64,000 nucleotides of DNA from Deferribacterales bacterium (GTDB lineage: Bacteria > Chrysiogenota > Deferribacteres > Deferribacterales > Geovibrionaceae). The first letter of the stretch is position 1. Every line of letters starts with the position of its first letter. The notes beneath the pieces are model-generated. The model did not search any database. It saw only the letters and a program-made list of their open reading frames with translations, and was not told the origin of the DNA. Shown piece after piece: positions 1 to 64,000 of the stretch. The translations under genes and the position numbers were made by a program. Where the stretch lies: contig JBFWLW010000013.1 of NCBI GenBank assembly GCA_050251945.1, positions 1-64,000 on the forward strand. Direction: 5' to 3'.

Positions 1-88
1 AAAGCATTTCGTTCGGTCTCCGCGAGGTGCGTCCTGCACCTTGTCAGCATTGGTCTTTCGAGCTTCCCGCTCTTTCAAGCGGCTGGTG

Positions 89-411
89 AATCTATCAAAC
101 TTACTCACCTTTGTCAATCTCTTTTTTTAAAGTTTCTAACATCTTTTTTTTCAGCGCCCTCTGAAATCCTTTCGGCTTTCTGCGGGCTGGTGAATCTATC
201 AAATCCGTTCACCGTTGTCAACCGGTTTTTTTATCTTTTTTAATTTCTTTTTAACAACTTTTAATCCGTTATTCAAAACCGATAATTCGCCGTTAAAACG
301 AAATACAAAAAATAAGTTTTCCAGCAACATGTTCCGTCTTTCGGTCAACCACCTTTCCGGTGTCTCTCTCAGGCGGAAGGGTGTTATATCCAATCCACAG
401 ATATAAGTCAA
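89..411 (-). promoter_or_regulatory. Three tandem sigma70 promoters reading out of the left edge (rRNA-operon-like P1/P2/P3)
   Basis: On the minus strand: TTGACT-N17-TATAAC (411-383), TTGACA-N17-TAGATT (221-193) and TTGACA-N17-TAGATT (117-89). AT-rich tracts lie upstream. The last two share 'tttgatagattcaccagcc'. Confidence 0.8.
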
Positions 412-476
412 CCACTTATTTAAATTATTTTTAATTATTTTCCGTCAGAACTGGTTAGTCATTGATAAATAAACGA

Positions 477-1061
477 TTATATTGAAAAAGGATCAGTGCT
501 GCTGTCGCTGTTCCAGACGTATTCTATCCTTGCGGCTATTCTGTTCGCCTCAGACTCTCCGCAAACATCTGCCACCAGACCGAGCGCCATATCCATTCCT
601 GCCGACACTCCCGATGAGGTATAAAACTTGCCGTCCACAACCCATCTGGCACTACGCACCCACTTTACGCCCGCTCCATAGGACGCTACCCAGTCAAATG
701 CGCGCTTATTTGTTGTAGCCCTTCTGTTATCCAACAAACCGGCAGCGGCGAGAAACACTGCGCCCGTGCAAACGCTTGCACACAACCTGACAGATTCCGC
801 CCTCGCTCTTACACACTCAATGAAGGTCTTGTCGCCGACAAGCTTTCTCGTACCTATTCCGCCCGGCACAAGAAGCATATCATTATGCTGCACGTCCGAT
901 ACCTTCGCAGTGAGAATATCAGCACCCTGTGCGCTTCTGACCATCCCGCCATCCATAGACACATAGTTCAGACCGACGCCGCCGGCATGCCCGAAAATCT
1001 CTGCAGGACCGAATGCGTCAAGTGTTTCAAAGCCATCGAAAAGAAGTATATCTATTATCAT
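477..1061 (-). CDS. DJ-1/PfpI family protein
   Basis: Motifs FETLDAFGP, VPGG, SVCTGA (nucleophilic Cys) and TSSGVSAGMD. Confidence 0.9.
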   Translation of the reverse strand: MIIDILLFDGFETLDAFGPAEIFGHAGGVGLNYVSMDGGMVRSAQGADILTAKVSDVQHNDMLLVPGGIGTRKLVGDKTFIECVRARAESVRLCASVCTGAVFLAAAGLLDNRRATTNKRAFDWVASYGAGVKWVRSARWVVDGKFYTSSGVSAGMDMALGLVADVCGESEANRIAARIEYVWNSDSSTDPFSI

Positions 1062-1070
1062 TGTCACTCA

Positions 1071-1100
1071 AAAAATAAGGGCGGCTGAGTGCCGCCCTCA
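1071..1100 (-). terminator. Intrinsic terminator after fba
   Basis: Hairpin agggcggc-tgagt-gccgccct followed by a U-tract on the minus strand. Confidence 0.7.
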
Positions 1101-1105
1101 ATATA

Positions 1106-2080
1106 TTATGCTCTTCCTGCTGAACCGAGAACGTTCTCGTTCTTAGCAGAATACATCTTAACAAGTTCTGCTCTGGCGGGTTTCAGATATTCTCTGGGGT
1201 CGAATTTAGAGGGATTCTCCGCCATAAACTCTCTGATTTTTGCAGTAAAGGCGAGGCGACCGTCTGAGTCGATGTTTATCTTACAAACAGCGCTTGCCGC
1301 CGCTTTTCTAAGCTGTTCCTCGGGGATGCCGACTGCGTTGTCCATTTTGCCGCCGAACTTGTTGATCATCTCAACATATTCCGGCAGAACGCTTGATGCG
1401 CCGTGCAGAACTATCGGGAAACCCGGAATTCTGCGTTCACACTCTTCAAGGATATCAAAGCGAAGGGGCGGAACTGATTCGCCGGGTTTCACTTTAAACT
1501 TATATGCTCCGTGCGACGTACCTATAGATATGGCGAGAGAGTCCACGCCTGTCTTTTCAACGAATTCCACGACCTGATCAGGGTTGGTATAATGGGAGTG
1601 TTCGGACTGAACGTCATCCTCTATACCTGCGAGAACGCCGAGTTCTCCTTCTACTGTGACGCCGAACTGATGGGCATATTCGACAACTTCTCTGGTAAGT
1701 GCCATGTTGTCCTCAAAAGAGTGGTGGGAACCGTCTATCATTACGCTTGAAAATCCGAAATCCACGCAGCTTTTGCATGTTTCAAAAGTATCGCCGTGGT
1801 CGAGGTGGAGCGCAATCGGTATCTCGCAGCCCAGTTCTTTGGCATAGGCAACCGCGCCCATAGCCATGTAGCGGAGCATGGTTGCATTCGCATAGTCCCT
1901 TGCACCTTTTGAAACCTGAAGGATAACCGGTGATTTTGTCTGGACACATGCAGTGATGATTGCCTGAAGCTGTTCGAGGTTATTAAAGTTATAGGCAGGG
2001 ACGGCGTATTTTCCCGCCATTGCCTTTGCAAACATTTCTTTGGTGTTCACTAGTCCAAGTTCTTTGTAGCTGACTGCCAT
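1106..2080 (-). CDS. fba: Class II fructose-1,6-bisphosphate aldolase
   Basis: Motifs YAVPAYN, HLDHG, SSVMIDGS, VEGELG, GTSHGAYK, VLHGAS, KINIDSD and FDPREYL. Confidence 0.96.
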   Translation of the reverse strand: MAVSYKELGLVNTKEMFAKAMAGKYAVPAYNFNNLEQLQAIITACVQTKSPVILQVSKGARDYANATMLRYMAMGAVAYAKELGCEIPIALHLDHGDTFETCKSCVDFGFSSVMIDGSHHSFEDNMALTREVVEYAHQFGVTVEGELGVLAGIEDDVQSEHSHYTNPDQVVEFVEKTGVDSLAISIGTSHGAYKFKVKPGESVPPLRFDILEECERRIPGFPIVLHGASSVLPEYVEMINKFGGKMDNAVGIPEEQLRKAAASAVCKINIDSDGRLAFTAKIREFMAENPSKFDPREYLKPARAELVKMYSAKNENVLGSAGRA

Positions 2081-2091
2081 TACTCACTCCT

Positions 2092-2631
2092 TTATATAAA
2101 CATACTCAATGACATTGAGATCTCTTCCAACTTGATGCGTGCGCCGTCTGTGTTTGAATAGCTGCACGAAGGCACTACCACACCGTAAAATTTGAAATTG
2201 AAGATGTTGCAGAATCCCTTCATCCAGTCCAGCGTATACTGCCCGTGGCTTCTGTTCGGCGAACCCTGTGTCAGGACGAAAAAGAATTTCTTGCTTCCTT
2301 CATAAGTGGGTCTTCCGCTCTTGTTGAGCAGAACGTGGAATTTATCCAGAAACAGTTTTGCTGTTCCGCTGATAAAATTGAAGTAGTTCGGAGATATAAA
2401 TATGATAAGATCGCTCTCAACGACGGCGGACATCACGTCGCGCAGACCTTCCTCCACCATTTCCGGACGGAAAGAAGCGCTGTCTCTGTGTCTGTTCTCA
2501 TAATCTATTTCAAATTTAATGTCGCCTAGATTAAAGACCCTGCACCCTTCATATTTCTTAGTCAGTTCATCCGCAATCAGAGCAGAATTGCCGTCCGCTT
2601 TAACGGCGGCGTTTATAATAACAGTATTCAT
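2092..2631 (-). CDS. Flavodoxin-like / NAD(P)H-dependent FMN reductase family protein
   Basis: N-terminal 'INAAVKADGNS' loop and 'SDLIIFISPNYFNFISGTAKLFLDK', matching the D.IIFxSPxY...K.FxDR pattern. Confidence 0.75.
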   Translation of the reverse strand: MNTVIINAAVKADGNSALIADELTKKYEGCRVFNLGDIKFEIDYENRHRDSASFRPEMVEEGLRDVMSAVVESDLIIFISPNYFNFISGTAKLFLDKFHVLLNKSGRPTYEGSKKFFFVLTQGSPNRSHGQYTLDWMKGFCNIFNFKFYGVVVPSCSYSNTDGARIKLEEISMSLSMFI

Positions 2632-2713
2632 ATTCGCACCCCGCTATATTTTAACCGCAACATAGTGCTGTTTCAACAAATAATATTGACATTAGACTAT
2701 TTACATTCATAAT

Positions 2714-4438
2714 TTGCTAATGGAAGACATGCTTCAATCAATATCAAACGCCGGCATCAAAACAGATGCTGAAAAACAGCCGGACATGACCGCCGCACCC
2801 TCATACAGGGGCAACTTCGGTTTTTACCACATAACGGCAGAGAACTGGGAAACAGTCATAATCAAGGGTGTGTTCAAAGGCAACATACGCCACATAGGCG
2901 GAGAATGTCCTTTCAGCGACCGCAAAATGAACGAGCTGGCACAGATGCTTTCCGATGTGGAACGCTGTCTGCGCAGACCGGCGAAAACCTATGTACACAA
3001 TAATGACGAAACTTTTTATGTGTGTCGGGTTGAGGCGGAAAACTACACCCCGCTCCCCGCGGATGCACGCGATTTTGAGATAAAAGCACCGCTGACGCCC
3101 GTTGAGGAATCCCTCGGCAGGTCGACCTCAACCAACGAAAAGCATCTTTTCATAAAGTCCCCTTTTGCCTCCGTATTCAATGAAACATTGAGTCCCTATG
3201 CGTTCTCTGTCATAGAGGCGATGCCCGATGTTCTGAACCCTCTGTTCATGAGCGCGGATATGAAAACGCTCTCCCCTTCCATAAAAACGATGTTCAACCG
3301 CATTCTGATGAACTCCGCGAATATTGAAACGGTTCTTTCGGCGTTTTATGCCAAGCCGGACTTCTTTTATCTGAACTATCTTCCTTCAATATATAAGACC
3401 ATCAAAAAACCTTCTGCGGATGTGCCGAAAATGTCTGCACTGCGGCTTGCGGAAGGGGAACTTGAGAACACCGTCGAAGACATCGAAAAAACTGCTCAGA
3501 ACCTCACGCAGGAAACGCTTTTTAACGATGAATTCTTTGAAATACCCGCTCTGTCCGTAATGGCATGGCAGATAGCCGTCATGGGGATGTGGCTTTCGTT
3601 TACTGAGTTCATGAAAGCGTCGGGGCTGGAACACGAAGATGCCATGCGTCATATATATAAGACAAGAAAGGGCGGTCTGCTCCGGTATAACGGAAAGATA
3701 ATGCCTGTTCTCGACCCTGCGGCAAAACCGGTAAAGCTTCATGCTATGGATATCCCAATTGTTGAGATAGAAACCATGTACACCTCGCTTCACTCCATGA
3801 AGCGCCTGATACTTTCCAAAGGGAAATATGCCTCACTCCTTTCAAAGGCACACAAAGCGCTGGATGATGCAGACAAAGTTTATCTTACCATTTCAAAGCT
3901 TGTTATGAAGGTTCGCAGCATTCTGCTGGAAACAGGTAAAAAACAGGTGGAAAACCGCGTACTGTCAGATGAAAATGACATATTCTTCTTTGAACATAAA
4001 GAGATACAAAATATAGTATCCGACTCCTTTTTCGGAAACGCTCCGTTCACTCTGAATTTCCGCAGGTGGCAGTCGTCAAGATTCGCATCCGCTTGTCTGC
4101 CCGGATACCTATATGAAAAAGATGTTGAGAACTACAAAGAGATAGCAGAAAAACAGATATCTAAGTCTTTGGCAGAAAAGCAGATACCCTGCCTCTCATT
4201 TTTTCACAAGCCACTGGAAACGGACAATTTCATATGCAGATACGGTTTCAGCATTGCAGATATCAAAGAAGCGGAATCAGCCGATGTGGTCATAGCCGAA
4301 TCCGCCTCACTGTTTTCATATATAGCGCAGTTCTGCGCCGCTACAGATAAGCCGCTCTACACCGGAGCAAGGTTCTCGCCGCTTCTGTTATCAGGTAAAA
4401 AAATACGAACCGGATCTGACAATATAACTGCTATTTAA
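2714..4438 (+). CDS. Degenerate PEP-utilising enzyme (PEP synthase / rifampin phosphotransferase-like) homolog
   Basis: RSILLETGKKQVENRVLSDENDIFFFEHKEI resembles RxxLLExGxRLVxxGxLxxxxDIFYLxxxEL. The C-terminal ADVVIAESASLFSYIAQFCAATDKPLYTG resembles the His-swivel motif with His replaced by Tyr. Confidence 0.55.
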   Translation: MLMEDMLQSISNAGIKTDAEKQPDMTAAPSYRGNFGFYHITAENWETVIIKGVFKGNIRHIGGECPFSDRKMNELAQMLSDVERCLRRPAKTYVHNNDETFYVCRVEAENYTPLPADARDFEIKAPLTPVEESLGRSTSTNEKHLFIKSPFASVFNETLSPYAFSVIEAMPDVLNPLFMSADMKTLSPSIKTMFNRILMNSANIETVLSAFYAKPDFFYLNYLPSIYKTIKKPSADVPKMSALRLAEGELENTVEDIEKTAQNLTQETLFNDEFFEIPALSVMAWQIAVMGMWLSFTEFMKASGLEHEDAMRHIYKTRKGGLLRYNGKIMPVLDPAAKPVKLHAMDIPIVEIETMYTSLHSMKRLILSKGKYASLLSKAHKALDDADKVYLTISKLVMKVRSILLETGKKQVENRVLSDENDIFFFEHKEIQNIVSDSFFGNAPFTLNFRRWQSSRFASACLPGYLYEKDVENYKEIAEKQISKSLAEKQIPCLSFFHKPLETDNFICRYGFSIADIKEAESADVVIAESASLFSYIAQFCAATDKPLYTGARFSPLLLSGKKIRTGSDNITAI

Positions 4439-5291
4439 CAGGCAGTTCCGGCACGTTCACCCCGTCTGTTGCCGTTGACAGACTGATATCCATATACTCC
4501 TGCGCCTGTCTGTTTCTAACTTCATCAGCCATTTTTGTGAACTGAACTGCGTCGGCTCCTATCAGCAGATGCAGAGGAAGTTCGTCCCTTTCAGCCAGCA
4601 TAAGGATAACCTGTGCAAACTTTTCGGGCGATGTCATCTCCGAACCGACAAAATCCTTCAGCATCCTATATAAAGCGCCAACAGATCCGTCATAGTCAGG
4701 GAGAATCTCAGGTGTCTCTGAAATTGCGGTGACACCCCAGTTTGTTCTTATCCCACCAGGTTCAAGACAGCAGACCTTAACATCAAATCCGGCACATTCC
4801 TTTGCAAGCGCTTCAGAGAATCCGCCCACAGCCCATTTTGCAGTCTGATATGCACTTATTCCCGGGTTTGATATTCTCCCGCCCACGGATGAAATGTTAA
4901 GTATGTGGCCTGAATGCCTTTTGCGCATGTGCGGCAAAACCGCACGGGAGGTATTGACAACACCGAACAGATTGGTTTCGATCTGCCCGCGGAATGTTTC
5001 GGATGATTGCTGTTCAAACGGTGCAAAATGACCATATCCGGCATTGTTGACAAGAACATCGATTCTGCCGAAAACCTCCAGAGTGCGCCCGACAGCACCA
5101 AAAACGGCTTTTTCATCTGTTACGTCAAGCTCCAGAGTCAGAATTCTTTCTCCGTACTGCTCTTTCAGATCAGCAAGCCTCTCAGGGTTACGCGCTGTGG
5201 CAGCCAGCAAACCTCCGTTTTTCAGCACTGCCTCTGCAATACTTCTTCCCAGTCCCGCTGCACTTCCGGTCAGAAACCAGACTTTTTCCAT
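4431..5291 (-). CDS. Short-chain dehydrogenase/reductase
   Basis: Motifs TGSAAGLG, NNAG, NISS and YxxxK (YQTAK). Confidence 0.95.
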   Translation of the reverse strand: MEKVWFLTGSAAGLGRSIAEAVLKNGGLLAATARNPERLADLKEQYGERILTLELDVTDEKAVFGAVGRTLEVFGRIDVLVNNAGYGHFAPFEQQSSETFRGQIETNLFGVVNTSRAVLPHMRKRHSGHILNISSVGGRISNPGISAYQTAKWAVGGFSEALAKECAGFDVKVCCLEPGGIRTNWGVTAISETPEILPDYDGSVGALYRMLKDFVGSEMTSPEKFAQVILMLAERDELPLHLLIGADAVQFTKMADEVRNRQAQEYMDISLSTATDGVNVPELPVK

Positions 5292-5318
5292 TTTCAGCCT
5301 CCAATATTTTATTATCTA

Positions 5319-5347
5319 AAATGAGTGATTACTCACTCATTTGTCAA
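5319..5347. promoter_or_regulatory. Palindromic TetR-type operator overlapping the SDR promoter
   Basis: Perfect inverted repeat AAATGAGTGA-ttac-TCACTCATTT (5319-5342) abutting a minus-strand TTGACA (5347-5342). Confidence 0.8.
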
Positions 5348-5357
5348 GTATTAAAAA

Positions 5358-5930
5358 TCAGATGCTTTGCAAAAAACTGGTGAAAGCTTTATAACCTATT
5401 GTGGCGTATTTGCCTTTTTTCTCAGGGTTACCAGTCATAAATCCAATGGTGGTGTCTGCAAGAGAAGCGAGCATAGCGCTCACGAACGGCTGTTCGACCC
5501 CGCAGGAAGATTTTTCGCCGGAGATTTTTCCAAGCAAAGTGTTTATTTCAGAAAACCGCACAAGACCTTCAGCTCTGCTTTCTGCAGTGACTCGCTCACA
5601 TAAGACCAGCTTCTTCATCGCCGTACATTTAACGACGTTCTCTGATCCCCAAAGCACATAACCATACCAGAAATGTTCTATTTTCCCGCTGTCGTCTCCG
5701 TCAAACGGATAACCCGACATGATACTGTCCGCCATCTCATTTTTGATGTCCAGATAGAGGCTGTTAAGAAGAATGTCCTTGCTGGGGAAATAGGTAAAGA
5801 GTGTGCCTTCTGCAATTCCCGCCAACTTAGCTATCCGCTTTGTGGGGGCATCGGTTCCGATTTCGGCGATAGCTGTCGCAGCAGCATCAAGAATAGCTTT
5901 TCTTTTGTCCTGGCTTTTAGGAAGCGCCAT
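5358..5930 (-). CDS. TetR/AcrR family transcriptional regulator
   Basis: N-terminal HTH ILDAA...IAKLAGIAEGTLFTYFPSKD. Confidence 0.95.
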   Translation of the reverse strand: MALPKSQDKRKAILDAAATAIAEIGTDAPTKRIAKLAGIAEGTLFTYFPSKDILLNSLYLDIKNEMADSIMSGYPFDGDDSGKIEHFWYGYVLWGSENVVKCTAMKKLVLCERVTAESRAEGLVRFSEINTLLGKISGEKSSCGVEQPFVSAMLASLADTTIGFMTGNPEKKGKYATIGYKAFTSFLQSI

Positions 5931-5995
5931 ATGCCGCTCCTGTCGTAAAGTTCATAGAGAAAAGATACATAAGGGTACAGATATTTGCAAGGAAA

Positions 5996-6031
5996 ATGAA
6001 AAAGGCGGGCTTTTTTGAACCCGCCTTCTTT
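5996..6031 (-). terminator. Intrinsic terminator after the FecR-domain gene
   Basis: Hairpin aaggcggg...cccgcctt flanked by A/T tracts. Confidence 0.7.
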
Positions 6032-8398
6032 TTATTTGAAAGTTATGTTTATCTTAACGCTTCCGTATATCTTCACATCCGCCGCCGCCGCCGCCGCTTC
6101 CGCCGCTGCCTGAGCTGCCGCCTGTGCCGCTTCTGCCTGCGCCTGAAGCGTTGCTATCAGACCGGACGCATCTTCTCCCGCCTCTATAGCCGCCTGTGCC
6201 GCCGCAAGAGTCGCCTCAAGAGCTGCCTGTGTGGAATCTGCAAGACTTTGGGCAACCGATTCTGACTCCGCCGCAGCCGTCGCTGTCTGTGCTGCCGTCT
6301 GTGCCGCTGTTACAGCCGCCTCAACGGCACTTGTAGCTTCCGCCGCAGTGCTTGCGATGCCGGCAACAGCTTCATAGATTGACTGTGCCGCAACGGCCGC
6401 TGCCGCTGCCTGTTCTGCCGCCTGCTGTGCAGCTTCCTTTGCTGCCAGAGCCGCTGCGCCTTCTGCCGCAGAGCTGTTGGGATCGTATGCCTGAACAGTT
6501 GTAAGAGCGGATGATGCCGCAACCTGTGCAGCCGCTCCCTGCGCCGATGCCGCAGACATTGCCGTTGTCTGTCCGGTCAGCGATGTATATGACTGATTTA
6601 TAATTGTTTGCTGAGCCTGTATCTGAGAAGTTGCATCGTTCACAGCGTCAAGAGCCGCCTGCGCAGTTGCAAGGGCTGTTGTCTGGGATTGCAGTTCCGC
6701 CGCCGCTGCCTGTGCTGCTGCCGCCGCCGCTGCCGCCGCTGCTGCTGCCTCTGCCGCTGAAAGCTCCGCCTGAGAAATCGGCGTATCCGCAGAATCGGCT
6801 ATGGACTGAGCGGCGCTGGCATTTGCCGCCGCCTGTGCCGCTGCTGCCGCTGCTGCCTGCGCGGATGCTATTGCAGCCTGACTTGCTGTATATTGAGCCG
6901 CTGTCTGAGCCTGTGCCTGTGCTGACTGAGCAACAGCCAAAGCCGCTTCCGCCGCCGCCTGTGCTTTTTGCGCCTGCGCCACTGCTTCCGCCGCCGCCGC
7001 CTGTGCTGCCGCAAGAGATGCCTGTGCCGCTTCGCTTGCCGCCTGTGCTGCCGCATTTGCCGCTTCCGCCTCTGCTTCCGCTCTCGCAAAAGCCGCCTCG
7101 GCTTCACTTTGTTTGACAAGTGCTGCCGCAGCCGCTGCGCTCGCTGCCTGTGCCGCCGCTACTGCGGCATCGTATGCCGCCTGTGCTTCACTGCTGTATA
7201 CTCCTGTCTGAATGACCGCTTCTGCTGCCGCTTGTTCAGCCGCTGCCGCCTTAGACTCCTGTTCGCTTCTTATGGCATCCGCCTGAGCCTGTGCCGCCGC
7301 CTGTGCCGCCGCTTGCGCTGCCGCCTGTGCAGCAGCCTGTGCCGCTGCCTGTGCTGCCGCCTGTGCCGCCGCCTGTGCCGCCGCCTGTGCTGCCGCCTGT
7401 GCCGCCGCCTGTGCCGCCGCTGCCTGTGCCGCCGCTTCTGCTGCCGCCTGCGCCGCGGAATCTGTTCCTGCTGCAACTGCGCCGGTCATACCGTCACCTG
7501 AGTTTCCGCCCTGCAAAGCTGATTCAAGCTGATTAGCCGTATCACTGGACTCCTCATCGCCAGCCTGAGCCTCTTCCTCGCTTCCAGTGCTGTTAAAGAG
7601 AGCGCCTTCGTCACCGGCACCGCCGCCCTCACCCTGTGCAGAGGGAGCGCCTGAACCTGAAAAAAGTCTGGAACCGCCTGAAAGATCATACTGCTGTATG
7701 CCGCCGGAAGAGTCTATAATCACGCCCTGACCTGTGCCGAGTATAATGCTCGGCGGTGCAACGGGAGGTGCTCCGTATCCGATTCCGGCTCCGCCTGTAC
7801 CGCCGCCTGTCAAACCGCCTGAAGCAGGAGCTGAAGACCCGCCCGATGAACCGGACTGGAATTGCGGCAACGGGGGCGCACTCGGCGCGGGAGGTGCGGG
7901 AGGTGCCAAAGGCGGGATAAGGGTTAAGACCACTGAACCTGAACCGACTTCCACTACCAGATTTCCGTTATTGGATTCCGCACCCAGCACAGTACCCTTA
8001 ACGCCGATAACGGCATTGCTTGTCTTTATTCTGAAATCGCCTGCGACATCATGCATCTTCTCAACTTTAAAAAGCACCTTGCCCTTTTGAAGTTCAGCGT
8101 TAAAGCCGTCCTTTGTTCTCTCCGAACCGAGCAGAAGCAGACGCGATTTTTCAAAGACTTTTATATTGCTTCCGTCAACAAAGCTGACTTCCGCGTAACC
8201 TTTTCTTTTTGTTCTGAGGATATCGTCGAAAGAGAGGCTTGTCCCCTCTTTTGCGATCTTGCCCATGACAGCCTGCGCCTTGACTACATCAACGGCGCCT
8301 TTTACCGTTTTAACGGTTCCTGCCACCGACGATGCGAAAACCTGCGAGCTGATCATTATGACCGCTGTGGTTAAAGCCGTAATCCTTTTTATTCTCAT
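6032..8398 (-). CDS. Secreted FecR-domain protein with Pro/Gly linkers and a ~470-aa Ala/Gln-rich helical stalk
   Basis: Signal peptide ending SQVFA. FecR motifs include DILRT, SFVDGSNIKVFEKS, LQKGKV, FRIKTSNAVIGVKGT and VEVGSGSV. AAAQ repeats follow, then a terminal beta-strand GSVKINITFK. Confidence 0.85.
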   Translation of the reverse strand: MRIKRITALTTAVIMISSQVFASSVAGTVKTVKGAVDVVKAQAVMGKIAKEGTSLSFDDILRTKRKGYAEVSFVDGSNIKVFEKSRLLLLGSERTKDGFNAELQKGKVLFKVEKMHDVAGDFRIKTSNAVIGVKGTVLGAESNNGNLVVEVGSGSVVLTLIPPLAPPAPPAPSAPPLPQFQSGSSGGSSAPASGGLTGGGTGGAGIGYGAPPVAPPSIILGTGQGVIIDSSGGIQQYDLSGGSRLFSGSGAPSAQGEGGGAGDEGALFNSTGSEEEAQAGDEESSDTANQLESALQGGNSGDGMTGAVAAGTDSAAQAAAEAAAQAAAAQAAAQAAAQAAAQAAAQAAAQAAAQAAAQAAAQAAAQAAAQAQADAIRSEQESKAAAAEQAAAEAVIQTGVYSSEAQAAYDAAVAAAQAASAAAAAALVKQSEAEAAFARAEAEAEAANAAAQAASEAAQASLAAAQAAAAEAVAQAQKAQAAAEAALAVAQSAQAQAQTAAQYTASQAAIASAQAAAAAAAQAAANASAAQSIADSADTPISQAELSAAEAAAAAAAAAAAAQAAAAELQSQTTALATAQAALDAVNDATSQIQAQQTIINQSYTSLTGQTTAMSAASAQGAAAQVAASSALTTVQAYDPNSSAAEGAAALAAKEAAQQAAEQAAAAAVAAQSIYEAVAGIASTAAEATSAVEAAVTAAQTAAQTATAAAESESVAQSLADSTQAALEATLAAAQAAIEAGEDASGLIATLQAQAEAAQAAAQAAAEAAAAAADVKIYGSVKINITFK
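7289..7450 (-). repeat. 12-nt coding tandem repeat (AAAQ)n
   Basis: Ten consecutive ctgtgccgccgc-type units (7289-7408) plus about 3 variant units, with synonymous differences between units. Confidence 0.9.
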
Positions 8399-8417
8399 GG
8401 CACACCTTTTCACATTC

Positions 8418-10049
8418 TTAATATGCGTAGCTTACACTGATGTCGAACACGGTCTTGTCATATTTGTACTCTGGCACGTTTGAATCGGCATCGGTATATG
8501 TGACACCTCCGCTCAAAAACACCGAATTCGTCAGTTTATATATGGATTTGATCCCGACATTGTATATCTTGTCCTCGCGGATGGTCGCAAGCCCGGAGCT
8601 GTCCATTTTGTCTATGGCGGAGTTGTAGTAATCTGCATATGTATAATCGGCGCTGAATGAAAGAGTGACTTTAGGAGTCAGGGCGGTGAGAGTTCCGAAC
8701 GAAACGGAATATGCCCTGTTGTCCTTGTCTGCGCCGTCGGTATTTTCAAGGTTAACGCCTGCACCGAATGTCACGTTGTACTTCTGTGCGAACATCTTTG
8801 ATATTTCACCTGAAATTCCGTAGTACATTCCGTCTTTGTCCGCTCTGGGATCCGGAGAGGATACATAGCTTCTCTTTTCTACCTTAACGGGAACGCTAAG
8901 TGTGAAACCGTCGAATCTGATATTTGAACCAAGCTCCGCACCGTATGTTTCATAGTATTTCTCGTTTCCGAGTGAAAGGATACCCGCCGTTAATTTTGGG
9001 GTGTATGAAACCCTGTCTGTGCTTTTTGTAACCTGAACGTAGGCTTTATGCATTTCAAGATCATATGAACTCAAGCCTTTTTTCATGTTAAACGACCTGT
9101 AGTTCATAAGTCCGATAGCCGCCTTGTCAGACCAGAGCGGGTACATGTTATATTTAGCATCAAGAACGAAAGCGGTCCTGAAGCTTGAGGTGCCGGAAGC
9201 GCCGATGTCCTCGTTCTCAGATTTTACGTTGTCGTCGTATTCTTCGATAGCGGAGAAATAGATGCTGAACGGTTTTTTGAACTGGTTCATCTTTTCCCGC
9301 TTAAGCTGCATGTATTCAGCATCAAATGATTTGACGTTCGCCAGAGATTCCTCAGCGCACTCAAACCTGCCCGTGATCATGCATATATCCGAAATAAGCA
9401 TCTGAGCCTGTTCGTATTGATCCTGTTTTCCTGCGGATACTTTTCTGAGAGAGCCGACGGCATTGTAAAAATCGCCCTGCCTGTAGGCTATCTTTCCTTT
9501 TCTTATATAGTACCTGTCATCTTTGGCTGTAACTTTTTCAAGCTCTTCACCGGCTTTTTCGTAGTCGTTCATAGCGGTGTATATATCAACCAGAGTATAT
9601 CTCATGGTATCGTCGCCTGTTTTGTCGGCATAGGTTGAGATATCGGTAAGAGCGCCTTCCATATCACCGATGTTGAAGAAGGCAAGTCCCCTGTATTTAA
9701 GCAGATTCGGGTCGCTGTTGCCTTTTTCAATCTGCGTGTTGCACACATAGACTATCTCGTCGTATTCCTGATTCTCAAGCATGAGAGTCAGTGCGACGAA
9801 ACCGTCCTGCTGCTGGTTATTCTCAAAAAAACAGATAGATCTGTAGATATTGCTGGAAATGCCTTCGGAAGCGGAAAGAGCTTTAAGCTCGCTCTCCATG
9901 TTCCTGCATTTTCCTGATTTGATGGCATCGAAAACTTTCTGATAAACGCCGCTGTATTCGCCGATGACGGGATAGTCATAGGCATACAGGGCAACAGGGC
10001 TTAACAACGGCAGTATAAGAAGCCCTGCCGAAAACATAAAACGACGCAT
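8418..10049 (-). CDS. TPR + C-terminal outer-membrane beta-barrel protein (Slam/DUF560-like architecture)
   Basis: Signal peptide and TPR helices (RGLAFFNIGDMEGAL, KGKIAYRQGDFYNAV). The barrel starts near EYDDNV and ends with DSNVPEYKYDKTVFDISVSYAY, which has an aromatic BAM-type terminal residue. Confidence 0.75.
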   Translation of the reverse strand: MRRFMFSAGLLILPLLSPVALYAYDYPVIGEYSGVYQKVFDAIKSGKCRNMESELKALSASEGISSNIYRSICFFENNQQQDGFVALTLMLENQEYDEIVYVCNTQIEKGNSDPNLLKYRGLAFFNIGDMEGALTDISTYADKTGDDTMRYTLVDIYTAMNDYEKAGEELEKVTAKDDRYYIRKGKIAYRQGDFYNAVGSLRKVSAGKQDQYEQAQMLISDICMITGRFECAEESLANVKSFDAEYMQLKREKMNQFKKPFSIYFSAIEEYDDNVKSENEDIGASGTSSFRTAFVLDAKYNMYPLWSDKAAIGLMNYRSFNMKKGLSSYDLEMHKAYVQVTKSTDRVSYTPKLTAGILSLGNEKYYETYGAELGSNIRFDGFTLSVPVKVEKRSYVSSPDPRADKDGMYYGISGEISKMFAQKYNVTFGAGVNLENTDGADKDNRAYSVSFGTLTALTPKVTLSFSADYTYADYYNSAIDKMDSSGLATIREDKIYNVGIKSIYKLTNSVFLSGGVTYTDADSNVPEYKYDKTVFDISVSYAY

Positions 10050-10122
10050 AACGTCTCCTCCTAAATGAAACCTCTCTTCACGCTATACAAGATACTAACA
10101 TACTATACCCTAATTTTCATGA

Positions 10123-11076
10123 TTATTGGCGTTGTTGAGCGTATTTCAATAATTTCTCTCTGTTTAAAATTAATATTCCCGCAACAACCATTATTATGCT
10201 TACTAAATGCGGCGCTCTGAGGTAACCAACCATAAGATCATCCGCACGGAAAAACGTCACAAACGCCCGAATAAAGCCGTAAAAGATGAGATACCACGCA
10301 ACAAGACGCCCCGTTCCGAGATTCTCGTCCTTTCGCCATAATAAATATAGGATAATGAAACATGCGAAATTAAGCACCATTTCATAGATAAACGTCGGGT
10401 GCACCGGAAGCGCTCCGAAGTCGCTGTAGGCGGGAGTTCGCTTATAATTCCCGAAGCTCATGCCCCATGGCACGTATTCTTTCAGTTCATAGAGTTTTCC
10501 CTCAAAACTCACCTGAACGGGTAGTTTGTCCATCAGCTTTGAAATGCTGGCAGGCATGGGATTCAGACCTGTCTGGTCGCATACTGCCGACCAGAAATCA
10601 CGAAATCTGTTTTCCACCCCGAATATTATTGAGGGAGGGACTATGGTCGGCACTCCGTGCGCCTCACCGTTTGCAAGGTTGCCTATCCTGCCTATCGCCT
10701 GTCCGAAGAGAAGCCACGGAACCATCGTATCCGCAAGCCCGAGAAGACTGGTCTTTTTATACTTTGTGAAGATATAGAGCGCAATAAGCGCGCCTATGAT
10801 ACCGCCGTGGATGGCAAGCCCGCCGTGCCACACGGCAAACATTTCAAATACGTTTCCGGCGTAATATTCCCAGCGGAATGCGACATAGTACATTCTCGCG
10901 CCGACAATACCTGCAAGAAAACAGGCGATTGCAGCGTTCTCCATGTCCGTCGGTTTCAGATTAAGCTTTTCTGCCTTTCGCTTTATCATGTACATCCCGA
11001 CGATAAGCCCGATAATGTACATAAGGCTGTATACCCTCAGTTCCAGAGGTCCCAGTTTAAAAAGATACGGAAACAT
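10123..11076 (-). CDS. lgt: Prolipoprotein diacylglyceryl transferase
   Basis: Motifs GARMYYV, WHGGLAIHGG, GRIGNLANGE, PWGM and HPTFIYE. Confidence 0.95.
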   Translation of the reverse strand: MFPYLFKLGPLELRVYSLMYIIGLIVGMYMIKRKAEKLNLKPTDMENAAIACFLAGIVGARMYYVAFRWEYYAGNVFEMFAVWHGGLAIHGGIIGALIALYIFTKYKKTSLLGLADTMVPWLLFGQAIGRIGNLANGEAHGVPTIVPPSIIFGVENRFRDFWSAVCDQTGLNPMPASISKLMDKLPVQVSFEGKLYELKEYVPWGMSFGNYKRTPAYSDFGALPVHPTFIYEMVLNFACFIILYLLWRKDENLGTGRLVAWYLIFYGFIRAFVTFFRADDLMVGYLRAPHLVSIIMVVAGILILNREKLLKYAQQRQ

Positions 11077-11186
11077 AATTTTCCCCCCTTGTCTCTGTCA
11101 GAAACATAATAAACAGTACAGACTTTTTTTACAAATCAAAAAAACCTTGATTTTTTGTATCGCCCTTGCTATAAAGAACACCCATT

Positions 11187-11259
11187 TTGCACGCCCGTAT
11201 AGCGTTTAAAACTGCCGTGTGCCTGAAATCCTTTCGGGTGGCTGTTTTACGGGGCGCAA
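11187..11259 (+). promoter_or_regulatory. rpsB 5' leader (putative S2 autoregulatory RNA structure)
   Basis: ttgcacgcccgta can pair with tacggggcgcaa, enclosing an inner gccgtgtgcc...gggtggc region. A TTGATT/TGnTATAAA promoter lies just upstream, and the element sits directly 5' of rpsB. Confidence 0.6.
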
Positions 11260-11300
11260 GAATAACAAATTGAGAGGCGAAAACGCCTCGGGAGAAATTA

Positions 11301-12086
11301 ATGTCCTATATTTCAATGAAAAGCCTGCTTGAGGCGGGCGTTCACTTCGGTCACCAGACAAAACGCTGGAACCCGAAAATGTCCAAATATGTCTTCGGCG
11401 CAAGAAACGGTATCTACATACTCGACCTTCAGAAGACAGTTCAGTGCTTCAACACCGCTTACGAATTCGCAAGAGATGCAGCTCGTCAGGGCAGCAGCTT
11501 CCTTTTCGTAGGTACTAAGAAACAGGCTCAGGAAGCTATCAAGCAAGCTGCTGAAAAATGCAATGCTCATTACATGAACGAACGCTGGCTCGGCGGTACC
11601 CTTACAAACTTTCAAACCATCCGTACAAGAGTGGCAAGACTGAAAGAACTTGAAGAGATGTTTGAAACAGGCTTCGTTAATAAATATACCAAAAAAGAAG
11701 TTTCAAAACTCAGAAAAGAGCTTGATAAACTCACTAAAAACCTCGGCGGTATCAAAGATATGCAGGGTATCCCCGATGTTATGTTCATAATCGACATCAA
11801 AATGGAGCAGAACGCAGTTGCCGAAGCTCACAAACTTGATATCCCGATAATCGCAATCGTCGATACAAACTGCGACCCCGATCAGGTTGATATGCCCATC
11901 CCCGGTAACGACGACGCTATCCGCGCTTGCCAGCTTATCGCAGGACGCATAGCAGACGCCATCATCGAAGGCAGACAAATACTTGACGAAGAAAACATCG
12001 GTCAGGCAGAAGAAGAAGGCGGCGAGGACATCCCCGTTGAACAGCTTCTCGCTGACGTACCCGTTGATAAAGCAGAAGAGGAGTAA
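11301..12086 (+). CDS. rpsB: 30S ribosomal protein S2
   Basis: Motifs [28 protein letters not shown] and PGNDDAIR. Confidence 0.99.
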
Positions 12087-12089
12087 TAA

Positions 12090-12962
12090 ATGGCAGAGAT
12101 CACAGCCGCACTGGTTAAAGAACTTCGCGAAAAAACCGGAGCAGGAATGCTCGACTGCAAAAAAGCCCTTGCCGAATCCGACGGCGACCTTGAAGGCGCT
12201 GTTGAATACCTCCGCAAAAAGGGTCTCGCAGCTGCCGCAAAAAAAGCCGACAGAATCGCAGCGGAAGGTACCGTTGCTGCCATCGTTAAAGACGGCATAG
12301 GCGTTATCGTTGAAGTAAACTCCGAAACAGACTTCGTTGCTAAAAACGAAAACTTCACTGCATATGCGACAGAAATGGCGGAGCTTGTTGCTGAGGTCGG
12401 TCCCGCAGATATCGAGGCTTTTATGACTGTTACAGCTAAAAACGGCGAAACCGTTGAAGCCTACCTTAACAGCATGATCGCAAAAATAGGCGAAAAACTG
12501 AGCATCAGACGTTTCGCACGTCTTGAAGGCGGCACAGTTGCCACATACATCCACGGCGGCGGTAAAATAGGCGTCGTTGTGAAACTTGAAGGCGGCACAC
12601 CCGAGCTTGCAAAAGACCTTTGCCTGCACATAGCCGCAAGCAACCCCAAATATCTCGATTCCAGCTTTGTTGACGCTGATTTCGTTAACAAAGAGAAAGA
12701 GATATACGCTGCCAAACTGAAAGAGCAAGGCAAACCCGACAACATGATCCCCAAAATAGTTGAAGGTCAGGTTGCAAAACTTCTTAAAGAAGTATGCCTC
12801 GTAAGCCAGCCTTTCGTTAAAAACCCCGATGTCACCATCGAAAAACTTCTTGCCGACGCAGGAGCCAAAATAGTTTCCTATAACCGTTTTGAGCTTGGAG
12901 AAGGCATCGAAAAAAAGCAGGAAAACTTTGTGGAAGAGGTAATGAAACAGATCAAGAACTAA
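12090..12962 (+). CDS. tsf: Elongation factor Ts
   Basis: Motifs VKELREKTGAGMLDCKKAL, EVNSETDFVAKN and RFELGEGIEK. Confidence 0.99.
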   Translation: MAEITAALVKELREKTGAGMLDCKKALAESDGDLEGAVEYLRKKGLAAAAKKADRIAAEGTVAAIVKDGIGVIVEVNSETDFVAKNENFTAYATEMAELVAEVGPADIEAFMTVTAKNGETVEAYLNSMIAKIGEKLSIRRFARLEGGTVATYIHGGGKIGVVVKLEGGTPELAKDLCLHIAASNPKYLDSSFVDADFVNKEKEIYAAKLKEQGKPDNMIPKIVEGQVAKLLKEVCLVSQPFVKNPDVTIEKLLADAGAKIVSYNRFELGEGIEKKQENFVEEVMKQIKN

Positions 12963-13010
12963 GGGTCTGCTGCATGACCGCCGCATTGGGCGTTCTGTCG
13001 AAATTAAAGA

Positions 13011-13047
13011 AATAAAGCCGGGGTTTTTCTCCGGCTTTTTTTTTATT
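13011..13047 (+). terminator. Intrinsic terminator after tsf
   Basis: Hairpin aaagccggg...tccggcttt followed by a long T tract. Confidence 0.85.
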
Positions 13048-13130
13048 CCATCCTTACAAAATTGTAAGCTCTTGATTAATTCCTCCTCGGTCGTCATTAT
13101 AAAATACTGAGAGGTACAGGAGGAAACACC

Positions 13131-13640
13131 ATGCAGACATTTCAGCAAATTAAACCCGAAGACTTTAACCAGAGTCCCTTCAGAATAATAGGCAAGGACT
13201 GGATGCTCGTTACGGCGGAAAAAGACGGCAGAGCGAACAGCATGACGGCTTCATGGGGCGGACTCGGTGTTATGTGGGGCAAAAACGTCGCATTTATCGT
13301 GGTTCGCAAAAGCAGATTCACCAAAGAATTCGTTGACGGCGCCGACACCTTTTCGCTCACTTTCTTCGACAGGAAACAATACGGCAAGATGCTGGGCTAC
13401 ATGGGTACGGTATCCGGACGGGACGAGGATAAGATAGCGAAATCCGCCCTGACCGTTGCACACCGGAACGGCACCCCCTACTTTGAAGAAGCGGAGAAAG
13501 TCATTATATGCAGGAAACTCTTCTGTCTGCCGCTCACACCCGAACATTTTATAGACAGCTCAATAGACAATGAATGGTACAAGGACAAAGATTACCACGA
13601 CCTTTATATAGCAGAGGTCACAGATATTCTCATTCGCTGA
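13131..13640 (+). CDS. Flavin reductase-like family protein
   Basis: Motifs [25 protein letters not shown] and [10 protein letters not shown]. Confidence 0.85.
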
Positions 13641-13753
13641 AAAGAAAAAAATTTGACTTTTCCGCCGCAGGGGATATTATATTCCTGCCTACCCCAAATT
13701 TAAGACCCACTGGCAAGGGTCTTACAATCTTTTCCAACAATCGGAGTATAGTC

Positions 13754-14530
13754 ATGTTCAAAAACGAACTGGTCATCGCCGGACGTACGTTCCGCAGCAG
13801 ACTCATGGTAGGCACAGGCAAATTTCCCAACGCAAAAATTATGGCAGACGCACTTGACGCAAGCGGCGCAGAGATAGTCACCGTTGCGCTTCGCCGCGTG
13901 GACATAAACAATCCTCAGGACGATATCCTGAAACAGATAGACCCGAAAAAATATCTCCTGCTCCCAAACACATCCGGAGCAAGAGACGCGGAAGAGGCAG
14001 TGCGACTCGCCCGCATAGCAAGGGCTGCGGGTTGCGAACCGTGGATCAAACTGGAAGTCACACCGGATCCGTATTATCTTCTGCCCGACCCCATCGAAAC
14101 GTTCAAAGCGGCAGAGATACTCGTTAAAGAGGGATTCAAAGTTCTCCCCTATATCAACGCAGACCCCGTTCTCTGCAAGCGTCTCGAAGAGATAGGCACT
14201 GTCACCGTCATGCCGCTCGGCGCGCCAATAGGGAGCAACAAAGGCATTAAAACAATCGACAACCTGCGAATAATCATCGAACAGGCAAAAATTCCCGTTG
14301 TGGTTGACGCGGGGATAGGCGCACCGTCACATGCGGCGCTCGCTATTGAAATGGGCGCGGACAGCGTTCTTGTGAACACCGCCATAGCAACTGCTAAAGA
14401 TCCGGTTATGATGGCAAGATCATTCAAACTCGGCGTTGAGGCGGCAGTTACGGCACGCGCGGCAGGTATGCCCGGAACAAGAGACAGAGCGGAGGCATCA
14501 AGCCCCCTTACAGGATTTCTGAGGAACTGA
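13754..14530 (+). CDS. thiG: Thiazole synthase
   Basis: Motifs [41 protein letters not shown] and NTAIA. The start was moved to ATG 13754, which follows a GGAG ribosome-binding site. Confidence 0.97.
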
Positions 14531-14532
14531 TA

Positions 14533-15648
14533 ATGAGCTTTGAACAGGAACTTGATAAATACGATTTTAACGATACAAAGGATTTCATCTTCTCCCGCAA
14601 GGCGGCTGACGTTGAGTTTGCCCTCGGCAAAGAAAACATAGACGAAGAAGATTTCGCGGCACTGCTCTCACCTGCCGCAACGCCATACATTGAAGAGATG
14701 GCACAGAAGGCAAACCGCATAACTGTGCAGAGATTCGGAAAGACAATAAAAGTTTACGCGCCTATTTACCTTTCAAACGTCTGCTCGAACTCCTGCAAAT
14801 ACTGCGGGTTTAACCGCCACAATGAAATTCCCCGCGTCACACTCACTGACGAACAGATAAAACAGGAAACGGACATCATCCACAACATGGGTATCCGCCA
14901 TATCCTTCTTGTCACAGGAGAATCACCTGTCAAAGTCGGCACGGACTACCTTATAAACGCGGTTAACCTCATGAAGGACAAGTTCAGTTCGGTCTGCATA
15001 GAGGTATATCCCATGTCCGTTGATGACTACACCCTTATGTACAGTCACGGGGTTGACGGACTGACCATGTTTCAGGAAACATATAACCGCGTGAAATATG
15101 CCGACGTACACCCCGCAGGCAGGAAGCGCGACTTCGGCTGGAGGCTCGGCGGCCCCGAACGCGGCGCACAGGCAGGCTTCCGCACCATAGGTCTCGGTAC
15201 GCTCATGGGGCTTGAGGAATTCAGAACCGATCAGTTCTTCCTTGGTCTCCACGCAGGCTATCTTATGAAAAACTTCTGGAAGACCCATGTCTCCATCTCA
15301 TTCCCGCGCATACGCAAAGCGTCGGGAAACTTTCAGGCATATCAGATAATTGAAGATATCGACTACGTTCAGATGCTCCTTGCCCACAGGCTGTTCAGAC
15401 ACGATCTGGGCATCAACGTCTCCACCCGCGAATCCGCAGAGTTCCGCGACAGACTGCTCAGGCTTGGTGTCACCCACATGAGTGCAGGCTCCAAAACAGA
15501 ACCCGGCGGATATGCAAAGGAACATAACGGCAAACAGTTTCAGGTTGAAGACACAAGGACAGTCGATGAATTTTGTGATATGGTAAGAATGAACGGTTAT
15601 GACCCCGTTCTGAAAGACTGGGACACATATTTCCTTAACGGAGAATAA
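14533..15648 (+). CDS. thiH: 2-iminoacetate synthase (radical SAM tyrosine lyase)
   Basis: YAPIYLSNVCSNSCKYCGF (CxxxCxxC), FQETY, STRE and SAGSKTEPGGY. It follows thiG. Confidence 0.96.
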   Translation: MSFEQELDKYDFNDTKDFIFSRKAADVEFALGKENIDEEDFAALLSPAATPYIEEMAQKANRITVQRFGKTIKVYAPIYLSNVCSNSCKYCGFNRHNEIPRVTLTDEQIKQETDIIHNMGIRHILLVTGESPVKVGTDYLINAVNLMKDKFSSVCIEVYPMSVDDYTLMYSHGVDGLTMFQETYNRVKYADVHPAGRKRDFGWRLGGPERGAQAGFRTIGLGTLMGLEEFRTDQFFLGLHAGYLMKNFWKTHVSISFPRIRKASGNFQAYQIIEDIDYVQMLLAHRLFRHDLGINVSTRESAEFRDRLLRLGVTHMSAGSKTEPGGYAKEHNGKQFQVEDTRTVDEFCDMVRMNGYDPVLKDWDTYFLNGE

Positions 15649-15649
15649 G

Positions 15650-16123
15650 ATGAAGCACTGGGACAGTGTGCGATGCTCTGCGGGTTACGACCTGTTCATC
15701 ACCTTTGACAACGAAAAGGTCTATGAGGTTGCGTCATCACGTCCCGAAAATCTTATTCAAATGCCTCTTGCGGAAAGGTTCACCTATATGGCAGAATACC
15801 TGAAAGACTGTTCGAGACAGCCCATGCTTATAGAAGCGCTGGACGATCTTGATTTTTCGTGGACGACACCCTTTTCAATGGCTGTTTACCGTACACTGGC
15901 ACTGGTTCCGTTCGGAGTAACCGTTTCATACGGCGATCTGGCGGCTCTTTCCGGTCATTCGGGTGCATTCCGCGCTGTCGGCACGGCAATGTCGAAGAAC
16001 AGATTCCTTATCATTGTACCCTGCCACCGTGTTCTGGCGGCGGGAAGAAAGATCGGGGGATTCTCCAGCGGTCTCGGCATGAAACGGGCGCTGCTGAAAG
16101 CTGAGGGGCATAATGAGTTTTGA
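15650..16123 (+). CDS. ogt: Methylated-DNA--protein-cysteine methyltransferase
   Basis: Motifs VPFGVTVSYG, RAVGTA, active-site PCHRV and KRALLKAE. Confidence 0.92.
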   Translation: MKHWDSVRCSAGYDLFITFDNEKVYEVASSRPENLIQMPLAERFTYMAEYLKDCSRQPMLIEALDDLDFSWTTPFSMAVYRTLALVPFGVTVSYGDLAALSGHSGAFRAVGTAMSKNRFLIIVPCHRVLAAGRKIGGFSSGLGMKRALLKAEGHNEF

Positions 16124-17159
16124 GTCGCTTCCATATACACTTAGATGGCAGGAGGACATTCTCTATGTCATCGACCAGACACTCCTTCCTGAAATATTCA
16201 TAGAAGTACCGCTTCGCAATATCGACGAAGTCTACGTCGCAATAAAGACTTTACAGGTGCGCGGTGCGCCGGCAATAGGCGTTGCTGGGGCATACGGTCT
16301 CTGCATATGCGCACAGAAACACCTTGACGAAGAACCCAACCTTTTCATGGAAAATCTAGGGAAAGACGCAAAATATCTTAACTCTTCCCGTCCAACAGCA
16401 GTGAACCTCAGTTGGGCGATAAAACGCATAATGAAAAGACTTTATGCCTGCGTACAGAAATCCACCGCAGATATGTATGCGGAGATACTGGACGAGGCGA
16501 CCAGAATACATAAGGAAGACCTGAGAACCTGCCGCATGATCGGCGAACACGGCAGAGAACTCATTCAGGACGGTTTCGGCATATTAACCCACTGCAATGC
16601 AGGTTCCCTCGCCACTTCCCGTCTGGGAACGGCAACCGCGCCCATGTATCTGGCTCAGGAACAGAAAAAACGGTTCAAGGTCTATGCAGACGAAACCAGA
16701 CCACTTTGTCAGGGTTCAAGGCTCACCGCATGGGAACTTCAAAGAGCGGGACTCGACGTTACGCTCATATGCGACGACATGGCGGCCTCTGTCATGGCTT
16801 CCGGCAGGATACAGCTTGTGATTGTGGGTGCGGACAGAGTTGCCGCAAACGGAGACACAGCGAACAAGATAGGAACGCTGGGCGTAGCCATCATGGCTAA
16901 ACATTTCGGAATTCCTTTTTATGTTGCCTGCCCGACGTCCACACTGGACATGAAAACTTCCTGCGGATACGACATTGAGATAGAACAGCGCGGAAACGAC
17001 GAAGTTTGCTTCTTCGGAGAAAAACGCACCGCTCCTGTTGACATAAACGTTCTCAATCCGGCTTTCGACGTTACTCCGGCATACCTCATTTCGGGGTTCA
17101 TAACGGAAAAAGGCATCGTGAAAAGACCGTACGAGAACAATCTTAAAGCAATATTCTGA
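16113..17159 (+). CDS. mtnA: S-methyl-5-thioribose-1-phosphate isomerase
   Basis: Motifs DQTLLP, VRGAPAIG, RPTAVNL, THCNAGSLAT, ETRP, GADRVAANGDTANKIGT and NPAFDVTP. Confidence 0.97.
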   Translation: MSFESLPYTLRWQEDILYVIDQTLLPEIFIEVPLRNIDEVYVAIKTLQVRGAPAIGVAGAYGLCICAQKHLDEEPNLFMENLGKDAKYLNSSRPTAVNLSWAIKRIMKRLYACVQKSTADMYAEILDEATRIHKEDLRTCRMIGEHGRELIQDGFGILTHCNAGSLATSRLGTATAPMYLAQEQKKRFKVYADETRPLCQGSRLTAWELQRAGLDVTLICDDMAASVMASGRIQLVIVGADRVAANGDTANKIGTLGVAIMAKHFGIPFYVACPTSTLDMKTSCGYDIEIEQRGNDEVCFFGEKRTAPVDINVLNPAFDVTPAYLISGFITEKGIVKRPYENNLKAIF

Positions 17160-18607
17160 TGTATGCCGGAAAGATACTCTCAGTCTCGCTGACAGACCTT
17201 TCCCACAGCATTGTAACACCTGAAAAGCGTATCTATGACAAATACATAGGCGGTCGTGGGCTGTGCGGATATCTTCTTGGCGAACATCTCAGCGAAAATC
17301 CTCTTATATTTTGCACTGGGCCGCTCACGGGTACAGGATATCAGACCACTGCCAGATGTGCTGTGATGCATATAGACCCGCGAACGGGAGGTCTGTTCCA
17401 CTCAGATTTCGGCGGCGGATTTGCGACGGCACTTAAAAGAGCGGGATACGACGGACTTATCATTACAGGAAGGGCGGAAAGCCCCGTGAGCCTCATTATT
17501 GACGAAAACGTACGGTTCGGGAGCATACCTTTCGGCTATGCGAAGACCGAAGCGGGCGCCGATAAAAATATAAGATACTGCGGCATCCTTTCCGACGGGT
17601 TCTTCACAACGCACAGAGGCGGCACGGGAACGCTGATGCACGACATGAACCTTTTGTCAGTGGGCATTATGCCTGCAAACGAACCGGAAATTCCATCGAC
17701 ATCTGCATATGAAGACATAGAAAGGCTTATAAACGCCGCACCGTCGCTCACCGGAAGACTGGGGATCGGCAGATTCGGCACAGCCGCACTCTATGACCTT
17801 TCCCATGCCCGCGATATCCTCCCCAACGTCTTTTTTAAACTGCCGAAACCCGATGCACACGATAACGCAAACGCCTTCGGTAAAACGGAAAGCGTTTCCT
17901 GCGGTTCATGCCCTATCGCCTGCCGCAAAAAAAAGGACGGACTGCGCGTACCGGAATATGACGAATTCACCATGCTTTTAAGTGTGGGGATACCCTTTGA
18001 CAGAATCACCGATATTTACAATCACTGCCTGAAACAGGGCATAGACATAATCACCGTCTGTCACTGCATAGCGCAATCCGGCATAGACGGAGAGAAATTT
18101 CTATACGACATCCCTCAGAAGTTTTACAAAGGCTCCGACAGCCTGACAATAAAAGGCATTGAACTGCCCGCCTTCGCACCCGATGGCGCAATGGGCGTGG
18201 CGCTTGGATACGCGACCTCTACAAACGGCGCGGACTGGACAACCGCCATGGCAGTCACCCACGAAATACTCAGAAAACCCGTCCCCACAGACAGACACTC
18301 TGCGGAGGGCAAAGCCGTGATAAATATAGCATATGAAAACGCAAAAGCAGCGGCGGATTCACTCCCCGTCTGTCAGTACGTCCTCTTTTCCGCATCGCTG
18401 GAGGAATACGCAAAGGCACTGGAAACCACTGCGGCTCAACTTGCCGACTGCGGAAACGGGATATTTATGAATGAGATAGATATAATCCGCCGTCTTGGTT
18501 TCGGCATAGAAACGGACAGGCTGCCGGAAGGAGTTCTGACACCTCAACAGCAGAAAGAGCTTGATGCCGAACTAAAAAAATATCACCGCATGCGGGGGCT
18601 TGCATGA
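17159..18607 (+). CDS. Aldehyde:ferredoxin oxidoreductase-family protein, shortened and divergent
   Basis: Motifs YIGGRGL, GGGFATALKRAGYDGLIITG, CGSCPIAC, PEYDE, KGIELPA, GYATS and DSLPVC. Confidence 0.85.
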   Translation: MYAGKILSVSLTDLSHSIVTPEKRIYDKYIGGRGLCGYLLGEHLSENPLIFCTGPLTGTGYQTTARCAVMHIDPRTGGLFHSDFGGGFATALKRAGYDGLIITGRAESPVSLIIDENVRFGSIPFGYAKTEAGADKNIRYCGILSDGFFTTHRGGTGTLMHDMNLLSVGIMPANEPEIPSTSAYEDIERLINAAPSLTGRLGIGRFGTAALYDLSHARDILPNVFFKLPKPDAHDNANAFGKTESVSCGSCPIACRKKKDGLRVPEYDEFTMLLSVGIPFDRITDIYNHCLKQGIDIITVCHCIAQSGIDGEKFLYDIPQKFYKGSDSLTIKGIELPAFAPDGAMGVALGYATSTNGADWTTAMAVTHEILRKPVPTDRHSAEGKAVINIAYENAKAAADSLPVCQYVLFSASLEEYAKALETTAAQLADCGNGIFMNEIDIIRRLGFGIETDRLPEGVLTPQQQKELDAELKKYHRMRGLA

Positions 18608-19734
18608 GCCTTTTCGATAAATACCTGAATAAACTTAAACTTCAGAAGCTCGCAGACAAAGCTCTCTATATCGTCACCGAGGACAACGTGACGGTCTATG
18701 GCGACAGTGCCGATAAAGAGCTTTCGGAAATAGCCTCACATATCAGGAGCTACGCGCTTCTTTTTGTCCGCCCTTCAGAACCGTTCATGTCCGCCCTTGA
18801 GCTGGCGGCGAAGAACGGTGAGTTCGCACCAAACGATTCGGAAACAAGAACCTTTCTGCACACCGTGCCTGTCGCCGACTGCTTTTCGGATGTGCCGGAC
18901 GCGCTCAAACGCCGCAAGGCGGTCTTCGTCCGCGGTCACGGAATAGTGACAGCCGCCCCTTTCGGCGCGGAACAGGCGTTTATTTTTGCCAGCTCAGTTA
19001 TATTCAGCGGGTTCGTGAAATTCTTTGCGGACGCGGGAGAAGCGGCACTCCTTGGAAAACCTTACGACCAAAAACTGACGCTCGGACTTCTGAACAGCTA
19101 CATAAAGAAGTTTGCCGTAAACGATACGCCTCCCCTCGATAAAATTATCTTTCAATCTGAACAATCCATATTATCAGCTATGGCACAGGCGGGCAGAACA
19201 ACAGTCGCTTTGGGGCTTGTTGATTCTTTTTTCGGCAACATATCAGTATTTGACGGCAGAAAAATATATATAAGCAGAACAGGCAGCAGTCTTGACGAGC
19301 TTGAAAATGAAACCGATATCTGCCCTCTGGACGAATCCGCCTGTACGGGACTTACCGCTTCAAGCGAGCTGGCATCCCACAGAAGGATCTATGAGACCAC
19401 GGATAAAAGGGTGATTCTCCACGCGCACCCGCGTTTCTCCGTTATAATGTCAATGATGTGCGCGGAAAAATGCGAAAACAGAGGAAAATGTCATTATGCC
19501 TGTACAAAAAAAAGGTATATAGGGAAAGTTCCGATAGTTGCGGGAGAGGTGGGCAACGGTCCCAGAGCAATGGTGAACACTCTGCCGCCGGCGATGAAAA
19601 TAAGTGACAGTGTAACAGTATACGGACACGGCGTTTTCACCGTGTCCGCTGATGATTTTAACGAAGCGCTGCGGCTGCTGACAGAAACAGAGACCGCGGC
19701 TTTAAAGGAATATCAGAAAATCATAATACAATAG
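18604..19734 (+). CDS. Class II aldolase/adducin family protein with duplicated domain
   Basis: The C-domain has GNIS, SSELASH, HAH and GHG metal ligands. The N-domain is a degenerate copy (NDSETRTFLH...RGHGIV). Confidence 0.88.
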   Translation: MSLFDKYLNKLKLQKLADKALYIVTEDNVTVYGDSADKELSEIASHIRSYALLFVRPSEPFMSALELAAKNGEFAPNDSETRTFLHTVPVADCFSDVPDALKRRKAVFVRGHGIVTAAPFGAEQAFIFASSVIFSGFVKFFADAGEAALLGKPYDQKLTLGLLNSYIKKFAVNDTPPLDKIIFQSEQSILSAMAQAGRTTVALGLVDSFFGNISVFDGRKIYISRTGSSLDELENETDICPLDESACTGLTASSELASHRRIYETTDKRVILHAHPRFSVIMSMMCAEKCENRGKCHYACTKKRYIGKVPIVAGEVGNGPRAMVNTLPPAMKISDSVTVYGHGVFTVSADDFNEALRLLTETETAALKEYQKIIIQ

Positions 19735-19801
19735 ATCGCTTCGTCGTGAACACTCCTCGCGAAGACATGTCTTCTGCGAAGGGTTAATTCTGAAGCAGTC
19801 T
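19733..19801. repeat. Inverted pair of REP-like palindromic elements
   Basis: agatcgcttcgtcgtgaacactcctcgcgaagaca is followed by an inverted degenerate copy ending gaagcagtct. It matches the reverse complement of 28299-28334. Confidence 0.7.
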
Positions 19802-19821
19802 ATTATAACTTATTCGTCATA

Positions 19822-20967
19822 TCAGAGCATTTTGCTGGCAAGCCATACGTCCACAAGATCGCCCCTCTGAACCTCTTCCGCATCTTCCGAGATGGCGGCG
19901 ACACAGGGGAATCCCACGCCGTTCTGGCAAGCGACAGCCATACCTTCGTCATTGATGGTGAGCCATGTTCTGACCAGTTTCGCAAAACCTTTCCTTTTTT
20001 TGACGGGAAAGTTTATCACCCCTTTGATGCTTCCTGTTTTAAGCCCGTGCCATTTGCGTATCGCCTGAACGAGAAACACTTCCGAACATGCTATGGCGCC
20101 CGCAGGGGAACCGGGGAACATGAACAGCGGTTTTCCGCCCAGAAGTCCGAAACGGAACGTTTTACCGGGGCTGACACGAAGTCCTTCAACGGGAATCTCG
20201 CCGCCGGCCTCAAGAACCGTGAGTTTCAGCAGGTCATATCTGGAATAGCCCGTTCCGCCGAATGTAACTATCATATCGCACTCAAGAGCCGCCTGTTTCA
20301 TAACGTTTGAAAGCAGACCCTCGTCGTCGGGTATTACCCCGTAATATTTCATATCCACATCGAAAATGCGCAGCAGTCCCGCCATGTGGTAATAGTTGCT
20401 GTTAACGGTACCTTTTCTGGTGAAATCCTCCACCAGTTCGGAACCTGTGGAGATAACGCCTATCAGGGGTGCTTTGGCACAGGGCAAAGTGGCAAAGCGC
20501 ATACTGGCAAATACCTCCATGAGCCGTATGTCCACCCGCATACCTTTGCGCGCTAATACATCCCCTTTTTTTATGTCGCTTCCAGCCTGAGTGATGTGTC
20601 TTTTACGCTCCTCACCCTGCTGGTATGTAACATTCTCTCCGTTTCTGTGGGCGTTTTCAAACGGAACTACAAAATCCGTGTTCGTGGGAACTTTCGCTCC
20701 GGTGGCAACGCGGATACACTCGCCTTTTTTCAGCGGTTTGTCATAGCTGTCTGCAGCGGAAAGCTCCTGTACGACAATACAGACGCCCTCGCTTCCTTTG
20801 CCCACGGCATAACCGTCCATACGGGACATGTCAACTTCCGGATAATCGTGCCGGGCAACGACATCCTCTGCCAGAACCCTTCCCGCAGAAGCGATGAGGG
20901 GAACCTCCTCCGGCTTTGCGCCGGGTATAAAAGATATGATGGTGTTAAATGCTTCTTCAAGTTTCAT
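19822..20967 (-). CDS. moeA: Molybdopterin molybdo/tungsto-transferase
   Basis: Motifs GRVLAEDV, SRMDGYAV, RVATGA, STGSEL, VNSN, TFGGTG, PGK and FPGSP. Confidence 0.9.
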   Translation of the reverse strand: MKLEEAFNTIISFIPGAKPEEVPLIASAGRVLAEDVVARHDYPEVDMSRMDGYAVGKGSEGVCIVVQELSAADSYDKPLKKGECIRVATGAKVPTNTDFVVPFENAHRNGENVTYQQGEERKRHITQAGSDIKKGDVLARKGMRVDIRLMEVFASMRFATLPCAKAPLIGVISTGSELVEDFTRKGTVNSNYYHMAGLLRIFDVDMKYYGVIPDDEGLLSNVMKQAALECDMIVTFGGTGYSRYDLLKLTVLEAGGEIPVEGLRVSPGKTFRFGLLGGKPLFMFPGSPAGAIACSEVFLVQAIRKWHGLKTGSIKGVINFPVKKRKGFAKLVRTWLTINDEGMAVACQNGVGFPCVAAISEDAEEVQRGDLVDVWLASKML

Positions 20968-21053
20968 GCTATAATCATAATACATTTTACGTGATTATAA
21001 AAGAGTGTTAGGAATAATCCTGTATTTTTTTCCGATGTGCATATAAATTACAA

Positions 21054-23042
21054 ATGAGCATGAAAAAGATTTTAATATATAATTCAAAAATTAACTTTTG
21101 TGATATTTCCGATCCTTTCTGCCGCATGATTGCCGAATATGAGCAGGTATACGGAAAAGACAGCCTGTTGAAAAGACTGGCGGAGGATAAGCCAGACGCT
21201 ATTGTTTTCGACAGTGAGGGGACAGACGACGCCTGCCTTTTTGAAATGGCAAAAATACTCAAAACGCCTGACGCGCCGAATACAGCGGTTTTTCTCACAT
21301 CCGACAGCAACCTGTCCCGTTTTGCAGATATAGGCATCAATACTTTTTTCACAAAGCAAACGGTAACAGAGGGCATAAAACAGCTTCAGCAGGGCAGAGA
21401 TACCAAATATGCCTCGCTCATACACAAAGCGGTGAACAGACTGCGCGACCTTGCCAACTGTGTCGAACACGGCATAATGGTGATGAATGCCAACGGGCGC
21501 GTAACTTTTATGAACGAGGCGGCAAAAAATATTCTGGATATGACTGGTTCAGAGATGAACCTTATGACACTGAACGAAATATTCACAGTACACCCTTACA
21601 TCGGCGACACAACCCGATTTGAAGAACAGCCCCACACCACCTGCAAAGGCAGGGAACTGCTCCTTTCCGGCACCCTGACAATAATACATGAAAACGGCGG
21701 GCAAAGCGGGAGCATACTGATATTCTATCCGGTCTCCGGACGCGCCATAGACAGACAGAAAGAACTTGAACTTCTGCAATATCAGGAGAGATACCACTCC
21801 ACCCAGCAGGCGGCGGCTTTCAAAAAGCAGATGCTCGTGATAAAGGATGAGATATCCGGCACCAAGGGCAGCCGGTTCTTTTTCGAGACCTATTTCAAAC
21901 CGCTGGACGTCATGAGCGGCGATATCTACGGAAACATGAACATAAAAGACGGCAGATACTTCCTTTACATCATAGACGCAATGGGCAAAGGACTGTCAGC
22001 TTCCGTTACGGCATTGCAGTCAAGCTCATTCATAAACCACTCGGTTGAACTTTCCATAATAAAAAACGACTTTGACATGAGCAGGATGCTCTCGTCATTC
22101 CTGCACTATATCCGCGACAGGCTGATGGAGGACGAGGCGTTATGCGCCGTTTTTGCCATGATAGACACAAACACGGACACTATATCCGTATCCAGCTTCG
22201 GCATGCCGCCCATCCTCGCAAAGATGAAAGACGGCACAGTGCAGAAACTCCGCACACCCAACATGCCCATCATGCGCTTTATGGCGGTTAAGGAGATAAC
22301 AGAATTCAGCCTGAAAGATATTGATAAAATACTGATATATTCCGACGGACTTTCGGAATCCACCACAAGCGACGGCTCGCTCTATTACGACAAACTGCCC
22401 GACTGTTTCAGCAAGGCGGCGACAAAAAAACACCTGCTCAGGATGGTAAACAAGGACATAACCCTGAACGAAGACGACATAACATTCTTCTTCATAAGCA
22501 CCGAACAAACGGAAACAGCAGCAGAGGACTCCTTCACGATAAACTCCGGCGCGGCGCAGCTCAGCGCAGCGGGGGAACGCATAAGTGCCTTTATGGAAGC
22601 ACAGGGGGTTGACAGCGTTGAAGTTTCAACCTTTGAGTTCGCGGTGGGCGAAATGCTGATGAACGCTCTGGAACACGGAAGCCTCGGGCTTTCATTCCGC
22701 CAGAAACAGGACATGATACGCGGCGGCGTGTATGACGACTTCATCACTGAACACACAAAAGAGAGTACATCCGATTACAGCAAAGAGATAAAGATACGCT
22801 GCCGTGCCGCGCTGACAGGTACCGGCGGACAAAAACTTCTGACCGTTGAGATAACCGACAGCGGAAACGGGTTCAACGTATCCGAAATATTCAAATTCAG
22901 CAGTTTTGACGGCAATTTATTTAAAATTGACACCAGAAAATACAACGGCAGAGGCATCTTCATCACCGACAACCTCGTGGACGGACTGTATTACAGCGAC
23001 AGAGGCAACACCGTTCACATTGTCAAAGTGCTTGAGGACTGA
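21054..23042 (+). CDS. PAS + PP2C (SpoIIE/RsbU) phosphatase + RsbW-like kinase fusion
   Basis: PAS (HGIMVMNANGRVTFMNEAA), PP2C motifs (SGDIY, DAMGKGLSA, YSDGLSE, DDIT) and HATPase motifs (EMLMNALEHG, DSGNGF, GRGIF). Confidence 0.9.
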   Translation: MSMKKILIYNSKINFCDISDPFCRMIAEYEQVYGKDSLLKRLAEDKPDAIVFDSEGTDDACLFEMAKILKTPDAPNTAVFLTSDSNLSRFADIGINTFFTKQTVTEGIKQLQQGRDTKYASLIHKAVNRLRDLANCVEHGIMVMNANGRVTFMNEAAKNILDMTGSEMNLMTLNEIFTVHPYIGDTTRFEEQPHTTCKGRELLLSGTLTIIHENGGQSGSILIFYPVSGRAIDRQKELELLQYQERYHSTQQAAAFKKQMLVIKDEISGTKGSRFFFETYFKPLDVMSGDIYGNMNIKDGRYFLYIIDAMGKGLSASVTALQSSSFINHSVELSIIKNDFDMSRMLSSFLHYIRDRLMEDEALCAVFAMIDTNTDTISVSSFGMPPILAKMKDGTVQKLRTPNMPIMRFMAVKEITEFSLKDIDKILIYSDGLSESTTSDGSLYYDKLPDCFSKAATKKHLLRMVNKDITLNEDDITFFFISTEQTETAAEDSFTINSGAAQLSAAGERISAFMEAQGVDSVEVSTFEFAVGEMLMNALEHGSLGLSFRQKQDMIRGGVYDDFITEHTKESTSDYSKEIKIRCRAALTGTGGQKLLTVEITDSGNGFNVSEIFKFSSFDGNLFKIDTRKYNGRGIFITDNLVDGLYYSDRGNTVHIVKVLED

Positions 23043-24466
23043 TCCTTTATAACTGGAAGCACTATCACAGCTTCCGCTCCGTCTTTCGTATTTTGCAGCT
23101 CAATATCACCGTGCATCTGATCCTTTACCACCAGCCTGGACATGAAAAGCCCTATACCGGAGCCTTTGCCCTCCTCTTTTGTGGAGAAATACGGCTCGAA
23201 CACATGTTCCCGCACTTCATCTGAAAGCCCCGTTCCGTTATCGGCAACACTTATGCGCACGCTGTCTTTTACGCACGAAACGGATATACTTATCTTCCCT
23301 TTATGTCCGGCAGAACCGGTATTCTTCTCGTTTATTGCGTCAATGCTGTTGTATATCAGGTTAAGCATCACATGGCGGAATCTGCCCTGTTCGCCGCGAA
23401 CAAACATCCATCTGTATGAGCAGTCGGGACATGCGGCTACGTTTCTGCATGCAATATGCTGCTTTCCGCATTTACATTGCAATTCAATATCTATACCGAG
23501 ATAATTGAGCTGCGCCTGTAAGATACTCATGACATCAAGAATTTCTGCTGCCACACAAAATTCAGCCGCCGCTTTTTCCGGCGCGAAGAAAAGCCTGAAA
23601 TCGTCTATTATATCGGACATTTTGTCTATCGTGGCTGTGACTACGGTATTGTAGTCGTCCATATATTTATCGTTCAGCTCACCAGCCTTATATGTATCAT
23701 TCAGGTCGATGCTGTAGAGCGAAAGGATGTTGAGCGGCTGCCGCCACTGGTGTGCAATGGCGCTTAAAAGCTTGCTCATATCCGCCATCTTCTTCTGATT
23801 TTCTATCAGATTTTCCTGCCGGTGGCGCTTTTTAAGCTCCTCCTCAACCTTTTCTTTCAGTTCGTCGTGCATCTGCCTGATACGGCTGTCCATTATGACA
23901 TACGAGGTCATATCTCTGCACATAACAAGAAATCTGTTATCACCCACACGCACTGCATGGCAGGAGAGGAAATAGTCCGCGCCGTCTTTTTTGAGAAATT
24001 TCAAAGTAATATCCAGACTGTCGGTGTTCAGCATCTTCGCCAGCGCCGCATAGCCCTGTTTAACACTTTCATCCGCCCACATCTGCTGAATGGTCATGGC
24101 AGTAAGTTCCGTCTCCGTGTAACCGGAGATATCGTACATTGACGGATTTGTTTCGACGATACGTCCTGTCCTGTCGCAAACGATTATCGGGTCGGGCGAG
24201 TTATTTATATATGTCTTATATTTCTCGTCACGTTCCCGCGCCTGCCTGTCCAGCTTGTTCAGAACACGCAGTATCACATACAAACCTGAGGTGAACATGA
24301 GAAAAAGCAAACCGACTGTCAGCTTTTCAAATATTTCTCTCGTCACATTGTCGTTCCTGAATCTGGCGTCAATATAGCTGTCGGTAAGAACATAAATCAG
24401 CACTGCAAAGACAGCCACCCCCGTAATAACCGTTCCGGACCTTTTAATTAAAAATAATCTGTTCAT
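23015..24466 (-). CDS. Membrane PAS sensor histidine kinase
   Basis: Two TM helices, a PAS domain, H-box IAHQWRQPL, N-box NLIYNSIDA, DNGTG, FEPYFSTK and GSGIGL. Confidence 0.93.
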   Translation of the reverse strand: MNRLFLIKRSGTVITGVAVFAVLIYVLTDSYIDARFRNDNVTREIFEKLTVGLLFLMFTSGLYVILRVLNKLDRQARERDEKYKTYINNSPDPIIVCDRTGRIVETNPSMYDISGYTETELTAMTIQQMWADESVKQGYAALAKMLNTDSLDITLKFLKKDGADYFLSCHAVRVGDNRFLVMCRDMTSYVIMDSRIRQMHDELKEKVEEELKKRHRQENLIENQKKMADMSKLLSAIAHQWRQPLNILSLYSIDLNDTYKAGELNDKYMDDYNTVVTATIDKMSDIIDDFRLFFAPEKAAAEFCVAAEILDVMSILQAQLNYLGIDIELQCKCGKQHIACRNVAACPDCSYRWMFVRGEQGRFRHVMLNLIYNSIDAINEKNTGSAGHKGKISISVSCVKDSVRISVADNGTGLSDEVREHVFEPYFSTKEEGKGSGIGLFMSRLVVKDQMHGDIELQNTKDGAEAVIVLPVIKDQSSSTLTM

Positions 24467-24605
24467 AATACCCTTCTTTTGGGTAGATTATACACTATAC
24501 AAGTACTAGTTTAAATTATTTTGTGATATAGTTCCATGTGGGGATAGTAAGCATCCATATTATTATTTTTTAACTACAGAATATGTTCATTTACAGAGGT
24601 GAATC

Positions 24606-26900
24606 ATGTTCAACAATACGTCAATCAGGTTGCGTCTGGTTACAGCAACTATCCTCGGACTGACGCTTTTCGGAATTGTTCTTACGACCCTTGCCGCCCT
24701 GAAATCCTGCCTTTCCGTTCAGGAAACGCAGCAGGAAAATCTGAGCAGCATCTGCGAAATCAAAAAAGACAACATTAACGATTATTTCAGCAATATCGGC
24801 GCTCTTCTCGTTTCAACAGCATCGGGGCAAATGACTGCTAAAGCTCTTTCGGAACTGAGCGAAGGCTATTATAAATTGCAGGACGAGCTGAAGACTGACC
24901 CGCAAGAGATATTAACTCAGCTTAAGATGCACTATGAAAACCAATACTTGAATATGGTCAACTATGATGTACCGGGGGTGCCGGAAAAGCGCCCTACCGA
25001 AGATTACCTGAAAATGAATCCTAACGGACTCATCGCCCAATATGTCTATATTGAAAAAAACGGCGAGAAAATTGGTGAAAAAAATAACATGACCACCCCC
25101 GAAGGGTTTGAAAGCGAATACACCCGCCTTCACTCCGCTTATCACAGTACATTCAACACAATACTTAAAGAATTCTCTCTTTACGATATCTTCCTTGTGA
25201 ACATGCAGGGGGACGTTGTCTACACCGTTTTTAAAGAAAAAGATTTTGCTACGAATCTGCTCTCCGGTCCATATGCGGACACAGGACTTGGCGACGCTTA
25301 CAAAAAAAGCAGAACGCTGGAAAAGGGCAAAATATATATGAACGATTTTAAACCTTATGAGCCCAGCTATAATCTGCCCGCATCGTTTATCTCAACTCCT
25401 ATATATGAAGGCGGCAAAATAACCGGCGTACTGATCTTTCAAATGCCTGTCAATAAGATAGACGCTGTAATGAACTTTAACGGGCATTATGAGAAATCAG
25501 GTCTCGGGGCAACAGGTCAGGCATTTCTTGTTGGCGAAGACCACACCATGCGCAATAACAGCAGATTTATAGACGACATTAAAGACCCGCTTGTACAAAA
25601 GCTGAAAACCACCATAGGAATACTCAAATTTGACGATGAAGCTGTATCCCGCGCACTTAAAGGCGAATCCGGATTTGCCGTAACAAAAGACCTTAACGGT
25701 GAGGATTCATTCAACTCTTTCTCTGCGTTGGAAATATACGGTATAAAGCTGGGCATTATCATTCGTATAGATAAGATTGAAGCAATGAAATCGGCTATCT
25801 CGCTGCGCAACTATCTGATAGTCGCATCACTGTTAATAACCCTGATTGCAGTGGCAATAACATATATTGTTATCAATTCAGTTGTTCTGAATAATCTCAG
25901 AAAGGTTACTGACGTTGTTAAAGAGCTGGTCAGTCAGGACGCAGACCTTACGAAAAAGCTTTCTCTCTCCGCATCAGGCGATTGCGCGCAAAGCAAAGAC
26001 GAAATAGTCCTCCTTACGTCGTATATTAACCGGTTCATCGGCAATATTCATTTTATTGTTAAGGATATTAAAGAGAAAGCGAGCAGTGTGAATATAAAAA
26101 CTTCCGGACTCGCCTCCGTGGCATCTGAAATATCCACAAGCTTTTCCGAACAGTCGGGACACATCAGCGACATTGCATCGGCGATGGAAGAGATGAGTGC
26201 GACATCTGAAATGGTTCTGCATAATGCCTCGGAAACAATTGAACGAACAGGCATTGCCGATCTTAAGACCAAAGACGGCATGAAAGCTCTTAAAGATGCT
26301 ATCAAAAGCATTGAAGAAATCAATGCAAGAGTCGGGTATCTGGCAAAGACAATAAACGAACTGAGCAGCTCGTCCGTCGAAATAGGAAATATACTTAATG
26401 TTATCAATGATATTGCAGACCAAACAAACCTTCTGGCACTGAATGCCGCAATCGAAGCAGCAAGAGCTGGAGAGGCAGGACGCGGCTTTGCCGTTGTTGC
26501 GGACGAAGTGCGCAAGCTTGCTGAACGCACACAAAATGCAATAACAGAGATAAGTCATATAGTCTCTTCATTTCAACATGAAACGGCAAACGCCTCCAAA
26601 GAGATGCAGAATGCCGAAGAAACCGTGAACAAAGGTGTGACCGCAATCAGCAACACCAACGAAATATTTAATCAGATTATTGATGCCGTTGTGAATATTG
26701 ATAATGCGGGACGAAATATTGAAGCTGCAGTAAAAGAACAAAACTCAGCTATCACATCAGTTTCAGAAAACATAAACGGTATCACTTCCGGAGTTGAACG
26801 GAGTACGGCGTCGATCCTTTCCGTTTCCGCTGATCTGGGCGAACTCAGCCATCTTTCAAATGAAATGTATTCAGACGTAAATAAATTCAAAACAGAATAA
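24606..26900 (+). CDS. Methyl-accepting chemotaxis protein with large periplasmic Cache-type domain
   Basis: TM-periplasmic-TM-HAMP layout and the hairpin motif [38 protein letters not shown]. Confidence 0.96.
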
Positions 26901-27115
26901 CCACGGGTGAGAGCCGCTCACCCGTCTTTTTTACCACATAATAAAACTTATCCTTCAATCTGTCTTCGATTTGCATATATTGAAAGTGTAACTGAAATTT
27001 GTGACAAAAAAATGAAATCAAAAGCCCAAAAACCTTTTGATTAATCCACTAAATAAAGCTAGAGTAGGTATATAAAAAGTTTTGAAAGCTAACAAATCTG
27101 ACACAAGGAGTAAAA

Positions 27116-28159
27116 ATGGTTAAAACTTATAACATAAACGTCCTCGCCCTGACACCTCTCATATCACCGAACAACCTGAAACAGGTTTTCCCTCTCCCCG
27201 TCAAGGGTGCAGCATTCGTTAAACAGTCCAGAGACACCATACGCGACATCCTCCACGGAAAAAGCGACAAACTCATGGTGGTTGTGGGTCCCTGTTCCAT
27301 ACACGACACAAAAGCGGCTCTGGAATATGCCGACAGACTGAAAAAGCTGTCAGACGAACTTTCCGGCAAGCTCTTCATCATTATGCGGGTATACTTTGAA
27401 AAGCCAAGAACCACAGTCGGCTGGAAAGGTCTCATAAACGACCCCGACCTGAACGGCACGCACATGATATCGAAAGGACTGGGCATCGCACGGGGGCTCC
27501 TCTGTCAGATAACTGAAAAAGAACTCCCCATTGCATGTGAAATGCTCGATCCCATCACCCCCCACTATCTTTCCGACATGATAAGCTGGGGCGCCATAGG
27601 CGCGAGAACAACCGAATCACAAACCCACAGAGAGATGGCAAGCGGTCTTTCATTTCCGGTCGGATTTAAGAACGGAACCGACGGATGCCTTAAAATTGCC
27701 ACCGACGCAATGTCCTCATCCTGCCGACCCCACAGTTTCCTCGGTATAAACAACGACGGTGTGACCGCTATCGTACAGACAGCAGGCAACCCCGACGTGC
27801 ATATAGTTCTGCGAGGCGGCAACGATTCACCCAACTATTTCAAAGAGAATATTGAAGAAACTGTCGCCCTCCTGAAAAAGAACAACCTGCCCAACGCAAT
27901 AATGGTTGACTGCAGTCATGCTAACTCCGAAAAGGATCACGAGAAGCAGCCGGCGGTACTGGACAGCATCGTATCTCAGATACGCAGCGACAAACAGACC
28001 GATATCAAAGGGGTAATGATAGAGAGCAACCTCTTCGCCGGAAACCAGAACATACCGGAAGACCTGTCTTGCCTGAAATACGGCGTATCAGTCACCGACA
28101 AATGTGTGGATTGGGAAACGACGGAAAAAATGCTGCGCGAAGCATACGCGAAATTATAA
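27116..28159 (+). CDS. aroG: 3-deoxy-7-phosphoheptulonate synthase class I (AroF/G/H type)
   Basis: Motifs GPCSIHD, RVYFEKPRTTVGWKGLINDP, IGARTTESQTHRE and DCSHANS. Confidence 0.93.
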   Translation: MVKTYNINVLALTPLISPNNLKQVFPLPVKGAAFVKQSRDTIRDILHGKSDKLMVVVGPCSIHDTKAALEYADRLKKLSDELSGKLFIIMRVYFEKPRTTVGWKGLINDPDLNGTHMISKGLGIARGLLCQITEKELPIACEMLDPITPHYLSDMISWGAIGARTTESQTHREMASGLSFPVGFKNGTDGCLKIATDAMSSSCRPHSFLGINNDGVTAIVQTAGNPDVHIVLRGGNDSPNYFKENIEETVALLKKNNLPNAIMVDCSHANSEKDHEKQPAVLDSIVSQIRSDKQTDIKGVMIESNLFAGNQNIPEDLSCLKYGVSVTDKCVDWETTEKMLREAYAKL

Positions 28160-28221
28160 AAACAGGGCGGTCTTTCGACCGCCTCAGGTTATTTATAAAC
28201 TCAATTTTGATAAAATCCAAT

Positions 28222-28334
28222 GAGACTGCTTTAGCTCACGGCAAGCCGTTCGTTCAGCCTTCGGCTAGTGTCGCAAACTCCTCGCAGCGACGGTTTTTTG
28301 TCTTCGCGAGGAACGCATGCGACGACGCGATCTC
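28222..28334. repeat. Inverted pair of REP-like elements between aroG and gdhA
   Basis: gagactgctt...ctcctcgcagcgac is followed by tgtcttcgcgaggaacgcatgcgacgacgcgatctc. This is the same family as 19733-19801. Confidence 0.7.
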
Positions 28335-28389
28335 GCATTCTACTGACCTTGTCATCAGTCCGAGGCGGTCTGATGCCGTTATTTCTTTT

Positions 28390-29748
<1,359 letters not shown>

Positions 29749-29836
29749 TTATGTATGTAATAATTGTAGTAAAACTTACAATTATTACATACTGCAAAAA
29801 ATGCCTTTTGAATACAGGAAATTTGAACTGAAAACC

Positions 29837-31150
29837 TTATTTAATTATTTTTTTATTCCACGGTACCTGAACTTCAAGCTCGTTGACCTTTTTTTCCGTT
29901 GCCGCTGTACGCTCGGAAATACATGAACCCGTCTCCAGATAGGTCATAGCGGCGGCGAGATATTTTTCACTGCTGTCCCCGAACGTGCCGAGATTCGTAA
30001 TATCCTCATCTTTTATGCAGTCGGGTACAAGTCCGCTGTCATAGTCCCCTGCTCCCAGTGCGTTCTGGTTTTTGAAGGTGATTGCCGCAAGGTACTTATC
30101 GCAGTAGTCGATATAATTCGTTCCGACTGCCTTGCCGTATGTTGTGGTTCCTATGACGTAAACGTCCTGAAACGGAAGAAGACCGTTTATGATGAGTTCA
30201 CTGGCGGACGCTGTGTTGCCCGTGACAAGAAAGACTATCTTTTTTATGTCCAGATCGTATTTCGTCTTGGTGAAGTTATATGTTTTATTGGCATCCTGAT
30301 GCATATTATTATATATCATCTGGAGCAGGATATATCCGTTAAGGTTATTGCCGCCTATTACGCTGGCAATGTACTGAGCGACACTGACAAGCCCGCCGCC
30401 GTTATAACGCAGATCCACGACAAGCTCTTTGACATCAGCATCGCGGAACGCTTCAAAGGCTTCGCTTGTGTCGGATATGTTCTCGTTGAATGAGTTATAC
30501 ATAATATAACCGACCTTGCTGTTGTCAGCGGTGTCGGTCAGAACCGAATAGCCAAGAACGGAATCCGCATAGTAGCTTGCCGTGTAAAGGGTTACACTGT
30601 GCTGAACGGTTGAGGAATCCTCGAACACAACGTCGACACGCTGTCCCTCTTCCGATGCGTTTCCGTACACGGCTTCGTATGCCGCATCGTCGTTAACTAT
30701 CTGGTATCCTGTATATCCGTTCATGGTGACTATTCTGTCACCGCGTTTGATTCCGGCGTTGTAAGCAGGTGAATCAGGATAAACAACTCTGACATAAAGA
30801 TCGGTTGAATCTGTTATGCCGTTAAAGCCGAGACCGACGTTCGCTCCGGCATAATAATCCTCAAGCTCCTGTTTGGTGTATATTGCGCTGAACTTGTCGC
30901 GAGAAACTTTCAGGTCGTCAATTAGGTCGTATTGCGACGTGTAGGACTCATAATTCAGGGCAGGCGCTTCGTCCGCCCAAAGGTATACATCGTGCATAGC
31001 CTTATAAACGAACTCTATCTGTGCCGACTCGCTGCATTCCGTCGGGTAATAGTCTATATGAAGCGAGCCGTCGGATGATGAATCTCCGCCGCCGCAGGAA
31101 AACAGCATTAAAGATGTGCAGAGAAGCACAGCAAGTTTCAGCTTTGACAT
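29837..31150 (-). CDS. S41 family (C-terminal processing-type) peptidase, lipoprotein with PDZ domain
   Basis: Lipobox LFSC, PDZ (DSPAYNAGIKRGD), DLRYNGGG, TASASE and TYGK. Confidence 0.93.
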   Translation of the reverse strand: MSKLKLAVLLCTSLMLFSCGGGDSSSDGSLHIDYYPTECSESAQIEFVYKAMHDVYLWADEAPALNYESYTSQYDLIDDLKVSRDKFSAIYTKQELEDYYAGANVGLGFNGITDSTDLYVRVVYPDSPAYNAGIKRGDRIVTMNGYTGYQIVNDDAAYEAVYGNASEEGQRVDVVFEDSSTVQHSVTLYTASYYADSVLGYSVLTDTADNSKVGYIMYNSFNENISDTSEAFEAFRDADVKELVVDLRYNGGGLVSVAQYIASVIGGNNLNGYILLQMIYNNMHQDANKTYNFTKTKYDLDIKKIVFLVTGNTASASELIINGLLPFQDVYVIGTTTYGKAVGTNYIDYCDKYLAAITFKNQNALGAGDYDSGLVPDCIKDEDITNLGTFGDSSEKYLAAAMTYLETGSCISERTAATEKKVNELEVQVPWNKKIIK

Positions 31151-31158
31151 GATTCCCC

Positions 31159-31950
31159 TCAGTTGCTCAGATATTTTGCGATAAGAACAACGTTAACCGC
31201 CTGCTGGCGGTTTGTTACGCACAGCTTAGCAAATATATTCTTAATATGAAATTTCACAGTATTCTCACTGATACCTATTATTTTTGAGATTTCCCAGTTG
31301 GTCTTGCCTTTCATAAGCCATTCCGAGATATCCTTCTCTTTCCTGGTAAGACTGCTGAACAACACAAGCATATCAAGTCTCTTCCTTGTTGTCATCAAAT
31401 GGTTGATAACAAGGCGGCACATCAGCTCCGTCTGTTCGTTCGGTTTATGCTTTTTATCTGCAAAAGACACAAGAAAAGCAAAATCTCTGTTCTCCGAATC
31501 GTCATACACAGAACAGCCGTATTCAAGCCCGTAAGACCTGCGTCTGTCTATCACTTCCTGTTCCTGCGGGGTAAGCCCGGCTTCGTAAGTATCCCACAGA
31601 ATAAAAGATAATCTCGCATTCAGTTTCAGCCTGCGCTCCATCTCTTTGCGCACAGGGTCGAAGGCAAGAAAATCCCCCTCGGCATACTCCTGCATCCATT
31701 TTTCGGGGTTGGAAAGATTAATTATGTTTATTTTATAGCCGCTGTCGTAAGTGGCAGTGGAATAGCAGTAAATGACATAGCGAAAACCTATGTATGATGC
31801 AAAATCCATTATAATCTCATGAAAACCGTCCGCATCCTTAACCTTGTTGCACCGGTTTATGACATGCAAACATTTGATAAGATCTCTCTTAGCCAGTTTC
31901 TTATATTCGCCGGGTTCTGCAGGCACTGTATTGCTCCATCTTTTATTCAT
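31159..31950 (-). CDS. LuxR-family regulator with autoinducer-binding domain (LuxR solo)
   Basis: PEKWMQEY..DPV..W..G ligand-pocket pattern and the HTH GKTNWEISKIIGISENTVKFHIKN. Confidence 0.92.
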   Translation of the reverse strand: MNKRWSNTVPAEPGEYKKLAKRDLIKCLHVINRCNKVKDADGFHEIIMDFASYIGFRYVIYCYSTATYDSGYKINIINLSNPEKWMQEYAEGDFLAFDPVRKEMERRLKLNARLSFILWDTYEAGLTPQEQEVIDRRRSYGLEYGCSVYDDSENRDFAFLVSFADKKHKPNEQTELMCRLVINHLMTTRKRLDMLVLFSSLTRKEKDISEWLMKGKTNWEISKIIGISENTVKFHIKNIFAKLCVTNRQQAVNVVLIAKYLSN

Positions 31951-31988
31951 GCATATTAACACAAAAAAGCGGGTAATGGATGTGCTTA

Positions 31989-33068
31989 TTAACAATGTCT
32001 GCGGCAATGCCCCATAACATCCGCCGCAATATCCTTAAGCGGCAGAACTGTATGTACCCCTCCAAGCTCTATGGCAACCTTCGGCATACCAAACACAACG
32101 CTGCTCTTTTCGTCCTGAGCAATGTTGTATGCGCCGGTCTCTTTCAGCTCCAGCATACCCTTTGCGCCGTCGTCTCCCATGCCAGTGAGAATGACCCCCA
32201 CAGCGTTCTTGCCCACATAACGTGCGCCCGAACGGAAAAGAACGTCCACCGAAGGTCTGTGACGGCTCACAAGGGGACCGTCTTTTATCTCGACGTAGTA
32301 TCTGGCGCCGCTTCGCTTTATCATCATGTGCTTATTTCCCGGAGCGAGAAGCACCCTGCCCGGCAGAACCGTGTCACCGTTATCCGCCTGCTTAACGGAC
32401 ACTGCACAGATGGAATCCAACCTGTCAGCAAATGATTTAGTAAAGTTTTCAGGCATATGCTGAACTATGACGATGCCCGGGCAATCCGGTGCGAAACCCT
32501 GAAGCAGATTGGCAAGCGCTTCCGTTCCTCCGGTTGACGCGCCAATCAATATAACTTTTTCGGTGGTCTTGATCATGGAATGGTCTTTCGGAACGGAAAG
32601 CATCACATCGGCGCTGAGTTTCGGCTGAACGTCGAATCTTTTCGGACTTATCCTGTTCACCTGAACGTTCGCCGCCGCCTTCACCGTGTCGGTTATCAAT
32701 ATGCGCGATTCTTCTATGAAAGCCTTTGTACCCATTCTCGGCTTGCAGATTATCTCCACTGCGCCATACTCCATCGCCTTAAGCCCGGTTTCTGAATTGC
32801 TCTCCGCAAGGCTTGAACACATCACAACCGGAAGCGGATGCTGGGACATCAGCTTTTTAAGAAAAGACAGCCCGTCCATTCTGGGCATCTCTATGTCAAG
32901 GATGATAACATCGGGAACGAACGTCTGGAGTTTTGCGGCGGCGGCAAACGGGTCGCTGCAGCAGACCACCTCGCCTATTTCCGTATCGCCCGACAGTATC
33001 TCCTGCATAGCCTGCCTGACAACCGCGGAATCGTCCACAACCATAACGCTGATCTGCCTGTTACCCAT
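31989..33068 (-). CDS. cheB: Chemotaxis methylesterase
   Basis: REC domain plus GASTGG, QHMP, HRPSVD and LTGMGDDGA. Confidence 0.98.
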
Positions 33069-33550
33069 CAAAGCACCTGTAATTTAGATATTTTTCTGAC
33101 GTACACTATACCCGTTTCGGTGGAAAAATACAGCTTTCTGGTGAACTGCCCTCCGGTGTCCCGTGCGCTGATTTTGAAATGCAGCTTTTCAAGTGTCTCA
33201 ACAGCGGCAGAAATATTCTTCTGTCCGACGCTGAAAGACGCGTTTGACACCGCGAACATATCCGAACCGCCGAACACCTTCACCTCAACCTCGTCGTGGT
33301 GGATACCCCGTTCTTTCAGCAGCTCGTTCATATGCATTATGGCACTGTCGGTATATTTGAAATTCACAATGCCCCCCGGGTGCACGTCCGGTCCGGGGAG
33401 CATACTGTGACAAATCAGCCCAAGCATCTGATGCCGTGCGAACATGGTCACAGATACGCAGGAGCCGAGTACGGTATTTATCATTGTCGGGGTGTCAAAA
33501 TAAAACAGATCACCCGGAAGAAGATATTTGCAGGAAGCGTCATCTATCAT
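33068..33550 (-). CDS. cheD: Chemoreceptor glutamine deamidase
   Basis: Motifs [24 protein letters not shown] and DTGG. Confidence 0.93.
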
Positions 33551-33552
33551 TT

Positions 33553-34398
33553 TCAGTCTCTTATGTATATGGTGGGGGCATAACTTTTGACAGGCAGCCG
33601 CATCCCGTGGATGGACTCCGAATGTCCCATAAACAGAAACCCGCCCGGGTTAATGTGGGAACATATCCTGCCAAGCATTTCCTCCTGTGTTTTCACATCG
33701 AAATATATTAGCACGTTTCTGCAAAATACAATATCCATCGGTTCAGGTATCAGATAAGACCGGGATTTCAGGTTGAGCCTTGCAAACTTCACCTTTGAAC
33801 GAATTTCAGGACGAAACCTGACCAGCCTGTCGTCGGGATTTTTCGACCGCATGAGATATTTCTTTTTCAAAGCATAAGGAATATCCTTCGCCTTCTCCTC
33901 TGTGTATATTGCTTTTTGCGCCGCACTTAATACGCTTGTATTTATGTCCGTGGCATACACGCTGAATTTCCCGTCCGCGCCGAAAAACTCCGCAAGTACC
34001 ATTGCAATGGTATAAGGTTCCTCGCCTGTGGAGCTTGCACAGCTCCAGACTTTCAAAGGTCTCACCTGTCCAAGTCCTTTTTTAGCGGAAAGCACCGGGA
34101 GAATCTTAGAACTCATCATCTCGAAATGATTGTTCTCCCTGAAAAAATCAGTTTTATTAGTGGTTATGACGTCGATAAGGTATGTCTGCTCGATGCTGTC
34201 TCTGCCGCCGTCGAAAACGAAATCCACATATTCGGCATAGCCGCGCATTCCCAGCGCTTTTATGCGTTTTCTGAGCCTGCCCTCAACCATGCTTCTTTTA
34301 TTTTCCGACAGCTTTATGCCGCATGAACTCTCTATGAAGGTCTTAAGTCTGTTAAAATCCTTCTCTTCCAGTTTCGTAGAAAATATACCCGATGTCAT
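33553..34398 (-). CDS. cheR: Chemotaxis methyltransferase
   Basis: Motifs TTNKTDFFRE, WSCASSTGEEPYT, FCRNVLIYF and GHSES. Confidence 0.98.
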   Translation of the reverse strand: MTSGIFSTKLEEKDFNRLKTFIESSCGIKLSENKRSMVEGRLRKRIKALGMRGYAEYVDFVFDGGRDSIEQTYLIDVITTNKTDFFRENNHFEMMSSKILPVLSAKKGLGQVRPLKVWSCASSTGEEPYTIAMVLAEFFGADGKFSVYATDINTSVLSAAQKAIYTEEKAKDIPYALKKKYLMRSKNPDDRLVRFRPEIRSKVKFARLNLKSRSYLIPEPMDIVFCRNVLIYFDVKTQEEMLGRICSHINPGGFLFMGHSESIHGMRLPVKSYAPTIYIRD

Positions 34399-34459
34399 AT
34401 CCACCTTACCCGAAAAACAGACCGCCCCGCAGATAACACAGAGCGGTCATTTAACTTTA

Positions 34460-34978
34460 TCAAACGGCAGACTTATCCTTTTCCAAGGACTTCTGCCCTG
34501 TCAGTCCGGCTACGTCTTCCGTAGCGAAAACTTCGTCAATGTTCAGTATAATCACGAAACTGTCGCCTTTCTTAGCCATGCCCTTTATGAATGCAGTGTT
34601 AAGCTGAGTTCCGATCTTGGGTGCGTTTTCTATGTTCACGCCCTCAAAATCCACAACCTCCTGAACGGAATCCGCAAGGGCGCCCAGAACGATTGTCTCG
34701 TCCTCTATGTTCACCTCAACGATGACCACACATGTGCTTACGGTTTTGACCGTTTTGCCCATACCGAACTTGCACCTGAGGTCAAGAACCGGAACGACGT
34801 TGCCCCTGAGGTTTATCACACCCACCATATAATCCGGTGTCTGGGGTACTTTGGTCACGCTTGTGTAATCAAGCACTTCGCGCACGGACATTATGTCAAC
34901 CCCGTATACCTCGTCTGCCAGAGTGAAGGTGAGTACCTGACAGTTTTCATATGTAACCGCTGCAGTATTCTCCGCCAT
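34460..34978 (-). CDS. cheW: Chemotaxis coupling protein
   Basis: Motifs YGVDIMSVREV and GVINLRGNVVPVLDLR. The start is at ATG 34978 after AAGGAG. Confidence 0.97.
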   Translation of the reverse strand: MAENTAAVTYENCQVLTFTLADEVYGVDIMSVREVLDYTSVTKVPQTPDYMVGVINLRGNVVPVLDLRCKFGMGKTVKTVSTCVVIVEVNIEDETIVLGALADSVQEVVDFEGVNIENAPKIGTQLNTAFIKGMAKKGDSFVIILNIDEVFATEDVAGLTGQKSLEKDKSAV

Positions 34979-34988
34979 GTTCAGCTCC

Positions 34989-37031
34989 TTAATAGCTTTC
35001 AAAGTCTCTGTCGTACTTGTCGCCTTTTGACGAATCTTCGGACATATCAAGAACAATCCCTTCGCCGTTGGCGGGTTTGCCGTTGCCCTTTTTAAAATGT
35101 GACGCGGACGCCGTATTAACCGGCTTAACCGTCTGCTTGGGCTGCATATGCGACGCGGAGGGAAGAGACTTGACCGCCATACTTTTTCTGCTGAGAGTGT
35201 TCATCTTAAAGAACGACATGGTCTGCTGAAGTGAAAGCGCCTGTCCTGAAAGTTCCTCGGACGTTGCCGCCATCTCCTCTGCAACACCCGCGTTGCGCTG
35301 AATCACCTGATCCAGCTGCTGAATCGCCGTATTTATCTGGTCGGAACCTGTGCGCATTTCACTGCTTGCCGCTGTTATCTCCTGAACAAGCTCCGCGGTT
35401 TTCTGAATGTCGGGAAGTATCTGAGCCAGAAGAACTCCTGCGCGCTCGGCTATGCTGACACTGCTGGAAGACAGTTCGCTTATCTCGCCTGCCGCTTCCT
35501 GACTGCGCTCGGCAAGCTTGCGCACTTCGGATGCCACCACGGCGAAGCCTTTGCCGTGTTCTCCGGCTCTCGCCGCCTCTATAGCCGCGTTGAGTGCCAG
35601 AAGGTTTGTCTGTCTGGCTATCTCTTCTATTATGGATATCTTGCCCGCTATCTCTTTCATCGCCCTTACGGTTGATTCCACAGCCTCGCCGCCGTCTTTT
35701 GCATCAGACGAAGCTTTGAGCGCTATCTTCTCTGTCTGAAGAGCGTTGTCCGCATTCTGGTTGATGTTGGAAGCCATCTCTTCCATGGAAGAAGACGCCT
35801 CTTCGGCGCTTGCCGCCTGCTCCGTTGCGCCCTGCGACATATCCTGAGCGGCGGAGCTTAATTCATTGCTCCCCGCGGCAACGTTGTCCGATGCGTTTTT
35901 AACATCCGCAACGATGGTTCTGAGCTGATCAACCATATTTTTCAGGTCGCCGTAAAGACCTGTCAGGGCTTTCCCTTTATTGGCTTCAAACGTAACGTCC
36001 AGATCGCCCTGTGCGATACGTTTGGTTATCTCAGCCATATCTCTGGGTTCGCCGCCGAGCGGTGCCTTCACCAGCTTAGTTATGATAAGGGCGAAAATTA
36101 TTCCCATCGCAAAACCGATGACAGACACAATTGCAACCAGCACGATCGTTCTGGTGTTGCTGCTCTGGATATCAGCGCCGAGAGCATTTTGCTTTTCAAC
36201 AGCAATGGCTGTGACTGCGTCGGTATCTTTTATCACCTGTGCGCCCACAACTGCGAGCACCTCATTCTCCAGTCTCACTTTTTCAAAACTGTAGTCGGAA
36301 ACCTCATTAAAATTATCCCTGTATTTATCCAGCATTGCGGATAAATTGTTATATTCAGACCGCAGCGCGGCGCTTTTGATGCTTCTGTCCATTGATTTCA
36401 TCAGGGACGGAATATTTGTTTCAAAATATGTTCTGATATCCTGCTCAACCTCTTTTGTCGCACCGTTTATGAAACTGAGCGCACGGTATCTGCCAAGCAT
36501 GATATTTTCCTGTATCCTTCCGGCATAGTAGGCCGTTTCGGCATCGCCGGACTGATATGCGGCGGTCATCATATCGGTGAGAAGGTGGCGCATGTCGCTG
36601 CCGAGCTGCACCATGTTGTTTACACCGTTCTGTCTGGCATTGACAGCCTGCTCAACCTTTGAAAACCCATCCTTATATTTTCCGAAGTTCTCATCTATGC
36701 TTGAAATAAGCGCAGCGGCTTCGGGTTCGGTTATGTCCTCTTTGCTCTTTTTGAGGTATTCATCAACGTTTGCGGCGTATTTATAAAAACCGTCCGCCGA
36801 TTCCTTTTTGCCGCCGACGATGAAGTCTTTAACGTTCATGCGCACCATGAACATGTTGGTTTGTAAGCTGCTCACCGTATTGGAACTTCTGGCAACGCGC
36901 CTGTATTCGCCGAAACCGCCTGCCGCGGTGCTTATTCCGATAAATGAAACAAGCGCAACGACGAATAAAATGAACATAACGATTGCAAAACCAAGTCCTA
37001 TCTGTGTGCCGACTTTAAGATTCTTAAACAT
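34989..37031 (-). CDS. Methyl-accepting chemotaxis protein with C-terminal pentapeptide-like tail (DFESY)
   Basis: Two TM helices, a helical sensor domain, LGGEP, the MCP hairpin motif and a C-terminal xFxxY. Confidence 0.96.
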
Positions 37032-37053
37032 CGCAACCTCCAATAAACCTTTG

Positions 37054-39123
37054 TTATCCAACACTATTGTAAATTTTCATAACATCAATGATGAGGGCTA
37101 TGGAACCGTCGCCCAGAACCGATGCTCCGGAGACGCACTCAACCTTTTTAAACGATTTGCCCAGTGATTTTATGACTGTCTGATGGTCGCCGATGACGCT
37201 GTCCACCACAAAACCTATCCTGTTGCCTTCCACCTCAAGAATGACTATCTGCTGGATTTCCGGCACCTCTTCCTCTATGAAGAAAATGTTTCTCAGCTTC
37301 AGATAGGGTATGAGGTCTTCGCGCACTTTCAGTATGCATCTGCCGGATTCAGTTCTGTGCAGCGCCTCTTTGAATTCGATGCATTCGTTGACCATGGACA
37401 GAGGTATGATAAAGAACTGCCCGCCGATACGCACAAGCAAACCGTCGATAATGGCGAGAGTCAGAGGCAGTTTAAGGGTTATCTCCGTGCCTTTGCCGAG
37501 AACACTGTCTATCTCTATAGTGCCTCTGAGCGCTTCGATATTCCTCTTAACAACGTCCATGCCGACGCCTCTGCCGGATATGTTTGAAACTGCATCTGCG
37601 GTTGAGAAACCGGGATAGAAAATCAGCTCATACGCCTCTTTCGCCGAAAGCTCGGCATATTCCGGTATCAGCCCCTTTTCCGCCGCTTTTTTTATGAGAA
37701 CGTCCCTGTTCAGCCCCCTGCCGTCGTCAGTGATGCGTATAAGAACCGAATCACCTGAATGTTCCGCGGAAAGGGTTATCTTTCCCTTCGGGCTTTTCCC
37801 CGCGGCTATCCTGTCTTCGGGCTGTTCGATACCGTGATCCACGGAATTTCTGACAAGGTGGACAAGCGGGTCGCCCAGTTTTTCTATGACCGTCTTGTCA
37901 AGTTCTGTGTCTTCGCCTTTGGTAACAAGCTCAATATCCTTGCCCAGATCTTTCGCAAGGTCTCTGACAAGTCTTTTGTATTTGCTGAATGTGGTGCCTA
38001 TCTGGAGCATGCGGATACTCATTGTATTGTCGCGCAGTTCCCAGACAAGTCGTTCCACGTCTTCGGCTATCTTTGAAAGCTCCGTGTTTCCCATGGAAAC
38101 CGCTGTCTGGTTCAGTCTCGCCTGAACCGTCACCAGTTCGCCCACAAGGTCAACCAGCGAATCCAGCTTTTCAGAGGGAACCCTCAGTGACGAATTGCTG
38201 TCAGCCGCCGCTTTTTTCGCTTTCAGATTTTTAATGTATTTCTGTTCCTCAAGAGCCGAAACGACTGCGTCCTGCTCAACGAGTCCTTTCTCAATGAGCA
38301 TCTCGCCTATCATCTTCTTCTCTTTCATCACTTCCGAAAGCGCCTCTGCGGAGAGATCCCCCTTTTCCACCAGAATCTCGCCCAGCTTGCGGTACTGGTC
38401 TTCATCCAGACCGCTTTCGTAAATAACGTCTATCCTGATAACGCTGTCGTCTTCAACAAACATGAAAACGTCTTTGATGTCGTTTTCGTTCTTTGAAGTT
38501 GTGAGAATTATATCCCAGTAGGTGTAGCACTTTTCTGGGTTCATCTCTGCGATTTCAGGAATTCCGGTTATGTGCGTGATGATTTCACTTTCGCCCATCT
38601 CCTTCAGCTCGTCGATGAGCATCGCCGGATTTGTCCCTGTAAGGAAAATATCCCCCGAAGGCTCAAACCGGATGCGGTAGGTTCTTTCGGGACCCTCCTC
38701 TACGGGTTCCGCATTGTGATGCTCAGCCTGTGCCTGCTGAACATCGCCGTCTTTGCGGCACCCTCTGAAAAAGGTCAGTATCTCAAGCGCCTCGCCGCTT
38801 TCCGCCTTTACGCCGCTGTCGTCGAGCATCTGCTTTATCACGTCACAGGATTTGAACGAATAGTCCAGCATCTGTTTTGAGACATGCAGTTCGCCGTTGC
38901 GCACCATGTCGTAGGCGGTCTCTATGTCATGCACGAAGTGAGCTATGTTCTCGAAACCGAACATGGCTCCCGAACCCTTTATGGTGTGCATGGCACGAAA
39001 TATTCTTGCGATCAGCTCAGCGTTTTCAGTATCGTCCTCAAGCTCCAGCAGGGATGCCTCAAGTTCCTGCAAAAGCTCCTGCGCCTCCTGAACGAACGCA
39101 TCGCTGTGTATATCCGCTGACAT
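37054..39123 (-). CDS. cheA: Chemotaxis histidine kinase
   Basis: Hpt [36 protein letters not shown] and a CheW domain. Confidence 0.98.
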
Positions 39124-39127
39124 CGCT

Positions 39128-39493
39128 TTAACCCAGAACCTTTTTAACGACAGCCACGAGCTGTTCCGGTTTAAAAGGCTTTACGATCCAGCCCGTCGCT
39201 CCGGCGGCTTTGCCTTCCGCCTTTTTTGAATCCTGCGATTCGGTTGTCAGCATTATTATCGGTACGAACTTATACTGCGGTTTCGACCGCAGTTCTTTTA
39301 TCAGGGTTATGCCGTCCATATTCGGCATGTTGAGGTCTGTAACCACCATGTTAGCGGCTCCAGACTGAAGCCTGTTCAACGCGTCCTTTCCGTCGCACGC
39401 CTCTATAACCTCGTAACCCTCTTTCACAAGCGTGAATCTGACCATCTGTCTTATGCTTGCGGAATCATCCACTGTCAAAATAGTTTTCGCCAT
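39128..39493 (-). CDS. cheY: Chemotaxis response regulator
   Basis: Motifs VDDS, TDLNMPNMDG, LTTES and GWIVKPF. It lies directly upstream of cheA. Confidence 0.93.
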   Translation of the reverse strand: MAKTILTVDDSASIRQMVRFTLVKEGYEVIEACDGKDALNRLQSGAANMVVTDLNMPNMDGITLIKELRSKPQYKFVPIIMLTTESQDSKKAEGKAAGATGWIVKPFKPEQLVAVVKKVLG

Positions 39494-39494
39494 C

Positions 39495-39842
39495 CTATTT
39501 GCCCTCCTCTATCAGAAAACATGTCCCGAAAAGCCCTTTCGCGCATTTTTTCCCGGGCGCTATACCGGACCAGCCCGCCCGCTCCATGATCCCGCAATCA
39601 TCCATCTTCACACAAAAATTTTTTCCTTTCGCCGTATAGGCTCTGTGGGCTGTACAGAGTACCTGCATAAAAGTGCAGTCTATCGCCGCAACATTGCCTA
39701 TGTGGACTGTCAGTTCCTCCGGTGCATCGAGGCCCTCACACATCCTGTCGTAAAGTGATCTGACATTGGCTATTGTCAGCTCGCCTCCGAGATGGAGTGT
39801 CATTTTTCCGTCTGCCTGCTTCTCCATACGCATTTCGATCAT
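39495..39842 (-). CDS. STAS-domain (anti-anti-sigma-like) protein
   Basis: Motifs LGGELTI and IDCTFMQVL (DxS/T motif). It sits within the che operon. Confidence 0.85.
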   Translation of the reverse strand: MIEMRMEKQADGKMTLHLGGELTIANVRSLYDRMCEGLDAPEELTVHIGNVAAIDCTFMQVLCTAHRAYTAKGKNFCVKMDDCGIMERAGWSGIAPGKKCAKGLFGTCFLIEEGK

Positions 39843-39853
39843 AATCAACCTCG

Positions 39854-41044
39854 CTAAAACAGCTCTACATTGTCACCGCTATGTAAACGCCCGGTCTTTC
39901 CGGGATCTTTTAACGCGTGAACCTCCCGTTCAGATTCCATTGTATAAAGATCCTGAACGTAGTTTTCGATTGGGCTGACCCTGATATCCAGTCTGTCGCC
40001 GCTGAAGTTCAGAAATGAAGAACGGACGCTCTCCATATCCGCACCGATCATGTCCAGAGGTTCTATGACATGCTCTATCCTCTGCCGGTTTATGTCCTGA
40101 TACTGCATGGACACAACCATCTTCCCTATCTCATTTGCAAGCTCCGAAGAGGTGTAGGTAAGCTGTTCGACTATATGGCTTGAGCTTGTCATAGTCTGAT
40201 CAAGCACCTTCAGCGTCCTGCTTATCTCCGCTTCCGACCTGTCATGGATATTTTTTATGTTCTCAACGTTTTCAACGGTCTTCTCGCGGATTCCGCCGAC
40301 CTTCAGCGAAACCTCGTCAATGATGTTTCGTATCTCAAGGGAGAACACATTGGATTTCTCCGCAAGCTTCCTCACCTCGTCGGCAACAACGGCAAAACCC
40401 CGCCCGGCGTCGCCTGCCCTTGCCGCCTCTATGGCTGCGTTCAGTGCGAGAAGATTTGTCTGGTCGGCGATATATTCCACATTTTCGACAGTGTCGCGGA
40501 TGTTGCTGATATCCTCTATAACCACCGCCAGCTCTCTGTTCGTTTCATCTATATAGGTGTAGATGACCGATATCTCGCTGAGAACTTTCGACAGGATAGC
40601 CTTGCTGTTATCTATGAAGTTTTCGTTCCCTCCGCTTCCTGTGAGGCTGTCGATGGCTTTCGATGCGTTGTTCGCCTGCTCTTGAGCCATGGAAACGATC
40701 ATGTTGAACTTTCCGGCTATTTCATTGTGGGCGGATTCGCTGTCTCCGTTGGCGCGTATAAGCTGGTTTTTAAGAACAGTTATCAGTTCCGAACGGATAT
40801 TAAGCGCATCCGTCAGGGGGCTGAAAGACTCCGCAAGAACCGCCAGACTGTCTTCCTGTCTGCCAAGCTGAGCCTTCCTCTCTTCCATTGCCGCCGCCTT
40901 TGAACCGGACACGAACAGAGCAAACACAGCCGCACCGCAAACAGCACATGCGGCCGCAGCGGACAGCGTCGCGGATACAAAGCACACAAGTACCTGAATA
41001 ACAATGAATACCGCCGCCAATGCCTTAAATGTTCTGCTGTTCAT
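39854..41044 (-). CDS. MCP-signalling-domain protein without periplasmic sensor
   Basis: MCP hairpin motif, [21 protein letters not shown] and a C-terminal DNVELF. Confidence 0.88.
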
Positions 41045-41444
41045 GCCTTCCTCCACTGTCGATAATGCTCCCGAGCATATCGTTTAATTTCTGGAAGAAC
41101 TCTTTGGACGAGAACGGTTTTTGCAATACCGAAATGTTTTTGAGTCTGGAACAGAAAAACTCGATATCAAAATCAAGCATGCTTGTGATGACCATAATGG
41201 GGGTTTCGACCTTCTCTTCTATGAGATATTCGATAACGTCGATGCCTGAAACCTTCGGCATAATAAGGTCGAGCAGAATCAGGTCATACGGGTTTTCTTC
41301 AAGGATGCTGCTGATTATGCACTGCATCCCGACGTCACCGTCGCCCGCCTCTATGACCTCATATCCACGCCTTGTCATCACTATCCGAACCGCAGTCCTG
41401 AAGAGTGCTTCGTCTTCAATCAATAGTATTCTTTTCCCTTTCAT
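41025..41444 (-). CDS. Single-domain response regulator
   Basis: Motifs [19 protein letters not shown] and LQKPF. Confidence 0.9.
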
Positions 41445-41456
41445 GGAGCTATCAAA

Positions 41457-41472
41457 AGCAATAGGCGTGCCA
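41457..41472 (-). promoter_or_regulatory. Sigma54 (-24/-12) promoter of the chemosensory operon
   Basis: The minus strand reads TGGCACGCCTATTGCT, matching the consensus TGGCAC-N5-TTGCW. Confidence 0.88.
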
Positions 41473-41688
41473 CAACATGACCATATATGTATCAATGAGT
41501 TAGCTTGACATGCTGCGGAGAATAATTGTCAACCCAACTATCCGGTATTGACAAATAGAAACCAGCTTATTATTTGAGAGTAATAATATTTTTCAAAAAA
41601 GAGAAAATTTGGTTGACATTTACAAGGGCATCACTAAAATTCAGTATACATAATTACTTATTTTGAATTCCTGTGGTATCCCAGCCTG

Positions 41689-43554
41689 GTGCATAAAATG
41701 AAGATTCTGATGATTGCGAATGCGGAGCATACGCTCACATATGACTTTGTACAAAAGATATATTCCGACGGCTATTATATAATTAAAATAGTTCACAATC
41801 CAACCGACGCTGTACTTTCCATGAGACAGATTGCACCGGACGTGGTCATTCTGGACATCGACTTTCTCATGGAAACAGGAGAGGCGCTCATTCTGGAACA
41901 GGTTTACGCCTATAACAACATACCCGTCATCTACGTTACAGACGAATCGGTAAAGCAGATACTGGATAAAACACTGGATCAGGAGTCTTTCGGCTATATT
42001 TCCTACAACTGCACACGGCAGGAGCTAAGCGCCGCACTGGACAGAGCGTACGACAAAATAAATCTTGTGGAAAAGACCGCCACCCAGTCCAACATGATGA
42101 ACGTTCTCATGGAAAACAGCGCCATGGGCATCATATTTCTGGACAAAACAGGACGTATCGTCAAACACAACAAACAATTCTTCGACATATTCAGAACCAG
42201 ACCGAACCTCGACAGTATCGAAAAGATATCCGGAGGACGCATAACCCCTGCGCTCATAAACGGACTGCTCAACGCCGGCAGGCAGGATCTCATCGAACTG
42301 CAGATAAAAGGCATCAAAAAGTATCTGCATATATCTGTGGATAAATGCAAATGGTACGCAAATGAACTGGTCATAATGTTCATTTCCGACCTTACCAACC
42401 TGCACAAAACAAAGCACTCTCTTGCGGAAGCTGAAGTGCGGTTCAGCAAGGTGTTCAGCGAAAGAGCCGACCCGGGGGTCATCGTGAGATGCTCGACGTA
42501 TGAGATTTACGCCGCAAACAAAGCGTTCGCCGAAAAATATAAGACAGACCTGAATAAATGTGTCGGTAACACGCTCGTGAACTACATCGGACACGAGATA
42601 TCGAACATAATACAGTTGAGAGCGCACGGGAAAGAAAGCTTTACACTGAGCAGGATACAGCAGCAGAGCTTTGCAGGCGATACGTTCGTCGTAAATTTCA
42701 GAGGCAAAAAGATAGTCTTCGACAATATTGCGTATTTTCTCATGGAGATAGTGGACGTCACCGAACAGGTCAAAGCGGAAGAAGCGAAAAACATGTTCCA
42801 GCAGCACCTGATGCACGCGAACAAGCTGACAGCTCTCGGCACTCTGGTGTCGTGCATGGCACATGAGATAAACAACCCGAACAACTTTATAATGTTCAAT
42901 ACCTCCCTTGTGTCAGACTACATTGACCTGCTCACCGGAAAAAAACAGCAGAAAGAAGACGCAGAACAAATGTCCGGTGAAGAGATATGCACCGACCTGC
43001 GGGAGCTTGTGGACGGCATTTCCAAAGGCGCCGATAGGATTAAGCTGATAGTGGATGACCTGAAAAGTTTTGCCCGCACGGGGCAGATAGGTGTTTTTCA
43101 TAAAGTCAGCCTTAAAGATGCCGCTGAAACATCCGTCAGACTCCTAAGCCACAAAATAAGGAAAGTCACGAAAAGATTTAAGATATCTTTCACAGATAAT
43201 AACCACTTCATATACGGAAGCCAGCAGAAGCTTGAACAGGTCATCATGAACATACTCATGAACTCAATCGAAGCAATACGCTCTCCCGAATGTCTTTTGG
43301 AAGTGAAGTGCTATGACACCGCCAACTATCAGATATTAGAGATAATTGACGAAGGAAGCGGTATCGCCGAAGAAAATCTCGGCAAACTGCTGGACCCGTT
43401 TTTTTCAACAAAATTTCAGAACGGAGGAACCGGGCTGGGACTTTATATCGCCAACAGCATAATAAAAGAACACAGCGGTTTCCTGAATATCTGTTCGCGG
43501 GTTTCCATAGGAACAACAGTAACTATTAAATTTCCGAAGTATGAACATGCCTGA
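41689..43554 (+). CDS. Cytoplasmic REC-PAS-PAS sensor histidine kinase
   Basis: Degenerate REC domain, PAS domains, H-box MAHEINNP, DEGSG, FFSTK and GGTGLGL. Confidence 0.92.
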   Translation: MHKMKILMIANAEHTLTYDFVQKIYSDGYYIIKIVHNPTDAVLSMRQIAPDVVILDIDFLMETGEALILEQVYAYNNIPVIYVTDESVKQILDKTLDQESFGYISYNCTRQELSAALDRAYDKINLVEKTATQSNMMNVLMENSAMGIIFLDKTGRIVKHNKQFFDIFRTRPNLDSIEKISGGRITPALINGLLNAGRQDLIELQIKGIKKYLHISVDKCKWYANELVIMFISDLTNLHKTKHSLAEAEVRFSKVFSERADPGVIVRCSTYEIYAANKAFAEKYKTDLNKCVGNTLVNYIGHEISNIIQLRAHGKESFTLSRIQQQSFAGDTFVVNFRGKKIVFDNIAYFLMEIVDVTEQVKAEEAKNMFQQHLMHANKLTALGTLVSCMAHEINNPNNFIMFNTSLVSDYIDLLTGKKQQKEDAEQMSGEEICTDLRELVDGISKGADRIKLIVDDLKSFARTGQIGVFHKVSLKDAAETSVRLLSHKIRKVTKRFKISFTDNNHFIYGSQQKLEQVIMNILMNSIEAIRSPECLLEVKCYDTANYQILEIIDEGSGIAEENLGKLLDPFFSTKFQNGGTGLGLYIANSIIKEHSGFLNICSRVSIGTTVTIKFPKYEHA

Positions 43555-44944
43555 AAACTGCCCTATCGTCATCGTTGACGACGAAAAAGAAATGCTGCTT
43601 TATTACGAACTGTTCTTTAAACTGAATAAGATAAAAAACTATAAGCTCTTTTCATCTTCATCAGAATTTATACGCGAACTCCCGTCGTTCGAGCCTTCGG
43701 TGGCGTTTCTTGACATCAGGATGCCTGACTACGACGGCGAAGTGGTGCTTAAAGAGATAAGGAAAAGGTATCAGGATACGTCAGTTTTCATTGTTTCAGC
43801 CACGCAGGACATCGACACCGCTGTCCGCTGCATCCAGAGCGGCGCGCAGGACTACGTTGTAAAACCCATCGATAAGAACAGGTTTCTCGCATGCATAACA
43901 TCAGGCTCAGATCTTTTCAGAATAAAAAAGGAACTGAGCAAAACCAAAGAGGAACTGGACAGGCTCAGTTTTAAAAACATCCTGTCTAATACGAAGATAA
44001 TCACCCGCTCCCCTGCAATGGAAGATATGATGCGGTATGTAGTCTCCGTGGCGGAGAGCGATTTCCCCGTTCTGATCACCGGAGAGACCGGAACAGGAAA
44101 GGAACTCATAGCGGAAACACTTTATAACCTCAGCAAAAATCAGGAAGGATTCATTCCTGTCAACATCTCCGCATATGATGAAAACATGTTCAACGACGCA
44201 GTTTTCGGACATGTCAAAGGTGCTTTCACCGGAGCGAACAAGGACAGGACAGGGCTTTTGGGCAGTGCCGGAAAGGGAATAGTTTTTCTGGACGAGATAG
44301 GCGACCTGACTGAATCTTCGCAGATAAAGCTTTTGCGGGTGCTTCAAAACAAAGAATATACTCCGCTCGGCTCGGACTTGCCCGTTAAAACCGAAGCGCG
44401 CATCATAGCCGCCACCAACGCAAACCTGAGAAAAAAAGTGGAAACAGGTTCTTTCCGCGAAGATCTCTATTACAGGCTGTCCGCGCACGTTATAGAGATT
44501 CCGCCGCTGCGTGACAGAAAAAACGATATCGAACTTCTTTTTAACCATTTTTACCGCTCACTGCTCGACAGAATGGGCTGTGAGGGTCCAGAGGTTCCGC
44601 CGCATTTCATAAACTCGCTTAAACATCACCGTTTTCCGGGCAACGTACGCGAGCTTCAGGCGCTGGTACAGGATTACGTCTTTATGTTCCGCGGAAGGGA
44701 CACAAAGAAGCAGGGTATCAACAACTTTCTCAAGAAACATAACATAATGCCTGTGGCAGACAGATCAACATATGACAACTCGTTCAGTTACGACGGATAT
44801 TTCCCTTCATTGAAAGAGATGGAGAACATGCTGGTGGATCAGGCTATGCTGAACGTTAAGGGCAATCAGAGTAAAGCTGCCGCAATGCTTGGCATCACAA
44901 GGCAGGCGCTCAACAAGCGGCTCACCCAGAGGAAAACAAAATAG
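43541..44944 (+). CDS. Sigma54-dependent response regulator (NtrC family)
   Basis: REC domain, GETGTGKE, GAFTGA, FLDEIGD, FREDLYYRL, PGNVREL and a Fis-type HTH. Confidence 0.96.
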   Translation: MNMPENCPIVIVDDEKEMLLYYELFFKLNKIKNYKLFSSSSEFIRELPSFEPSVAFLDIRMPDYDGEVVLKEIRKRYQDTSVFIVSATQDIDTAVRCIQSGAQDYVVKPIDKNRFLACITSGSDLFRIKKELSKTKEELDRLSFKNILSNTKIITRSPAMEDMMRYVVSVAESDFPVLITGETGTGKELIAETLYNLSKNQEGFIPVNISAYDENMFNDAVFGHVKGAFTGANKDRTGLLGSAGKGIVFLDEIGDLTESSQIKLLRVLQNKEYTPLGSDLPVKTEARIIAATNANLRKKVETGSFREDLYYRLSAHVIEIPPLRDRKNDIELLFNHFYRSLLDRMGCEGPEVPPHFINSLKHHRFPGNVRELQALVQDYVFMFRGRDTKKQGINNFLKKHNIMPVADRSTYDNSFSYDGYFPSLKEMENMLVDQAMLNVKGNQSKAAAMLGITRQALNKRLTQRKTK

Positions 44945-45198
44945 ATAACAAAAAAAGTCCGAACTGTTACCAACTCCGTGAAATACCGTACAACGGAAAA
45001 ACTCCTGGACTCTATACAACTGGAAATGTTCGGGCAAGATCGAGTCTATAAAATTGGGCAGTACTCTTCTGCTCAGGAAATGCCAGTTATTGTGCCTGCT
45101 CTCACGTAACTCAGCATAGGAAAAAAATTTTTGCTCCGAACTCACATAGTGCTGACATGAAAAATCTCTGAGAAAGTCGATTGAAAATGAACAACAAA

Positions 45199-45223
45199 AA
45201 AGGCCTTGCATTTGCAAGGCCTT
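45199..45223 (-). terminator. Terminator after tRNA-Asn
   Basis: Hairpin aaggccttgc-attt-gcaaggcctt with a U-tract on the minus strand. Confidence 0.75.
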
Positions 45224-45229
45224 GCTAAA

Positions 45230-45302
45230 CTCCCCGAACAAGACTTGAACTTGTAACCTATTGATTAACAGTCAATTGCTCTGCCGATTGAGCTATCGGG
45301 GA
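45230..45302 (-). tRNA. tRNA-Asn(GTT), CCA not encoded
   Basis: TCCCCGATAGCTCAATCGGCAGAGCAATTGACTGTTAATCAATAGGTTACAAGTTCAAGTCTTGTTCGGGGAG folds as a cloverleaf. A TTGACA-N17-TATATT promoter lies at 45345-45317. Confidence 0.96.
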
Positions 45303-45370
45303 TTGTCGAGGGGGAGAATATATCAATATCCAACCCCTTTGTCAACTACTTATCAAAAGATTTTTTCAAA

Positions 45371-45880
45371 TTATTTTTCCAGCGAAAACTCCATGGCATC
45401 AAACCAGAATCCGTCCTGAGCCATGAAGTCAAGCTCTGCCTGAATTATGTCGTGGTGCTTCTGCTCAACCTCTGAAAGTTTTATAAAAAACGCTTTCAAT
45501 TCAGCATCATGTGTCTTTTCCGCTTCGTCTTTATAGAAATTGCGGGCTTTTTCCTCATGGACGAGTGCTATCTTAAGAGCCGCCTCATCGCCGACGGAGG
45601 ATTTTTCTGTTTTTGTTCTGGAAGCGTCAGATACTTTCGGCATGAATTTGGATATTCTTGCGGGCGGAACGTTAACAGGCGTGAACATTTCCCCTGCAAG
45701 CGCTTTTTCCATAAATTTCTCGATCATCTCCATATGGTCGATTTCGTCAAGTGCAAGCTGGATAAACATGTTCTTGCCGCTGACAACGCTTGTGTCCTTG
45801 GCAAATTTCATATAGTTTCTCATGCCCTCTTTTTCCGCTTCATAGGCTGTTTTCAGTGCTTTCTGCATAGACTGGCTCAT
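45371..45880 (-). CDS. Ferritin-like / rubrerythrin di-iron domain protein
   Basis: Repeated E..Y / ExxH motifs: EKEGMRNY...DEIDH and EEKARNFY...EQKH. Confidence 0.88.
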   Translation of the reverse strand: MSQSMQKALKTAYEAEKEGMRNYMKFAKDTSVVSGKNMFIQLALDEIDHMEMIEKFMEKALAGEMFTPVNVPPARISKFMPKVSDASRTKTEKSSVGDEAALKIALVHEEKARNFYKDEAEKTHDAELKAFFIKLSEVEQKHHDIIQAELDFMAQDGFWFDAMEFSLEK

Positions 45881-45996
45881 AATTACCTCCGCTTTTTTAT
45901 GTGTGTACATGTTATATTACAACATTTGCCTTTCAAAAACAAAGTCAAGTAAGTATAATATGTTACTTTTGCCTTTTTAACGGAGGTATAACTATC

Positions 45997-47307
45997 ATGA
46001 ATCCATTGGCTAAAGAGCTTAATGAGCAAATTGCAAAAGACAGCCCCATCGTTCTTGAGATGCTTTCCGACCTCGGGAAAAACCTTTTCATGCCCAAAGG
46101 TATCATCACACAATCTGCCGAGGCAAAGGAAAAAGCGCACAAATTCAACGTAACGATCGGTATTGCTACGGACAAAAAAGGACCTATGTATCTGGACAGC
46201 GTTTTCAAGTCGTTCAACGACATGAAGCCTTCAGATCTTTTTACATATGCGCCCTCATCAGGAAAACCGGAACTCAGAAAAAGATGGGCAGAGAAAATCC
46301 TTAAAGACAGCCCCTCTCTCGCCGGAAAACAGTTGAGCAGCCCCATTGTTACAAACGCTCTGACACACGGTCTGAAACTCATGGGCGACATGTTCCTTGA
46401 AAAAGGCGACACTCTCGTTCTGCCCGACAAATTCTGGGGCAACTACCGCCTTACATTTGTAACTATCGGCGGTGCAGAAATAGCTACATTCGCAGCATTT
46501 AACGACAAAGGCGGCTTCAACGTTGAGGCACTCCTTGAAAAATGCAAAGAAACCGCACGCATAAAAGGCAAAGTTGTTGTTATCCTTAACTTCCCCAACA
46601 ACCCGTCAGGCTACGCACCCACTGTTTCCGAGGCGCATGCAATCGCCGACGGACTTACAGCTATCGCCGAATCAGGCTCGAAAGTCGTTGTCATAACTGA
46701 CGACGCATACTTCGGACTGTTCTATGAAGACGACATCTACCCCGAATCAGTGTTCAGCCTCCTTGTGGGACGCAGCAAAAACCTGCTCCCCATTAAACTG
46801 GACGGAGCTACAAAAGAACACTTCGTATGGGGCTTCCGCGTGGGCTTCGTAACCTTCGGCGCAACAGCAGGCGGAGACCAGTCAGGCATGATGGCTGCGC
46901 TGGAGAAAAAGCTTACAGGGCTCATCAGAGGCACAATATCAAACTGCCCGCATCCTTCTCAGTCCATCGTTCTGAAAGCTCTGAACGATCCCGCTTTCGA
47001 TGCACAGCGTGCGGAAAAAGTGAAAATAATGAAGGGACGCGCACTCAGCTTCAAAAAAGTGCTTAAAGAAAATGACTACTCAGACGAGTTCACTCCCTAT
47101 CCTTTCAACTCAGGCTACTTCATGTGCCTTAAGCTGAAAAACGTGGACGCTGAACAGCTCAGAGTTTACCTTCTGGACAAATACGGCATCGGTACCATCT
47201 CCTCAAGCAGCACAGACCTTCGTCTTGCGTTCTCTTGTCTTGATGAGGGCGACACCCCCGAACTGTTCAAATATATTTATCAGGCTTGCCAAGAGCTCCA
47301 TAAATAA
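45997..47307 (+). CDS. Class I/II PLP-dependent aminotransferase
   Basis: Motifs NFPNNPSG, DDAY, DGATKE (PLP Lys) and WGFRVGF. Confidence 0.93.
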   Translation: MNPLAKELNEQIAKDSPIVLEMLSDLGKNLFMPKGIITQSAEAKEKAHKFNVTIGIATDKKGPMYLDSVFKSFNDMKPSDLFTYAPSSGKPELRKRWAEKILKDSPSLAGKQLSSPIVTNALTHGLKLMGDMFLEKGDTLVLPDKFWGNYRLTFVTIGGAEIATFAAFNDKGGFNVEALLEKCKETARIKGKVVVILNFPNNPSGYAPTVSEAHAIADGLTAIAESGSKVVVITDDAYFGLFYEDDIYPESVFSLLVGRSKNLLPIKLDGATKEHFVWGFRVGFVTFGATAGGDQSGMMAALEKKLTGLIRGTISNCPHPSQSIVLKALNDPAFDAQRAEKVKIMKGRALSFKKVLKENDYSDEFTPYPFNSGYFMCLKLKNVDAEQLRVYLLDKYGIGTISSSSTDLRLAFSCLDEGDTPELFKYIYQACQELHK

Positions 47308-47409
47308 TAATTTTCTGTCGATATCAAAGGCACGCTGACTTTATGGTCTGCCGTGCCTTTTTTTGTTGAAGGATATAAGGCTTCATGATGAAGTCCGTGG
47401 GGAGGGCAA

Positions 47410-48444
47410 ATGGACGTTAAACGTCTTACCGAATACGCCAAAGCGGCCGGCTGAGCCGCCAAGACGGGTCCGGGCGACCTGGCAGAGGTACTTTCAGGCT
47501 TGAAACTGTACCGCCCAGATAACCTCATAGTGGGGTTTGAAACGGGTGACGATGCTGCTGTGTTCGATCTCGGAAACGGTACCTATCTGGTGCAAACCGT
47601 TGATTTTATTACGCCCGTTGTGGACGATCCATATCTTTTCGGGCGGATTTCGGCAAACAATTCCATCAGCGACGTATACGCCATGGGCGGGCGTCCTGTC
47701 ACGGCACTCAGCGTTTTCATGCTTAACTGTTCCATGGATAAAACAATCATACAGGCGATGATGCAGGGCGCGGCGGATGAATGTGCAAAAGCCGGCGCGG
47801 CACTTTGCGGCGGACACACCATCGCGGACAATGAGATAAAGCTCGGCTTCTCCGTCACAGGGGTTATAGAGGACAAACGATTCTATAAGAACTACGGACT
47901 GAGAACGGGCGACGTTCTCATCTATACCAAAAAACTGGGCATAGGTCTTGTCACAACCGCTCTGAAAGCAGGCATGGCATCCGAAGAACATATCAAATCC
48001 GTCACAGACACGATGCTCCTCTCAAACGGCGGCGCTTCAAAGCTATTGCGGAGTTTTGATGTTTCCGCCTGTACAGATGTCACAGGATTCGGCATGGCTG
48101 GGCACGGACACGAGATGGCAAACGGCTCAGGAAAGACAGTCACATTCGACAGTAAATGTTTTACATATCAGGAAGGTGCGAAAGAATACGCATCGCAGTT
48201 CATCATTCCGGCAGGCGCATACGGAACCATGGAGTTTGTGAAAGACGTCTGCGGATTCACCGCGTCGCCTGACAATTCCCACATGCTGTTCTTCGATCCG
48301 CAGACATCCGGCGGGCTTTTGATAGGTGTTTCAGAGAAGGACTCAGGAAAGATGGTCTCCGCCCTTAAAGATGAGGGCTATGCCAGCGCCGCGGTTGTCG
48401 GCATGGCATCAGACAAACTAGATAAATCCGTGATATTTATTTAA
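47410..48444 (+). CDS. selD: Selenide, water dikinase (selenophosphate synthetase), Sec-containing
   Basis: MDVKRLTEYAKAAG-TGA-AAKTGP is in frame with DDAAV, QTVDF, GGHT, TDVTGFG and DPQTSGGLL. A GGAGGG ribosome-binding site precedes ATG 47410. Confidence 0.95.
47458..47483 (+). promoter_or_regulatory. Putative bacterial SECIS hairpin
   Basis: gcc-aagac-gggtc-cgggc-gacct-ggc forms a stem-loop with a G-rich apical loop immediately 3' of the UGA. Confidence 0.6.
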
Positions 48445-48727
48445 CTTTGCTTAAGTGTACTTTTTCATTCTCACATTCAGGTTCGCAGACCAGATTTATC
48501 TGCACTTTCCCTGTCCTGTCCACATGCACGTTTTCAGAAAGAACCCATTCGGGAAATTTGACCTCGTCACCGACCTTAACCGCTTTGTCCGATACGAAGG
48601 TATGCATAAAGCCGGTTTCTCCGGAAACGTATGCGGAATACTTGTAGAACAGCTTGCTCTCCCCTGTTTCTTCATCCACGCTGTTAATTACTCCGGAATT
48701 AAAAATCTGCTTAACTTTCATGCTCAT
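48437..48727 (-). CDS. Small hypothetical protein
   Basis: A 96-aa ORF with a GAGG ribosome-binding site. No family was recognised. Confidence 0.6.
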   Translation of the reverse strand: MSMKVKQIFNSGVINSVDEETGESKLFYKYSAYVSGETGFMHTFVSDKAVKVGDEVKFPEWVLSENVHVDRTGKVQINLVCEPECENEKVHLSKVK

Positions 48728-48917
48728 ATCCGCCTCGCTGCATATGCTGTGGGTGTACTTTAAGCCGACAGCATGCATTCTCAATACGTATACTTTATTT
48801 ATTTTATACACTATAACACAATATTTTCAATACCAATACATAACGTTATCAATATTTCCATATGCAACATTTCTGATTCGCCGAAGACGGAAACATATCC
48901 GTGGGATGAATAAACAT

Positions 48918-48946
48918 TTGACACATGAAGACCGAAAAGCTATAAG
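48918..48946 (+). promoter_or_regulatory. Sigma70 promoter upstream of the tRNA-Leu locus
   Basis: TTGACA-N17-TATAAG. Confidence 0.7.
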
Positions 48947-49049
48947 AGGCACTACGTTAATGGATTTTTATAAATATAAATTTCCCCTGACCTCTCTTTG
49001 TTAAAGAGGGGAATAAGATAGAAGACTGTATTTACAATTTAATAGATTT

Positions 49050-49134
49050 GCCTGGGTGGCGGAACTGGTAGACGCAAGTGGATTTTCTCCGAAGGAGTGG
49101 CGAACGGAGTTCGGCATCAACTCCCTCGGGATTT
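49050..49134 (+). pseudogene. Truncated tRNA-Leu copy with insertion in the anticodon loop
   Basis: The 5' half is nearly identical to 49173-49207, followed by a ~33-nt insert and then aactccctcgggattt. There is no T arm or acceptor 3' strand. Confidence 0.8.
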
Positions 49135-49172
49135 TATAGAAGTTTTCTGTATTTTTACAATTGAATAGGTTT

Positions 49173-49257
49173 GCCTGGGTGGCGGAATTGGTAGACGCAA
49201 GGGATTTAAAATCCCTCGGGATTTACTCCTGTACGGGTTCGATTCCCGTCCTAGGCA
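49173..49257 (+). tRNA. tRNA-Leu(TAA), CCA not encoded
   Basis: Acceptor GCCTGGG/CCTAGGC, D arm GGCGGAATTGGTAGACGC, anticodon arm AGGGA-TTTAAAA-TCCCT, a long variable arm and GGTTCGATTCC. Confidence 0.96.
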
Positions 49258-49613
49258 TTTAAAAAGGGATACGGCTTTTGTCGTTTCCCTTTTTTATTTA
49301 AAGGGAAGCGAACGGCTGTGAACGCCGACCGATTAGGGAGGACAAGCCGACACGATGTCGGCGGCAGTGAACAGACTGGCTTTTTGGAGCTTTCAGGAAG
49401 AAAGCGAACAAAAAGCGATCCCGTACCAGGCATAAACATAAAAACATCCTTTGTGGATGCTTTTTTATTATATTCTGAAATGATTTTTGTTTTGAGTTTT
49501 TTACATCGTCAGTTGCGTCAAATATTATATCGCAGAATGAAATAGTATATCAATTTTCCAATTGGTCGATTACTAGAGTTGAAAATAGCTTATCGGAATC
49601 AAAAAAAATTAAC

Positions 49614-50546
49614 CTATTCTTCCTTATAATTTACATTCTTCAGAAATAACTTAACGTCTTTAAGATCATTATGCTCAACGCAAGAATAGTAAGTAATATA
49701 AGAACCATTTGTCGATTCAACCTGAACCTGAAATTTTAACTTTATAGTAGTTCGATCAAATGATATTCCCAAAGCAGAATATAGCACTTCAAAAAGAATA
49801 AATGGCCAATCTTGAATAGTGAAAACATTGGCACCTTCTTTACTTTCACACTTTACGTGTTCTTGGTGTGTCGTTACATATTGAAGTTTTGAATTTTTTA
49901 TCCAAGCAATCCAAGATGACTCATTTTCAAATTTGTTGTGAGACATAAGTGGAAATGAAGATGTGTGATATTGGTCAAGTTTATGTGTAAAACGATTTCT
50001 CTTGCCATAAAGATATTCGAGCTTAAGCCTTTGCTCCTCATCCTTGTCATCTAACGGATATGATGGTGTACTTGTATTTTCATATTTCCCGAATTCCGGA
50101 TTATAAGTTAATATAATACTATTTAATAATTTTTCTTTTAGACTTTCTGATAAATTATTTATTCCTTGAAAAAAGGCATTCTTGACCCCATATAACTCAT
50201 TGTATTTTTTAAAAAGTTTAATAGCAGAATCAATTACACCACACTCTTTTGGTAATTGATTTATGACTTTATTTTTTTGCTCAACATAAATATTTTTTTT
50301 ACTATTAAGCCAATTTTCAACTGTAATAAATCCTTTATGTTGCCCTAATTTATCGAAACAAGTCAATAAAAGATAAACAACTAAAGCTTCTCGTTCATGC
50401 CGAGGATGAAACCACCACTTTTCGTTATCAAAATCATAAGCGCTCTTCCCAGGTAAATTATCAGACTCTTCAAGTAATTGTTGAGAAAGAACCAATCTCG
50501 ACAAAACAATCTCTTTGACATCTTGTTTTATAGTATCGTTACTCAT
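49614..50546 (-). CDS. AT-rich hypothetical protein with HEPN-like RxxxxH motif
   Basis: YLYGKRNRFTHKL contains R-x4-H, with an upstream helix YLLLTCFDKLG. Base composition is visibly more AT-rich than the flanks. Confidence 0.6.
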   Translation of the reverse strand: MSNDTIKQDVKEIVLSRLVLSQQLLEESDNLPGKSAYDFDNEKWWFHPRHEREALVVYLLLTCFDKLGQHKGFITVENWLNSKKNIYVEQKNKVINQLPKECGVIDSAIKLFKKYNELYGVKNAFFQGINNLSESLKEKLLNSIILTYNPEFGKYENTSTPSYPLDDKDEEQRLKLEYLYGKRNRFTHKLDQYHTSSFPLMSHNKFENESSWIAWIKNSKLQYVTTHQEHVKCESKEGANVFTIQDWPFILFEVLYSALGISFDRTTIKLKFQVQVESTNGSYITYYSCVEHNDLKDVKLFLKNVNYKEE

Positions 50547-50616
50547 TTTAAAACTCTCTCAGAAACAACCTATTAATGATATTAAATAAACTTCAAATAT
50601 AGAATACGGATGTTTT

Positions 50617-51804
50617 TTATTTATCTTCTGCAAACGCCAGAATTCGTTCGGCGCAAGTGTCCCATGTCATCTCTTTTTCGGCTATCTCGACCCCTGCGTC
50701 GATGCGGCGCTGATATTCCGCCTTGTTGCCTATCACGGTCTCCATCTCCTTCAGATGTTCCACAGAGCCGAATTCCGCCTGAATGATAACGTCTTTCAGC
50801 TCCGGCATCCGCTCAATCAGTTTCGGCATGGGCGTTGTGATGAGAAGTGAGCCGGACATAAGACTTGATGTCACTCTGTCGTGTACATGCAGATGCTTGG
50901 GGGTGACGTTAAGGTTTACTGCCATCTGTGAAAGCATAGAGGCGAATCTTGCATACTCTACAGGCTCCAGATATTTCATATTAGCTGCACCCGCACAAAG
51001 CTGTGCCATGGCGGAATCGCCAGCCATCAGGCAGGGGATACCGCTCTCTTTCAACTGATTTACAAAAAACTCGCGGGCAAGGCATTCATAGAATTTTTCG
51101 ACCACTCCTAAAGCTCCTGCAAGCGCGCGGTTGTTCTTCACATAGCCGTAAAACTCGGCTTCGTACTTTTTATAAAATCTGTCCAGAAGGTTCGTTTTCA
51201 AAAATCTCTTTTCATCGGACAGTTCTCCGAATATCTCCTGACAATAGGCTATCACCGCCTGCTTCTGTTCCGGCAGCAGGTTGCTGTTATTCACTTTTTC
51301 AGCTTCCGCCTTTGCAGACGAAATACTTCCGGCAAAGAACACCCGCATATTTTTAACATCGGGCGACTGCAAGGCGGGACATTTCAGAGAAGCAGGGCAT
51401 CCGTAGGGAATCTCCGCGACGGACGAAACGCCCGCCTGTTCCAGAATATGTTTATTATCAATTGTTATGACATGCAGAAATTTACTGTCGAAATTTATCG
51501 TGCCGCTTGCCAGCCAAATATATGGATTATCCACCAGATATACGAAGTGGGGAACCTGCAAAACGTCATAAAAAAAGAATTCTTTTTTCGCTTTATCAAG
51601 AAATTTCGGAAACATATGGTTGATACTGAGTGAAAAATCAGGTTTAAAGCGGTCAAAGATTGCCTGCAGGTTAGAAAATGAAATATCTTCACATCTTAAA
51701 AGCAGACATTCCGCGCCGAGTTTTTCAAATGATATTTTCAGCTCGGACATGAAATTGAACGTCCAGCCCACCTGACTGGGTCCTGCAAATAATATTATAC
51801 GCAT
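50617..51804 (-). CDS. GT-B glycosyltransferase-like protein (CgeB/DUF3880-like)
   Basis: Motifs FKPDFSLSIN, YLVDNP, FFAGS and VNLNVT...HDRVTSSLMSGSLLIT, resembling the Glyco_trans_1_2 C-terminus. Confidence 0.65.
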   Translation of the reverse strand: MRIILFAGPSQVGWTFNFMSELKISFEKLGAECLLLRCEDISFSNLQAIFDRFKPDFSLSINHMFPKFLDKAKKEFFFYDVLQVPHFVYLVDNPYIWLASGTINFDSKFLHVITIDNKHILEQAGVSSVAEIPYGCPASLKCPALQSPDVKNMRVFFAGSISSAKAEAEKVNNSNLLPEQKQAVIAYCQEIFGELSDEKRFLKTNLLDRFYKKYEAEFYGYVKNNRALAGALGVVEKFYECLAREFFVNQLKESGIPCLMAGDSAMAQLCAGAANMKYLEPVEYARFASMLSQMAVNLNVTPKHLHVHDRVTSSLMSGSLLITTPMPKLIERMPELKDVIIQAEFGSVEHLKEMETVIGNKAEYQRRIDAGVEIAEKEMTWDTCAERILAFAEDK

Positions 51805-53639
51805 CAGAACAGTCCCTCAAGCGCGCCGCCCTTCGCCGCCATACTTTCCACTTTTTTAACAATACCTTCGTCCATCTCCATAGCCTCCGGATGGTATGCT
51901 TTGACCCGCGCATCTATCACCAGCGAGCCTGAACAGCCGAAATGTTTGACGTGTTCAAAGGCTCCGATGCCGTATACATCGTTGGCGGGGTTCGACCTTG
52001 TGAAAGTAACCCAGAGGAAATTTGCAATATTTGCCGCGGTAAATTTGCTGTCGTCTGCCAGCACTATGAGAGGAAACCCGTTTATTGGATTGCCGGACTC
52101 AAAATGTTCGCAGAAGCTTATCAGTGCGGGGTCATATTCGCCTCGTTCCGCTGTATGCTTCGGTGCGCGCACGGCAAGAACGCCGTTCATGATAACCCGC
52201 GGCGTATCAAAACCGTCCGGCAGATTCAGATTTTCCGGCAGTTTCGCCGCCAGAGTGCGTTTCTTATCTCCGCAGACAGCCACAGCAACCTTGGAACCCT
52301 TGTTCAGCCCGTGTCCAGTGTAGTCCAGCGTGTCAATTGTCACCGACGTCTGAAAATGCAGGTCTCTGCGCCAGTCCACACGTTCAAGAACATGAGTAAA
52401 AAATTCCTGCGGATCATGTATATCAAGTCCGGGGTTATCCGAAAAGTTTGTGATAAAAAGATATTTTGCCAGAGAAAGCTGACCCTGCCCCAGAATGGCG
52501 TTCGCCTGTGTCAGAATTTCTTTCGGCTCGTCCTGTTTCTGATACGGCGTGTACCGCTCGGAACCGATAGCGAACAGCAGAGGATGCACTCCCGCCGCAT
52601 CAACGGCATGTACCGCTTTCACGCCCGGCAGAACGTCGGGTATAAGCTCCCCCGTGAGTTCGTGTATGAAATTGCCGAAACTGGTGTCCTCCTGCGGAGG
52701 TCGCCCCACCGTTGTGAAAGGGAATATTGCGTCGTCGCGATGATAAACGCCAGTCACCTTCATCACGGGGAAATAGTGTTTCAGGCTGTAATAGCCCACA
52801 TGGTCGCCGAAAGGTCCCTCGGGTTTAAGAGAACCGTCTATATAACCGCGGATAACAAAATCCGCCTCCGCATACACAGCCGCACCGTTTTCGGGTCTGC
52901 AAAAAGGAATACGATGTCCGCCCAGCGCTCCGGCGAAAGAGATTTCGGGCATTCCTTCCGGCAAAGGCATAACAGCGGCGATGGTCATGGAAGGCGCGCC
53001 GCCGATAAAAACGTTCACGTTCAGCCGTTCGCCCTTTGCAATTGCCTGCGAGTGGTGAATCCCGAGTCCTCTGTGTATCTGATAATGTATGCCCGCCTCA
53101 TCGGGTGCGTAGTCATTGCCCGATATCTGCACGCGGTACATCCCGAGGTTGCTGTTTCTATATCCCTCTTTTTCAGGCGATTCCGTATATACCTGCGGAA
53201 GTGTAATAAAAGCTCCGCCGTCCTTTTCCCAGCCCACAAGCTGCGGAAGTTCCTGAAGTTTTATGCTGTTTTTCATAACAGGTGCTCCGGCGACAGTTTT
53301 CGGCAGAATATTCAGCGCCGCTTCCGGAAGCTTCAGAAGTTTCGACGGATTTTTGAACAGATAAGCGGGGTCGGTCTTCGCCTTCACCATCGCCTCAATG
53401 GAGGCAAGTGTATCGCGGAAAATGAACTTCGTCCGCTTCATGGTGCCGAATATGTTGCCCGCCATGGGGAATCTGCACCCCTTGACATTTGTGAACAGCA
53501 GAGCGGGACCGCCCGCCTCGTAAACCTTTCTCTGGATAACCCCCATCTCAAGACAAGGGTCAATTTCTGCATCTATTTTTCTGAGCTGCCCGTGCCTTTC
53601 CAGATCATCCAGACAGCTTTTCAGCGTTTTATATCCCAT
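51804..53639 (-). CDS. ubiD: UbiD family (prFMN-dependent) decarboxylase
   Basis: Motifs GPALLF, NIFGT, DGGAFITLP, NLGMYRVQ, EGPFGDHVGYY and GRPPQED. Confidence 0.92.
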   Translation of the reverse strand: MGYKTLKSCLDDLERHGQLRKIDAEIDPCLEMGVIQRKVYEAGGPALLFTNVKGCRFPMAGNIFGTMKRTKFIFRDTLASIEAMVKAKTDPAYLFKNPSKLLKLPEAALNILPKTVAGAPVMKNSIKLQELPQLVGWEKDGGAFITLPQVYTESPEKEGYRNSNLGMYRVQISGNDYAPDEAGIHYQIHRGLGIHHSQAIAKGERLNVNVFIGGAPSMTIAAVMPLPEGMPEISFAGALGGHRIPFCRPENGAAVYAEADFVIRGYIDGSLKPEGPFGDHVGYYSLKHYFPVMKVTGVYHRDDAIFPFTTVGRPPQEDTSFGNFIHELTGELIPDVLPGVKAVHAVDAAGVHPLLFAIGSERYTPYQKQDEPKEILTQANAILGQGQLSLAKYLFITNFSDNPGLDIHDPQEFFTHVLERVDWRRDLHFQTSVTIDTLDYTGHGLNKGSKVAVAVCGDKKRTLAAKLPENLNLPDGFDTPRVIMNGVLAVRAPKHTAERGEYDPALISFCEHFESGNPINGFPLIVLADDSKFTAANIANFLWVTFTRSNPANDVYGIGAFEHVKHFGCSGSLVIDARVKAYHPEAMEMDEGIVKKVESMAAKGGALEGLF

Positions 53640-53678
53640 ATTTCACCTTGTGGAATAAGGATATAATTTTACAGATGA

Positions 53679-54110
53679 TCAGGCAAGTGAATTAAAGAAG
53701 TATGCCGAAAGTCCGCATACGAGGGAAAAGATGAGACTTAAAGGGGTATAGACAAGGGTGTCGTACTCTGCAAAGCCTGTGTTGCGTATTTTGCGGAAGA
53801 TACCGACGAATCTGAAATCGCCGATGAAGCGCACGAAGAAAACCACACAGAAGAACATCAGCATTATTCTGAAAATAGAGAGCAAGCGCGCATCGCTGAT
53901 ATAAAACGGCGAAGTTGCCGCCATTGCAACAACGATAAGCACAGTGCCGACAATTGCCGTTCCGGCGCGTGTGGGTTTAAAAAGTTTTCTGCCGTCGGTC
54001 TTTTCCGGAAGCGCTCTCTCAATGAACAGCAGACCTCCAAGGCTCCAGTATATGTGAACCAGAGCGACAGCGAGCATCAAAAAGGAACCTATAATAATAA
54101 ATAGTTTCAT
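53679..54110 (-). CDS. Membrane protein, DUF3995-like
   Basis: Motifs HIYWSLGG, RFIGDFRFVG and DTLVYTPL. Confidence 0.8.
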   Translation of the reverse strand: MKLFIIIGSFLMLAVALVHIYWSLGGLLFIERALPEKTDGRKLFKPTRAGTAIVGTVLIVVAMAATSPFYISDARLLSIFRIMLMFFCVVFFVRFIGDFRFVGIFRKIRNTGFAEYDTLVYTPLSLIFSLVCGLSAYFFNSLA

Positions 54111-54155
54111 ATCTGTCTTTATAGCAGGCGGGGCGTCGCCCCGCCACATAAATAT

Positions 54156-55031
54156 TTATTTCGCGATTGTCTGTTTCGCGACGCTCTCTGCTATCTTGCC
54201 AAACGCAATCGCAGTGGGTGTGTCTTTCACCTCAAGAACGTAGGGCTTTCCGCTGTCGCCCTGAATGACAACCATCGGGTCTATCGGCACTCTGCCGAGG
54301 AAATTCACCTGCATTTCGGCGGCAGCTTTTTCGCCTCCGCCTGATTTGAACAGGTCAATTGTTTCGCCGCAATGGGGACAGACCAGTCCGCTCATATTCT
54401 CGACAATGCCGAGAACCGGAATGTTCAGTTTGCGGGCAAAGGTCACGGATTTTCTGGAATCCAGAAGCGCAACCTCCTGCGGTGTGGTGACAATCACAGC
54501 GCCGTCAACAGCGCCGATGACATGGGCAACGCTCAAAGGCTCGTCGCCTGTGCCGGGGGGCAGGTCAATTATAATAAAATCAAGCTCACCCCAGTCAACG
54601 TCGGATATGAACTGTTCGATCATACCGTGTTTAACGGGTGCGCGCCAGATGATGGCGTCGTCGTCGTTTTCAAGAAGAAAAGCAACGGACATAACTTTAA
54701 GTCCCTCCGCCGCTTCAAAAGGAACGATTCCGTTCTCCCCCGAACGAACGCCTTTCTGGGTCAGTCCGAACATCTTGGGAATATTCGGTCCGTGGATGTC
54801 CGCATCCATTATGCCTACGCTGTAACCCAGCGAATGCAAAGCGGATGCGAGGCTCACGCTGACAGTGGATTTTCCCACGCCGCCCTTGCCGCTCATGACC
54901 ATAATTTTGTATTTGATCTTGCTCAGTCTTTCGTCAAGTTGCTGCTTGGCGTGCAGTTTCTTCTCGTCTGTGCTGCATCCCGCTGCGGAAGAGCAGGAGG
55001 AACAGGCGTTCTCTGAATTGCAATCACTCAT
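54156..55031 (-). CDS. mrp: Mrp/ApbC Fe-S cluster carrier ATPase
   Basis: Motifs SGKGGVGKST, DADIHGP, DLPPGTGD, VTTPQ and ENMS..CPHC. Confidence 0.95.
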   Translation of the reverse strand: MSDCNSENACSSCSSAAGCSTDEKKLHAKQQLDERLSKIKYKIMVMSGKGGVGKSTVSVSLASALHSLGYSVGIMDADIHGPNIPKMFGLTQKGVRSGENGIVPFEAAEGLKVMSVAFLLENDDDAIIWRAPVKHGMIEQFISDVDWGELDFIIIDLPPGTGDEPLSVAHVIGAVDGAVIVTTPQEVALLDSRKSVTFARKLNIPVLGIVENMSGLVCPHCGETIDLFKSGGGEKAAAEMQVNFLGRVPIDPMVVIQGDSGKPYVLEVKDTPTAIAFGKIAESVAKQTIAK

Positions 55032-55181
55032 GTGAAACCTCCGTTTGTGTGCATCACTGTGAAATATATAAAGTTCCCGGACTAATTTCCACCTGTTTTT
55101 AGAATTTCCTGATGTAAATCAATTTATTTTTAATTGCGCCAAACTTTTTGTCGGTATAAAATATACTGAACAAGGGGAATC

Positions 55182-55589
55182 ATGAACGAAGAATATATTA
55201 AAGACGTGGAACTTTTAAAAAACCTTTCCATCATGCATGTTGAGGACGATACCAGCGTGCGTGAGAGTCTGATGCGCTTTCTGAAAAGAAGGTTTGAAAC
55301 AATATTCACCGCCAAGGACGGGCAGGAAGGGCTTGAGATGTATCAGGTCAACCGTCCCGACATAGTCATTACTGACATACAGATGCCTGTCATGGACGGT
55401 ATTGAGATGGCAAAGAGAATTCTTGAGATAAACCCCGAAGCGGTGATCGTGATCACCACCGCGTTCAACGAAAAACCGTATATCGACAAGGCTTCCGAAA
55501 TAGGCATCTTTGAATATCTTAAGAAACCCGTAGTTAAGGAAGACCTCACGCTTACCCTGCGCAAATGCGCCGAACGCATTAAAAAGTAA
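55182..55589 (+). CDS. Single-domain response regulator
   Basis: Motifs VEDD, TDIQMPVMDG, TTAF and LKKPV. Confidence 0.92.
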   Translation: MNEEYIKDVELLKNLSIMHVEDDTSVRESLMRFLKRRFETIFTAKDGQEGLEMYQVNRPDIVITDIQMPVMDGIEMAKRILEINPEAVIVITTAFNEKPYIDKASEIGIFEYLKKPVVKEDLTLTLRKCAERIKK

Positions 55590-56381
55590 CTATTTCATCA
55601 TCCAGAAATGGTCAACGGGACCATGCCCCGAACCGATACGCAGACTGTCGGCATTTTCTATCGCCTTCTGTATGTAACTTTTCGCCGACTTAACCGCATC
55701 GTACACCGAAAGCCCTCTGGCAAGTCCTGCCGCAATGGCGCTCGCCATGGCGCAGCCCGTTCCGTGGGTATTTTTTGTGTCTATTCTGGGCGTTGTAAAC
55801 GTGTGAAAGTCACTGCCGTCATAAAGCAGGTCAGTAGCCTCGACACTTCCCATATGCCCGCCCTTTAAAAGAACGTTCTGCACGCCCATGTCGGCTATTT
55901 CAAGACACACTTCCTTCATATCCGCGCCGCTTACTATCTTTTTACCCGTGATAAACTCCGCCTCCGGTATGTTCGGCGTGAGCACCAGAGCCTGCGGGAA
56001 AAGAAGGCTCTTCATCTTATCCACAGCCTCCTGACGCAGGAGAGGCGATCCGCCTTTCGCCACCATCACCGGATCGACAACGAGGTTGTCCACATGATAC
56101 TGAGCCAGCTTAAAAGACACCAGCGCCACAGTATCGGGATTTGAGAGCATACCCGTTTTAACGGCATCCGGTATAAGGTCTGCAAATATTGAATCTATCT
56201 GCATCTCTATGTATTCGAGAGGGATGTCTACATATCCCTGAACGCCGAGCGTGTTCTGCGCCGTCACCGCCGTGATAACGCTCATGGCGAACACCCCGTT
56301 TGCGCTCATGGATTTTATATCCGCCTGAATTCCCGCCCCGCCGCCGGAGTCGGAACCGGCTATTGTAAGTGCCTTTTTCAT
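55590..56381 (-). CDS. thiD: Hydroxymethylpyrimidine/phosphomethylpyrimidine kinase
   Basis: Motifs TIAGSDSGGGAGIQAD, DPVM, TPNIPE, KGGH and THGTGC. Confidence 0.97.
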   Translation of the reverse strand: MKKALTIAGSDSGGGAGIQADIKSMSANGVFAMSVITAVTAQNTLGVQGYVDIPLEYIEMQIDSIFADLIPDAVKTGMLSNPDTVALVSFKLAQYHVDNLVVDPVMVAKGGSPLLRQEAVDKMKSLLFPQALVLTPNIPEAEFITGKKIVSGADMKEVCLEIADMGVQNVLLKGGHMGSVEATDLLYDGSDFHTFTTPRIDTKNTHGTGCAMASAIAAGLARGLSVYDAVKSAKSYIQKAIENADSLRIGSGHGPVDHFWMMK

Positions 56382-59300
56382 GAATCCCCCGTACGCTTTC
56401 TGTAAAAACTGTTCTTCTGCTCTTTATGCTCGTATGTCTTGGATTTTATCTCATATCTGCCTTTGCCGATAAGATCGTCTATCTCTTTGTAAAAATCGAA
56501 ATCAGGTTTAATATTAAACTCTTCCCCGACGTTTATAAAAACCCCGTATGTCTTCGGGCGCTCCAGATAGAACGTCACGGGGACGTCGCCTTTGTGCAGC
56601 TTTATAATAGTTTTGAGCTTGCTGATTATCTCTGTGGTCATGCCGAGGCTGGTGAGCTTTATTGTGACCCGCTCGGTGAGTTTTTCCACGGCTTCAGGAA
56701 CATCCATTATGGCATCAGCCAGTATGGTGGTCTCCTCGTCCTTGTGGTTAACACTGCCGGCAACAACAACTATCTTGTCCGCCACAAGGTGACGCACGGT
56801 CTCTTCGTACACCCGCGGGAACACAACCACGTCAAGTTCACCGTCCATATCCTCAAGGGTAACGAAAGCCATTTTGTCGCCTTTTTTCGTAAAAATGTTC
56901 TTTATCGCCTTCACAAGACCGCCGATGACGTACTGACCCGATGCTTCGGGAGTTTTAAGCTCCGCCATAGGCACTGTGAAAGTTTTCAGTATATTATGGT
57001 AAACAGCCAGAGGGTGATTTGTGATATAGAAATCCAGTACCTCTTTCTCCATCTTGAGAAGCTCGTTCTCCGGCATCTCCGTCACGTCAGGGAAGTAATC
57101 GCTTTCGCCGCCGTCCTCCGTCTCGTCCTCAAGGAACGATTCCAGAGAAATGATGCCCTGCTGTTCCATCTTCTGCTTGCGCTGCCCCTCTTCCAGAGCT
57201 TTTTCAAGCACCTGAAGATTCTGCCTGCGGTTTTTGCCCGTACTGTCGAAAGCACCCGCCTTGACAAGGGATTCCAACACTTTTTTATTGCTCAGGCGCA
57301 GGTCGACCCGCGAGCAGTATTCGTATATATTTTTGAACTCTCCGCCCTCTTCCCGCACTTTCAGTGCCGCTTCGATGGCGTTCATTCCCACGTTTTTAAT
57401 AGCTCCCAGTCCGAAACGGATGGTGTGCCCGTCTATGACAAACGATGCTCCGGATTTGTTGATATCCGGCGGATGCACCTCTATGCCCATACTTTTACAT
57501 TCTTCCGTAAAGGTTACTATCTTTTCGCCTTTGTCTATCTCACAGGAGAGTATCGCCGCCATGTATTCCACAGGGTAATTTGCTTTCAGGTAAGCAGTCT
57601 GATAGGAAACCAGCGCGTATGCGGCAGAGTGAGATTTGTTGAAGCCGTATCCGGCAAATTTTGCCAGTTTATCGAACAGGTCTTCCGCCATGACCATATC
57701 GAATCCCTTTTTTTTCGCTCCGGGAATGGTCTTTCCGTCGCCATGAAGGAAAAACTCCTTCTGTTTGTCCATCTCATACGCTTTCTTCTTACCCATGGCA
57801 CGGCGCAGGTTGTCCGCCGAACCGAGCGAATAGCCGGCGACTATCTGAGCGATCTGCATTACCTGTTCCTGATAGATAACAACCCCGCGGGTCTCTTTCA
57901 ATATCTCCGTAAGTTCAGGGAAGATATAGTCAATCTCCTCTTCGCCCCATTTACGCTTAACGAAAGAATCAAGCATGCCTGATTCCATGGGACCGGGACG
58001 GTACAGAGCAACAAGTGCTATGATGTCCTCAAACTCTTCGGGTTTCAGTTTTTTCAGAAGGTTTTTCATGCCGGAGCTTTCCAACTGGAAAACGCCCGTT
58101 GTGTCGCCGCGGCAGAGCAGGTCGTATACCTTTTTATCGTCCAGCGGGATTCTGGATATGTCCAGATCTTCGCCTCTGTTCTCTTTGATGCGCTTAAGCG
58201 CCTCGTCTATGATGGTCAGGTTGTTCAGCCCGAGGAAGTCAAACTTAACAAGCCCGACAGCCTCCAGCGTATCCTTTTCAAACTGGGTGATAACCTCGTC
58301 GTTCTGACCCCTGCAAAGCGGAACGTACTCGTTCAGCGGTCTATCGGAAATAACAACGCCCGCCGCGTGCATACCCGTGTTGCGGACAAGTCCTTCAAGC
58401 TTTACCGCGTGGTTCAGGATGTCCAGTCCGTGTTCAACCTCTTTGAAGTTATCGTTCAGCGAAGGATCTTTCTCCAGAGCCTTGCGCAATGTCATACCCG
58501 GGTCGGAAGGGAGCGCCTTCGCCAGTTTATCAACGTCTTTCAGCGGCACCTCAAGCACACGCCCTACGTCGCGAATTGTGCTTCTGCCCATCAGCTTACC
58601 GAATGTGATGATCTGCGATACCCTGTCATCGCCGTATTTCCGGCGGACGTACTTTATGACCTCTTCACGCCCTCTTACGCAAAAGTCGATATCGAAGTCG
58701 GGCATGGACTCTCTTTCGGGGTTCAGGAACCGCTCGAAAAGCAGATTGAACCGTATCGGGTCAATATCCGTGATACCTATGCTGTATGCCACCAGTGAAC
58801 CCGCACCGGAACCCCTGCCGGGTCCCACGGGAACGCCTATTGTGTGAGCATGGTTGATGAAATCCCATACTATGAGAAAGTAGCCGTCGAAGTGCTTTCC
58901 TATGATAACGTCAAGCTCTTCTCTGAGCCTCTGATGATACATTTCATGCTTCTCTGAGGGGATTTTTGCCAGTTTTTTCACAAGCCCGTTGCGGGCAAGG
59001 TGAGTCAGGTAATCCGCGATGGTGTTGAAACCCTCCGGAACCTCGTATTCAGGGAGGTGGAGGTGTCCGAACTCTATGGATGTATTGCACCGCTCCGCTA
59101 TTGCCACAGTGTTGGTCAGCGCCGAAGGCACTTCGCTAAACGCCTCCCACATCTCTTCGGGACTTTTAACCCAGAGCTGATCCGAGTGTATCTCGAATTT
59201 GTTGGGGCTGTTCACTGTGGACTGGGTCTGTATGCATATGAGAACCTGATGGCTCAGGTGGTCGCCCTTGTTCAGATAGTGGCAGTCGTTTGTTGCCACC

Positions 59301-59917
59301 AGCGGGATGCCCGTTTCATGCGACATCTTTATTATCTGGCGGTTCACCATCATCTGTTCCTCTATGCCGTTCTCCTGAATCTCAAGGAAGAAATCGTCTT
59401 TGCCGAGGATATCTCTGTATTCCATTGCGGCGGCAAGTGCCTCGTCATATCTGTCGCGCATCAGCTTTCTGGGTATCTCACCCGCAAGACATGCGGAAAG
59501 ACCAATCAGACCTTCGGAATATTGCGCAAGTATCTCTTTATCTATACGTGGTTTATAGTGGAAGCCCTCAAATTGTGCAAGGGAGACCAGCTTCTGCAGA
59601 TTAGAAAGTCCCTTATTGTTCTTTGCCTGCAGAACAAGGTGATAGTTCCTGTCCTGTCCCTTTTCATATGATGTATTTCTACGGCTGTCCGGCGCAACAT
59701 ATACTTCGCAGCCGAGGATGGGCTTGATGTCGTTGGCAAGCGCCTGTTTATAAAAGTCCACTATGCCGTGCATGGTTCCGTGGTCGGATATGCCGACGAT
59801 GGGCGTTGTTCCGTTTGTTTTTATTTTCTTCATAAGGTCGCCCACGATTATGGCACCGTCCAGCAGTGAATACTGGGTGTGCAGGTGAAGGTGGACGAAC
59901 TCTTTGTTCTGGGACAT
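56378..59917 (-). CDS. dnaE: DNA polymerase III alpha subunit
   Basis: PHP domain FVHLHLHTQYSLLDG, GPGRGSGAGS, PDFDIDF, KFDFLGL, YGFNKSH and an OB fold. No intein is visible. Confidence 0.99.
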   Translation of the reverse strand: MSQNKEFVHLHLHTQYSLLDGAIIVGDLMKKIKTNGTTPIVGISDHGTMHGIVDFYKQALANDIKPILGCEVYVAPDSRRNTSYEKGQDRNYHLVLQAKNNKGLSNLQKLVSLAQFEGFHYKPRIDKEILAQYSEGLIGLSACLAGEIPRKLMRDRYDEALAAAMEYRDILGKDDFFLEIQENGIEEQMMVNRQIIKMSHETGIPLVATNDCHYLNKGDHLSHQVLICIQTQSTVNSPNKFEIHSDQLWVKSPEEMWEAFSEVPSALTNTVAIAERCNTSIEFGHLHLPEYEVPEGFNTIADYLTHLARNGLVKKLAKIPSEKHEMYHQRLREELDVIIGKHFDGYFLIVWDFINHAHTIGVPVGPGRGSGAGSLVAYSIGITDIDPIRFNLLFERFLNPERESMPDFDIDFCVRGREEVIKYVRRKYGDDRVSQIITFGKLMGRSTIRDVGRVLEVPLKDVDKLAKALPSDPGMTLRKALEKDPSLNDNFKEVEHGLDILNHAVKLEGLVRNTGMHAAGVVISDRPLNEYVPLCRGQNDEVITQFEKDTLEAVGLVKFDFLGLNNLTIIDEALKRIKENRGEDLDISRIPLDDKKVYDLLCRGDTTGVFQLESSGMKNLLKKLKPEEFEDIIALVALYRPGPMESGMLDSFVKRKWGEEEIDYIFPELTEILKETRGVVIYQEQVMQIAQIVAGYSLGSADNLRRAMGKKKAYEMDKQKEFFLHGDGKTIPGAKKKGFDMVMAEDLFDKLAKFAGYGFNKSHSAAYALVSYQTAYLKANYPVEYMAAILSCEIDKGEKIVTFTEECKSMGIEVHPPDINKSGASFVIDGHTIRFGLGAIKNVGMNAIEAALKVREEGGEFKNIYEYCSRVDLRLSNKKVLESLVKAGAFDSTGKNRRQNLQVLEKALEEGQRKQKMEQQGIISLESFLEDETEDGGESDYFPDVTEMPENELLKMEKEVLDFYITNHPLAVYHNILKTFTVPMAELKTPEASGQYVIGGLVKAIKNIFTKKGDKMAFVTLEDMDGELDVVVFPRVYEETVRHLVADKIVVVAGSVNHKDEETTILADAIMDVPEAVEKLTERVTIKLTSLGMTTEIISKLKTIIKLHKGDVPVTFYLERPKTYGVFINVGEEFNIKPDFDFYKEIDDLIGKGRYEIKSKTYEHKEQKNSFYRKRTGDS

Positions 59918-59987
59918 TGATACCTCTGAATCAAATTTACGATTTAAATATTGTATCAAATCAGTGCTGTGATGTGAACACTAAATT

Positions 59988-61775
59988 GTGCTAAAATATA
60001 TGATGTTTAAAAAGATAATCCTGCTGTGGCAGCAATTTAAATTCAAGACGGAGATGTTTTTCGTTCTATCGGTGCTTTCGGCAGTGCTGTCCTATCCGTC
60101 TGAAAAAGCTATGCTTGTCGCAGGGTTTCTGCTCCCTGCCGTTTTCATAGGCAAACGAACGGGAATTGTCATCGGGCTTCTGACCGCCGTATCAGCATAT
60201 CTTCTGGCGGGACATCTTCTCATCACAGAGATAAAGAAACCGGAAGGTGACAATTGGCTCTATAAAACCACATGGGGTTCTCTTTTGGCTCCTGCCGGAC
60301 TACAGCCGGGAGACGTGCTTTCCGGTAAATTCCGCAAAAAGACATACGCCTTTCTTAAAGACGGGCGGTTTTCTGCAGGATACTACATCTCTGAGCGCAT
60401 AGACAGGAAAACATCCGTGCCGTTCATCAAATCCATTCTGCTGAAACGGGAGAAACTTTCCGACGGGCTTTATTATTCGACAGGAGGAAAGCTTGTTCTC
60501 ACGCAGGCTCTTACGCTGGGTGACCGGCGATACATTCCGCAGGCAATGAACGACCTGTTCCTTGTCACAGGTCTCGGACACTTGCTCTCCGTTTCCGGTA
60601 TGCACGTCGCCGTGCTGGCGGGTATGCTCTTTTTCCTGTTCAGTTTTCTGCCGTCAAAATTAAGACTGATACCTATGATGCTTTCCATGCTCCTGCTCAT
60701 GCCGCTGACAGGTTTCACCGTAACCGTGTGCCGCGCGGCTCTGTTCGGGTTCTTTGTCATGGGCGCAAAACTGCTTGATTACCGCACGGACACAGGCAAA
60801 CTTCTTTTGTTCGCAGCAGGCATGTTCATACTCCTAACTCCTTCTCTTCTAGGTGATATCTCGTTCATTTTATCATTCTCAGCCGTTTTGGGGCTTGTAT
60901 ATCTGCCGAATATCAGAAACAATCTGCTGGCATCAGTAGCCGTGGGGCTTGCGGCTTCCGCGTTTATTATGCCTGCCGCAGCAGCTGTGTTCGGCATGTT
61001 CAACATATCTTCCGTGATATCAACCATAATCCTTTCGCCTGTGGTCGCTCTGCAAATGGCTGTTTTCGGACTGTACTGCTTCTTTCCAGAGCACTCGGTC
61101 GCGCCCCTTTTGTTCCTCGAAGATACGCATATGTTGATAGTCAGATTTTTCTCAGACCATTCGGATTTCTTCTATCAGGTGTATAAACCCGATAAATACG
61201 TCATCGGTTTCATGATCCTCTTTCTGCTCTACACACTGGTCAGACGCAGGGTGCTTGCTGCCGCCGTGCTTCTTATGCTGCCCTATCTGCCTGCTGATAA
61301 AGCTCCCCGCGCTGTTGAAACCACAGTATCAAAAGCTGAAAAACCTACCGAAACACAGCAGAATATCCGCAAAGGCGCATATTTTATGGGGTACCAGCGG
61401 TCGAAGGCGTTTGTTATTCTGGACGGCAAAGTCCATATCTTTTATAAAGGCACATACGGCGATTTCAAATATAAATTCGTGCCGTTCCTCACTGAAATGG
61501 GCATATCAAAAGCAGACACAGGAACGATAACTATCTATAACGGTGAGAATTATCTTATAAAGATAGACAACGATGGCGAGGACTATGGCGGCGTGTGCGT
61601 CAACGAAACTCGGGCGGACTGCAAAGCGGTCTATCATACCAGAAGCAATACTTACGATTGCTATGATGACAAAAGGCTACATATTCTATATAATAACGAC
61701 AGAGATTGCAGAAATATGATTCTGCTGAAAAAATCCGGGGATGTGGTTTTAAATGAAGATACATATAAACGGTAA
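59988..61775 (+). CDS. comEC: ComEC/Rec2 family competence protein
   Basis: Motifs GLGHLLSVSGMHV, RAA and DISFILSFSA, with many TM helices. Confidence 0.85.
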   Translation: MLKYMMFKKIILLWQQFKFKTEMFFVLSVLSAVLSYPSEKAMLVAGFLLPAVFIGKRTGIVIGLLTAVSAYLLAGHLLITEIKKPEGDNWLYKTTWGSLLAPAGLQPGDVLSGKFRKKTYAFLKDGRFSAGYYISERIDRKTSVPFIKSILLKREKLSDGLYYSTGGKLVLTQALTLGDRRYIPQAMNDLFLVTGLGHLLSVSGMHVAVLAGMLFFLFSFLPSKLRLIPMMLSMLLLMPLTGFTVTVCRAALFGFFVMGAKLLDYRTDTGKLLLFAAGMFILLTPSLLGDISFILSFSAVLGLVYLPNIRNNLLASVAVGLAASAFIMPAAAAVFGMFNISSVISTIILSPVVALQMAVFGLYCFFPEHSVAPLLFLEDTHMLIVRFFSDHSDFFYQVYKPDKYVIGFMILFLLYTLVRRRVLAAAVLLMLPYLPADKAPRAVETTVSKAEKPTETQQNIRKGAYFMGYQRSKAFVILDGKVHIFYKGTYGDFKYKFVPFLTEMGISKADTGTITIYNGENYLIKIDNDGEDYGGVCVNETRADCKAVYHTRSNTYDCYDDKRLHILYNNDRDCRNMILLKKSGDVVLNEDTYKR

Positions 61776-62559
61776 TGAATATTTTTTAGCTGACGATGCC
61801 CTCTCAGGGGATGGAGCTGATTTAGTTAAACCCGATGCGGACATAATCATCCATAACGGTTTCATAGCGGGCAGACAGAGTGTTCTGCATGACGGCGATA
61901 CCCTGTCGCTCATCAAACGGGGCGAAATACCGACGGAAGAGGAAATAAAGACCCTTATCTATTCCCGCCACACGCCGAAGGTCGCAGACAAAATGGCAAA
62001 ATGCCGAATGGCAGTGTGCGGACTGGGGGGCTTGGGCTCAAACATCGCGTTGAATCTTGCGCGTATGGGCGTGGGCAGCCTGCTTCTCATAGATTTTGAT
62101 GTGGTTGAGCCTTCAAACCTGAACCGCCAGCAATATTATGTTGACCAGCTTGGCATGAAAAAGACCGAGGCGACACTTGCGAACCTGAAACGCGTAAACC
62201 CGTATATAGAGTATGACGCACGCGACCTCTATATCACAAAAGAAAATGTCCCTGGGCTTTTCGACGGATGCGACGTTATTATAGAGGCATTCGACAGCGC
62301 CGCGAACAAGGCAATGCTGATACCTGCGGCGGCGAACTGTTATCCGGATGCGTTTGTCATAGGGGCTTCCGGCGTTGCGGGACTTGGCAGTTATAAGGAA
62401 TTTCGTGTGGTAAAAGCGGGAAAAAACGTGCATATTGTAGGGGATTTCACGTCCGAAGCGGCTGTGGGCAGAGGTTTAATGGCGACGCGTGTTGTCATTG
62501 CGGCGGGGATTCAGGCGAATCTTGCCGTGCGGCTGGTTCTGGGCGAAACGGAGGCATGA
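61753..62559 (+). CDS. thiF: ThiS adenylyltransferase with N-terminal ThiS-like domain
   Basis: Motifs GLGGLGS, DFDVVEPSNLNRQ and EAFD, plus a ubiquitin-like N-terminus (MKIHING...DGDTLSLI). Confidence 0.93.
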   Translation: MKIHINGNEYFLADDALSGDGADLVKPDADIIIHNGFIAGRQSVLHDGDTLSLIKRGEIPTEEEIKTLIYSRHTPKVADKMAKCRMAVCGLGGLGSNIALNLARMGVGSLLLIDFDVVEPSNLNRQQYYVDQLGMKKTEATLANLKRVNPYIEYDARDLYITKENVPGLFDGCDVIIEAFDSAANKAMLIPAAANCYPDAFVIGASGVAGLGSYKEFRVVKAGKNVHIVGDFTSEAAVGRGLMATRVVIAAGIQANLAVRLVLGETEA

Positions 62560-62762
62560 TTATGAAAATAATACTTAACGGCGACGCGGTGGAGCTTGAA
62601 AAAGCATATACCATCAGCGACCTGATTACAAAATACGATATGAAGAAAGAGACAGTTGTCGTTGAGCTGAACGGCGATCTGCCGGACAAGGCGACATATG
62701 ACGACACATTCACCAAAGAGGGCGACAAAATAGAACTCATCCGCTTTGTCGGCGGCGGTTGA
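62556..62762 (+). CDS. thiS: Sulfur carrier protein
   Basis: Motifs ILNG, VELNG and EGDKIELIRFVGGG with C-terminal GG. Confidence 0.96.
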   Translation: MIMKIILNGDAVELEKAYTISDLITKYDMKKETVVVELNGDLPDKATYDDTFTKEGDKIELIRFVGGG

Positions 62763-62834
62763 TAAGCTTTTCTCAGCTTAAAACGCTTGTCACATCGTCA
62801 ACCAACGTTTAAAATATCTCCATAGCGAGGGGAT

Positions 62835-64000
62835 ATGGAAGAGAAAAAACCAAATCAGTGTGTGGTTGACGGGTGTGAATTAACAAAATATGTTTTTATG
62901 TCTGGTAGCCATTTCGATGAACCTCATGAGTATTCACAGTGTATTCTACATTGCACTAAAGACGATTTCTTCACTTTCAACCAATACGAAGATTTTGTAA
63001 ATTGCTTAATAAACTCTCCATTCTTCGCAATCAAGAATAATGTTGTCAAAATAAATAATGTTGTTTTCCCAAATACATTCAATAGCGTAACATTTGATAA
63101 TTTTTATGACTCAGCTTTATCATATGCTTTTTCTAACTGTTTTTTTGACTGTTATGACGTTAAGCCAAATAGCACTTTTAATGATTGTGAGTTTTCTCAT
63201 CAAATAGGCATAGAAACTCATATCCTACCAACCATCTCATTCAACAACTGCTCATTTAAAGGAGATTTAGTTTTAGGATACGAGGAAGATAATATAATAG
63301 ATTTAACTAATCTCTCATTTTCTAGTTGCGATGTCGAGGAAGTCTATTTCCGAAATATTAACTTCAATTCAGATCATTTTCTTTCATTCAGCTTTAAAGC
63401 ACTCAAAGTGGCTAAATTCAGTTACTGTACGTTTTCTTTTTCTCAAGAATTACATGACATCACTTCAGTTTACTTTACTCATTGTAGATTTAATCATGAA
63501 GTAATCTTTAATTGTTCAATACTTAAATCCTTACATTTATTGGAGTGCATTTTTAATGGTAATTGCAAATTGGTAGAACTCCCGTCACTCAACTCCCTCG
63601 TAATTGAATTATCTCAATTTAAGGCGTTCTTCTCGATTATTAGCATAGATTTTAATTTTAGACTCACTTTCACTGGTTCGGATTTTTTAGGTTTAATTTC
63701 TTTTGAAAATGTTATTCTAAGAAAAGGATTTGACTTTAATTCATGCATAATCAAATCAAACTTTTACATTGCAAACACTAGAATACCATTTACTAAAGAA
63801 AGCCACAAAGACACACCACGCGAAACTTATAGAGCAATTAAATTTGCATTTGATAATATTGGAAATACTGTTGAAGCTAATAAATATTTTGCTCTTGAAA
63901 TAGACAAGCTGTATTCAGAATTGTCATGGAGAAATAATTTCTCGGAAAAACTACTTCTATCAATCAATAAATACACTTCAAACTTTGGACAAAACTGGTG
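62835..64000 (+). CDS. AT-rich pentapeptide-repeat-like protein (partial, runs off window; absent from ORF track)
   Basis: By manual translation the frame is open from ATG 62835 (GAGGGG ribosome-binding site) to the end. It reads MEEKKPNQC...CILHC, repeated FxxCxF, then RETYRAIKFAFDNIGNTVEANKYFALE...SNFGQNW. Confidence 0.8.
   Translation, partial: MEEKKPNQCVVDGCELTKYVFMSGSHFDEPHEYSQCILHCTKDDFFTFNQYEDFVNCLINSPFFAIKNNVVKINNVVFPNTFNSVTFDNFYDSALSYAFSNCFFDCYDVKPNSTFNDCEFSHQIGIETHILPTISFNNCSFKGDLVLGYEEDNIIDLTNLSFSSCDVEEVYFRNINFNSDHFLSFSFKALKVAKFSYCTFSFSQELHDITSVYFTHCRFNHEVIFNCSILKSLHLLECIFNGNCKLVELPSLNSLVIELSQFKAFFSIISIDFNFRLTFTGSDFLGLISFENVILRKGFDFNSCIIKSNFYIANTRIPFTKESHKDTPRETYRAIKFAFDNIGNTVEANKYFALEIDKLYSELSWRNNFSEKLLLSINKYTSNFGQNW

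Follow-up and report, generated by a model that had tools for sequence, protein, structure and literature searches.

The conserved unit in the analysed DNA, a 64,000-nucleotide stretch of a Deferribacterales genome (contig JBFWLW010000013.1, hereafter the window), is a gene pair encoding an aldehyde oxidoreductase (AOR) and a class II aldolase, not the six-gene row that contains it. In a neighbourhood search of 80 loci, the AOR gene stood immediately upstream of the tandem aldolase gene at 78/80 loci from several phyla, while mtnA, thiG, thiH and ogt adjoined the aldolase at 5/80, all in the window's genus. We propose a two-gene AOR-aldolase module that in other lineages would join the cleavage step of the DHAP shunt to oxidation by the docked AOR, and that here retains an eroded AOR as a binding partner; we rate this explanation as evenly poised between right and wrong. 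It builds on observed gene pairing, residue patterns, selection and gene inventories, and on modelled binding.

The six genes lie on the + strand: thiG (13754-14530; PF05690 match), thiH (14533-15648; TIGR02351 over cut-off), ogt (15650-16123; TIGR00589 over cut-off), mtnA for methylthioribose-1-P / 5-deoxyribose-1-P isomerase (16113-17159; TIGR00512 over cut-off), an eroded AOR/WOR-family large subunit of 482 aa (17159-18607; AFOR_N and AFOR_C) and a tandem class II aldolase of 376 aa (18604-19734; Aldolase_II). Gaps of 2 nt (thiG/thiH) and 1 nt (thiH/ogt) are followed by an 11-nt ogt/mtnA overlap, a TGATG junction between mtnA and the AOR gene at 17157-17161 and an ATGA junction between the AOR and aldolase genes at 18604-18607. 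The aldolase stop lies 87 nt from the stop of moeA (19822-20985, - strand; MoeA family match), for which the initial annotation had used an alternative ATG at 20967. Its description of six same-strand genes with tiny gaps or overlaps facing moeA was verified for reading frames, junctions and families; the shortness (482 aa) and erosion of the AOR and the two class II domains of the aldolase had not been recorded. The genes thiG, thiH and ogt are probably co-transcribed with the pair. A promoter and terminator scan found no strong terminator within the six genes, a result that fits co-transcription without showing it, and both counts were at shuffle level (10 vs 7.6 and 9 vs 9.8). An Rfam scan of 10000-24000 gave no riboswitch and one chance-level match. 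RNA reads were set aside as proof of a single transcript, because two runs with small shares, on contigs only, are uninformative on operon structure or level.

The initial annotation had built its pathway around the mtnA-AOR-aldolase trio. Clustering of mtnA with the aldolase occurred in 7/7 genomes of the window's genus and at 0 of the other 75 loci, which limits the trio to that genus; its non-conservation had been named beforehand as a refuting condition. The thiG-thiH-ogt-mtnA block is common to the sister genus, where a racemase gene comes next instead of the AOR-aldolase pair, and this older block lies outside the conserved module. Neither thiH nor ogt was found beside the pair outside the window's genus among the 80 loci, and ThiH and Ogt were rejected as pathway members on that ground; no evidence was obtained for the suggested role of Ogt. 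MoeA as a dedicated cofactor supplier was dropped as well, since moeA is convergent, has a second copy elsewhere in the genome and lies next to the pair in the window's genus only.

The pairing itself held from both sides. Viewed from the AOR, 68 metagenome loci had the aldolase adjacent in 51 and nearby in 2, with 12 lacking room for it and 3 lacking the gene; of the 26 AOR matches found across five genomes, a single one in each genome has an aldolase neighbour. Sugar-kinase loci aside, the neighbours of the pair are mostly unrelated housekeeping genes. The earlier claim that AOR and aldolase belong together is therefore upheld, as a dedicated pair conserved at 78/80 loci whose binding is predicted by a model. 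Single-domain PRK08660 aldolases are likewise coupled to AORs, which branch outside the tandem-linked ones. Five genomes carry a lone tandem aldolase, and the assembly of two of these holds no AOR of the clade.

The aldolase derives from the PRK08660 type (best model, 141 bits; PRK06833, only 35 bits). Its N-terminal domain is degenerate but keeps D78/E80/H86, while the C-terminal domain has an intact phosphate site and E255, H273, H275 and H342; these four residues, together with G211, N212, T226, S253 and S254, are invariant in 88/88 homologues. A four-cysteine insert in the catalytic domain (C286, C290, C296, C300; 19459-19503, + strand), found in 74/88 aligned homologues, is a probable metal site. 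The fold matches FucA and DrdA, and the MtnB model TIGR03328 scored 27.8 bits against a cut-off of 137; the protein was accordingly rejected as MtnB, and its identification as a class II aldolase stood. Unlike two mtnA-linked aldolases from relatives, which pass PRK06833, it lies outside the sequence family formed by Ald2 genes clustered with mtnA.

The aldolase-fold protein might instead catalyse another reaction, such as decarboxylation or dehydration, or serve as a mere accessory subunit that stands behind mtnA by accident. The fold does take in decarboxylases, epimerases and oxygenases, and mtnA adjacency is confined to one genus, the sister genus having its racemase in that slot. We nevertheless consider this quite improbable: the phosphate-binding and metal residues are among those invariant in 88/88 homologues, the MtnB score is low, a partner from an aldehyde-oxidising family suits an aldehyde-releasing reaction, and DHAP-forming aldolases repeatedly come after mtnA in other Deferribacterales. 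A reading in which the pair completes the breakdown of fucose or rhamnose, cleaving fuculose- or rhamnulose-1-phosphate and oxidising lactaldehyde to lactate, is likewise given little chance. The closest solved structures bear the name fuculose-1-phosphate aldolase, and sugar kinases adjoin the pair at two metagenome loci, but the fucose/arabinose isomerase family PF02952 is present in 7/80 carriers only and absent from the window's genome, in which neither FGGY kinase (tblastn, three queries) nor FucU was matched, and the other neighbours of the pair are those housekeeping genes. Nor does a lut or rha gene adjoin the pair at the four loci nearest to an AOR labelled Aminicenantes.

The window's mtnA is the sole PF01008 gene in the genome and overlaps the AOR start, and its product likely feeds the aldolase. 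A phosphorylase gene of mtnP type on another contig scored 272 bits (TIGR01694 cut-off 275) and passes the methylthioinosine phosphorylase model; mtnK and an MtnB-type gene were not found in the genome, where the only PF00596 match is the window's aldolase. Phosphorylase, MtnA and class II aldolase, the gene set of the DHAP shunt as judged by sequence, thus occur in one genome, which also carries MtaD-like and ExaC-type genes. Since the genome has mtnP but gave no match for a further class II aldolase, a RuBisCO-like protein or a fucose isomerase (nor for an FGGY kinase), MtnA's product is favoured as the aldolase substrate. The proposed six-gene salvage pathway survives in part: its upstream steps exist in the genome, the mtnP-like gene on another contig included, and the best guess at a substrate is one from the DHAP shunt; the row is not conserved.

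Instead, the aldolase could cleave plain ribulose-1-phosphate, formed from nucleoside ribose-1-phosphate if MtnA is promiscuous, or some related pentulose that is phosphorylated, with glycolaldehyde going to glycolate. The chemistry and upstream enzymes would be identical, the NCBIfam ribulose-1-phosphate aldolase family shares the fold, and three genomes have a phosphoglycolate-phosphatase-like HAD gene immediately upstream of the clade's AOR. These three are probably related, and the HAD matches stay below family cut-offs; the window aldolase reached 39 bits with the ribulose-1-phosphate aldolase model, whose cut-off is 300, and we hold this substrate to be unlikely.

Carriers elsewhere tell little about the favoured substrate. 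mtnA was present in 50/50 carriers of the pair, but a search for mtnA gave nothing in one sampled carrier (G216); with mtnA found in 244/251 Desulfobacterota and 141/201 Spirochaetota sampled, it is near-universal in these phyla, so that co-occurrence says little and was rejected as functional proof. Among 30 mtnA loci of carriers, none lay beside the module, and a separate Ald2-type gene was present at one. A class II aldolase besides that of the module was found in 3/40 carriers vs 23/40 non-carriers, whose aldolases have mixed neighbours, some within sugar clusters. The other 17/40 non-carriers lack any class II aldolase, which implies that MtnA's product has other fates.

The window AOR keeps the AOR fold (TM 0.91 to 1aor) with AFOR_N and AFOR_C. 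Its Fe-S cysteines C248, C251, C255 and C405 align to Pyrococcus furiosus C288, C291, C295 and C494, and T208 (Pf Thr243), R66, R153, D296 and D400 are also retained. P. furiosus Glu313, Tyr427, His448 and Tyr452 are replaced by D268, F339, W360 and M364, so that the second-shell set Thr243/Glu313/Tyr427/His448 reads T, D, F, W with three of four lost; 100 residues are deleted relative to the canonical clade. Canonical members in other lineages keep all four in 79/85 cases, while in the eroded branch Glu, Tyr and His are missing from these positions in 9/9 sequences. According to the AOR tree, a quick midpoint-rooted version with a long branch for the window's genus that was used for nesting and not for a donor, the eroded AOR descends from the intact aldolase-linked clade. 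Its dN/dS was 0.07-0.16 in 6/7 genome pairs and reached 0.24 in the pair furthest apart, values close to those of the aldolase. The pseudogene reading was rejected on account of this purifying selection, with the exception of one close relative whose AOR carries two 1-nt insertions. A gene for a TupA-like tungstate binder was detected in 41/49 canonical carriers vs 0/7 genomes of the window's genus, all matches being below the narrow NF041772 cut-off.

These features bear on the claim that the AOR oxidises the aldehyde and reduces ferredoxin, which is plausible for canonical pairs elsewhere, as judged from their residues, and unlikely for the window copy because the Glu313, Tyr427 and His448 equivalents are missing. 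The window's AOR could still be active as a Mo/W enzyme whose site has been remodelled, oxidising the DHAP-shunt aldehyde and reducing ferredoxin, to which we assign a low probability. Its cysteines, Thr243 equivalent and several pterin-contact residues, the intact fold, purifying selection, moaC and two moeA copies in the genome and the overlap with mtnA all fit activity; set against it are the four substitutions and the deletion, the conservation of the changed residues described for aldehyde-oxidising members (PMC12096430), the lack of a TupA-like gene in the genus and an ExaC-type acetaldehyde dehydrogenase on hand in the genome. With 63/88 family-wide positions retained beyond the interface, the eroded AOR may have a changed activity. 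Overall, the window's AOR looks like a scaffold retained for the aldolase.

In a complex model, the pair scored 0.88 vs 0.00 for the best control, the score mark being reached by 116/157 solved complexes and 2/215 mismatched pairs; the runs agreed in at least 86% of contacts, with partner pLDDT at least 88, and the AOR was docked beside the aldolase active site. AOR is thus predicted to bind the aldolase through two clade-specific segments, located by the model and alignment at residues 186-217 (17714-17809, + strand) and 368-392 (18260-18334, + strand). In the model, R372, which is invariant in the clade, contacts residues 225, 226 and 251 of the aldolase. Clade-specific residues were kept in the eroded AOR at 17/21 interface vs 16/47 other positions (p=0.0005, an overstated value since the loci come from related genomes, many of them MAGs); interface and conservation count share one alignment, which makes the comparison partly circular.

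In the module as we picture it, a dedicated tungsten-type AOR clade and a PRK08660-type class II aldolase, mostly tandem, would bind each other. In most carriers, MtnP and MtnA would make a pentulose-1-phosphate, which we infer to be most likely 5-deoxy- or 5-methylthio-ribulose-1-phosphate, and the aldolase would split it into DHAP and an aldehyde. The docked AOR would receive this aldehyde by channelling and convert it to the acid with ferredoxin as acceptor, drawing the unfavourable cleavage forward. The window's genus would have acquired the module and placed it behind the existing thiG-thiH-ogt-mtnA block; there the aldolase stays intact, and the AOR, presumably inactive without its second-shell catalytic residues, would be kept as a partner that the aldolase needs, and an NAD-linked dehydrogenase apart from the module would take up the aldehyde. 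The aldolase may be able to do without the partner, because 2/5 genomes with a lone aldolase have no clade AOR and the relative's AOR has insertions. A bolder version, held only tentatively and at less than even confidence, is that a widespread undescribed tungsten AOR clade is an obligate aldolase subunit ending SAM by-product salvage in anaerobes, with the aldehyde channelled from aldolase to tungsten site and low-potential electrons recovered, and that the aldolase relies on it so heavily that a lineage without tungstate uptake keeps the dead AOR and its Fe-S cluster as scaffold or activator.

According to PMC13328260, no more than five of 92 WOR clades have a defined physiological role; through its conserved aldolase partner, one widespread clade gains a substrate that can be tested and a quaternary structure predicted to be new. 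Since mtnA occurs in nearly all sampled Desulfobacterota without a known use of its product, this pair could serve some of them as an outlet. The window copy is a natural experiment, an apparent AOR pseudo-enzyme under selection mainly at the predicted docking face; it separates structural from catalytic role and cautions against annotating the locus as an active AOR. A literature search, with most subscription papers outside its scope, found no description of an AOR/class II aldolase pair, and the word aldolase is not mentioned for the five-class WOR scheme in the main text and three supplements of PMC13328260, whose neighbourhood table, outside this check, may list the pair.

Among known systems, the DHAP shunt or 5-deoxyribose disposal (MtnP or MtnK, MtnA/DrdI, Ald2/DrdA; PMC6079011, PMC10986504) likewise has phosphorylase, isomerase and an aldolase of class II with Glu and three His ligands, and the products proposed here are the same, DHAP with acetaldehyde or methylthioacetaldehyde. 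Unlike Ald2/DrdA, the window aldolase is a tandem PRK08660-type protein, coupled in nearly all carriers to an AOR and not to mtnA; known aldehyde fates in the shunt are ethanol, methylthioethanol or, in E. coli, acetate through AdhE. Class I WOR/AOR enzymes (P. furiosus AOR, 1aor; PMC13328260) share the fold and one [4Fe-4S] site, and no polyferredoxin gene was seen in the module, as in that class; canonical members keep its Thr243, Glu313, Tyr427 and His448, the window copy lacks three, and the predicted aldolase subunit sets the module apart. P. furiosus WOR4 and YdhV/BamB (PMC12096430) also belong to the AOR family, have changed second-shell residues and show no activity on aldehydes, and no aldolase partner is reported for them; their substitutions are others, and the window AOR, unlike them, derives from an intact aldolase-linked clade. 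In aldolase/acylating aldehyde dehydrogenase complexes (1NVM, 4JN6; PMC12041015), the aldolase is bound to the enzyme removing its aldehyde, as predicted here, and its reported inactivity without the dehydrogenase partner provides a precedent. The folds are unrelated on both sides and the likeness is one of working only: those complexes use NAD, CoA and 2-oxo-acid substrates, whereas the module would depend on ferredoxin and a tungsten-pterin site and act on a sugar phosphate.

The AOR gene (17159 to 18607, plus strand, 482 aa) and the tandem class II aldolase gene behind it (18604 to 19734, 376 aa) form the real module at this locus. Rereading of the window sequence bore out the six reading frames, strands and overlaps of the initial annotation, and family searches bore out its gene family names, the best named homologues being from Seleniivibrio. 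Its grouping of thiG-thiH-ogt-mtnA-AOR-aldolase into one pathway unit was drawn too wide: outside the window genus, the AOR is the only one of these genes to recur beside the aldolase. Using an alignment built on the 376-aa aldolase, a scan of GTDB genomes yielded 569 confirmed relatives. Among the best 80 of these 569, 78 have the AOR upstream in the same orientation; the two exceptions are a locus at a contig edge and a genome with its AOR elsewhere. Within the same best 80, mtnA, thiG, thiH and ogt stand beside the pair only in the window genus (5 loci), and carriers, as labelled, include Desulfobacterota, Spirochaetota, Fermentibacteria, Lentisphaerae, Hydrogenedentota, Bacteroidota and Myxococcota. 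The remaining neighbors differ from locus to locus and are unrelated.

Searching from the AOR side gave a similar picture: of 68 metagenome loci, 51 have the aldolase as direct neighbor, 2 have it at a distance of two or three genes, 12 offer no room for it and 3 lack it. The reading-frame ends overlap in 109 of 129 full-length adjacent pairs, a set that includes some genomes fetched twice. Unbiased sampling found the tandem aldolase in 21 of 251 genomes of Desulfobacterota and in 10 of 201 of Spirochaetota, and the 21 have the AOR adjacent (17), elsewhere in the genome (2) or nowhere in the assembly (2). Five genomes with 26 AOR matches have an aldolase neighbor for exactly one AOR each. AORs from the same broader clade are coupled to single-domain PRK08660 aldolases too, and these AORs branch outside the tandem-linked ones in a quick midpoint-rooted tree.

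Several loci vary this arrangement. Clade AORs in three loci (L263, L266 and L237) have no aldolase behind them; in L263 and L266 a gene upstream has the size of a ribulose-phosphate 3-epimerase gene and is annotated in L263. A phosphoglycolate-phosphatase-like HAD gene directly precedes the clade AOR in three genomes (L161:9533-10204, L337:3216-3875, L338:3261-3914), and two spirochaetes carry near the module a second AOR-like frame of about 800 aa lacking the Thr, Glu and His second-shell residues (L072:14106-16490, L073:14358-16778). In genome G217 the genes lined up with the tandem aldolase encode an LsrF-like class I aldolase/thiolase and a zinc alcohol dehydrogenase (L165:6857-10206); no clade AOR was found in that assembly, and this gene row is possibly a reductive version of the module.

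A single-domain homologue profile matches the window aldolase twice, at residues 67 to 143 and 190 to 372. All 88 aligned tandem sequences retain the phosphate pocket and E255, H273, H275 and H342 in the second domain; the first domain has lost the metal site, but D78, E80 and H86 are likewise present in all 88. A four-cysteine insert is present in 74 of the 88; in the other 14 of this alignment (A4) a short Gly/Pro/Phe loop replaces it. MtnB identity was ruled out by family model search. The structure model is confident (pLDDT 93.7) and resembles FucA structures and DrdA, the latter having the same Glu and metal arrangement (PMC6079011).

The two window proteins, each modeled with an 88-row alignment, are predicted to bind each other. 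The complex scored 0.88 against 0.00 for the best control, with at least 86% of contacts shared between runs and a partner pLDDT of 88 or more. Of 157 solved complexes, 116 reached the score mark, as did 2 of 215 mismatched pairs; these counts apply only roughly to custom alignments. PDB searches with both proteins found no AOR-aldolase complex. The modeled docking surface comprises AOR residues 186 to 217, 368 to 392 and 415 to 427 and both aldolase domains, including 225 to 228 and 244 to 260, beside S253, S254 and E255. Compared with 31 unlinked AORs, 21 of 30 conserved interface positions are clade specific.

Active aldehyde oxidation by the window's AOR, as initially proposed, has probably been lost. 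Canonical AORs, the clade members of other lineages, are about 580 aa long, and 79 of 85 keep all of Thr243, Glu313, Tyr427 and His448 (P. furiosus numbering), four residues tied to aldehyde oxidation (PMC12096430). The window's AOR, with 100 residues deleted relative to this clade, carries T, D, F and W at these sites and M at Tyr452; Glu, Tyr and His are lost in all nine sequences of its eroded branch. It nests on a long branch within the tandem-linked clade (quick midpoint-rooted tree), and retains the Fe-S cysteines and the AOR fold. Decay of the gene was ruled out by dN/dS, which lies between 0.07 and 0.16 for six genome pairs, is 0.24 for the most distant pair, and resembles that of the aldolase. 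The AOR of the closest relative (L213:5325-6775, G002) contains two single-base insertions, either real loss or assembly error; a 90% identical protein found elsewhere is intact. The eroded AOR retains 17 of 21 clade-specific interface positions versus 16 of 47 elsewhere (P = 0.0005; the comparison is partly circular, since the model was built from this alignment). A TupA-like tungstate-binding gene occurs in 41 of 49 canonical carriers, whereas none of the 7 genomes of the window genus has one.

In the host genome (99.97% complete), the AOR family, class II aldolases and mtnA are each represented by a single gene, and all three genes lie at this locus. Another contig encodes an mtnP-type phosphorylase (272 bits against the TIGR01694 cut-off of 275) that passes the methylthioinosine phosphorylase model; an MtaD-like deaminase does not reach the family cut-offs, and an ExaC-type acetaldehyde dehydrogenase exceeds its own. 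Searches of this genome found no mtnK, RuBisCO-like protein or fucose isomerase. Elsewhere in the window, a perfect 8-bp inverted repeat (13701 to 13724) lies 30 nt upstream of thiG, flanked by two promoter-like matches; it has no match in Rfam and may act as an operator or attenuator. The minus-strand gene at 6032 to 8413 encodes a FecR-like protein of 793 aa whose very long low-complexity tail is rich in Ala and Gln. It adjoins a TPR/outer-membrane-like gene, and both were named by eye rather than by family search.

The MtnA product is favored as substrate because mtnA overlaps the AOR start in all 7 genomes of the window genus, no known exit for this product other than the pair was found in the host genome, and 50 of 50 carriers have mtnA and 41 of 50 have mtnP over cut-off. 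A second class II aldolase besides the module's is also rare in carriers (3 of 40 versus 23 of 40 non-carriers, related genomes that are not independent), and mtnA-aldolase-aldehyde dehydrogenase clusters in three non-carriers follow the same oxidative logic with NAD. Against this reading, mtnA is common in the background (244 of 251 Desulfobacterota, 141 of 201 Spirochaetota) and adjoins the pair only in the window genus, class II aldolases are missing altogether from 17 of 40 non-carriers, and non-carrier aldolases have mixed neighbors. The NAD-linked clusters (L214:4320-10277 in G020, L371:1790-6288 in G145, L361:1384-5637 in G122) comprise a phosphorylase, divergent mtnA, aldolase and NAD aldehyde dehydrogenase, and by gene content are candidates for a DHAP-shunt-like, oxidative pathway acting on a modified nucleoside; the cluster aldolase carries an SCP2 domain in L214/L035, and the L214 cluster sits behind a B12 radical SAM gene. 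Lactaldehyde oxidation is unlikely as the pair's general role, because fucose isomerase occurs in only 7 of 80 carriers; promiscuous use of the pair in sugar clusters is possible at two loci.

The sister genus has the order thiG-thiH-ogt-mtnA-racemase-spoIIE, and none of the other 9 family genomes yielded an AOR; the pair thus entered behind a block that was already there. In six loci of other Deferribacterales the gene after mtnA encodes a FucA-like aldolase, and one of these six has the same composition as the drd cluster reported from Denitrovibrio acetiphilus (PMC6079011); in four loci it encodes a class II fructose-bisphosphate aldolase, annotated in two of them, a link that may point to a moonlighting DHAP shunt. 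Across the mtnA loci of the order (L198-L200, L201, L204-L211, L215), the next gene varies by lineage among these two aldolases and an Asp/Glu racemase.

ThiH releases 5'-deoxyadenosine. With the genes present, this compound or MTA would be deaminated and phosphorolysed, MtnA would isomerize the product, and the second aldolase domain, its site intact, would cleave it to DHAP and an aldehyde. In canonical carriers, where the AOR site is intact, the docked AOR would oxidize the aldehyde with ferredoxin. Removal of the aldehyde matters because equilibrium constants for such cleavages are near 1e-4 (PMC6079011). Aldolase/dehydrogenase complexes, in which the aldolase has no activity by itself (PMC12041015), offer an analogy for possible channeling from aldolase to AOR. 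In the window genus the AOR oxidation step has probably been lost, with an NAD-linked dehydrogenase in its place and the AOR retained as aldolase partner.

Literature searches found no AOR-coupled aldolase, and the main text and three supplements of the 2026 WOR classification (PMC13328260) do not mention an aldolase. The DHAP shunt itself is already known, as is acetate as its end product through AdhE in E. coli (PMC10986504), and PMC6302742 describes the aldehyde only as being reduced.
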